Assembly (NCBI GenBank): GCA_020137815.1
Contig: CM035350.1
Coordinates: 3,472,001-3,536,000, forward strand
Origin: Hormiphora californensis
Taxonomy: Eukaryota > Animalia > Ctenophora
Direction: 5' to 3'
DNA length: 64,000 nucleotides
Under the pieces are notes generated by a model that was not told the DNA's origin, ran no database searches, and saw nothing but the letters and a program-made list of their open reading frames with translations. Both the position numbers and the translations under genes were made by a program. Each line of letters opens with the position of its first letter. Positions within the stretch are counted from its first letter, which is position 1. Of this stretch, positions 1 through 64,000 are shown one piece after another.

Positions 1-35
1 AGTTGACACACTCCAACCCCCCCCCCCCCCACTAG

Positions 36-4545
<4,510 letters not shown>

Positions 4546-5351
4546 GAGGCGACCTTCTAGGTGTAATAATCTGACTTTAACACGTGCGTGAAGAGAGTTA
4601 GAGGTCTCTGAAGTGTTAAGAGAGAGAAAGAGAGATGTCTCAGAGGTTCGTGCAGGTGGTAAAGATGTCCACAGTGTTTGAGATGTGACTATATTGGCTG
4701 TGTGTGCATTTCAAGAAGAATTCGGTTAAGAAAGTTGTCGAGACAAAGAACTCTCAGGATCGAGACGTCTTGTGGCGCCGACCCCGTTTTGATCCTCAAA
4801 ACTGGGTGCTCAGATCGGGTGGGCGCCGCCTGACAGGTTTCCGGCAACTACCGACTGTTTTAATCAGTACAGTAAATGTTTAGGTGCAATTTGTACTTTC
4901 TTATTTTGCATGCCGACCCTTTTCTACTAATAAACTTTTCTACGCTCCCAGAAAAGCTCTTTTATATACACCTCAGATTTGTAAAAAACTTTATATGTCT
5001 CAGATTTTAGTAGTGGGATCGTGATTTTTTAGAGTTAGCAACTTTGATGAACAGGTAGCTTTGGTAATGAAATTACCCCTCCGCGTTATAATAACAGGGG
5101 TGACCAATAGGTAGCTAGTGTTAGAACAGTAAAAAAGTTATATTTTCCCCATTTTTTAAATCTTCTTATTCATCCGAAGGTGACACGTCATATACCTAAG
5201 TAGTAACGCCCGCTCGTTTCACCCTCACAGTGTGTCTGTATTCTGTTTTAATTAAGAGTCTATTTATTTTTGAATTGTATTTATTTAATGCGAAGAGATA
5301 AATCCGGAGAATCGCTGCAGTAGTCGGAGAACGAGAGAAAGCAAAAAAGTG

Positions 5352-5619
<268 letters not shown>

Positions 5620-5753
5620 AATGAAGAACCATTCTGTAAAATTTGTAACTCTTCATCTCTTTGTAAAAAATGTCTTCCAATTTGTTTTCTAGCGGGAAGG
5701 GTTAGGGCAAGGGGAGCGAGTAGGCGGACTGGTGCAGAAATATAATGATACTA

Positions 5754-6023
5754 CAGGGTGGTTCAGAAACATGGAGCCACTTGGAGATAAAAGTTGGAAA
5801 AATACAATCCTCTCTCTATTGTACGGATCAAAATTTCAACGTGTTACCCTGTCAGTTGACAGGCTGATAATTTTTATGTAAGAGTGACTCTCTGTCGATC
5901 TCAATCCTCAGGGGACACCTTTTCTAGTCAATAGACCGTGTTTAATTACACTGTACATCGGAGAGCGAACTGTATTGACACTTTAGTTATCTCAAAGTGG
6001 CTCCATGTTTCTGAACCACCCTG
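5754..6023. mobile_element. Tc1/mariner-type MITE
   Basis: TIR CAGGGTGGTTCAGAAACATGGAGCCACTT...AAGTGGCTCCATGTTTCTGAACCACCCTG flanked by TA on both sides. Confidence 0.85.
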
Positions 6024-6635
6024 TATCATAGCCAAAAAAAATTTCAGGACCAATGCAATGTTATGTCTTCTGATTGCCAAGCTAGACTGCCACTGTTGAA
6101 CAATCTTCTGAATAATGTGGAAAATAAAGATTGTCGCATATAACGGTTGGGAAATGTTAGATCATACACGAAACTGATATCATTACAATCAGCTGCAGCA
6201 AACACACAAACATATCGACACACAAACCGTCACATACCCCCTTTATGTTACAGTGAAGTTCTTTCTTCGATTCAATCATGCATCAAAATTGTCAAAAAAA
6301 GGATCCCACCCACTCTGCCTTAGGTTTGCCACGTCGAGACACTGTCAGAGCATTGGCCTGACCCATTCTCGCTTCTCTCAAATAAGGAGCGCGCGAGAAC
6401 TGTGGTCAGAGCATTGGCCTGACAGTCGAGACAAGGAAAAACCCCTGGTGGCATATTATTCACTGCTTGTGTTATTATAAACCAATTAGCAATCAGAACC
6501 AACTTTAATAATACCACTCACTCTTCAATTAATACCTGCCAAGTACTGCACACGTGAAAGGATTAAAAACTAAACGTCCTTTCCTCGGACCTGTCACACA
6601 CCCATCTCTATTCTACACATTCACTTTATACAGTT

Positions 6636-9354
<2,719 letters not shown>

Positions 9355-10049
9355 GATTCCTCAAAACACAATCCGAGAGAGAGAGAGAGCTAATTCATGA
9401 TGCGCCTTGACTATAAATAGGGGATAGTGGTTTAGGGGACAGTGTATTTTAGTGACGTATTGATGACGTCAGACTATACAGCCTATAACAGGGCACAGTA
9501 GTGACGTCACATTGTTTCCTTGCTCGACCCTATCTCTCCCAAATATTGTAAAGGAGGGTTAGAACAAATTTAACTGCATGGGATAGTGGTTAAGGTGTCA
9601 AGCAGAGGCGTACTGTAGAGAGAGAGAGACAAAGAGAGAGTCAGAGAGAGTTGTGTACACTGTACAATCTAGTCGTCTCATTTTTCAGCCGGGGGACGAT
9701 ATCAAATAAAACGTGTGTGTGTAATATAAAGGGGGTTTATTGTATAAATCAATCAAAGGTATCAGACAAATATAGAACAGACAATAGTTCAATACAAAAT
9801 ACATCTCTCTCTGAGGGTCACACACTCAGATCTACTACTGCACAAGCACTCACTTTAATCATCTCACACAGATGGAGGGAGAGAAACTAATTACACATTT
9901 CTACACCACGACATCTCTCCTTATAAACGGAGAAATGTTTGTTTAGATTCGGATAGCTGTTTCCAATTAGAAATCTTTCCAATCACATCTGAATACCAGT
10001 CTCTACAACAACTCTAGTCAATATATGACGTCATAACATTGTGACGTCA

Positions 10050-11042
10050 TTACACAGGAGCAACACCCTCAGATAACTCCTTCAAGGTGGCCATTAACTG
10101 GACCTTCTCTGCTGCACTACTCTTACTCCACGCTAAAGGTAAATGCTTCCCAACGACCCTCCTGTCCTGCCAAAATTCCCCATTTTTGGTGAGATCCACA
10201 GCTGCAGATCCGTCTGGTGCAACAGACAACCAAACAGCTGTATCAGCACCCTGCTGTGGTGTCCTCAGTTTGTCCTTCATCTTCTCGTAGAAATCAGGCA
10301 TGGCACTCCGTACAGCAGGGGTATCGGCCCATCCTGGGTGCATGGAACTAAACATAAGATCTGGGTATTTCCGGGCCCATTCCTCAACCATGATCACCTG
10401 CTGTCTCTTGTTCTGGGCGTACACCATCGTCCCATCAAACTTGCTCACCCGCTCTGACTGGAGGTCAGATAAGTCCAGTTTGTTGGTTAACATACCCCCC
10501 GAACTGACAGTGACCACTCTGCACCTCACCCCACTCTCTGCTGCTGTCCGCTGGAGGAGGGGAACCAGACCCTCTGTCAGGGTGTACGTTCCCAGTGTGT
10601 TGGTCGCAAAGTTACTTTCAAAACCCTCCCCAGTCACCTCCCTAGTGTTCACCATACACCCAGCATTGTTAACCAGCACGTGCAGTGCAGAGTGCTCCTT
10701 CATAAACTCTTCCGTGAATGTCTTCACTTTCCCAATCTGGGAGAGGTCTAAGACGTGGACATGAACCTCACTGTTACTTGTCTCCGCCACTATCTCATCC
10801 CTGACCTTCTCCGCGCTCACCTTGTTCCTACACACCATGTGAACAGTGCCACCCCTTTTGGCCACCTCCATGGCAGTCTCCCGTCCTATACCGCTGTTAC
10901 TACCCGTGATAAGGAAGTGACGGGAGGCGCAGTCCACTTGGAGGTCTGTGGGCTTGAAATCTTTAGCTGCTGCAGTATAGCCACTCTTTGTGTACTCAAG
11001 GAGGCCCTTAGCGAGCCACACTGTGTTTCTGTATATCGACAT
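10050..11042 (-). CDS. DHRS12: Dehydrogenase/reductase SDR family member 12
   Basis: Intronless 330 aa; MSIYRNTVWLAKGLLEYTKSGY N-terminus, TGSNSGIG, NNAG, YAQNK catalytic motif, MHPGWADTP. Confidence 0.93.
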   Translation of the reverse strand: MSIYRNTVWLAKGLLEYTKSGYTAAAKDFKPTDLQVDCASRHFLITGSNSGIGRETAMEVAKRGGTVHMVCRNKVSAEKVRDEIVAETSNSEVHVHVLDLSQIGKVKTFTEEFMKEHSALHVLVNNAGCMVNTREVTGEGFESNFATNTLGTYTLTEGLVPLLQRTAAESGVRCRVVTVSSGGMLTNKLDLSDLQSERVSKFDGTMVYAQNKRQQVIMVEEWARKYPDLMFSSMHPGWADTPAVRSAMPDFYEKMKDKLRTPQQGADTAVWLSVAPDGSAAVDLTKNGEFWQDRRVVGKHLPLAWSKSSAAEKVQLMATLKELSEGVAPV

Positions 11043-11308
11043 AGCTGCTAGGGAGAAGGGGAGAAATGTGAAATACTGAACACGATAATAGATCTATAAT
11101 AAAATCTATAATATTTATCTATAACAAAGGTCGACCATGAAAGTGTATAAAAGAACGGTATGAAGCAATGTATCCAAAAACAGAATAAGTGGTAAAAACT
11201 CTCTATCAGAGAGACATGACTATAACTACTATACTGGGTAATAAATAAGTGAACAAAAACATGTAAAAAGATGTCTCCCAAACAACTGTGTTACAACCCC
11301 ACTGATCC

Positions 11309-11773
11309 CTATTTGAGGTTTGCTGCAAAGAACTCTATCATCATAGTGATTGCCTTGTTAACATCTCTCTCCACCGCAGGGCTGCTCATATCTCCCCGGG
11401 TTACCCATCCATGAATCATCTCGGGAAATACCTCGATCTGCAATCTACTTCCAAGAACCTGCAGAAAGGGGATTCGTCAGAGTGTTGACATGCAATAAAA
11501 TCGCTGTGAAACTTGGCATGGTAACACAACAATATTGTTGGCCGGGTGCCAGGGTCGTTAACCCAGAGAGACCCTCTGATACAAAAGAATCTGATGAGAC
11601 AAAGAGGGAGCACGTCATGCATGGGTTTTATAACAAAGCTCTGACGTAAGAATAGAAACCGGGATATCTCAGCATCACCATTCATGTTGCTTGATCCTGA
11701 CTTTTATCTTTCTCACAAGTGTTCTCCGTGTCGGTCCCTCCCTCTACTCTTCTTTGTTGTTTCTCTAATTCTC

Positions 11774-11811
<38 letters not shown>

Positions 11812-14800
11812 GGTGGTTCTCTGTTTCACTCGTAGTTAAAAAGCTAACAAGCAACGCACATCCCTTCAGACAAGCAAAAGCTCTCTCTCTCACACATACA
11901 CTGTTCAGAGCGCACTTTGTTTTGTTTGATAAGATGGTGCTGTCGTTGTTAGTGCTATGTTTCACGCTCCTTCAGAGCCCGGCCACCGTCTCGGGGTCTG
12001 AGGTGTGCTATAACAACTTCAATGGTCAGAATACCACCACTAATTGTACGGGATCGGAGTATTGCTGCAGGTAGGATTGTCACCTTGACCACACTCTGAT
12101 ATAGTACAGGGTGTCCCACTGTATAATCAGTGCTCCTTTTTCTATATTTGCACTACAAGTACCGCCGTCTAAGAAGAACTCACACGGCGTACCCTCCAAA
12201 TGGAGATATTATTAATACTATACCTAATGGCTAATAATAATGTAATATTGTGTTTTTGTTTCGTAGGAACGGCGAGAGTTACGCTATAAACCTTGAAGGA
12301 AAATGAGGTTTGCAGTACCGAGGAGAGCTGTGCCAATACCACTGATATTCCCACCAGGTAAAGAATTGTTGTCAGTACTTTAGTATCTCATAATATCGGT
12401 AACAGGGTACAATCACTTTCTATGAACCACCCCTAGAGCTGATGTAATGAATTAAAATGAAATCAAAACTCTGTCTACAGATCTGATCTCACACCATCTC
12501 TATACTCTTCAGTTGTCTAATTAGCGTTGATGGGGTAGAATCAATGTACGGGTGTGGTACAGGGGCGTACTGTTGCCACGAACAGGGCAGAGCTTTTTTC
12601 TACCGAGCTGTACAGTGGGAGGACGTGTGTGGCTTCCCAGGTAGGATTAACCACTCGACCGACAAACATTAGGAGTCTCTGTAGGACGACAATTCCAACC
12701 TGTTCCAACATAATGACGCAATTTGGTATTAGTACTTTTACCCAGGTAGTGGTTGTGGTCCAGTGTTTGAAGTTGATTGGAGTGTAGAGCGGGAGGTACA
12801 ATGCTACGACGAATGTGCTACCATATCCAAGATGACTGTTGATGGAATAGGCTACCTCGCTTTCCTCGAGACAGACGATCGTAAGTCGATTTGTATATCT
12901 AAGACTGTGTTTGTCGTGACTTGTTCAGATTGTATGACCTCTGTCAACTGTTGTTGTGGAACTAACGATCCCTTCCCCCTCACAGTGGAATGCTCGAAAG
13001 ACACGGTTAAGAAGTGTGGTAGCTACGAGGTATGTCTATCTACCAAGACCGAGCTGATGTTTGACAGCCCCAACGTGCTGGGAGGAACATCAGAATACCT
13101 CATGACCTTCACCTACCGGTCCTGTGCAGCGGCGGAGGTTGTCAGCGATCAAGATCTTTATTGTGGTTTACTGGTACAAGGGATAACTGAAGGATTGAAT
13201 TATGAAGGCATGACACTGTCTGATGTGGAGAGCTATTGTGCCTTCCAAGATGTCTGTACGGATGATTCTTGTGTGGCGGAGTCAGACAGGATTGGAGATT
13301 TTCCAGCGTGGGCCATTGTCCTCATTGTTCTCCTCATTCTAGCTGTGATCGTGCTCATTGTCGTCATTGCCTTTTGTTCCTGTAGAGACAGGGGGCAGGT
13401 TCAACCAGATCCCACACCAGTACCAATGGAGGAGATTATCGTCCAACAGGAGGACCCCCGAACCAGGAGGATTAGGGAACTGGAGGCCATGTTGACTGCA
13501 GCTATCAATGCTAGGGACATGGCTGACCTACAGCTGGCAACTGATGCCGTAGAAGAGGAACACATGGAGGGAGAAATGAGGGAGAAATACGACAAGGCAT
13601 GTGCTCTTCTGGAGCAGCTGCTGGCAAGGGATGCCGAGACCAAGAGAAGGGAGTTGGAGGAGGCGGAGAGGGAGGCTGCTGAAGCTAAACGGAAAATGGA
13701 AGAAGCTGAGGCTGAAGTTGAGAGGAGAAGGAAGGCGGAAGAGGAGGCCGCCAGGATAAGAGAGGCCGAAAGGTTGGCAGAGGAAGCACGGAAAAGATGG
13801 GCAAGGATCTGGCCGCGAGTTCAGGTTCTCAGAGCTCTAAATGCGGTAGATGCTGATGCTAAGGCTAAAGCTATGGAGGCAGCGAGGAGGGCAAGGGAAG
13901 AGGAAGAGAGGCAGAAGAGGGAGGAAGAAGAGAGGAGGGAGAGAGCACTAGCGTGTAAGAAAATGCTTCGTGGAGCGGTGAATGCGAACACGATTGAAAA
14001 ACTGGAGAACGCCATTAAACACACTGAAAGGGAAACCTTTCAGACTACCCTTATGGAACATGACGATGAGCTGAAGAAATTGTACGCCGAGGCAAGGGAG
14101 GCACTGGACAAACTAAGAAAGGAGGAAGAGGAGAAACGGCTGGCGGAGGAAAAGAGACTAGAAGAGGAACGAAGAATAGGGGAGGAGAAGAGACAGGCGG
14201 CCCTGGCACGGTTAGGAGAGATTGAGATCATTCTAAAGCGTGGTATCTCCGACAGAAACATTGACCTCCTAAGGAGCGGTATCAAGCAGGCCGATGACAA
14301 CTATCTCCAGAAGGATCTGTTCCCTGACTATGATAACGCTAAGGTCCTGTTAGAGCGACTCGAGAAGATTGAGAAGATAAAGAAGAACATCATGGAGCTG
14401 AAACGACCCCTGATCGCAGAGCTGAAGAGCATGGCAAACCCCCCGGTTCCCGTGATCAAGGCCATGACGGGAGCTTTCCTGCTGATGGGTGAGAAGGCAA
14501 GTTATCTGAAGGAATGGAACAACATCGTTATCCTGCTGAACAAGACAGGCCAGCTCAGTGTGAAGAGAAGAGTTCAGGAGTTAGAGATGGATAGGGTGAC
14601 TGATGAAATAGCTAAATCGGCCGAGGACACCATGTTTGGGTTGTCTTCTGACGAGGTATACGAGGCAAACCAAGCAGCCAGCCTATTCTACGACTGGGCT
14701 GACATGATTTGTTATGAGTACAAACAGCTAAAGAATGGAAAATAAATATGTAGTAAGCAAGTGGTAATTTATTTTGGTTTTTTATATTAGTATGTACTGA

Positions 14801-15793
14801 ACTTTATATGATATTTGTAACCTAGTGCCGACGATATGAGATATCAGTTATCACGGATCGGGATCATTTTCTGCGAGTTTTAGCTCAGGGACTCGTTTTT
14901 AGGGCCTGAACCCAAATCTCCGTGAAACTATGAGCAATACAATACTCGTTGTAGATGGATTTGATTATTGCTACCTTTTCCCCCAGTCCTCCCGGTTGAC
15001 AATTTTCGTGATCGTTTCCCGCAGACAAGTACAGTTGATTACAAACAATGCGTTTCAGTGTCTCCTCCTCTGAACCATCTATCACATCGCAGATTTCTGT
15101 AAAAGTGTAGGTCAGCCACCCATCCAATCATCGAAGTAAAATCAAATATTTCAAGTTGGGTGGGGACTGGGGAATTTTATACTTCACACTAATGGCAAGG
15201 AAGTTTTGCTTACTCGAGTGTGAAGGGTGAAGAGAGACCCCAGCTTTAAACTCAGGACGGCTGCACAAGTTGATCACTGGGTAACTACCCCAACAGGTAC
15301 CGGCACACCCAAAATCTACCGCTCCTCGAGCTTTAGCAAACGCAAGTGTTCGCTCCACATCAGGGATAAGCAGGGTGTTGTAAGGGTATGCTTTGATGAA
15401 ATCAACAAGACCTGGATCTGTAGGTGTAATGGAGCCACCCCGATAATAGTCAGGTAGCACCACCATATAGCCTGTAGGGAGAGAGGAGTTAGGAGAAAGG
15501 CAATGTATCTTAGCATACCAATATCAATTTAACAGACACAGAAACATTGAAAACACAATTTACAGTTTCCATAGATCTATCATGTAGGAAGCCGCACCTC
15601 TATCAGCTAGGAGGTCACAAATCTGTCTCGTCCTGCCTGCATCAAAACCGAAAATATCATAGTTCCATACAATGCACTTGTCGCCAGATCCAACGACATA
15701 AATTTCAAGGTCTTCAACTTTTTCAACGACCCCTTTGCAGGCGTATGCTGAGTTATCAAGGAAGCCATATCCGTTTTCCGGGCAGCACGCCAT
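11309..15793 (-). CDS. Dienelactone hydrolase / carboxymethylenebutenolidase-like
   Basis: Exons 15793-15598, 15471-15214, 15096-14975 and 11458-11309. Motifs DIFG, PDYYRG, G-T-C-W-G nucleophile and AGND; the last exon supplies the catalytic His (FPEMIHGWVTRGD...EFFAANLK*). Splice phases are consistent. Confidence 0.88.
11934..14745 (+). CDS. Type I membrane protein: signal peptide, Cys-rich ectodomain, TM, SAH/helical-repeat rod, C-terminal dynein-stalk MTBD-like domain
   Basis: Exons 11934-12070 (MVLSLLVLCFTLLQSPATVSG signal peptide), 12267-12357 (needs one A fewer at about 12301), 12513-12640 and 12746-14745. TM WAIVLIVLLILAVIVLIVVIAF at about 13309-13374; ELKSMANPP motif at 14419-14445. 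Confidence 0.8.
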
Positions 15794-16080
15794 GTTAAAA
15801 GCTTCTAAATTGGTATTGATTATGATTAAATGAGCTCAATATAAAATATTAATGCAACAGCTTCTATCCTCACTGCAAGAGGTTTTGGAAACCTCCAGTG
15901 ACGTCGCTCACCGTGCGTCCACGCATCCATGGACGCACACCTTTTTTCCGAGAAATTGAAAATTTTGTCAAATTCTGCACGCTGCAGCGTTTTGTACAAA
16001 ATGGGGTCGCTCACAAGACCACAACATTTCGCGTGCAAAAGTAAAAAAGGCGAAAGGAAACAGCGAAAAGGAAAAGAATT

Positions 16081-17700
16081 TTATTATTATTATTAAATCT
16101 AAAATGTATACATTGGATAAAATACAACATATACTGCCCCTTTTTGTGGGCTAAATTGATAGTCATAAGGTTCCTTTTGAAGTCTCTTTAGAGTACAAAT
16201 TACATGTAGCAGGTCAGCCACATTTAATTACCCCCCTGCTAACCCAGTATCGTCCATTCGGATTGTCTCGCCTCAGTCCTTTCACTGTATCAACAAGAGT
16301 TTTCCGCTCTCGCTGCTCCTCCGGTGTTAGGTCGGGGGAGAGAAACACCGAGGAGAATTTCTCTGAATCTCGGAGCTGTTTTGCTTTTCTTAGAAGTTGT
16401 AACAAAGTTTCCCTCCTTTCAAGTGTAACAATTACTGGTCTCGGTCGGTTATCAGTCTTTTCGCCAATACGCTTTGTAGAAGATATGACTGGTTTTTCAT
16501 TGAGCTCACCAAAGATATCCTGAACTTCATGCTCAGTAGCCCTTGCCGTAGTTTCTGGCAGCCCAAATATAACCAAATTCAATTTGCGATCAAGAGTTGC
16601 TTCTTCCGCGGTTGTACTTGGATGGGGTACAGTCGCTTTCTTCAATGCTGCTTGGAGGCGGGATGGTGCAATAGCTGCAGAGCAATTCTGTACAAGCACC
16701 TTGGAGTAGCCCTGCAAATGCTTCTGAACAGACTCTGACACTGAACTAAGTTTCCGACCTTGTACTTCAATCAAAGTATTTTGTGCTTCAATCAGCTTCT
16801 CTTGCAGTTCAATCCTTGATACCCGATGTTTGTCGATTTCTTCCTTAAAAGTGCCAAGCTCTTCTTGTACCTCCTTGAGCTTCTGATTACACTCCACTAG
16901 TTCCAGGCGTTCTTTCATTCGGGCAGTTGCATACAGACGTTTCTCCTTCATAACTGGTCCTATTTCTCTCACTATCCGAAAAATATGACGAGAGAGGTTC
17001 TCGGTGAAAGCCATGAAACGATCAACATTATACTTTCTCATTTCGGAGTCTTTCGGCAGTGCGTCCTCAATATACTGCTCAGGATCATCATACAAACTAG
17101 AATCCAATAACTTGGACAATACTCCATCAACCTGTTGTTCACTTGGTTGTTTGAGCCCGTTCTTGATATGAAAAACGTTCTCTACTGCACAACGAAGTTT
17201 TTCCATCATCGACAAATCCCAGCATTCCAGTGGATCGGCATCTGCATCAGAGGTATTAAGTTTCTCCGTCATAACTTCTGCCTGCCCCTACGGGCGGTCT
17301 CAACATCCTGAGGACATATCTCAATAAATAGTTTTACGTTGTAGTTGATGAAAGTTTGAAGGAAAAGAAGTTCCCCCCGCTAGCCAAGCGATGTATAGGA
17401 TGTGCCGTTGTACCACACGCCGGACCAAACTTTGTTTGCCTTAGTTGGGTAATCACTTAGTTGGTCACGCCAGGATGCCAGGATTACCAGCGCCGGGTCG
17501 AGAAGGCACTAAGGGCAAACAAGGGTAAGGTAAGGTAAGGTAAATTATGCACTTAATATCCCACTCAATAGTGAATATATACCCAGAAAAATGGTGCCAA
17601 CGCACTCTCTAAAGTATCACTTTCTCAAGTGGATAACATTGTCTTTATAAACTTAACGCAATTTTGCTCGCAACAACCGGAGCAACTTCAAAACACAACT
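16081..17700 (-). mobile_element. ORF1-only (non-autonomous) LINE-derived element with (TAA)n tail
   Basis: ORF1 is followed by about 120 nt of 3' UTR ending in TAATAATAATAATAA; no ORF2/RT. 5' boundary approximate. Confidence 0.55.
16214..17272 (-). CDS. Non-LTR retrotransposon ORF1-like protein (coiled coil + RRM/CTD)
   Basis: 352 aa intact ORF with a coiled coil followed by NLVIFGLPE...RIG...RPRPVIVTL...VFLSPDLTPEEQRERK, typical of CR1/L2-clade ORF1. Confidence 0.75.
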   Translation of the reverse strand: MTEKLNTSDADADPLECWDLSMMEKLRCAVENVFHIKNGLKQPSEQQVDGVLSKLLDSSLYDDPEQYIEDALPKDSEMRKYNVDRFMAFTENLSRHIFRIVREIGPVMKEKRLYATARMKERLELVECNQKLKEVQEELGTFKEEIDKHRVSRIELQEKLIEAQNTLIEVQGRKLSSVSESVQKHLQGYSKVLVQNCSAAIAPSRLQAALKKATVPHPSTTAEEATLDRKLNLVIFGLPETTARATEHEVQDIFGELNEKPVISSTKRIGEKTDNRPRPVIVTLERRETLLQLLRKAKQLRDSEKFSSVFLSPDLTPEEQRERKTLVDTVKGLRRDNPNGRYWVSRGVIKCG

Positions 17701-18074
17701 TATTAAAAAACACTAAAAAAGAATAAATTAAATTGTTAATAAATTAGCCCCTGATCATACAAAAGTCCAGAACGCTTGATTTGGTATCAGTAAGGGGCCC
17801 TTACTAAGGGCGCCTGTGCATCGTCGGCACGGATTAGTGTTTCATTCGTCAAATATCGGGTCTCTCGTTCGCACTCCCATAACCAGTACCACTCCCTGCA
17901 GGGAGGGTGGGTGGTGAGAAAATGCCGATTTTCAGAACAAATACGTACCAAAGGTAGTAATGTGTTTAGTAGCTGTCCAGGGAGGGAAGATCCGGTGTGA
18001 TAAAGTGAAAGGGGCATTGGGAGTTTCTTAGTTTCACAAAGGGCCCCTTCGGTGACAATAAGGACGCGGAGAGG

Positions 18075-18722
18075 TCTTGGCAAACGCAGCGCTTTTCAAG
18101 GAGAGGTCTTGGCAAACGTTGCTGGCCCCAGCGGGATAAGGCAGCGCTTTTCAAGGAGAGGTCGCGACTCGCGAGGAAAAAAAGAAAAAGAAACCAGGAA
18201 AATTTTGCGGACGCGGATCCGATTTAATTCACCTGTCTGAGCTGCGGCGGCGCGCGTTAGAATTTCGCGCGTTACGTATTAATGTATTTGATTTTAATTT
18301 TTCGCCAAGAAGACCGGCCACTCTTATGAGGAATGTATCAGGCACCTGCGGACTCGGCTGTCATTCTCTATGGTGAGGTCAATTACCTGTTCTATCCGAG
18401 GATACCGAGGAAGGAGCAGGCGTGATCTGCCTACAACAGACCTCTATCATATATATTAGCTTTTTACTGTCACATTTATCATGATCTTATCTGTGTAGCC
18501 AGATGGCTAGTTCGCTGTTTTTATAGAAATGAATTTGTTAGGCCGGATGCATGTGGCCTCTTTTATTATTATTATTTCTCACTTTTTAATTTTTCGCAAA
18601 TAGAACTTTTTTTGGATAACTCCAAACTTTTGGAATTTCCAAAACTTGCTTTTGAAAAGCGCTGCCTTATCCCGCGCTGCCTTATCCCTCGCTATCGGGG
18701 GCCAGCAATGTTTGCCAAAACT
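18075..18722. repeat. Imperfect inverted-repeat element (GGCAAACG-TTGCTGGCCCC-GGGATAAGGCAGCGCTTTTCAA modules)
   Basis: Modules at 18075-18160 recur reverse-complemented at 18650-18722. Confidence 0.55.
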
Positions 18723-19547
18723 TGCTTCGAATTCTAAATTCTAAAACTTTCAAGCTTGGCTACCGCTGGCCTCTCTCACGGTAATGCAGTGCTTTTCAAC
18801 TGGGAGGCAATTGGTAGATTTCAATGTTTAATACCGCCACTCCTATCTTGTATCACCCACTGCCCACACGCTACTGCACTACTCGCGGGGGCTCTGGCCT
18901 CTGCCGGCTGCCCTCTATGCTTGTGGCGGTTGACTCCCCAGTCCCCTCCCGCCTCCTGACTGTTGCAGCTGCTCCAGACCCCAGACGTCAAGATACTTGC
19001 TGGGCAAAAAGTTGAAAAGCGCTGCATTATTATCCCACACTAAGTCAAAGGACTATGTCAAGAAAACAAGGCTTGTTTTACAAGCTCATGAGTGTATGAA
19101 ACTACAGGTGCCTAAACTCGTCTCTTTGCACCGTTATTTTGATGCAGTAGACATCAATAAATTATTATTTACCTGTAGCGGTTGTAGCAAGGGGCGTTAT
19201 GAATGGCGAGCGATGGCGTACGACGGCTCTTTGAGTCAGTGGACAAGGATTATAATGGATATATCGATATCAATGAGCTACATGTCGCTTTAAAGAAATC
19301 GCATGAAAACCACTTTACATCAGAAACGTGCCAACTACTATTTGGTAAGGAATGTGAATATCTTGTACATCACTAAGTTCATAAACTACACGCCCAATTC
19401 TTGTGTGGCTCTCACCGCATTTTGTTTTATAAAGCATGCTCTGTGAGTGTTCGGTAGATCAACCAACTCATTGTTCTAACCCTCCTTTACATTACGGAAT
19501 TAGAGGGTCGAGCAAGGCAACCAACTCACAATGATACATACCTGCAG

Positions 19548-20080
19548 GACTGTTTGATACAAATGAAGATGGAAAGGTTGACTATAACGAGTTCCACCAG
19601 CTTGTCGTGTATTACCAGCACTGGCTAGGTGTCTTCGAACAGCTTGATGCCAACAAAACTGGCTTCGTGAGCCATGCTCAGCTATACAAGACCTTACAGG
19701 TAACTGTAGTTGGGCTGTTGTTGCAATTTCCTGTTCAATTTGTGGACAAATTGGGAATTAATCCAACAAATGTCATCTTTATGAAACTAAATGTATTTTG
19801 AAATGTGTACTAATTTGACAGACCACACTATTGTCAGGAATGTGGATGCGGGGTTAACCTGCAGCTGTGTAGGAGGCTGGTTAAGTGTTACGATACCCGG
19901 CATACCGGGAAACTGGGATTTGACGATTACATGAGGTGCTGTGTTACTGTCCAGTCCCTTCACAAGGGCTTTACACTTCAGAAAACTGCCGAGGGAACGC
20001 TTTCTACTGATTTGGAGGGGTTACTGACATTGGTCATACGAGCAAGACCAAGACCAGTTGCAAACTTATCTGTTGATTAG
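19548..20080 (+). CDS. Penta-EF-hand protein (ALG-2/peflin/sorcin family), last two exons
   Basis: Exons 19548-19699 (LFDTNEDGKVDYNEF...WLGVFEQLDANKTGFVSHAQLYKTLQ) and 19838-20080 (LVKCYDTRHTGKLGFDDYMRCCVTVQSL); 5' exons not identified. Confidence 0.75.
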
Positions 20081-20340
20081 CTTTGTTTACTGTTCTGAGT
20101 TAACATTAGATAAAATTAGTGTGTGTGTGTGTGGCTCTAGGTTATAGCGTACCAAACTCTGCCGCACGACAGAACGGTGTTGCAACCTGTCATAAAGTCT
20201 GTGGTCTGTATGAAAGATAGTAGCTAAAATATCACGCTCAAAATTACACCAAAATCAAACAAAATTTCTCTGATATTCTAACTGTTTGTGGTCTGTATTC
20301 GGGCACTCTCACGCAAGCTTTATGTCCTGTCAGCTTCTGA

Positions 20341-20498
20341 GTCTGGAACAAGGTAACGTTTTGCCTTTGAGAGAGTCTTGAGTTTGGTTTAGTCTGGATC
20401 AAGGTAACGATTTGCCTTTGAGAGTGTCTTGAGTTTAGTTTGGTCTGGAACAAGGTAACGTTTTCCCTTTGAGAATTTCTTGAGTTTGGGTCTGGAAT
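20341..20498. repeat. 51-bp minisatellite, about 3 copies
   Basis: GTCTGGAACAAGGTAACGTTTTGCCTTTGAGAG... at 20341, 20392 and 20443. Confidence 0.85.
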
Positions 20499-21412
20499 CC
20501 CGATGTTTACCGTGTTTTGAATAGTAAATTACATTCACAATATAAACTTTACACAATCTGTGAACAGACAATACGGACAGGTGAACTTACAGAATTTTGA
20601 TGGATGATTGGTACCGTGATGGTGTTGATGATGAGATGAGAGGTATATGCATTTCCAGTGGATCGGAGATGAAGATAAACAAAAACGATTGAACACAGAT
20701 AAGGGGTAGGACTGAATGTAGCACCAATATACTGTAAAATGTTCTAGAATTCTATGCGGATGGGACAGATAAGAACATTTGTTAGTTGTTACACGCGATA
20801 AGCGACTTAGTGCACCAAAACACAAGGATTGTCTCTGTAGTGTGGTGTATAGCAATGTCCGCTATATTGGGAGAGGTGGGTGGGGGAGGGCGGGTGGGGG
20901 TGGGGCGGTGGGTAATATTGGCCAAGAATGTAGCTGTAATTTAGTGATGAGACTAGGCCAGGCCCGAGAGACAGTTCAGTGGTAACTGGGAGTTCATGTG
21001 TGCTAGAAATGGGTATTTGAGACGGATTTAAGTTGCATTTTAGTGAGAGGAAGAGCCCTTATTGGTGTCTGAGACAAGCAAAAGTGAAACGAACTGCAAC
21101 GTAACGAACGAGTAATGATAAAATTAGTTCTTCGTGTTTGTTTTGACGGACGTTATAACGTAATTGAGTTCTAGTGTCTAGGTTTTTCGGACGTTTATAT
21201 ATATTTTATTAACATTTTAGAAAAGATTTAGCTTTTAGTTTCTGTTTCAGCTCTGTATTTTTCCCTATTTCTTTTGTCAGAAACAGTAGTAATGGTTTGA
21301 ACTTGAATTCAACGTGAGACAAGACCCAACTTCGAATACAGATCTGTGACCCCAAGGGCTGGGTGTTGACACAAAAAACAGCCTGATAACTCAAAACCCC
21401 CTTTTTTTAGCC

Positions 21413-22075
21413 ATGTCTCATGATCAGGTCGTTGGTGGGAGAGTTCGGGGTGTCACCGTCGTCAAGGCGATCGTCGTGGGCAACACCAGTGTCTATCTGG
21501 GTGGAAAACGGGATACAGATGGCCACACCCACACATGGACTGTCTACCTGAAGCCCTTCAAGAGTGAGAACATGAGTACCTACGTAAAGAAGGTGCACTT
21601 CAAACTGCACGACAGCTACTCCCAACCATTGCGAGTTCTCACCAAACCTCCCTACCGTGTCAGCGAGTCTGGTTGGGGCGAGTTTGAGATCATGGTCAAA
21701 GTGTTCTTCCACGATCCGAGTGAAAAACCGGTTACCTTTCTGCATCTCCTGAAGCTATTTCAAAATGAGACCGTTACAATGAAGGATAAAACTCTGATTT
21801 CAGAGAACTACGATGAAATTATCTTCACTGAGCCCACCTCGCTAATGTATCCTCTTCTTATCAACACTAAAGCTCTCGATCCTAGTTTGTCTCAACACCA
21901 CCAAAATTTCGAGGAAATCGAGAGAAAGACATTCACTGCAATTGTGGAGGCACGCCGCAAAATCAAAACTGAAATAGCGGAACTCAGCACGAGAATAAAA
22001 AATCAGAAGGAGTCTTATCAGATTATTAAACAGGAGGTGAAGGAGCTTGAGCAGGAACAAAACACTAAAACGTGA
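21413..22075 (+). CDS. YEATS4: YEATS domain-containing protein 4 (GAS41), copy 1
   Basis: [50 protein letters not shown] and a C-terminal coiled coil. Confidence 0.95.
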
Positions 22076-22732
22076 CGTAAATGATAAGTACAGCTACTGA
22101 GCCCCTACTGAGTACTGCATTTACACTGGCTGTGTTATTTTTATAAAAGCGAATGTCATTACCCATGCCATGACACCGCCATGGTTTTCAAAACAATGAA
22201 AATTTTATTGTTATTCTTATTGGGAGTCATACAACTCGTTTTTATCTGACAGCTTATATTTATCGATTGAAATACTCAACAGTGTGCAGTCTGTACACAC
22301 GTGTGGTAGGTCTTTCAGGTCTCTAATTACTATTTAATCATACGTTAATGGCATATATAGTCTAAGAGGAGAGTATCATGACGTGTTATGTGTGTAAACC
22401 AATCACTAACAATCGTTAAATGTGTCTTGGCATGGTATGTTTGGTATTGATAGATTGACACAGGACTTTGTTATTTCTTTCTGTATTGTGCGCAACATCC
22501 ATGCCATTGCGTTCGTGTATTGAGGTATACTGTTGTGTTTTTGAAAATTGCGAGTAGAAATCCTGTAAAGCTGTGATCTCCAATATATACTCTAGCTCTG
22601 CTGTCTTAATTCCCACCATTTCCTTGTAAACCACAGCACAGCACTGCTGCTGCTGCTTTGGTTCGTCGAGTTATACTCTCAGTAACTAATTTTGTATTTT
22701 ACCATAACCATCTTCCCTTTGCGTTTTAGTAC

Positions 22733-24334
22733 ATGGCACGGCTGGTAATCTTATTCCTGGTATTTGTGGGGTTCTCACTCGCCACCAAGAATGTCTTGGT
22801 AATCACATCAGGGGGCGGATCCCACATGTACCTCTCCGCTGATATCGCCACCATGATAGCAGACCGAGGTTACAACGTTACCCTGCTTGGCATGAGTCCA
22901 GATACAAGGGTTAACTACGATGACCGGCCCTTCACCCCTGTATACATTCGTGGTGTGGAGTACAACGAGAAGTTTACGAAAATAATGAACGATTGGGTAA
23001 AGGAGATCAGGGATTACCCAACAGAGTATGGATTCAACGCCCTTTTTTCTACTTCTATCCCGGATGACGTTCTGACACAGTTTATGTCTCCTACTGTCGA
23101 AGTCTTGCTCCCCTACTTCAATGGTCCCGAATTCCATAATCTCCTTGACTCAACTCCATTTAGTCTGATAGTCTTGGAAGATTCTGCTTTCGTGGGTGCC
23201 TGCGCTAAACTTGCATCAAGATTGGACATCCCTGTTGTTGGTGTTTCAGCAATTTCTGAATACACGTTTACCCGTGGTCGATTAAACCAGGGCATGCTTT
23301 TGAATAGTGAGCCCAATAACTTTAACACCATGATGGACGACACTCTACCCTCCTTGTCTGACCGTCTCTATACCCTGAAAATGATATTCGAGGTTGTGTA
23401 TACTCTGGTGGTTAAGTTTGCTAGTAAGGAGATGTTACAATACTACGAGAAAGCAGGGGTCACACAGGAGCAGGCAGATCGCTTACACGTGGCCAACTTT
23501 ATCTTCGACCATCCTGCCCTTGCTTACCCTTCTCTCAATGCTCCTTCCATGTTCAATTTGGGTTTCTTCCACTTGGACATGTACAAAGCACAGCCGCTAC
23601 CTGAGAAATACACAGAGTTCTTAGATGTGAACTGTGAGAGCGTGATTTACATGTCGTTTGGCTCCTACGCCGAGGATATCACCTTGTTCCCGTTCGTGGT
23701 TCCCATGCTGCGAGGGTTGGCACGAGTCCAGGGTCTCTGTCTGGTTCTGAAGACCAAACAGGACCTGGCCCAGCACGCCCCGGGACTCAAGATCCTCCAG
23801 GAGGGTTGGGTGCCCCAGAAGGACCTCTTGGCCAGTGGAAGAGTGGACATGTTCATCAGTCACTGCGGTAATAACGGCAGAATGGAGAGTCTCTTCTATG
23901 GGGTGCCTCTACTGTGTGTTCCCTTGTTCGGTGATCAGTACTACAATGCCCGCATGGTTCACAGAAGAAGGTTTGGCCGGCTCGTGCCCAAGGAACAAAT
24001 TACCGAGGATGCTTTCAAGGCCGAGTTGGAGAGTTTCCTGGCGGAGGCACCGGTATATCGAGATGAGATCAATGCAGCCGGCAACTATGTCAAGTCTGAC
24101 CCGACCTCAGGTAAGGAGGTCTTCCTGTTCATCTGTGAGCACCTTCTTGCAGGTGGAGACCTGGAGTTCCTGAAAAACAAGGTCTTGCTGGATCAGAGTG
24201 CTATATCTGTCTACAATTTGGATGTCCTGGCGGTGTTTTTCTTGGTGATGATAGCAGTTATTGGTGTTCTTCTTGGTGTCTCTTTCGCCTGTTGCAGATG
24301 CATCCTTCGGGTGACAAAGCTGAAAACAGATTAA
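22733..24334 (+). CDS. UDP-glucuronosyltransferase-family glycosyltransferase, copy 1
   Basis: Signal peptide, GSH, UGT signature WVPQKDLL..FISHCGNNG..E....GVP...PLFGDQ..NA, C-terminal TM and KxKxx ER-retrieval signal (KLKTD). Confidence 0.95.
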   Translation: MARLVILFLVFVGFSLATKNVLVITSGGGSHMYLSADIATMIADRGYNVTLLGMSPDTRVNYDDRPFTPVYIRGVEYNEKFTKIMNDWVKEIRDYPTEYGFNALFSTSIPDDVLTQFMSPTVEVLLPYFNGPEFHNLLDSTPFSLIVLEDSAFVGACAKLASRLDIPVVGVSAISEYTFTRGRLNQGMLLNSEPNNFNTMMDDTLPSLSDRLYTLKMIFEVVYTLVVKFASKEMLQYYEKAGVTQEQADRLHVANFIFDHPALAYPSLNAPSMFNLGFFHLDMYKAQPLPEKYTEFLDVNCESVIYMSFGSYAEDITLFPFVVPMLRGLARVQGLCLVLKTKQDLAQHAPGLKILQEGWVPQKDLLASGRVDMFISHCGNNGRMESLFYGVPLLCVPLFGDQYYNARMVHRRRFGRLVPKEQITEDAFKAELESFLAEAPVYRDEINAAGNYVKSDPTSGKEVFLFICEHLLAGGDLEFLKNKVLLDQSAISVYNLDVLAVFFLVMIAVIGVLLGVSFACCRCILRVTKLKTD

Positions 24335-24918
24335 AAACTAACTGAACCTCTCGATATCTGTATCGTGATTAAAACAATTTAGAATATATATTGTTACTGG
24401 AATGATAAATTGCATGTGTTTTAACCTTTCATTTACTTGCTCAGATCTCTTTATTCATAGTTTACTTGTAGTGTTTTATATAACAGATCGTTTTCACACA
24501 GAGATTATTGTGTTTATGTTTAAATGTAAATCAGCTGCTGAAGAATGTTTATAAGAAATTACTTTTTGATAAATTATGTGTCGTGGCTTTGTCTCGTAGC
24601 GATTAATGTTTCTTTCGAAGAAAGAAACAGAATAGGTTCACAAATCATTGAAAAAATCTTTCAATCAAGGAGTCATACATGTGAAAGGTCACGAGACCGT
24701 CTCTCATCATTCCCAAACTAATTTACTATGTTCCTGAAGGGGCGGTGTTTGTTTAGGAACTATAAACAAACAGGTCTAACTTGTTTTACCAGTTCTCCCC
24801 AGCCCTATCTCCTTATTTCTCATCTTGCATTTTCACTTGCTTCTACGTGAATCATGTCTTTCTTTAAGCATTCATTTGATCCCAATTATAATCCTTATAA
24901 TTCAATGTGTGTCAGGAC

Positions 24919-25180
24919 ATGAGTGGACAGTTTTCGGGATGCCGGTCTCTATCCGATAGTGATCCTGAGCTATGGGGTCTGATAAAACAGGAGAAAGAAC
25001 GCCAAAAAAACTGCCTAGAGCTCATTGCCAGTGAGAATTTTACATCTCGAGCAGTCATGGAAGCGGTTAGTGTTGTACAGTTACTATATAGAAATAGAGC
25101 TGTCTTGTAGCTGCAGTCTGTCTCTATACAATGTACTGAAACGATATCCCCTCTGTCCCTGCAGGCGGGATCGTGTCTGA
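24919..25180 (+). pseudogene. Truncated SHMT 5' fragment (exon 1 + start of exon 2) created by the duplication
   Basis: MSGQFSG...[17 protein letters not shown] then cut at the duplication junction. Confidence 0.85.
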
Positions 25181-25665
25181 ATGTAGCTGTAATTTAGTGA
25201 TGAGACTAGGCCAGGCCCGAGAGACAGTTCAGTGGTAACTGGGAGTTCATGTGTGCTAGAAATGGGTATTTGAGACGGATTTAAGTTGCATTTTAGTGAG
25301 AGGAAGAGCCCTTATTGGTGTCTGAGACAAGCAAAAGTGAAACGAACTGCAACGTAACGAACGAGTAATGATAAAATTAGTTCTTCGTGTTTGTTTTGAC
25401 GGACGTTATAACGTAATTGAGTTCTAGTGTCTAGGTTTTTCGGACGTTTATATATATTTTATTAACATTTTAGAAAAGATTTAGCTTTTAGTTTCTGTTT
25501 CAGCTCTGTATTTTTCCCTATTTCTTTTGTCAGAAACAGTAGTAATGGTTTGAACTTGAATTCAACGTGAGACAAGACCCAACTTCGAATACAGATCTGT
25601 GACCCCAAGGGCTGGGTGTTGACACAAAAAACAGCCTGATAACTCAAAACCCCCTTTTTTTAGCC

Positions 25666-26328
25666 ATGTCTCATGATCAGGTCGTTGGTGGGAGAGTTCG
25701 GGGTGTCACCGTCGTCAAGGCGATCGTCGTGGGCAACACCAGTGTCTATCTGGGTGGAAAACGGGATACAGATGGCCACACCCACACATGGACTGTCTAC
25801 CTGAAGCCCTTCAAGAGTGAGAACATGAGTACCTACGTAAAGAAGGTGCACTTCAAACTGCACGACAGCTACTCCCAACCATTGCGAGTTCTCACCAAAC
25901 CTCCCTACCGTGTCAGCGAGTCTGGTTGGGGCGAGTTTGAGATCATGGTCAAAGTGTTCTTCCACGATCCGAGTGAAAAACCGGTTACCTTTCTGCATCT
26001 CCTGAAGCTATTTCAAAATGAGACCGTTACAATGAAGGATAAAACTCTGATTTCAGAGAACTACGATGAAATTATCTTCACTGAGCCCACCTCGCTAATG
26101 TATCCTCTTCTTATCAACACTAAAGCTCTCGATCCTAGTTTGTCTCAACACCACCAAAATTTCGAGGAAATCGAGAGAAAGACATTCACTGCAATTGTGG
26201 AGGCACGCCGCAAAATCAAAACTGAAATAGCGGAACTCAGCACGAGAATAAAAAATCAGAAGGAGTCTTATCAGATTATTAAACAGGAGGTGAAGGAGCT
26301 TGAGCAGGAACAAAACACTAAAACGTGA
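25666..26328 (+). CDS. YEATS4: YEATS4, copy 2
   Basis: Protein identical to copy 1. Confidence 0.9.
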
Positions 26329-26985
26329 CGTAAATGATAAGTACAGCTACTGAGCCCCTACTGAGTACTGCATTTACACTGGCTGTGTTATTTTTATAAA
26401 AGCGAATGTCATTACCCATGCCATGACACCGCCATGGTTTTCAAAACAATGAAAATTTTATTGTTATTCTTATTGGGAGTCATACAACTCGTTTTTATCT
26501 GACAGCTTATATTTATCGATTGAAATACTCAACAGTGTGCAGTCTGTACACACGTGTGGTAGGTCTTTCAGGTCTCTAATTACTATTTAATCATACGTTA
26601 ATGGCATATATAGTCTAAGAGGAGAGTATCATGACGTGTTATGTGTGTAAACCAATCACTAACAATCGTTAAATGTGTCTTGGCATGGTATGTTTGGTAT
26701 TGATAGATTGACACAGGACTTTGTTATTTCTTTCTGTATTGTGCGCAACATCCATGCCATTGCGTTCGTGTATTGAGGTATACTGTTGTGTTTTTGAAAA
26801 TTGCGAGTAGAAATCCTGTAAAGCTGTGATCTCCAATATATACTCTAGCTCTGCTGTCTTAATTCCCACCATTTCCTTGTAAACCACAGCACAGCACTGC
26901 TGCTGCTGCTTTGGTTCGTCGAGTTATACTCTCAGTAACTAATTTTGTATTTTACCATAACCATCTTCCCTTTGCGTTTTAGTAC

Positions 26986-28587
26986 ATGGCACGGCTGGTA
27001 ATCTTATTCCTGGTATTTGTGGGGTTCTCACTCGCCACCAAGAATGTCTTGGTAATCACATCAGGGGGCGGATCCCACATGTACCTCTCCGCTGATATCG
27101 CCACCATGATAGCAGACCGAGGTTACAACGTTACCCTGCTTGGCATGAGTCCAGATACAAGGGTTAACTACGATGACCGGCCCTTCACCCCTGTATACAT
27201 TCGTGGTGTGGAGTACAACGAGAAGTTTACGAAAATAATGAACGATTGGGTAAAGGAGATCAGGGATTACCCAACAGAGTATGGATTCAACGCCCTTTTT
27301 TCTACTTCTATCCCGGATGACGTTCTGACACAGTTTATGTCTCCTACTGTCGAAGTCTTGCTCCCCTACTTCAATGGTCCCGAATTCCATAATCTCCTTG
27401 ACTCAACTCCATTTAGTCTGATAGTCTTGGAAGATTCTGCTTTCGTGGGTGCCTGCGCTAAACTTGCATCAAGATTGGACATCCCTGTTGTTGGTGTTTC
27501 AGCAATTTCTGAATACACGTTTACCCGTGGTCGATTAAACCAGGGCATGCTTTTGAATAGTGAGCCCAATAACTTTAACACCATGATGGACGACACTCTA
27601 CCCTCCTTGTCTGACCGTCTCTATACCCTGAAAATGATATTCGAGGTTGTGTATACTCTGGTGGTTAAGTTTGCTAGTAAGGAGATGTTACAATACTACG
27701 AGAAAGCAGGGGTCACACAGGAGCAGGCAGATCGCTTACACGTGGCCAACTTTATCTTCGACCATCCTGCCCTTGCTTACCCTTCTCTCAATGCTCCTTC
27801 CATGTTCAATTTGGGTTTCTTCCACTTGGACATGTACAAAGCACAGCCGCTACCTGAGAAATACACAGAGTTCTTAGATGTGAACTGTGAGAGCGTGATT
27901 TACATGTCGTTTGGCTCCTACGCCGAGGATATCACCTTGTTCCCGTTCGTGGTTCCCATGCTGCGAGGGTTGGCACGAGTCCAGGGTCTCTGTCTGGTTC
28001 TGAAGACCAAACAGGACCTGGCCCAGCACGCCCCGGGACTCAAGATCCTCCAGGAGGGTTGGGTGCCCCAGAAGGACCTCTTGGCCAGTGGAAGAGTGGA
28101 CATGTTCATCAGTCACTGCGGTAATAACGGCAGAATGGAGAGTCTCTTCTATGGGGTGCCTCTACTGTGTGTTCCCTTGTTCGGTGATCAGTACTACAAT
28201 GCCCGCATGGTTCACAGAAGAAGGTTTGGCCGGCTCGTGCCCAAGGAACAAATTACCGAGGATGCTTTCAAGGCCGAGTTGGAGAGTTTCCTGGCGGAGG
28301 CACCGGTATATCGAGATGAGATCAATGCAGCCGGCAACTATGTCAAGTCTGACCCGACCTCAGGTAAGGAGGTCTTCCTGTTCATCTGTGAGCACCTTCT
28401 TGCAGGTGGAGACCTGGAGTTCCTGAAAAACAAGGTCTTGCTGGATCAGAGTGCTATATCTGTCTACAATTTGGATGTCCTGGCGGTGTTTTTCTTGGTG
28501 ATGATAGCAGTTATTGGTGTTCTTCTTGGTGTCTCTTTCGCCTGTTGCAGATGCATCCTTCGGGTGACAAAGCTGAAAACAGATTAA
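26986..28587 (+). CDS. UGT, copy 2
   Basis: Protein identical to copy 1. Confidence 0.9.
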   Translation: MARLVILFLVFVGFSLATKNVLVITSGGGSHMYLSADIATMIADRGYNVTLLGMSPDTRVNYDDRPFTPVYIRGVEYNEKFTKIMNDWVKEIRDYPTEYGFNALFSTSIPDDVLTQFMSPTVEVLLPYFNGPEFHNLLDSTPFSLIVLEDSAFVGACAKLASRLDIPVVGVSAISEYTFTRGRLNQGMLLNSEPNNFNTMMDDTLPSLSDRLYTLKMIFEVVYTLVVKFASKEMLQYYEKAGVTQEQADRLHVANFIFDHPALAYPSLNAPSMFNLGFFHLDMYKAQPLPEKYTEFLDVNCESVIYMSFGSYAEDITLFPFVVPMLRGLARVQGLCLVLKTKQDLAQHAPGLKILQEGWVPQKDLLASGRVDMFISHCGNNGRMESLFYGVPLLCVPLFGDQYYNARMVHRRRFGRLVPKEQITEDAFKAELESFLAEAPVYRDEINAAGNYVKSDPTSGKEVFLFICEHLLAGGDLEFLKNKVLLDQSAISVYNLDVLAVFFLVMIAVIGVLLGVSFACCRCILRVTKLKTD

Positions 28588-29171
28588 AAACTAACTGAAC
28601 CTCTCGATATCTGTATCGTGATTAAAACAATTTAGAATATATATTGTTACTGGAATGATAAATTGCATGTGTTTTAACCTTTCATTTACTTGCTCAGATC
28701 TCTTTATTCATAGTTTACTTGTAGTGTTTTATATAACAGATCGTTTTCACACAGAGATTATTGTGTTTATGTTTAAATGTAAATCAGCTGCTGAAGAATG
28801 TTTATAAGAAATTACTTTTTGATAAATTATGTGTCGTGGCTTTGTCTCGTAGCGATTAATGTTTCTTTCGAAGAAAGAAACAGAATAGGTTCACAAATCA
28901 TTGAAAAAATCTTTCAATCAAGGAGTCATACATGTGAAAGGTCACGAGACCGTCTCTCATCATTCCCAAACTAATTTACTATGTTCCTGAAGGGGCGGTG
29001 TTTGTTTAGGAACTATAAACAAACAGGTCTAACTTGTTTTACCAGTTCTCCCCAGCCCTATCTCCTTATTTCTCATCTTGCATTTTCACTTGCTTCTACG
29101 TGAATCATGTCTTTCTTTAAGCATTCATTTGATCCCAATTATAATCCTTATAATTCAATGTGTGTCAGGAC

Positions 29172-31526
29172 ATGAGTGGACAGTTTTCGGGATGCCGGTC
29201 TCTATCCGATAGTGATCCTGAGCTATGGGGTCTGATAAAACAGGAGAAAGAACGCCAAAAAAACTGCCTAGAGCTCATTGCCAGTGAGAATTTTACATCT
29301 CGAGCAGTCATGGAAGCGGTTAGTGTTGTACAGTTACTATATAGAAATAGAGCTGTCTTGTAGCTGCAGTCTGTCTCTATACAATGTACTGAAACGATAT
29401 CCCCTCTGTCCCTGCAGGCGGGATCGTGTCTGACGAACAAGTACAGTGAAGGTATGCCTGGTGCGAGGTACTATGGAGGTAACGAGTATATAGACCAGAT
29501 TGAGAACCTGTGTGTCAAGAGGGCCCTCGAGTTATATGGGCTAAGAGAGGAGGAGTGGGGTGCCAATGTACAGCCGTACAGTGGGTCTCCAGCCAACTTT
29601 GCTGTATACACAGGTACTAGAGGGGGCCGGAGGGGGGGTTAGCGGTAAATGTTGCCTTGATTTGGACACAATTTTTATATGGGTGAGTTATAACCAAAAC
29701 TGTAAAAATTGTGTCCAAATCAAGGCAACATTTACTAGAGGGGCGGGGGGGTACTAGCAACATTTTTGTAATCCTTGCTACCCAGAAATTTCGAATTACA
29801 CCAAAGTGTACTAAGCATCTATTCACCATCGTGTTCTACGAGAATTCCAATAAATTCTCTGACCATATTAGGTATACGCCTGATCTCCATGAATATATCC
29901 TTGTTCCATCCATAACTTCCCAGCTCTTCTGAAACCCCATGATAGGGTGATGGGGTTGGATCTCCCTGACGGTGGGCACCTCACACATGGATACATGACG
30001 GACAAGAAGAGGATATCAGCTACCTCAATCTACTTTGAGAGCATGCCATACAGTGTCAACACTGCCACTGGGATTATTGATTACGATAGACTTGAGGATC
30101 AGGTATTATATGCAGCTGTAAAATTTTAATTTTTATACCGGACTTCTGACGAAAGGTTTTTGCATGGTATCAAGGTCCGATACATCGTGTTTTTTACCTG
30201 TCGATCGAATCCAAGAATTAGGGATCTGCGGTGGAATCGCTGTTTCTGTTGATTCTTTCTTTAAACAAAATTTCCCCAGGTCCGTTCCTTTCGTCCCAGA
30301 ATGATAATTGCCGGTGCAAGTGCCTACTCCCGGGAGATTGACTACGCTCGAATGAGATCCATTGCAGACATCACGGGAGCCTGGTTGGTTGCTGATATGG
30401 CCCACATTGGTGGCATTGTGGCAGCTGGGATTATCTCATCTCCATTCCCTCACTGCGACGTAGTTACTACCACAACTCACAAGACCCTCCGGGGTAGCCG
30501 GTCTGGAATTATTTTCTACCGACGCGGAGAGAGGGAGGTACCGGGAAGGGGGCTGGTGAAGTATAATATCGAGGGAGATATCAATTTCGCGGTGTTTCCT
30601 GCACTTCAGGGTGGTCCCCACAATCATATCATCGCTGCTGTGGCCACCGCCCTCAAGGAAGCCAATACCCCCGAGTTTAGGGAATACCAAAAACAGGTAC
30701 AGCTACAGTTTTTTGTTATGTTCTAACCCTCCCTTTACAGTGCGGGGCGCCCGAAACACAGTCTAGCCAGGCAAACAGTTTTGTGAAGTTGTCATTATAT
30801 CGTTTCTGTAGAACAGATTCAACAATATCACCTTGTTGCAATATCAATTGCTGTTGAAATATCAATACCAACTATCCTGCAGGTGTGTGTGAACGCCAAG
30901 GTGCTGTGTAAGGCCCTACAGGAGCGTGGTTACAAAGTAGTTAGTGATGGGACTGATAACCACATTGTGCTGATGGACCTCCGACCACTTGGTATCGATG
31001 GTAACCGCGTGGACTCTGTCCTCGATTTGTGTAATATTACGGGAAATAAGAACACTGTACCGGGGGACAAGAATGCTATAAGACCCGGAGGTATCAGATT
31101 GGGGAGCAGTGCCCTCACTACCAGGACTCTCAGTGAGGCTGATTTCGAGCAGGTCGCTGAGTACATCCACCTGGGTTAGTATTTCATTCTCGTCGCAACA
31201 ACGGGACCGAGCCGACAGATGAAAAAAAACCCATAAAACCATAGATATTTTTAGAGTGAAAGTTTGGTCGAGATATTACTACTAAGTACCCACTTTTCTT
31301 CTTGCTTTGCTCTTTATCCTCTCTCTCTCTTCCCCATTTGAACAATGTTCTTGCAGGTGTAACTATTGCCCGAGAAGTGCAGAGTAAACAAGAGGGAAAG
31401 CTACTCAAGGAATTCAAGGAAATTCTCAAGACTGATCAGGGAATTAATGATAAAATTCAAACGCTCAAGGGACAAGTTTCCAAGTTTGCTGCATCATTCC
31501 CAATGCCCGGCCATGATGAATATTAA
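29172..31526 (+). CDS. SHMT: Serine hydroxymethyltransferase (no N-terminal mitochondrial presequence; cytosolic-type)
   Basis: Exons 29172-29318, 29418-29613, 29924-30102, 30280-30696, 30883-31174, 31357-31526. Motifs [39 protein letters not shown] (PLP Lys), QGGPH, NKN. Confidence 0.96.
29644..29735. repeat. Palindromic insertion in SHMT intron 2
   Basis: GTAAATGTTGCCTTGATTTGGACACAATTTT ... AAAATTGTGTCCAAATCAAGGCAACATTT. Confidence 0.8.
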
Positions 31527-31647
31527 AACGATTTCTGACGTTCCATAACTTTTTAAGGATTATTAAATTTTTATTGTTTTCTATTGATTTTTTGGACTCT
31601 CAATATAATATTATTTTCTGTACGTAATTTGAGCATATTATATAATA

Positions 31648-32263
31648 CACGGTGTTCATTTTGGATCTTTACAAGCGTTGTGCTCCACCCAGAAAAAAGT
31701 TGAGAAGATTAGGTCATAAAATTTCATACTTGTACTATTCTATACCCTCATTCAAGGTTCCTGGGGTTTTTGGAGCTCTAGCACCCCTGGAAGTGTGTTT
31801 TTGGCATCAAAACTACCAGAAGGAATTTTTTGCTGATGCTGAGACTTTGCTAAAATGTTTTTTGGGTATTTTCTATGTTTTCTATGTGTTTTTCGGACTC
31901 AAAATTTCGTAAAAAGTGGCTGGAAAGACTCAATTTTTGCCGTTTTTGAGCCGTTTTCGAGCTTTTCCAGCTACTTTTATCGAAATTTTGAGTCCGAAAA
32001 ACACATCCAATCTCCATGAAACTTTAGGATTGACATAGAAAATACCCAAAAAACATTTTAGCAAAGTCTCAGCATCAGCAAAAAATTCCTTCTGGTAGTT
32101 TTGATGCCAAAAACACACTTCCCGGGGTGCTAGAGCTTCAAAACCCCCAGGAACCTTGAATGAGGGTATAGAATAGTCCAAGTATGAAGTTTCATGACCT
32201 AATCTTGTCAACTTTTTTCTGGGTGAAGCCCAACGCTTGTAAAGATCCAAAATGAACACCCTG
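31648..32263. mobile_element. Foldback Tc1/mariner-type MITE with arms of about 280 bp
   Basis: CACGGTGTTCATTTTGGATCTTTACAAGCG ... CGCTTGTAAAGATCCAAAATGAACACCCTG with TA flanks; near-identical ORFs on opposite strands. Confidence 0.88.
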
Positions 32264-32433
32264 TATATATATTTAATTGTTGAGTTTTCTTCTCAAACTG
32301 TGTTCAAATTTGAACACTTTTCATCTTAACCACCCGTATGATGGTTGGTCCCCGGCCCCCTTTTTACTCAAATTCCGTCCTTTATCTCCCCAGACCATTA
32401 AATACTCGAGCCCCATGAATCTGTACCCCTCGG

Positions 32434-33500
32434 ACCTTGGTTTCAAGCAGGAAGCGACCGGATATTCGGTTCGGTTCGGTTCGGTTCGGAAATTCGGTGT
32501 TTTTTGGGCGGTTCGGTTCGGTTCGGTTCGGTAGGAAATTTTGGCCGAACCACCGAATTTTTTGGTCAAAAAATGCCCAGAAATCGGGCTTTTTCATGCA
32601 AAATTTTTCATGAAAATTATATGGATTTCAATGTCAATTTCGCCGTATTAACCCTATTTCGAATCGGTGGTGCTATGTGGAAATGATTTCGCTAGTTAGC
32701 GGGTTCGATATGGATTGATTTGATACCTGACTTCCCGTCGAATCGTGTCCTCATGAGAGGGTCAACAAATTCAGAAACTTTTTTTTCAAAAAATTCATGG
32801 AGAGCACCGATCAAGGTGTTAAGAATCATTCTCTGAAATTTTGTAAAAAAGTTTGGAAAATATTTCAAAGTCAATTTTATGGAAAATTTTCTATGTCAAT
32901 TTTTGCGTACGAATCGTGTTTCGAATCGGTATTACGTGAAATTTTGTGAAATTTTTTTTGTGAAAAATATTTTAAGTAAATTATGGTATACGAATCGTGT
33001 TTCTAATCGACAATGCTAAACGGGAGTGATATTGGTAATTAGTGGGTCCGAGATGGATTGTGCTGATACGTGATCCCCCATCAAATCTAATTAGGAAATT
33101 TAGAGAGACACGATTCATGGTTCGTTTAATCCTGCTAATTAGCAATACCATTCCCGTATAGCATTGCCGATTCGAAACACGATTCGTACGGAAAAATTGA
33201 CATAGAAAATTTACGATAAAATTGACTTTGAAATTTTTTTCACAAAATTGACTTTGAAATTTTTTCAAACATTTTTTAACAAAATTTCAGAGAATGATTC
33301 TCAATACCTTGATAGGTGCTCTCCATGACTTTTTAGAGAAACATTTATACAGAAAAAGTTTTGTATGGTTCGGTTCGGTTCGGTTACCGAAATTCGGTTC
33401 GGTTCGGTTCGGTTCGGTTCGGTAAAAAAGTTTTTCAAATTCGGTTCGGTTCGGTTCGGTGGAAAAAAACCCGGTTCGGTCGTTTCCTGGTTTCAAGGGT
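32434..33500. mobile_element. Non-autonomous DNA element with (GGTTC)n subterminal arrays and internal inverted repeat
   Basis: CAGGAAGCGACCG / CGGTCGTTTCCTG imperfect termini; (TTCGG)n arrays at both ends; 32780-32925 inverted at 33168-33335. Confidence 0.65.
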
Positions 33501-34342
33501 CGGTCCAAACTTCACCTGTGTACTATTAACCTGTTTAAACCTGAGATAGATGGAGTTACATTCATGTTTCCCTGCACAATTTAGTCTCTATCCTTCTATT
33601 TATATATCTCCCTTCCCTCTCTCCCTATCTACATCTAATATCTCCCACTCTCTCTATCTCCCTCCCATTCTCTCCCCATGTAATCTAAATTATCTCTCCA
33701 TTATAGCAAGATGGGATCCCTTGAACAACAAATGGCCCTCTTCGAGGAGCTCATTTCACAGGATCAGGGCCCCACGAATGGAATCCTGGTACCGGGCGGT
33801 ATCCGTGGTCGACCCCATGCAGCCTAGCCTCGTTAGTATAGCACCCTTTGTCCCGGGACACTCAGTTGTAGTTTCACGTCCTGTAGGTATAATCTCGAGT
33901 GCTGGCGGCTACGGCCCTGGAGGACCTGCTGGAGGACCCCCGGGTGTTGTGTCGAGGAGTTTGATTCCACAACCGAGTAAAGTAAACTTTTTTAGTCGCC
34001 TGACCCACGTAATTAACATACACTACCCCATTCCGTTTTTAGGATGTAGTAGACAATTGTCCATAGTTCCATAGCAACCCTTACTGCACTAAGGGCCAAG
34101 TCGACAAAATGTTTACTTAGCATGACACCCAGATATTGTTTGGCCGGCTGCAAAGTTAGAGGCATTTGAGACTATGACGTAACGCGCGATGCTGTTTCAT
34201 TAGCATACCCTGCGCAAGATCTCAGCACTACAGCGCGCGCGATTTGCATTTCCCGGCCAAAGCTTGCATTCCGAACCCTCATCATGTCCACTTCCACTGG
34301 CAGTTCCAGTTTCATGATTTCCATTTTTCACTCCCTTGTAGC

Positions 34343-37066
34343 ATGGCAAGTAGCTCTATCAGACAGGTCCTGGCAGCGTGCAGAACCACCCTGAACAGCA
34401 GTAAGGAGATTTCTCTTGATGTACCCTGGGGGAAAGTGAAGGGAATAGAGGTCAGTATTTCCCTGTCTGGTCATGAGTAGTTCCTCTATAACTATTAGAT
34501 GATCATGTCGATGCATATTTTAACATTTTCTACTTTTCTCTAACTGAATTTTCGTTTTAGGTCGGACCAAAAGATGGTACTCCGGTGTTGATGATACACG
34601 GGTGGTTGGATAACTGCTATTCCTTTGTACCTCTTCTGTCAGCACTACCCCCGACCCGGCGCTACATTGCCCTGGACCTCCCTGGACACGGACATTCCTC
34701 CCATAAACCGGAGACCGCCTACAACTTAGTACTAAGTACGGAATACACATAGCAAAATAAATAAAGACACAGTATGTTAGGGGCGATTCTGGGGAGGTGG
34801 ACGGGGCTAGTATATTTGTACAGTTGGGGGGGGGGGACGACATGTTAATTGTTAATAAATCACCTCTTTTTTTCGATTTTGTTAATTAACGTTAATTAAC
34901 AAAATTAACAAAATTAACAAATGCTAAAAGACCGTTCTTATTGGCTGATAATACGACTTTAACTGGTTTAATTTTATAGTTTAATGACTTACCTAACGCA
35001 TATATACCCAAACAAGGCCTTTTCCGATAACTTAAGTCCGACATACAGGTTTTTTTGGCTCAAAACGGATAAAAATTAAAAATTTACAAATATTTCTATT
35101 TAGCGTATAAAATCTCACTTCAACGTAATTTTTTCATTGGTAATCGATTCTTTGGACTTAATAAGATGATACAGTCGGACCCCGATTTAGGGCCCCCCGA
35201 TTTAGTGGCACCCCGATTTAGGGACAGGATTTTTTTCCCCCGATATAGGAAATTAACCTTATTTGACCCCGATTTAGTGGACACCCCGATTTAGTGGACA
35301 AGAGCCTTTCCCCCGAGGGTGTCCCTAAATCGGGGTCCGACTGTATACAACATTTTTGTTGAAAAAGGAAATGAAATTTTTCCAAAATCAATTTTTTGGT
35401 CAAAGATTGAAAATTTGCTTCGCTACAAATCCTTGTGGTTTTTTAGAAAAATTTATTTTTGGGATATTTTTCGGTTTAAGGTAAATTCATGAGTCTGACT
35501 TAATTTTTAGGGTTGGAAAATGTGGATTAGTGTCATTTGACTTCAATTGCGGTTTATTTTGGCTAGTTTTTATTAAAATTTACACAATGGAACAAATCGC
35601 TGTAAAAAAGCCGTAGTAGAGGTAGTGGTGGTATTTAAATCGTGCAGAAGGAACAACTTTGCTCGCAGAATAAGTGTTAAATACCAAAAATACGTGCAAA
35701 AGGGGATTTAGATGGTATAAATGGCATTTGTTAACGTTTGTTAACTTTTTGTTAATTAACCACCTGTTTTCTCGATGTTAATATTAACAAAGTTAACAAA
35801 ATTAACATGTCGCACAGTTATGAACCCCCTAAAAACCTTCCTCCTTTTTGCAGACTGGGTTGTTGACATGGAGGCCATTAGACGCTCTCTCAACTTGGAT
35901 CATTTCTCCCTGATTGGCCATAGTTTGGGTGGTATCATAACGTCACTCTATTCAGCGACATACCCCGACAAGATAGATAGGTCCGTGGTAATGGATGGTA
36001 TCATGCCTTTCAACGAAGGGAAGAGTGTAAGTAAAACATCTGTAAACTCAGTTTACTAAACTGTTTACTAAACTGTTTCCTCAAGAACTGTTACAGTGGT
36101 GCTCCGTCAAATTGGCCGGCGGCGCACATCGGCGCCCACGACGTCCAAAACATGCGAAAAAGCGATCAATGTTAGCGGACTGTGTCTTAGACCGCGTAGA
36201 CAACTCTTTATGCGGGCAGCCAATTGACGGGGTTCCACTGCAGCGGACCAGACTATATCTTGAAATGCTTTGGCCTGTCTTCAACAGCCTTGAGCCTATA
36301 CCATATATTATATGGAAAGCGAGAGAGAGAAAGGGGTTGCCTACTGGGGTGAAATTAACTTTTTTTAATAAAACTGACATCACTCCTGGATTAGTGCACG
36401 TGCCAGCAAGATTATATCGAGTGCACGTTACACACTCGACAGGTTCATAACCCTCTTCTTTGTACCCAGGTTACTGAGGTATTACGTAAGGCCTCGGATG
36501 ATCGGCTGAATGACGCCTACTCCCACAAAGTTTACCCGAGTGCAGAGCTTCTTGCACAGGTGAAGGCGAACTCGACCTGGTACCAAGGTCTGGACCCTGC
36601 CTATTGCCAGTTTATGGGAGAGAGGGGTAGTGAAGTAGTGGATGGTGCAGGGGGTGTCAGACAACTGTATAGCCCAGCTCTTCGGTATGGAAGTCTTACG
36701 TATCTGACATTGCAACAGTCAATGGAATTTATGAAAAGCCTGCGGAAACCATATCTGCTCATTCTAGGAAGCTAAAGGGATCAAGTCGTTCACCTCCTCC
36801 CGCAGTTACTGGTTAGTTATTTACTGCTTACAATAGTACTTTGGTACATTTTTCGATTGCTATAAGTACCTGATTTGACTCTCATTGGGCCAGTTCAGAC
36901 ACTAGTGTTATCTATCTTTCTCCCCCCTATAGAATTTAAAAATGTGCTAGTGGCTAGTAATCCCATCATCAGAGAGGAAACTCTTCCCGGACCACATCAC
37001 TTCCACATGTCAAATGCTACTGAGACGGCTGCTATGATAGACTCCTTCCTATCGGAGGACGCTTAG
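34343..37066 (+). CDS. Serine hydrolase-like (SERHL/kraken-type alpha/beta hydrolase), paralogue A
   Basis: Exons about 34343-34450, 34561-34735, 35854-36026, 36470-36811, 36933-37066. Motifs VPWG, HGWLDN, DLPGHGHSSH, GHSLGG, GPHHFHM. In-frame TAA at 36773 (indel error or inactivation). Confidence 0.85.
34838..35812. mobile_element. TIR element in SERHL-A intron 2 (CGACATGTTAATT...AATTAACATGTCG) with TTAACAAAA subrepeats
   Basis: Inverted termini and subterminal repeats; hosts a nested MITE. Confidence 0.6.
35172..35343. mobile_element. Tc1/pogo-type MITE (CAGTCGGACCCCGATTTAG)
   Basis: Perfect TIR with TA flanks; a shorter relative lies at 45475-45548. Confidence 0.85.
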
Positions 37067-37311
37067 GTTTAATATTTTGTAGAATATGTTATTGGAACTG
37101 ATAACAAATCAATTTATTAAACAGGGTAATTAGGAAGAATGTAATTTATGTGTATTATGCGTTGTTTTGATGAGCTGTGAGTCACAGCAGCTGTGACCCA
37201 TCTGTGACCCATCTGTGTAATTCCTATTGGAGTTGTTAACTTTTAGATGCCTGTGATTTATTATTTGTATGCCCTTGCTTGTTATTGAATCCCTGATCTT
37301 CTCTTTAGCCC

Positions 37312-39803
<2,492 letters not shown>

Positions 39804-39944
39804 ATTACAATATCTGTGTGTATATATTTGTCATTTTCATAATGTTTTGCATTCTGTTCTGCATTGTATCCCGTTTTTCTAACTTCTGTCTTGTGCTAAA
39901 TTTTTCCTCTCAACATATATTTTCTTGTGATAGTTATAGCATAC

Positions 39945-42900
39945 ATGAGTAAAAGAAAGTCTACAGAAGACTCAGTGGGTGCGGCGGGGAGCAGTACATC
40001 CCAGGCGAAATTACAACGCAAAGCTCCCGATGCTGATAATTGTAACCAGGAGTTTGTGGGTGTGTTGAATCAACTTGCAGAGTACGAGAAGAGTGTCTCG
40101 GGGAATGTGTTTAAAGCTAAAGCCTACAAGAAAGCTGCACACACGGTATGTGAGTCCCCTCCACGAACCCAGTCCCTTTCCCAGTCCCTCGTCAGGCCAA
40201 TACTCTGACAGCTTTTCCTTACACGTATTCAGTTCACTGCAAACCAAAAGTCAAACTGCAGTTGTTACAAATCAACATAGTACCCTTCACAACTATCCCA
40301 CTCATACTAGAGTATTACATCTGCAAAGCTAGGTAGTGTAGGTACCTCCGCAAAATGCCATTAATTTCATGCTACCGTTAGGTTAGTACGTGGTTTCTGT
40401 TCCCAGTTGTCAAGCATTGCTGTGGGTTACGTTAGAGTGCGGCGTTTAATGGTTAATACCTACGTAAAGGGAATTGCGGGAACCAATCATAAACCTCATG
40501 GCTCAATCATGATTGAAGGCTTCTCAAGTTTCTGACTGGCGCAAATTCAATTTCAATCAAGCGCCAGTCAGAAAATTCATAAACAATTCCATGCATTACA
40601 ACACCCTCTCCATGACTTACCCGTTCCACACAATATGCCGAGATTCTAGAACAATCAGCTATCCTGTCTCACAGCTGCCCTGTCTCACAAACCCTGCCTC
40701 CTCCGTGACATAACAGTCATGTAGTATGAATGTAGTAGACTGACATTTGGTTATCTGATCACGGTTATCCTTCCTTCTCTCTCCCTAGCTCTCCTCCCTC
40801 TCCTCCCTATCTCTAATTTGCGTCGTCCCTCGACCTGTCTCAGTTAGCGGGGGTGAGCTACAAGATAACTTCTGGAAAGGAGGCTATGAAATTACCCGGG
40901 ATCGGAAAACAGATCGGAGCTAAGCTAGACGAGTTTGTTTTAACAGGAAAATTAAAGAAAATCGATAAAATTGAGGGAGATGAGGTGTGTACAACTCTTT
41001 CGGTTTTTATTTTCCCTGTCAGCTTCACTGCAATTGCACATGTGACTTCACTATTTGTATTAGACTTCGACTGCGATAACACTGCTGACTCGAGTTCACG
41101 GTATTGGACCTGTAGCTGCTCGGGCCTTTGTTGAACAGGGAATCAGGAGCGTGGACGACTTAGCAAAAATACAAGACACACTTTCACATGCCCAACAAGT
41201 CGGCCTGAAATACTTTAAGTTAGTGCGGGTTAAATGGAATTGTTGGCATACTTGTCCTCCTAATTTCGTGTGTAGCACAGTGTCAGGCGACTCCATAGTA
41301 AACCTTGGGGGGGGGGGGTCCAGCCCTAAAAAAAGCTAAAGGTACCCTGATTTTGGTCGATAGCGTTTTTTATTTTAGCTTTTTTTAGCTTTTTTTAGCT
41401 TTTTTTAGCTTTTTTTAGCCCTACTTTTTATGTTTTTTCAGCATTCATCTTGACACTTTTCCATTAAATTTTCATCCTTTCGGACGTCTATTGACTGCAT
41501 TTGTTCATTTCCTGCACATTTTTTACCATAATCTACCGTTTATGTCCATACATAGCAATTTCTGTATCCACCCCTACTGCCATTTTCTGGAGACATTTTT
41601 TCGATAAAAATATTATTCAAATTTGATAAAAATAGTTTTAAAAAAGTTCAAAAAACGTTATAAAACGTTATAATAAAAGTTTAAAAAATTTGGCGTCAGC
41701 GGGATTCGAACCTATATGAATCCACTAAAAACTCAATTTTAGCTTTTTTTAGCTTTTTTTAGCTTTTTTTAGCCTTAAAAAGCTAAAAAAAGCTAAATAA
41801 AGCTAAAAAAGGCTAAAAAAAGCTAAAAAAAGCTAAAAAAAGCTAAAAAAAGCTAAAAAAAGCTAAAGGTACCCTGATTTTGGCCGTTAGCTTAGCTTTT
41901 AGGGCTGGACCCCCCCCCAACCTTTTTCAATCTAAAGGATGTTTATTTGGGCGGGGAATAGAAGCAGCAGGGGGTTTCAGGGATCACGGAGCAGGGAGCT
42001 AGGGTTGGGAAGGTAACAATATTAGACTCCTTCTTGAGTGCAAGGTGGTACCTGTGTTCCCAGACTTAACCACATTCTAATGTGTTTTCCATGTCCCCCA
42101 CTCCAATCATCCCTTGTTTAATACTCTCCCACCCCCTGCAGGGAGTTTGAGGAACCCATTCCTAGAGAGGAAATTACCCGCTTCAAAGACATCCTAACTA
42201 AGGTCTTCTCAAAGTTGGATGAAAAGCTACAATTTCAAATTTGTGGTAGCTACAGAAGGGAGAAGTCACACAGTCATGATGTTGATATACTAGTTTCTCA
42301 CCCAAGTAAGTGTACCCAATAGCAGGAACCGAATCAGGAAATGCTGGTCCCTGATTGGCTGATAACCAGTCACGTGACCTAAATAACGAGTTCTGATTGG
42401 TTGTTTACTTGGCAGTTTACTTGGTAGTTTACTTGGCAGTTTACTTGGCAGTTTACTTGGCAGTTTACTTGGCAGTTTACTTGGCAGTTTACTTGGCAGT
42501 TTATAGCAACCAATGATCTCATACCTGATTATAGCAGTTTAAATTAGCTGGGGAGGGAGACATAGAGAAAGTGAGGAGATTGAGTGTATTTTATTTTGTT
42601 CTACCGCCCACGAATATTATGAGACGAGACGCGGTGCCGTACCAGACAGCATCCCAAGCACTTTAGTTATAATATCTCGTACTGCTTTAAAAGACAGCGG
42701 TACGAGATAAAGCTGCTCTCCCGTAGGTATAAGGGTCTGGGTAACTAGTTAAACTCCTGGGAACTCTTAGATTAGCTGTCAGGTCAATGCTCTGACCACA
42801 GTTCTAGCGCGCTCCGCCAATGCTCTGACAGTAGATTAGGGGCTAGGACTGACAATTATACATACCAGCCCTTTTCTAACTGCAGGTTTCACCTCAAAGA

Positions 42901-43249
42901 TGAAAACACCCCCGCCTGAGATGAAATTAAAAACTATCGTTGAATTTCTAACCAGCGATGGACACCTTCTGGATACTCTCTCCCTTGGTCCTGTCAAGTT
43001 TATGGGTAAGTCCACATAGTATATGAATTGGTTCAGTTTGAGAGCCATGACCGTACCCATTTCAATTTCCAGACCTTGTCCCGTTATTCACACAAATCAC
43101 ATCTTTTTTCTGTTTCTCATCTGAAGATTTGCAAGAAAAATCTAGCTCGTTTGACATAATATGCTCATCGTACTTTATTTCTCAGAATGGGCCCGACAGA
43201 ATTTAGCTACATTTCATGCCACTCTCTTTTCTCTCCCTCTCTCTCGTTC

Positions 43250-43289
<40 letters not shown>

Positions 43290-43295
43290 CTCTCT

Positions 43296-43326
<31 letters not shown>

Positions 43327-44920
43327 CTCTCTCTCAATAATATTCCCCAAGACTTGACAACTCGACCACTTTAACCACCCTAGTCTGCATTGGAAAGGCA
43401 ACTTTAACATAACCTCATTTCACATTTGGTTAAGAAGTCACCCCTGTTATTATATAATTGCATATTGAGCTGGTATACCAACTTTTTATGTGTATTTGGC
43501 TGAAAACCCGGATTTCAGAAGGCTATAGCGTGGCTGTCTTTCATCCGATTAACTTGAAATTTGGAATGTATAGTGTATTCCCACCTTGGGGTTTTTAACT
43601 TAATTTAAAAATTTCAAGTCTCTATCTCATCTGAGACCAAAGTTACAGACTGGTCTCAATTACTGAAGATGATTCAGTGCACAAGAATGGCAACCTATGC
43701 GCTTGCCAGCGCAGTGATATATTCCATCTTCTGATCCTTCTTCTTGTTGCTACCATAGTTAATATATTTCTGTCAGGTGTGGGAATAGTGGCAGGTAAAT
43801 CTCGGAGGATTGACATCCGTCTGGTGCCTCACGACACCTTCTGGTGTGGGGTACTCTATTTTACTGGTTCTGATGTCTTTAACCAAGAGGTTAGAATGAC
43901 GGCCCTTTTAAAACCAAGTGCGCGACAGAGGGGGTTCATAAATCCCGCCCTCTATTGCGCGGCGGATGGGAGATATCCTATTATCTTCCCATGACAGTCC
44001 CTGTCCAGTGCACTGCAGTGCACTGTCATGTGGAGTTCTGAAGGTGCAGACTGAAAATCATGGTTGTACTGGTTCTCATTAGGCGATTCTTATGTGTGGT
44101 TCTTTTTCAAAACAACGCCCCAAAAATATTTTTTGGTATGAATATGCCCACTTTCTCTTGAAGTCTTGAATGAAAAAGAGGAGAAATAGTATAGAGAGAA
44201 TGGAAGACAAAAGAGAAGGAGAGCCTAATCGCAAGTTTAATTTGTCAAGCCCACGAAGAGAGTATAGTAGATTATTTGCTCCAATACATCGGCATATTTT
44301 GTAGCAATTCTCTCCAAGTAAAGGATTAAATTGTGAAAGGATAGCGAGTTTCGTAGCTCCGCGTCCGTGATGCGGGAAGTATATTATTTGGGAGGTGCCA
44401 TAAAGTTGTCAGATCAATAATATAGTCTGGTTGATATATGGGAGAAGTTTTGCATCTTTGAGAGGGTAGAACTTCTCCCATCCCCTTCTCCCACAACTGT
44501 CATCCATTTAAATACCATTTATATTCCCTCCCATGTGACAGATGCGAGGGCATGCCCAGACGGTGGGGTTCACCTTGAATGAATATAGTGTCAAGCCCCT
44601 CGGCGAGCTGGGAAAACCAGGTAGGAAACTCGAGATCATGAGCTATATATTTCCATACCAGGATAGAATTATATCACGGGTTATATTGTTCCCTCCCTTT
44701 TTGAATGACATGTTCCCTGATGTGCTGCCCTTCACAATTCACATGCACAGTATTAGCTATATAATAGGGCGATATGACGCGTCTCTTCTTGAACTATTTA
44801 GTTGAACCGCTCCCCCTTTTAGGTGAACCCCTCCCTGTTGAAAGCGAGGAAGATATATTCGACTACCTGGGGTTGGAGTATGTTGCCCCACCCGCTAGGA
44901 TCACCCTGAATCTGCCATGA
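39945..44920 (+). CDS. POLB: DNA polymerase beta (family X, no BRCT domain)
   Basis: MSKRK start; [15 protein letters not shown]; [15 protein letters not shown] (HhH, lyase Lys); GIGP; GLKYF; CGSYRR....DVDIL.SHP; KFMG; RRIDIRL; YFTGSD.FN..MR; LNEY; [10 protein letters not shown]. Eight exons. Confidence 0.95.
41306..41920. mobile_element. TIR element in POLB intron with (TTTTTTAGC)n subterminal arrays
   Basis: TTGGGG..GTCCAGCCCTAAAAA / TTTTTAGGGCTGGACCCC..CAA termini. Confidence 0.75.
42403..42503. repeat. 12-bp minisatellite (GTTTACTTGGCA)n
   Basis: About 8 direct copies. Confidence 0.9.
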
Positions 44921-45285
44921 TGATAAACCAAGGTACAGCTACAATATTTATTGTTGTTCAAGTAAAATATTATAATTATGGTGGGGTATGTAATTACAGA
45001 GTTAGTTCAGAATAATAACGGAATACAAATCTAAATTAAGAACTGGTGCACATTAAATATTGTCACACGGTGTGTCCGATCCGTACAGTCCAGACTCATT
45101 GCAATTATACCACACGATATAAGAAGGGATTTGGAAGATATATATGTCGTGTTCACCAAGTCAGCTAGGGATTCATCATTATGGGGTTATCAGTACACCA
45201 GTGCAGGTAGCTGCGATATATTATAGTAGGGGGGCTGCACCGGGTTAGAGAGCAATATGTATATACGTGTCATGGAGCTGCACAT

Positions 45286-45847
45286 TTAACTCTTCTTGAT
45301 GGCCACTGAGATCTTGACAAGGAGGTTCTGGGTGAACTCAGAGTAGCTGACCTCACCATCACCATCAATATCCAGCTGGAGGAAAGAGAGGGGGAGTTAG
45401 AATGTGGGGGGTATACGTTCCTCAGGCATAGCTGACCACTTGATCTCGGACAGGGCTATTTGAATAGCAATATGCAGTCGGACACCGATTTAACGGCACC
45501 CTCGGGGGAAAGAGTTTTGTTCGGGGCCGTTAAATCGGGGTCCGACTGTATAATACTGAGCTGAGAGTGGTCAGCTTCATATCGCACTGACAGTATGATG
45601 CTTGTTTTGTATGGTGCTGACAGTATGGTGCTTGTTTTTTATGGTGCTGACACTAGTATGGTGCTTGTTTTTATGTTCTAACCCTTCTCGCGAAAAGAGG
45701 GTCGAGCTAGGTAAAGGACTTGTTTTGTATGGTCAAATTGAAGAATGAAGCTTATTATATGTGATGAATTGATGCTCCTGGGAATGCTAACTGAATGGTA
45801 CTGATTAAGTAGGTAGCCTGTCAACCTCCTCGCGAGAGAGAGAGAGT

Positions 45848-45912
<65 letters not shown>

Positions 45913-48900
45913 AGAGAGAGGGCGTGCAACCAACTAAACGGCTGTCGTTTCACTAGGTAGAGACTCCCTATATGGGGGCTTTTATGCTTTGCATGGCGTG
46001 GAGCCTATATAATACCGTAATCTGGGGTAACTTTGTTTTGCAGGGTAACTTTGGACACTTTCAAAATTTGGCTTTAGTCCAAAATTACCAACAGATAACG
46101 AGAGATTTGGAAAAAATTTTGGGTGTACAAGTAACTGACCCACAAATGTCTAACTAACGGTACAGTTATTTTTTCCAAGTCTATGCTAATTAGCTCCCAA
46201 TTAGGGTCAAACATAATTGATGTCAAAATCGCTAAAAATGTTCAAATCAAAATGGGTACCATAGATCTGACCGGGCAAATGATCGAATCAAGTTTGCTCC
46301 ATAGAGTGGAAGGGTTTCGATCAAATAATTCGGGGCACCATTTTTCAAATCCGACCAATTACTTTAATTGAGACTAATTGGGGTGGCTAATGTTACCCCA
46401 CCATATTTTGAATTTTGGGGTAACTTTGGACGGGGTGCCAAAGTTACCCCATACTACATTTTTTGAACTTTTGATGTCTGCAGAGTTGAGTTAAACCCTC
46501 TCTGACTTGTTTAGAACCATCTGACCAAGATTTAGCCCGATCCATGCCCATTTTCATTGATCTATTCACTAAGGTAGTAAAAAAACAGAATTAGTTCTAC
46601 TTTATGGAGCTAAATCATAGAAATCCGACCTGAAACCCATCAAACTTCAATAATTTGGGGTCCCTCATCCATTCTGTAGCTTGGTAGATGGTATTGACCC
46701 TCTAGGCGAGTCTATTAGTTCTTGTGGACATTCCATGCAGGAACACAGGCACCAAAACTCCTTTATTTAGCCAGTACCCATAAGTGTCCGGCCACTTCCT
46801 GACGGTCCAATTCAGTAAAAAGAACTAATACTACCGCCTAGGGGCCCAAGCAATACCACCTACCAAGCTAGAGGGTGGATGAGGGACCCCAAATTATTGA
46901 AGTTTGATATGTTTTAGGACGGTTGTTTGTGATTTAGCTCCATAAAATAGACCAAATCCTCGTTTATTCACTACATTTAGCGAGTAGATGGATGAAAACG
47001 GGTGTGGATTGGGCTGAATGTGGTCCTAAACAAGTCAGATAGGGTCTAAGGCAACTCTACAAACGCTCATATCGAAAACCTAAACATTTTATGTTCATTT
47101 ATTTATCATTGCAAAATGTGTCCAAAGTTACCCCACCCTCATTCCAAAGTTACCCCATGCCCTAAAACCCCACTTACACTAAAATACGTGTTAATTAATC
47201 TAATTAAATGAGACGGGACCAAAAATTTCACTAGTTATATCTGGTGTACTGGGTCTGGAACGGGATTATTTGGTTCAAAAATTTTTGAGTGTGGTTCTGG
47301 CAAGGAGTTATTTTAGGAGAATGCTAAAAAGTGGTACAAAGTTACCCCAACTTACGGTATATTCGCTTTAAGATTTAGCACAAAAATCAGTTAATTTCGG
47401 GCGGAGATCTCAATTTTATGCTGATTCTACTGCAAATGCACACACTTGTTTCTTTTCTCACTGGTACTGCACACACTGTTCACTTCTCACCACACAGCAG
47501 CTAGAAGCAGTGTCTATTATTATTCTGGGGGCTGTGGAGTTCAGGGCCGGTCAGCGGTAGCTATGGCAACGGGTGAGGAGAGTGCAGTGGATTTAGGGGA
47601 GGATCGTCTCACTGCCAGGGGAGTCTTGATTGGGGCACATCCCCGGGAGGGTGGATATAGGGTCGCTACGAGTCGCTGGGTGAATAAATGTGATCGGGTG
47701 ATTTCCTCTCTCACTTGTTTGATGAGTGCTGTCACTTCGCCGTCATCAATGGGCTTGCCGGTGTAGGCAGCGATTCCCGCCCTCAGCTCAGCGTGGGAGA
47801 GAGATCTGCGGGGAGGGAGAGGGTTAGATGGAGACAGAGATCTGTGGGGAGGGAGAGGGTTAGATGGAGACAGAGATCTGTGGGGAGGGAGAGGGTTAGA
47901 TGGAGACAGAGATCTGCGGGGAGGGGTTAGATAGAGACTATATTAGGTGGGAAATAGGGGTAGTTTAGATGCCACAACCACTATCTTTCACTGCAGAGAT
48001 GCAGTGGTAAAAAGTAGTTTGGTTGAACGTCATGGTATTAAAATTTCTCTAAGAGCTGAAAAAGTAGTTTTGCTGTCAAGGAACGAATCTTAACAATATA
48101 GCGTACAGACCCTGTTTCTTCAGTTTAAATATAAGACAACTGTTATACCGAGTCTTACATGAAACTGAGGAAACAGCTATTTTGTGCGGTAAAGACCTTT
48201 TTTTCAACTGTTCAAAGGACTTCTCCCCACTATATACCGCGACAAACCAACAAAAAGATAATTACCGACACAAACACAACAACATACTTGTTTCCATCCT
48301 TGTCGACGGAAGCGAAGAGAGATGCGACGGCTTTCTCACTGTCAGAGCTGTTGATGTCAATGCACAGGGCAAGGAACTCTTCGAAGTCGATGATTCCGTT
48401 CTTGTCCTTGTCGTACTGAAAACAAGAAGGGGGATTGCAGTGAGCGAGGACAAATTTGTTTATTACTTCTACTGAGCATATATCTATCTATATGTAACAG
48501 AGTGCCTGGGCTATCGCAAAACAATATCGCCGGCAATATGAGAAAGCCCCCCCCCGTCAGGAACTACTGCACAGGCAGGCTCACAGTATAAGTGGCGGGA
48601 CCGGGCAAGTACTGACTACTGCCATCCATACTACTTAGCATGAGCAGTAGTTTGGGCATGAGATTGGGCAATTAATCATTTCCATAATTTCATGCCAGTG
48701 CTCTGACCGCGGTTCTCGCACACCCTCCTATTTGAAAGAAATGAGAATAGGGTCAGGTCAATGCTCTTACAGTTTCCATCCCGAAATATCGATTTGAGAA
48801 CAAAAATTAATTTAAATATATTGCTCGTAGCTAGAAGGTTTAGTTCTGGCGGACCAAAAGTCTACTCGGAAAGACGGTCTGGAGTAACTGCAATTCTAAG

Positions 48901-49358
48901 AAAAGCGGAAGACTCATGAAGAGTCACTCTTCCGCTTTTCTTCGAATTGCGGTTTACAGCTGTTTGCGGTCTAGGTATATATTAGTTTTATACTAGTTTT
49001 ATTTGTCAAACCCACGAAGCCATTATTGTACTAGTAGACATGTGCTATAAGTATAGCTATTATAGCTAGCTCATGTCTACTTGTACCTATAATGGCTTCG
49101 TGGGTTCGACAAATAGTACCACCAATGAATATATAATAGTAGTACCACCAATGAATATTTTTCAAAAAGAAACGCAAGAAATTGTTGAGTAAACGTGGCT
49201 CACTGTACCTTGTCGAAGAAAGCTCGGACATCGGCCTCAGAGAACTTAGATCCAACGTTGGCCATTCCTTCCTTCAGCTCGTCGAAACTGAGGGTGTTGT
49301 CGCTGTTCTCATCAAAGAACTTGAAGAGGGCAGTGGCAGCGGCTTTATCGGCAGACAT
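45286..49358 (-). CDS. Four-EF-hand calmodulin-like protein (152 aa)
   Basis: Exons 49358-49209, 48415-48288, 47805-47715, 45375-45286 with consistent phases. EF loops DENSDNTLSFDE, DKDKNGIIDFEE, DKDGNKSLSHAE, DIDGDGEVSYSE. Confidence 0.9.
46015..47357. mobile_element. Non-autonomous pogo/Tc1-like DNA transposon in EF-hand gene intron
   Basis: TA-CCGTAA.TGGGGTAACTTTG ... CAAAGTTACCCCAACTTACGG-TA; repeated GGGGTAACTTTG subterminal sites; internal inverted repeat at about 46480-47060. Confidence 0.8.
47801..47930. repeat. 36-bp tandem repeat spanning the exon 3 splice acceptor
   Basis: GAGATCTG at 47801, 47837, 47873 and 47909. Confidence 0.9.
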
Positions 49359-50504
49359 TATAATAGAGCTCTAAGAGAGGGGAGTTAGGGGGTGAAACTT
49401 AGTATTAATAAACCTGGGTTATAAGTCTCCCTCGCTATGGGTTAAATGACAGATAGTGGTGAATTATTTGCACCCAATCGAGAGAGAGAGGAAGGGGAAG
49501 GGGATAAACTGTTAACTGTTTATCTTCACTGGCCAATACGTATGAATATTTTATCTGACATGACAGAATCTGTCGCATATAAAGCACTAACTAATCAAGT
49601 GGTTTACATATAATGCGATAATTTATGATATTATATGCGGGAGTTATTCAGTCGCCGGCCATTCAGCGGTGCATCTGACTGGTCCAGCGAGCTATCCATG
49701 ATCACGAGGAACGAATCTATCCTCTAGTAGAAACCAGGAAGCTAGTAGAGCAGTAATCAGAAACATGCAGTATCAACCATGCAGAGATCGAGAGAGAGGG
49801 GAGAGGGAAAGGCAGATGGTGCGAGATGAGAAACCCATAGATTAATCATTCACAAACATATTATTACGTTGGTCAGCTTGTTCAATAACCAACGTTACAT
49901 ATATCATCATATTGCCAGCAATGTGATATTGACAGGGTTATGTGAACAGATAGAAACAAGGCCATAACGAAGGAAGAGGAAGTGAGAGCCGATACCGAGA
50001 CAACTATGAGAGATCGAGAAACGAAAAAGCAATAGTGAAAATTAAAGTAGAGAAAAATCTTGGTTTTCCGGTTAATCAGGCACACAGCTGTGTGTGTGTT
50101 GCCAAGATTGCCATTAAATTCCGGCCGCCGCAGTGAGGCATGTCGCCTTCTTTAATTGGTATTCATTAAGAGAAAAAGACAGCAGGCCGTAGAGAAATGT
50201 AATGGGGGATATAGCTGGTAAAAATATGAAACAAGTTAAACAAGTTACTTTGCAAGGCTGCAAAGCTGTTGACACGGGGTTTAAAAGACGGCCAGCTTTG
50301 AATGGAAGCTCAGAAGGTCTAAGTAGAATATTTAAAATATGACCACACAATGTGAGATGTGTTCGTGACCTAACACGGGTGTCATGGAGGTCTATCTTCC
50401 GCTAAACGTTGTGGCAACTTATGAGGTACAATGTCTACTGGGGAAAATAGTACGTGTTTTGCTGACAGTATAGCAGCGAGATAATCGAGTTTGGTGAAAA
50501 ACGC

Positions 50505-50505
<1 letters not shown>

Positions 50506-50601
<96 letters not shown>

Positions 50602-50612
50602 CGCTCTCTCTC
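50506..50612. repeat. (CT)n microsatellite
   Basis: Direct run. Confidence 0.95.
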
Positions 50613-51579
50613 TTTCTTATAACTATATGTGGGATGAGTCAAATGAAGTGCATTGGCAGTCCTAGGGAAAGCATATGTTATATTGTCTCAGTGAGCTTTA
50701 TGAAAATTAGGGAGGCATCTTTCAGACATACAGACACAGAGACGTGGTAAATTTACACTGAAATTACAGAATGTGGGGTGTGGGGGTGTGATGCCATATT
50801 CTAACATGAGGTGTTATTGTAGAGTGAAGGTATGTTACGACATTACCATGCAGACTACTATTAGTATTGGGAAATTGAGAGAGTATAATGCCGATAAAAT
50901 GCTAGATCTAGAGAGTTTGACTATATAAAGGGGTTGCCCAGAGCCGTTATATTAGCTGACACACACACATGACAGTGACACGCCGCGAGAAGTGAAGTCT
51001 TGAGAAGTGAGAGCTGTTTAGTGGTAGTGTCGCGGTACAGATAGAGATGAAGTTCAGTGGAACCGGAAAAGTGCACCGTGGTGGTGGCGCAGCTTCATAA
51101 TGCAATCAGGGAGCGATAGGCTGATGCACGGAAAACAGTAATATGTTTAGGTGACATGGCAGAGAGAACCTAGGGGAGAGCAGTATAAGTTCATGCATTA
51201 GCCATGTAGTACGGTTTTTACTAAAACAGCTGGAAGGCGGACCTTTATCGAATAAGCAGTTGCAACATGTCTATATAGGATTAGGACTATAGTACGTGGA
51301 AGGAATGCTTTCTAGAGAATTAATGTAACTGTAAATAACATCAGCTGACGGTTGATAATATTTGAGGGTCCCATGAGACGCCAATATTATAGGTCACGGA
51401 GACCATACTAGGCGAAATACCATAGGGAATGAGAGTCGGCAGAACTTGGAATGTTTATTACTCATTTTTCATAGCTGCTAGAAATTTACACCTGGTATCA
51501 AGGCATTGCGGTCAATAAATGCAGTCGTATCGTGCGGTAAAAATATTTAGTCATTTCATTCGGCCAGTACAATCATATA

Positions 51580-52164
51580 GGTAGGCGGACTCTAGTGCTA
51601 ACGGACTCTTTATCTAAATTCAAGGCGAACTCTATATTTAAAAGCGGACTCTTTATCTACAGTTATACTTTGAAAAAAGCTTAGATAAAGAGTCTGCCCA
51701 ATGTAGACTTTTTAGACATTAGTCCTCCGTGTGTAGATTTTTTAGAGTTTAGACATAGAGTCCCCTGGTACATCTTGGCGCCAAATCCCCCAACCCGGAC
51801 TCTATGTCTAAAATCCTAAACCAATCCAAAACCTAACCCTTACCATAACCCTGATCTCGAACCCAAATAATGGCCCTAACACTTCTAAATTAGTATAGAG
51901 GTACAGCAAACTCTCGTTTCCGACTCAACAGCCGAAATCTCGAGTTCGCTGAGAATGGCGGACTCTATGTCTAATGTAGATTTATGTATAGATATAGAGT
52001 CCGCCCTTTGTAGACTTTTTAGATAAAGAGTCTGCCCTGTGTAGACTTTTTAGACATAGAGTCCTCCTAGAGTTTAGACTTATTTGGACTCTTTATCTAA
52101 ATCTAAATTTAGATATAGAGTCCACTGTTATAGACTTAGAATGTAGCACTAGAGTCCGCCTACC
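51580..52164. mobile_element. MITE with 21-bp TIR and 9-bp TSD (Mutator/Merlin-like)
   Basis: GGTAGGCGGACTCTAGTGCTA...TAGCACTAGAGTCCGCCTACC flanked by AATCATATA on both sides; internal AGAGTCC/GGACTCT repeats. Confidence 0.88.
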
Positions 52165-52571
52165 AATCATATATCAGACTGACACTACTTGCTGTTATAG
52201 TAACTGTACAATTTTCAACTTCGTCCATCATACTCTTTATTTCTCCCATTTCCCTTCAGAAGGTCAGGAAAGGAGGGGGAGGGAGCGGGGGGAGAGGGGA
52301 GACGAAGAGGAGACAGCGAGAGGAGAGGCGAAGGAGGGAGGAAAGGGGGGAGGAAAGAGACCGAGGGAGAGGGGAGAGGGAGACGAGAGCGAGAGAGTAG
52401 AGACGAGAGCAGAGAGAGAGAGCGAGAGAGACGAGAGAGAGAGAGAGAGAAGAGGAGGCTGAGAGAGAGATCGAGAGAGAGACGTTCGACTCGCGAGATT
52501 GGTGGCGAGCGGCGCCACGCGACTTCGAACTGCTAGCTGTCTCACGAGCGCTCGGAGTACTCGCGAATCTG

Positions 52572-52649
<78 letters not shown>

Positions 52650-52764
52650 CGCCCCAGCTTGAATTTACTGACACCCTTACTACTTATCAACCAGACATGC
52701 GATTATGCACTACAGCTGCAGCAGTAGTAACTTTGAGTGAACTACCTGACACCTAACCGTGAAT

Positions 52765-52841
52765 TTGGTAATGAAATTACCCCTCCGCTCTATATAATAG
52801 CTCACGGATATATATGCAATAATAGGGGATTTCATCACCAA
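52765..52841. mobile_element. 77-bp mini-MITE with 9-bp TSD
   Basis: TTGGTAATGAAATTACCCCT...AGGGGATTTCATCACCAA flanked by ACCGTGAAT; related ends at about 5061 and 8190. Confidence 0.75.
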
Positions 52842-55800
52842 ACCGTGAATTGTGCTCAACTCACTCAAGATAATATCCCAAACATGTTACATATATACCT
52901 TGCCTAAAACCACAAAACGAGATGGACAAGATGATCGGTGAGAATAGATTGATTCTGACACTAAATACCGATCACATCTTGGCCATATTGTTTTGTGGTT
53001 TTACAGGCAAGTACTACTGCAGGTAGCTTAGATTCTAAGCTAGATCACATCTTCTCAATTCACACACAGGAATACTCCACTAAGAATTACAAGTTCGCAA
53101 ATGATATAGTCTAGGAAGCTATGATATTAGAGGGTAGTGGGTAGGTAAATCGACTATTACTTATAGTACTACATTTACTAGTAGTAGTACACCATTTACT
53201 AACGGAATTGACCTGAAATTATAACGACGGAGCATGGGAACAGTGGCTTATACAGTTGAGACATTATCTCTCGATTTTCCTCCCATATTCTTTCGCTAAT
53301 ACTGTATCGATGGCCCTCGATTTCCCTCGCCTTCTTCTCTCTATTCATGTGGTTGTGAAGGATAAAATCAACCTACATTCTACAACTTAGACTTATCTTG
53401 AATGCAATTAATATGGAGAAACCGAAATACAGAAATACAGAAATATAATTGTAAAAACGAAGATTTGTCCGAGTATTAGTAATCGTTTCTGATGCTAGAA
53501 CTGGAGATTTCTATTTTTATGAATTCACTTATATCGTGCGGTTGGATCTGTGCACATGTGGTCGAGCAACTGAAGGGATTAACTTAAATTCTTCTTTTTC
53601 TTCTTTTCAAATATAGCCGTCATCTTACAAATTTATATTTATCATTTAACAAACAAGCGATAAGAAATATCTTGGCAGATCCGTGTATATCAAGCTGATA
53701 TATTATCAGGCTGACGTAAATCAGTGCATTTTCATGTCGCATTATAAACTGTCCAATCAACTGGTTATGTGACTTAATATGACCTTGTTGGATTTTATTT
53801 TTCTTAAAATAAAGATATAAATTGGATAGGCCAAGATATCATATGCTTATCATCTTATCACTTATCATGATCATCATGATGGTGATCGTCACCAACGTCA
53901 ATCACAAGCACTCGTTGCTTGGGAAGAGGCGGAGAGAAGGGGGAGAAGGGAAGAAGCGGAGAGAAGGGTAGAGAGGGAGATCGAGAGAAGGGAGAAGAGG
54001 GGCGAGGGAAGGGGAAGGAGGGAGGGGTCCTCAATAATTTTTCTCCTGCCTGGGTGAGTGCAGACACAGAAAAGTTTAATTGTATTTGAAAAGTTTAAGA
54101 GACATTGGACACAACAAGGAGAGGCCGTGTTTTGAATTAAATTGCCTCAGGCAATGCAGCTGTACAAAATTAAAATCATTCCTTCCCTGAAATCCTCAAG
54201 CATGTCCGACCCTGTCCATCACATGGGCGGTGATCTATATAATGTTAACCAAGTCTAGGGAGAAGGCTATCAAATTGCCTAGCCTGACTCTGTTTCGCAC
54301 GCCCGCTTTACACATGTAAAGGAGGGTTAGAACATAACAAGCTATCAAAATGGTCATCAAAAATCAAAGCAAAATGTCTTTGATGGATCATATTTGAACA
54401 ATTAATTTACCTGGTAAGGTAACACGGCAGAAATAAGGCCATGAAATTAGGACAGCAAAATTCGTTTTTACATTACAAATTGTGTGCTCTTCTTAGAGAA
54501 TAGGCGGCGTGTCGGACGTAGTGTCTCAATGAGAATCTCATGTGTGAAGAAAGCAAACAATCTGTGATGCACAAAGGGATTTGGCTATCCTAATTTTCTG
54601 GCCTTTTTCCCTGGAAGTTCTACTAGTACTTCTATCAGACAATCCACAGGCCAATGATTCTAATTCAACTAAAGAACAAGTTCATTTGTTGACTTTAGAA
54701 AGATTGAGACACTATCATTTATTGTAGGATAATCGACGAGTATTAAAAATTTGTCCCCGGTATGATCAAGATATAATTTAAAACTTTTAAAATCAATGCC
54801 CCATTCATTATGTGATCTCTATGTGGGAATTTTTCATATATACTAGCACCTCTACAGAGGAGGGAATTGGAAAATCCATAAAATAGTTTAGTCGCCTAAC
54901 ACTGTGTCCGTGCTTCGCAGTATGAACAATTCAATAAAATAAAGGAAAACTAGCAACCCGTATTCATTAGCTTTGTACAACTGTAAGCTTTGGAAATTCC
55001 ACGTACATATTGGAAGTTTTATGGTAACGGATATAATACTTGTTTTACAAATTATTTATCAAGTTCTTTTCAGGAAATAAAACCAAATTCTGGATCGGAA
55101 GGACGAAGGAAGGGGTATAGTGAATGAAGGGGGTGAAGAACAGCCTTTAAAACGTAAATCAGAAGAAGAATGGACTGCTTTAACCTGTTGTATACCTTTA
55201 CTTAGAGGAGAGAGTTGAGAGAGAGAATTGATTTCCAGCTATACATTGTCGATTTGAAACCACCGTGTGCAACTGCCTGCGAGAAAGTCATTCATTTTTA
55301 TATATGGAACCAATGAAAAGTTTCAGCATATCCAATTTTTATCATACTATTCAAGAAAACACAGTGACTTTTGGGGCTGTGGCATTGCCACCACAGTTGA
55401 ATTCTCTAACCAATTACCTTTCTGGTAGCAATGGCAAAGATGATAGTAGTCGCCATGGTAACGATACTGCTCCTTCATAAAACAAGATGTGATTCCTCTG
55501 CAGCGGCGGTGAACGGATACCTGAAGAGCTTTGCTGGAAAACGGTAAGTCTTATAGCATGTATAGTTGCCTAGCTAGACTGTGTTTCACGCGCATGTAGC
55601 TGAATACCAATTCATGGTTGGGATAATAATAATTCATAATGATAAGTGAGTGAGTGAGTGATATAATATGTTATGTTACGAATAAAATGATTCATTCTAA
55701 AAGAGACCTGTGTACAGTGTACACTGTACACGCTGAAATCCATGCTAACGGTTCCTACCATATCATAATTTGGCCACGTGGTACTAATTGGCATCAGTAT

Positions 55801-56306
55801 TTTTGAATCAGTGCTTGATTATTATTCCATGATTTTAAGGGACCTATAATTATGAGTGATATTATATTAGACAATTTTAACCGGTTATCTAAGTTTTCAC
55901 AGTACACCGTTTCCGGTGGTTAAAGTGTACTGTGAAATTTTAGACCACTGCAAAAACACTAGTAATTATAAAGTAAGATACCGCTGCAGTGGTATGTGAA
56001 AAATTAAACACTTTCTAGTCACACGCACACAGTGTGAACATTACGTCACTACACAGTACACACGCCCTAACTACTGCACACGCAACAGCACACGCTTATC
56101 TTTTCTTTCCCTCTGCGACATGTTGCAACTCTTCTAGGTCACGTGATCGTCACACACGCCCTAACCCTTATCTTTTCTTCCCCTCTGCAACTATAGGTCA
56201 CGTGATCGTCACGTGATGGCACCACCCCAATGAGCGGCCTGCATCTGCTTTCCCTCTCTGCCTTCGATTCTCTCTTTCCCTATCTCTCTCTCTCACACAC
56301 ATTCTC

Positions 56307-56376
<70 letters not shown>

Positions 56377-56431
56377 GCTCGCTCTATCTTTATCTCGTTC
56401 ACTCAGTTTGTTTCCAAAATCATCTAATAAA

Positions 56432-56703
56432 ATTAGATGACTGCTTTTACATGCTCTATTACACAACAATAATGTTAAAGATTCTTTCACTTTTAGGCCT
56501 CGCAGGCTCGGCCCAAAAGTACAACTACAGAGCTCGCAGGCTCGCTCAGTAGTTACACTTAGCGTGCCTCGCAGGCTCGGCAGCTAAGTAAAAGGATCTA
56601 CCTCGACCTGTCGGTCTCGGTTCATTATTGTTGTATTTAGAACACTCGGCCTTCGGCCTCGTGCACTAAAAAGTAATAGACCATTTTAACCAGTCATCTA
56701 ATC
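56432..56703. mobile_element. Short TIR element with CTCGCAGGCTCG core repeats
   Basis: ATTAGATGACTG...CAGTCATCTAAT termini; core shared with 58386-58656. Confidence 0.6.
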
Positions 56704-56960
56704 ATATAATGTGCTCGAGTGGTTTGGGCAGTCTAGTGTGATAGGGGCACTATAATGCAATATAATGGTATCAATATCAACATATTGTGACGCCAACTAA
56801 TTTAACAACGAATTAATTGTTCCGCACCGTGCTTTAATTGTTGCGTAACTTTGATTTCATTTCCAGATTATTTCACAACAAGTAACACGTCCTTTTTAAC
56901 TAACTTGTAGGTAGGTACTAACAATTATACCTCCCAAATACACATCCCTATCATGGGGTG

Positions 56961-57411
56961 GGTAAGCGGACTCTAGTGCTAAAATCACGAAAAGCGAACT
57001 CGAGATTTCGGCCGTTATACTCGTTTAGAAGTGTTACAGTCCGTCATACACATTTTTATTTGGAATTTTCATTTGGAATTTTCATTTAAAAACCATCCAC
57101 ACGCATGCACGTGCAAGCTTCAAACACAAGTTAGAAGCACGGGACCTTCACTAACTTATTTGTTTTGATCCAAGGATCACTTTAGTGAAGGTCCCATGGT
57201 TCTAACTTGTGTTTGAAGCTTGCACGTGCATGCGTGTGGATGGTTTTCAAATGAAAATTCCAAGTGAAAATTCCAAATGAAAATGTGTATGACGCCGCGT
57301 TAGGGCTGTTATTTGGGTTCGAGGTTAGGGGTAAGTGTAAAGGTTAGGGTTAGATATAGAGTCCTCCTTGGGTTTAGATATAGAGTCCGTTAGCACTAGA
57401 GTCCGCCTACC
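56961..57411. mobile_element. Second member of the GGTAGGCGGACTCTAGTGCTA family, carrying an internal palindrome of about 250 bp
   Basis: Same TIRs as 51580-52164; hairpin at 57042-57293. Confidence 0.8.
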
Positions 57412-57958
57412 ATCACACTTACTTAGTACTTACTTGCTTACGTTATACTGGAATGAAATGCTTAGGATTTAGCAATTACATATGTCCTTAAGCTTATCCC
57501 TATATGTATTTACTGTTTGACAGCTGTCTCTTGAATGAGTTTGTAATTCTCATATAATGAGAATTTATCTAATATTTATCTAAATAAGCGACGATTTTAA
57601 AGCGTTATATACGTGTCGTGAATGATCCCACTGCATGACTACCATAATCATATCATTGTAAAATTTTGAGATATAATATAATTCTTGATAATGTACTACA
57701 TTAACCGTAGTATTATGCACTATGCTGCAGGGACATCACACACACACATCACCCACACACATGATATATCGAATTCAGTGGATCGCTTGGTTACTTCCTT
57801 CGTTAAACAAGCATTGAAACTGGAGGGTTGGAGTAACTCATATACAGTGCGGCACATTAATGTGTTTGTATCTGATTTTTCGGAATGACCAGTTGGGCTA
57901 TTAAACAGTAATCACGACATATTAATTTAATATAATTCTTTAGGTAGCACTGCTTGTA

Positions 57959-58066
57959 CAACTTATAACACCCCCCAGTGTTATAAGTTTTCACTTATAA
58001 CACCCCCCAGTGTTATAAGTTTTCACTTATAACACCCCCCAGTGATACATGAAAACTTATAACACT
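57959..58066. repeat. 32-bp tandem repeat of a small hairpin (ACTTATAACAC-CCCCCA-GTGTTATAAGT)
   Basis: About 3 copies. Confidence 0.8.
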
Positions 58067-58385
58067 GCTGCACTTAGAAGTCCTTACTCCACTGTTTCTG
58101 TCACACTTAAAAACCGTTGGAAAGATAAGCGTGTACGAACTCCCTCTCTCTCTCTTTCTTTATGTCACACTCTCAAGCCACTGCAACACCGAGATCAAGA
58201 TAACAGTCACGAACTCCCAGACCCACACATTCTTTATCTCTCTCTCACTCTCGCTAATCTCTCACTCTCTTTACCTATAGATCTCAGGCGTTATCTTATC
58301 TCTGCCTGCTACCTTATCATGAATTCGTTCTATTGTTACGCCCTAAACTGTCTCTCACTCTTGTTTTAAAAATTTTACAATGCAT

Positions 58386-58656
58386 TTTTATTATGCCTAT
58401 TTTCGTTGTACCTGACGTCAACAATAATGTCCCAGATTCTTACACTTTTAGACCTCGCAGGCTCGGTCAAAAAGTAAAACTACATCACTCGCAGGCTCGT
58501 GAGGTAGTTACACTTAGTGGCACTCGCAGGCTCGTGCACTAAAGTACAAGAATCTGCCTCGACCTGTGGTCTCGGATCATTATTGTTGTACTTATAACAC
58601 TCGACCTTCGGTCTCGTGTTATAAGTTTTCAGGTACAACTTATAGGCATAATAAAA
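58386..58656. mobile_element. CTCGCAGGCTCG-core element, second copy with different termini
   Basis: TTTTATTATGCCTA...TAGGCATAATAAAA termini; internal sequence similar to 56465-56670. Confidence 0.55.
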
Positions 58657-59836
58657 TCCTACATATTTGTATCACAAGATAACCACTTAGCAGTGTGATG
58701 ATATAGAATCGACATATTCAGTGCATAGTATTTACAGGGGCGCATCAACCACTCTTGTCATGTGTCTTATATATCGATAATATCAAGCTGCTATACTGCA
58801 GCAAGAGCATAGTAGGCGTGATTTGATTGGCAGGTAAGGATCGGGGAGGGGGAGAGAGGGGAGAGAGATAGTCAAGAATAAGAGCTGTGAGAATAAGGAA
58901 AATGTAGAGGTGTCCAAAGCACCGAATTTTTCATGTGGGTGTTGAATTGCAGTACGTACGTCGTACAACACTTTTGATTGTTGAACACCTGTTGTTCCCG
59001 TGGTTATAACTATAGTGTACGTACTGCAGATAACATATCTTGTCCACGACATTGTAACAGTGCTCCAAATTAAAGCGTCCTCCACGACGTTTTTCTGACA
59101 CTAGCCTAGAGTTTTTGTTAAAATCTAATGCAATAGTTGTCTTTCTAATTCACTCTTTTTTCACACAAAATCACTGCCAGCTGTGACAAATAAGAGGTCA
59201 CTCGATTTTTTTGAAGTGTTCTGGAACTAAGGAAGACACGAGTTATTTTGGCACTGAAAATAAGTTTACCGTGTTCTGGAAAATATATGGCGCGGCTGCC
59301 ATCTGTTCAAATCCTTCTTTCAAGTTAGAAGTTGCAATATAATTATTGCTTTTTTAGTAATGCTTTCAATCTTCATTCTCTATAATAGAACAAACCCTAT
59401 TTTCGTTTCCGTTTGCATTATGAACTTTAAGATTTATTTATACTCGAGAAGTACGTATAAATCGAGTTGATAGGAGATAGAGAGGGACAGATATGGAGAG
59501 AGTTGGATTGTAGAGAGAGGGACATGAGAGATGCAGGGGACCCATGGGGAGAGATGGAGAGAGATATGATAGAGAGTCTGCGGAGTTGTCCCCCGGGTTC
59601 ATCAGCATGTGGGCAAGATTCGTGAGGAGGTCGTCGCTCCCACAATCATCTCGAGATCGCTAGGAGAGAGAGAGGAGTAGAGGATCGAGAGAGCGAGAGA
59701 GGATCGCAGGAGAGAGAGCGGGCTCTCTCGACTATAGCTCTATCTAGCTCTCCTCTTCTCTCTCGAGCTCTCTCTCTCTCTCTCGCTCTTTCTCTCTCGC
59801 CTCTCTCTCCCCCTCTCTCTATCTCTATCTCTATCT

Positions 59837-59911
<75 letters not shown>

Positions 59912-60242
59912 CTCCTCCCCTCTCTCTCTCTCGCTCTCCTTCCTCTCTCAAGCTGGTGAAGCTGCAATGGAAAAGAAAGTATTCTGCCATCTGATGCTCA
60001 TGCAGTGCAGTGTCGTAGATGCCAGCGAGGAATCACTCGTTCTCAGCAGCAGGATCAACTCCACGGAGTTATTCAGAGAGGGTCGAGCAGGTGCAGGGAA
60101 CTCAAATTAGTGGTCAGATTTAGAATCTGGAGGGGTGGGCTGATTGGGACGTTAATTCTGTGACTCATTCCTAACCTCTATAATAAACTACCTTTCTAAC
60201 TATGTAGTATTATAAGTAGTTTTTGGAAAGAAAGAAAGAAAA

Positions 60243-60288
60243 AGAGAGAGAGATAGAGAGAGAGGGGGAGAGAGAGAAAGAGAGGGAG

Positions 60289-60369
<81 letters not shown>

Positions 60370-60380
60370 GAAGAGAGAGA
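60243..60380. repeat. (GA)n microsatellite
   Basis: Direct run; others at 45834-45918, 52575-52644, 56283-56372, 59760-59950, 60983-61090. Confidence 0.9.
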
Positions 60381-60981
60381 ATAGTACTGAGAGGGAGGAA
60401 ACAGAGTAGGGGGAGTTTAAAATAGCAAATTTATGGTGCGTTACTACTCACGCTGCCCGTTGAGCGCAATTTATATTGTCTGATGTCCGAATCAAATATA
60501 TTTATTCAATATGTTTCAATTTTTTTAATTTCATATCTCAGTTTATTCTACCCAGTGTTGTTCGTGTGCAGTGAGAGCATTAGGTATTAATTGTTTGATA
60601 TTTGTCTCATGATGATAATTCAGTAATAATATGAACAATTGAGACTCGTTGAATATCAGGGTCAATAATTTCAGGAATTTTCATCGTTCAACGGCATGGT
60701 CAGCTCAAATTAATTTATTTTAAGTAGTGTTGATGAGTTTGAAAACTACTAATTTATTGACCCTGATATCCAACGAGTATCAATGTCAATTATTTTTTTA
60801 CATTATCTAAAAAGTTTTGATTTAGATATTGTGTTTGTCTATGTCTACTGGAAGATTGCTTACCGACACTGAGCGAGAAACCATGAGAAGACGCACATGA
60901 GTTCATTGATGTAGGAGAGTAAGAAATGCAGTTTGAACGATATAGGACACGTGTTTTCTTCATCACTCAAGGTAGAGGGGA

Positions 60982-61075
<94 letters not shown>

Positions 61076-62000
61076 TATAGAGAGAGAGAGAACACACTAG
61101 ACACTGATAGCAATAGCTCGATTAGTTTATTAGATACATGGCACTCTCAACTATCTTCCCTATTCTCTATCCTTTTCTCTCACTCTTTTCTCTAGCGATT
61201 GATATGCTTTCCTGTAGTATTTTTCTTCCCTTGAACAACTCTACTCACTGCTTCTCTCACTTTTATCTCCCTCTCTTCATCTCCCCCTCTTCAACCGCTC
61301 TCTTCCTCTCTTGGACTCGACGTCACACAAAACAAGATGTTCATCAACTTTTTGAACTTTTTGAATTTGTGTACATTAGAGTGCCTTCTATGGACGTCAT
61401 ATTGGATTTTCTCTATTGGATGTTCTACAATTATCTATGAAGGAGTTGCCACACTTCAAGTTGAAGTGTGGCAACTCCTTCATAGATTGTAGTTCAACTC
61501 CATCATTGAACACGAGACCCACTTTCTTCTGGATTGCCCTATGGAGATCTGAGATCCCGCCTGCTACAAGAATCCTCCCCAAAGTTAGCGATAGTTCGTC
61601 TAAGAGGCCTTTTCAAACTCTCCCAAAGCAACGCCCCCTTAGCTCCCCATTCCTTTCCTCCCCAGTGTGTTTACCCTCACCTGCCTCCATGCTATTTTGA
61701 GTCTCTATTTATTTTTTATTGATCTCCTCCAACCTTTTTATAGTTTTAGAAGTTTTCCATAGTTTCATCTGATGATTCTCGTTTTTAAGAAAGCTTCAGT
61801 AAGAAAACTTTAAAATGTAAATCACACAACTCAGAGAAATCCCATCAAAATAAGAAACCCCTAAGTTTCTTTTTTAGGTTTCTCGTTCTATGTCCTATGC
61901 ATACATTCTTTGCCTAATTGTTCGACCCTATAATAATGAGGGTTAGAATTCCTAACATATTATGTAACAACAAACAAATGTTGTAACTTACAATTAAACT

Positions 62001-63014
62001 ATGTTTGTAGCCATGGACGCCATCGATATTCTTTATGGAACTGTCACTCTCATATCATCCTTGTCGGGGATAATTGGAAATCTCTTCATTCTCCGAACAT
62101 TTTTCCGAGAACGTCACCTTCTTTCCAAGAAGATCTTTATTATCATCGCCCTAACGGACATCGTGACGTCACTAACAAGCGCCATTCCTTTTGGAATCAG
62201 CAGACTAGCCAACCGGAACCCTGTCCTCTACTCCAGTGTCCTCTTTTGTAACTTCTCTGGACTGGTCTTCAACATAACTTCCCGACTTTCAGTGTTCCTC
62301 ATCTCGGTTCTCAGCTGTACCCGGTGTATAGCGATTATCCGGCCTATGCAGCAGTTAAACCATGGAGTTATCCTCGGTGCTATCGCTGTTTACGGGGTGT
62401 TACAACTGGTTATCGCTAGTATACCCTTTATTAACAACCAGATTAGGGACGGCTCAGAGGAGGCCCTACTGTACACTTTCAACAATCACTACACAAACTG
62501 TGTGTGGAACGTGGAGCTCATCATTCACGCCGAAACCATTCTCTTCCAGGTAGCGGAGTACATCCTCCTCTTCCTCCCCTTCTTCTTTCCCTCCATTGTG
62601 GTGCTGACATCCTGTTGTATCTGTGCGGTGTCCCTTGCCAGAGCAGCCGCCCTGAACTGCAGCACAAACAGTTCTCTTATCAAGAGCAAAAACAGGGCCA
62701 CCCGGACCATTCTACTAGTTACTTTGTTGTTTGTGGTCCTGAACTTCCCCTATTGGGTGCTCCTCCTTCTATTTTTCATTGAAAAGAACAGTAGTATGCA
62801 GATTGTGGAGTACACCAATTCCTACATTATTGGCCTCTTCATCTTCTGCACCAATGTTAGCCCCTATTTGAACGCTGGACTCAATCCCATTCTATACCTG
62901 CTGAGGGTTAAAGAGGCGAGGGGTAACTTAGCAACCGGACTCAGAGAACTAAAGGAATTCCCGCGACGGTCCGTTTCTAGAATGCAGGGTGTTCTAACTG
63001 CACAGGAGATATGA
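62001..63014 (+). CDS. Rhodopsin-like (class A) orphan GPCR, intronless; true start may be Met at 62013
   Basis: Seven hydrophobic segments; GN in TM1, IALTD in TM2, Cys at the start of TM3 and in ECL2, SCTRC in place of DRY, NFPY in TM6, NPILY in TM7. Confidence 0.92.
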   Translation: MFVAMDAIDILYGTVTLISSLSGIIGNLFILRTFFRERHLLSKKIFIIIALTDIVTSLTSAIPFGISRLANRNPVLYSSVLFCNFSGLVFNITSRLSVFLISVLSCTRCIAIIRPMQQLNHGVILGAIAVYGVLQLVIASIPFINNQIRDGSEEALLYTFNNHYTNCVWNVELIIHAETILFQVAEYILLFLPFFFPSIVVLTSCCICAVSLARAAALNCSTNSSLIKSKNRATRTILLVTLLFVVLNFPYWVLLLLFFIEKNSSMQIVEYTNSYIIGLFIFCTNVSPYLNAGLNPILYLLRVKEARGNLATGLRELKEFPRRSVSRMQGVLTAQEI

Positions 63015-63864
63015 TCAACAGACACTGGACATCTTGGATGACACGTGTTTTTAAAAGATGTTTGTGGGCAGTGAACATCTGTAGATTTGTGACCCATGTG
63101 TAAAGGTGCACTATAATTTGTATCCGTGTTTTAAACATGTTTTGATCTCATACTAATATGTAAATGCTGTATTAAAATTTTAATGGTCTTTGCAAGTTTA
63201 AAAAGCTGTGTAATTGTTATTTTTCTAGAAAACCAGTGGAAATCAGTTCCTTCGATATAAAGCCCAGAAATGCAAGAAACATAGCACTCCTCAAACCCAC
63301 TATGACTAAAACTCCAATCCGTGCACGTGCTGCATATAAGGGCTTGCTCAGTAACCCCTCAGTTTGTACGTGTGGAATGCGGATATCGCCACTTCATGTA
63401 CAACTAGAATACCAATTACCATTTTCAGTCAGCTCACGCCCCGCTCACGCACATCTTTTGCAATGTCACGTCCCTGACTTTAGATTGGATTATATGTCAA
63501 ACTGCAGGTTCATTTTCCCTGACGCACGTTTGATTGGATACCAGGAATTCATTCTCAAACTAATCAACCAGCTAGCAGCATGTGATGTCTGGTGCCCGTT
63601 CAGTTTGTTGAGTAAGGGGTTCAGTAGTTTTCCAATCAAATATAGTAGGGTTTGTCAAAGATTCTTATGCACCTCGCCTAGGTGGCTAGGTATGATAAAT
63701 ACCTCTGATTCAGAGGGGCTCTGATTGAACATGATCTTCCCTGAATACGGGCCATATAAGGAAAGGATCGTGCAAAAATACAAAATAGATTGAGGGCAGT
63801 ATAATAATCGATATAAAAGAAACCATATGCACCTACCTGAAAACTGTCAGACCGATTATATATA

Positions 63865-64000
63865 CAGGGTGGCCCAAAAATTATGAGCGCGGGAGACAAG
63901 CCGTACCTCCGAAACGGTGATAGTTGTGCAAAAACAAACTACGGGAACATGCTGGAACAATTCCGTGGTAACTTTTTCCAGGTTATGAGTTTCTTATTCA
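63865..64000. mobile_element. Probable left end of a Tc1/mariner-type MITE (truncated by window)
   Basis: TA-CAGGGTGGCCCAAAA start resembling the other CAGGGTG elements in the window. Confidence 0.4.

What the first reader, a model, noticed from the sequence alone, without database searches (positions are those of the whole stretch)
11934..14745. Single-pass membrane protein ending in a motor-less dynein microtubule-binding domain: candidate membrane-to-microtubule (cilium) tether or receptor
Seen: spliced model with signal peptide, about 300-aa Cys-rich ectodomain, one TM (about 13309-13374), about 330 aa of helical rod, then IMELKRPLIAELKSMANPPVPVIKAMTGAFLLMGE..EWNNIVILL..RVQELEMDRVTDEI..SSDEVYEANQAASLFYDW (about 14390-14730). 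Established: the dynein stalk MTBD reads roughly I-KK..L.EVRSMANPP.AVK...E.IC.LLGE....W..I......F....I.....YE.VN.AS.A...V.W, and this segment matches it helix by helix. No AAA ring is present. Inference: the protein links an extracellular ligand or neighbouring membrane to microtubules across the bilayer. If the host is a ctenophore, the membrane-doublet links of comb-plate cilia or mechanosensory cilia are obvious candidate sites. From memory, similar stand-alone MTBD-like tails occur in uncharacterised invertebrate soluble proteins; the receptor-like membrane architecture is the unusual part.
Basis: partly seen in the sequence, partly recalled or inferred. Interest (0 to 1): 0.9.

Follow-up and report, generated by a model that had tools for sequence, protein, structure and literature searches.

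The report
Membrane protein with motor-less dynein tip
A gene, likely from a comb jelly, encodes a predicted single-pass membrane protein whose inner end is a diverged copy of the small domain that dynein motors use to grip microtubules, with no motor attached, so it likely ties the cell or cilium membrane to microtubules; that binding is untested and two of dynein's key contact residues are changed.

Summary
The architecture is real: five exons give a signal-peptide-like start, a 22-Cys ectodomain, one membrane span, a ~335-aa helical rod and a C-terminal domain. That domain is a true dynein MTBD homologue: family profile E 1e-11 to DNAH6; model pLDDT 97; Z 17.8, 1.6 Å over 125 residues to the dynein stalk tip. 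There is no AAA ring. A Pleurobrachia bachei orthologue and an intron-less contig of a relative support the full-length form. Exon 2 is one base out of frame in this assembly. The tail belongs to a mobile motor-less module (820 representatives) that also caps hillarin/KY, EF-hand, CLCA, EGF, TNFR and MS4A-type proteins of many invertebrates. 45 of 144 such hosts carry a membrane span or myristoylation-type start, so the receptor design is not confined to ctenophores. Microtubule binding is unshown: H1 contacts are kept, but R3337 is Val and R3382 is Glu. The comb-plate location has no support. This scan found motor-less MTBDs before on other DNA (14 notes seen), none as a single-pass protein. 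Ten paper searches found no description. New variant of a known kind; interest 0.66.

The parts
11934..12070 (+). Exon 1: start codon, signal-peptide-like hydrophobic stretch (about 22 aa), start of first 6-Cys module
   Evidence: 34/38 identical to P0001; covered by one contig of run X1 (11902-12052; that run is only guessed to be RNA). SignalP not available, hydropathy only
12267..12357 (+). Exon 2 (91 nt as assembled, one base out of frame near 12289-12305; assembly slip, allele or skipped exon)
   Evidence: matches P0001 49-65 in one frame and 57-77 in the next; frame arithmetic
12513..12640 (+). Exon 3: second 6-Cys module
   Evidence: 39/42 identical to P0001 79-120; RNA contig X3 joins it to exon 4
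12746..12880 (+). Exon 4: start of the membrane-proximal 10-Cys unit
   Evidence: 41/44 identical to P0001 122-165; junction
12986..13308 (+). Exon 5, extracellular part: rest of the 10-Cys unit (spacing recalls a Ly6/uPAR three-finger fold; recalled, untested)
   Evidence: Cys positions; no Pfam, PDB or Atlas hit
13309..13374 (+). Single predicted transmembrane helix
   Evidence: Kyte-Doolittle 19-mer mean about 3.9; present in 12 of 13 close homologues
13477..13620 (+). Copy of the ~50-aa helical repeat that accompanies the MTBD-like module
   Evidence: HMM built from A2, 20.8 bits; P0010 and P0011 carry five copies
13375..14208 (+). Cytosolic E/K/R-rich helical rod (51% E+K+R over P0001 377-570)
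13786..13848 (+). Conserved basic amphipathic W-x3-W/H motif with 1-5-8-14 spacing; candidate Ca2+/calmodulin site (pattern recalled, binding untested)
   Evidence: present in 13 of 13 close homologues
14209..14364 (+). Helical repeat directly before the MTBD-like domain; its last helix runs on as the CC1-like helix
   Evidence: 41.7 bits; helices 13-26, 29-41, 51-73 in the model; at least one copy in 98 of 160 family proteins
14389..14742 (+). Dynein MTBD-like domain: H1-H6 without flap, plus a ~20-residue CC2 stub ending at the C-terminus
   Evidence: sequence; model and fold search
14743..14745 (+). Stop codon; RNA contigs run on into the 3' UTR to about 14940

Best explanation
This is a predicted single-pass (type I) membrane protein whose cytosolic tip is a co-opted dynein microtubule-binding domain with no motor, and it likely acts as an ATP-independent tether that holds a membrane, probably of a cilium or the cell cortex, at a set distance from microtubules. 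Step 1 (shown in sequence): Cys-rich part, one hydrophobic span, rod and MTBD homologue lie in one protein. Step 2 (predicted): the tail folds as H1-H6 between a CC1-like helix and a short CC2 stub. Step 3 (inferred): it binds the tubulin lattice through the kept H1 contacts and a conserved basic patch at H3-H4, probably more weakly or at another angle than dynein because the H3 and H6 arginines are gone. With no AAA ring and no long stalk, affinity could not be cycled by ATP. Step 4 (inferred): the ~335-aa rod is a spacer of at most ~50 nm, and its conserved W-x3-W motif may let Ca2+/calmodulin switch the link. Step 5 (speculative): the fast-evolving ectodomain binds a neighbouring membrane or matrix.
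For: Homology: family profile to DNAH6 E 1.3e-11; all 51 hits at E<=0.01 are dynein-sized chains or MTBD constructs. Fold: pLDDT 97, pTM 0.88; the 6 Foldseek hits at E<=0.001 are dynein entries; Z 17.8, 1.6 Å, 125 residues to 5ayh. Selection: the MTBD-like part is the most conserved region (P0001 vs P0002: 85/114, against rod 143/273 and ectodomain 65/242). H1 contacts are kept in the 12 close-family rows of A2: K3299 site R in 11, E3304 site E in 12, R3306 site K/R in 12. The basic patch at model positions 123, 130 and 132 is K/R in 12 of 12, and in 68, 60 and 71 of the 83 other rows. A basic patch on the DNAH7 MTBD is proposed to bind the tubulin tail (PMC6629372, passages). The module recurs beside membrane anchors: 18 of 144 more distant hosts have a hydrophobic span and 27 an MGxxxS/T start (internal-Met background 4 of 1701). 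A chain of the Toxoplasma intraconoidal microtubule, inferred to be ICMAP2, has a similar fold (Z 9.5-9.8) and sits on the lattice with 8-nm period.
Against: No binding, localisation or tissue data. Mouse R3382 (H6, an alpha-tubulin contact; PMC4987762, passages) aligns to E in 11 and D in 1 of 12 close-family rows; R3337 (H3) aligns to V in 11; K3334 mostly to N. The core is net -3 in the window protein (range -4 to +1 in the 12 close rows) against a median of +4 in the wider family. The window's own tail does not hit Pfam MT; 6 of 11 family members do, best E 9e-5. A radial-spoke chain (7jtk_C, Z 11.8) has a similar fold, so the fold may also serve away from the lattice. In this assembly the five-exon frame is broken in exon 2.
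Confidence: 0.5

Rival explanations
1. The tail kept the MTBD fold but no longer binds the microtubule lattice. It would be a protein-docking module on a receptor or adhesion protein, recruiting another partner (for example a leucine-rich-repeat protein, as the outer-arm gamma MTBD does with LC1) or only touching acidic tubulin tails.
For: Charge reversal at R3382 and loss of R3337; net acidic core in this subfamily. The strongest conservation includes an inserted G-K-T-G-K-type loop absent from dyneins. A similar fold occurs in a radial-spoke chain. 6l4p shows an MTBD in complex with LC1 (entry title).
Against: H1, the main switch helix, is the best-kept surface (E82 97%, K/R84 92% of 95 rows). 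The wider family is net basic.
Confidence: 0.3
2. It is the trans-membrane part of the comb-plate interciliary bridge: ectodomains would pair between neighbouring cilia while the rod and MTBD tip anchor on doublets 3 and 8, alongside CTENO64 and CTENO189.
For: Compartmenting lamellae run from doublets 3 and 8 to the membrane and continue as extracellular interciliary bridges, whose parts are largely unknown (10.1101/2022.03.27.486007, first part and passages). The topology fits. The wider module is closest to axonemal DNAH6/DNAH2. Several diverged paralogues exist.
Against: No expression or localisation evidence. It is not CTENO189 (1582 aa, metalloprotease and death domains). The word 'transmembrane' does not occur in that preprint's main text. 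Similar membrane forms occur in animals without comb plates.
Confidence: 0.12
3. In this organism the gene is a broken copy (exon-2 frameshift), although the family is functional elsewhere.
For: The five-exon model stops at codon 59.
Against: The other four exons are intact and 89-94% identical to P0001. RNA-library contigs cover parts of the gene and splice intron 3. The shift lies beside an A run. Exon skipping keeps the frame. The window also holds a 100% identical 4,255-bp duplication, which hints at assembly errors.
Confidence: 0.08

Closest known systems
Dynein heavy-chain stalk tip / MTBD (Pfam PF12777 MT; PDB 5ayh, 3err, 6rzb; by profile closest to flap-less axonemal DNAH6 and DNAH2)
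   Same: Six-helix H1-H6 fold between CC1 and CC2; E-x-K/R-S-x3-PP, LLGE, W and C-terminal W motifs; H1 basic and acidic contacts
   Different: No AAA ring, linker or long antiparallel stalk; CC2 ends after ~20 residues; 3-residue basic insertion after H3; R3337 is V and R3382 is E; sits on a membrane protein
Toxoplasma ICMAP2 globular domain (PDB 9ya2 chain L; assignment inferred from residue range 1207-1457 and 162 modelled residues)
   Same: Motor-less protein whose domain aligns to the model (Z 9.5-9.8, ~3 Å, 125-126 residues) and sits on a microtubule with 8-nm period
   Different: Not described as a membrane protein in the passages read; binds as a dimer between protofilaments; no sequence match in the rows shown; Z is below the ~13 guide for helical folds; neither paper mentions dynein for it
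Chlamydomonas radial-spoke chain 7jtk_C, residues 434-590 (RSP2 from recall; the primary papers were not held)
   Same: Motor-less ciliary protein with a region that aligns to the model (Z 11.8, 5.0 Å, 152 residues)
   Different: Part of a spoke complex, not a membrane protein; no sequence match in the rows shown; whether the papers call it MTBD-like could not be checked
Invertebrate hillarin/KY-like, EF-hand, CLCA-like, EGF, TNFR and MS4A-like proteins carrying the same unannotated tail
   Same: Same repeat-plus-MTBD module near the C-terminus (135 of 144 within 80 aa of the end), often with a membrane anchor
   Different: Different N-terminal domains; databases name them for those domains or leave them uncharacterised; more basic core than this subfamily
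Comb-plate lamella proteins CTENO64 and CTENO189
   Same: Ctenophore proteins in a structure that links doublets to the ciliary membrane
   Different: CTENO189 is 1582 aa with metalloprotease and death domains; no evidence of homology or co-location; CTENO64's sequence was not compared

Membership tests
Dynein heavy chain | AAA+ ring with Walker A motifs, ~4000-4600 aa | tested here: not met
   Protein is ~750 aa and ends at 14745; no GxxxxGK[ST] in any of 160 family proteins; neighbours are a short-chain dehydrogenase and a dienelactone hydrolase
Dynein heavy chain | Long antiparallel CC1/CC2 stalk with alpha/beta registry switch | tested here: not met
   CC2-like helix is model residues 166-188 and ends at the C-terminus; the CC1-like helix is the last helix of a three-helix repeat
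Dynein MTBD domain (PF12777 core) | Sequence homology over H1-H6 | tested here: met
   Profile E 1.3e-11 to DNAH6 spanning H1 to CC2; single sequence E 3e-4; PF12777 hit in 6 of 11 members, not in the window's own sequence, and above the curated cut-off in family member P0023
Dynein MTBD domain (PF12777 core) | Six-helix fold | tested here: met
   Predicted model pLDDT 97; Z 17.8, 1.6 Å over 125 residues
Dynein MTBD domain (PF12777 core) | Basic tubulin-contact residues on H1, H3 and H6 | tested here: inconclusive
   H1 kept (K76, R77, E82, K84); H3 K3334 and R3337 lost; H6 R3382 is E; extra basic patch after H3
Dynein MTBD domain (PF12777 core) | Binds the tubulin intradimer interface | not testable with these tools
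   Needs co-sedimentation or cryo-EM; no complex prediction was run
Type I single-pass membrane protein | Cleavable signal peptide | tested here: inconclusive
   Hydrophobic N-terminus in the window, P0002, P0010 and the L002 frame; no SignalP available; P0001's start is weakly hydrophobic
Type I single-pass membrane protein | One transmembrane helix between a Cys-rich, glycosylatable part and a charged part | tested here: met
   One 22-aa span in 12 of 13 homologues; 22 Cys and 3 N-glycosylation sequons after the leader
Ly6/uPAR three-finger domain (membrane-proximal ectodomain unit) | 10-Cys pattern and three-finger fold | tested here: inconclusive
   10 Cys with similar spacing (pattern recalled); no Pfam, PDB or Atlas hit; not folded
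Ca2+/calmodulin 1-5-8-14 target motif | Basic amphipathic helix with hydrophobic anchors at 1, 5, 8, 14 that binds calmodulin | tested here: inconclusive
   Spacing conserved in 13 of 13; motif definition recalled; an internal Pro in 11 of 13 is atypical; binding untested
Comb-plate compartmenting lamella component | Comb-cell expression and localisation at doublets 3 and 8 | not testable with these tools
   Only environmental contigs were available; the candidate table of the preprint is in supplements not seen

The most novel reading that the evidence does not exclude
Ciliated invertebrates, from sponges and ctenophores to amphioxus, repeatedly bolted dynein's microtubule grip onto receptors, CLCA and MS4A proteins and myristoylated scaffolds, forming an unrecognised class of ATP-independent membrane-to-microtubule couplers. 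In ctenophores this receptor is the trans-membrane link of the comb-plate interciliary bridge and is switched by Ca2+/calmodulin.
Probability: 0.15. Interest if true: 0.9.

Novelty: new variant of a known kind. Interest (0 to 1): 0.66.

Why it matters
The dynein MTBD is treated as a part of the motor. A type-I membrane protein ending in one would be a direct, ATP-free link from outside the cell to the microtubule lattice. It gives concrete candidates for membrane-to-doublet links in cilia, including the ctenophore interciliary bridge, whose parts are largely unidentified. It also puts a structural label on the unannotated tails of hundreds of invertebrate proteins. A ~190-residue fragment is enough to test the central claim. 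If the tail does not bind microtubules, it still shows the MTBD fold reused as a general docking module.

Tried and rejected
Dynein fragment or pseudogene remnant: rejected (stop at 14745, unrelated neighbours, strong conservation). Chance coiled-coil match: rejected (profile match spans H1-H6 and the fold superposes at 1.6 Å). Gene-model fusion: rejected for TM-rod-MTBD (one exon, one frame) and unlikely for the ectodomain (P0001 colinear; L002 holds an 894-codon intron-less frame with leader, ectodomain, TM and tail). Single-sequence fold gave pLDDT 49 and was not used. The Atlas top hit (0.97, PF12777 in 50% of members) had a low recognition value and is weak evidence. Ectodomain searches found nothing: Pfam, PDB, homologue search returned only P0001, Atlas. 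Exon-2 frame unresolved: no cover in four runs, no exact match in metagenome contigs. The tree is a quick tree on 120 columns without a dynein outgroup, 2 of 160 rows left out; many 'other' rows are fragments, so its count of at least 9 changes of the TM label overstates independent origins; only 2 of the 16 rows labelled ctenophore are named as such. Papers: 10 searches listed no paper describing a motor-less MTBD on a membrane protein; only listings were seen for most hits, and most subscription papers are not held. The two 2021 radial-spoke structure papers were not held. No complex with tubulin was predicted. No whole genome was held, so paralogue number in this species is unknown.
Full report
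1. Observation. The window has a stop-free + frame at 12733-14745 that holds Cys-rich sequence, a 22-residue hydrophobic span (13309-13374), an E/K/R-rich rod and the quoted C-terminal segment. Splice-site listing gives five exons, 11934-12070, 12267-12357, 12513-12640, 12746-12880 and 12986-14745, with GT..AG introns. The homologue search returned 13 proteins among 657 candidates. The best, P0001 (751 aa), is a Pleurobrachia bachei EukProt entry and is colinear with every exon: 34/38, two frames in exon 2, 39/42, 41/44 and 548/585 identical, with intron 4 absent. P0004 is named as Bolinopsis microptera. The host is therefore inferred to be a Pleurobrachia-like ctenophore. Contigs from four environmental runs (three on record as RNA, two studies) cover scattered pieces of the gene and its 3' UTR, and one joins across intron 3. 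They do not span the gene.

2. One defect. Exon 2 is 91 nt as assembled, so the five-exon model stops at codon 59. P0001 matches the exon first in one frame and then in the next. Skipping the exon or using a weak acceptor at 12316 would keep the frame. No contig covered the exon and an exact pattern scan found nothing. A perfectly identical 4,255-bp duplication elsewhere in the window suggests an imperfect assembly. An assembly slip or allele is the most likely cause (inference).

3. The full architecture is conserved. 12 of the 13 close homologues have the membrane span; P0004 lacks it and looks N-terminally truncated. P0002 and P0010 start with hydrophobic leaders. Locus L002, a 3,025-nt contig, holds an intron-less 894-codon frame containing P0011, preceded by a leader-like stretch and followed by an AT-rich tail with AATAAA, so leader, ectodomain, TM and tail occur on one transcript-like sequence. 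The ectodomain has 22 Cys arranged as two 6-Cys modules and a 10-Cys unit. It matched nothing in Pfam, PDB, the protein collection or the Atlas and is the least conserved part (65/242 between P0001 and P0002, against 85/114 for the tail).

4. The tail is a dynein MTBD homologue. The last 151 aa alone hit 20 PDB sequences at E<=10, 19 of them dynein heavy chains or MTBD constructs (one labelled only AAA+, 4191 aa), best E 3e-4. An 11-sequence profile gave 1.5e-5 and a 95-sequence profile 1.3e-11 to DNAH6, with alignments running from CC1 through H6 into CC2. Pfam MT is hit by 6 of 11 family members but not by the window's own tail. AlphaFold2 with the 95-row alignment gave pLDDT 97 and pTM 0.88. 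Foldseek's 6 hits at E<=0.001 are dynein entries. VIA-align gives Z 17.8, 1.6 Å over 125 residues to 5ayh. The model shows a three-helix repeat whose last helix serves as CC1, six short helices without a flap, and a CC2 stub that ends at the C-terminus. There is no Walker A motif, and the flanking genes are a short-chain dehydrogenase and a dienelactone hydrolase.

5. Does it still bind microtubules? Dynein contacts tubulin through H1, H3 and H6 (PMC6629372, passages); K3298, K3299, R3337 and R3382 are named contacts. I numbered mouse residues from the alignments printed. In the 12 close-family rows of A2, the K3299, E3304 and R3306 sites are kept (R in 11, E in 12, K/R in 12), K3298 in 7. R3337 is V in 11, K3334 is mostly N, and R3382 is E in 11 and D in 1. 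The core is net -3 in the window protein and +4 at the median of the 83 other rows. In its favour, a basic patch after H3 (model 123, 126, 130-132) is conserved across the whole family, and DNAH7 is proposed to hold the beta-tubulin tail in a basic patch; whether the two patches coincide was not checked. Binding is plausible but not shown, and would differ from dynein's.

6. It is one case of a mobile module. The tail profile found 820 representatives at E<=0.001 and 270 at 1e-10 among 1.84 billion; I examined the best 150. None of the 160 proteins held has a Walker A motif, the longest is 1,861 aa, and 135 of 144 more distant hosts carry the domain within 80 aa of the C-terminus. Pfam scans of 79 of them show hillarin/KY-type proteins (35), and EF-hand, VWA/CLCA, EGF, TNFR, ephrin-receptor-like, CD20, SH3 and LRR hosts. 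Of 30 looked up, named ones come from Branchiostoma, Styela, Ciona, Saccoglossus, Adineta, Lingula, Pinctada, Plakobranchus, Acropora, Sycon and Oscarella; none of the named ones is a vertebrate, insect or nematode, but the sample is small. 18 of 144 have a hydrophobic span before the domain and 27 an MGxxxS/T start (background 4 of 1701), 45 in all. CLCA-like membrane forms recur in two amphioxus species and their hybrids, so they are unlikely to be single bad gene models. In a quick tree the 16 close-family rows plus P0018 group together (support 87) beside short TM proteins of unnamed origin (support 93), while other TM hosts are scattered (limits under Tried and rejected). A ~50-aa helical repeat accompanies the domain in 98 of 160 proteins.

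7. Mechanism. Most likely the protein is a static tether: ectodomain outside, one span, a spacer of at most ~50 nm (335 aa), and an MTBD that grips microtubules without an ATP cycle. A W-x3-W/H basic amphipathic motif in the rod is present in 13 of 13 close homologues and fits the recalled 1-5-8-14 calmodulin pattern; EF-hand hosts of the same module exist in sponges. Ca2+ control is therefore a testable guess. Confidence 0.5; the main rival, a docking module that no longer binds the lattice, gets 0.3.

8. What is known. Two non-dynein solved chains resemble the model: 9ya2_L (Z 9.5-9.8) and 7jtk_C (Z 11.8), both below the ~13 guide for helical folds. 9ya2_L is inferred to be ICMAP2, whose globular domain is about 10% of 1,678 aa and sits on the intraconoidal microtubule at 8-nm period (PMC12819142, passages). 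That paper mentions dynein only in its references, and an earlier one found no recognisable domain in ICMAP2 (PMC10774369, passages). 7jtk_C is RSP2 from recall; PMC10774353 (passages) says Chlamydomonas RSP2 has a long C-terminal part reaching the head surface. For comb plates I read the first sixth and passages of the CTENO189 preprint; its supplement listing 21 candidates was not seen and may bear on location. PMC11184263 passages added nothing on this gene; of PMC2111786 the search matched only a reference title; PMC13406575 and PMC10886578 were used for reference ids. Ten searches listed no description of this protein or module.

9. Earlier scan notes. 14 distinct notes on motor-less MTBDs in other genomes were shown; a look-up for single-pass forms, one for hillarin/KY forms and one by sequence returned nothing. 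These are unchecked AI notes and are not counted as support.

10. Verdict. Observation confirmed with a frameshift caveat; homology and fold established; membrane-microtubule tethering likely but untested; comb-plate role unsupported. New variant of a known kind, interest 0.66.

Noticed in passing
window 20926-25180 and 25179-29433: A 4,255-bp stretch with a YEATS-domain ORF and a UDP-glycosyltransferase ORF is repeated in tandem with 100% identity: assembly artefact or very recent duplication.
   Followed up: partly
PDB 9ya2 chain L (not in window): The Toxoplasma intraconoidal-microtubule chain inferred to be ICMAP2 aligns to the MTBD-like model (Z 9.5-9.8). Its papers report no recognisable domain, so ICMAP2 may hold an unnoticed dynein-MTBD fold.
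   Followed up: partly
PDB 7jtk chain C 434-590; 9e5c_2e; 9fqr_Xl (not in window): Further axonemal chains align to the model (Z 11.8, 7.3, 9.8); identities not confirmed.
   Followed up: no
proteins P0016-P0159: 35 hillarin/KY-type proteins (KY Ig-like domains, many with a transglutaminase-like core) carry the MTBD-like domain; 19 of 35 begin MGxxxS/T; P0016 has three copies of the domain.
   Followed up: partly
P0062, P0142 (Branchiostoma): CLCA-like membrane proteins of amphioxus carry the MTBD-like domain on their cytosolic tail.
   Followed up: partly
P0018, P0031, P0051, P0071, P0074, P0147: Short TM proteins (178-303 aa) of unknown source have the MTBD-like domain almost directly after the membrane span and branch next to this subfamily; a minimal version of the design.
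   Followed up: partly
window 12881-12985: Intron 4 is 105 nt, in frame and stop-free, so retention would insert 35 residues with five Cys into the ectodomain; absent from P0001.
   Followed up: no
window 10050-11093(-), 15128-15835(-), 3640-4545(+), 30265-31179(+), 61998-63014(+): Ordinary neighbours: short-chain dehydrogenase, dienelactone hydrolase, CUB-domain gene, serine hydroxymethyltransferase, rhodopsin-family GPCR.
   Followed up: no
window 16214-17287(-): 357-aa ORF without a Pfam hit; coiled coil followed by a basic RRM-like part, resembling a LINE ORF1-type protein (recalled, untested).
   Followed up: no
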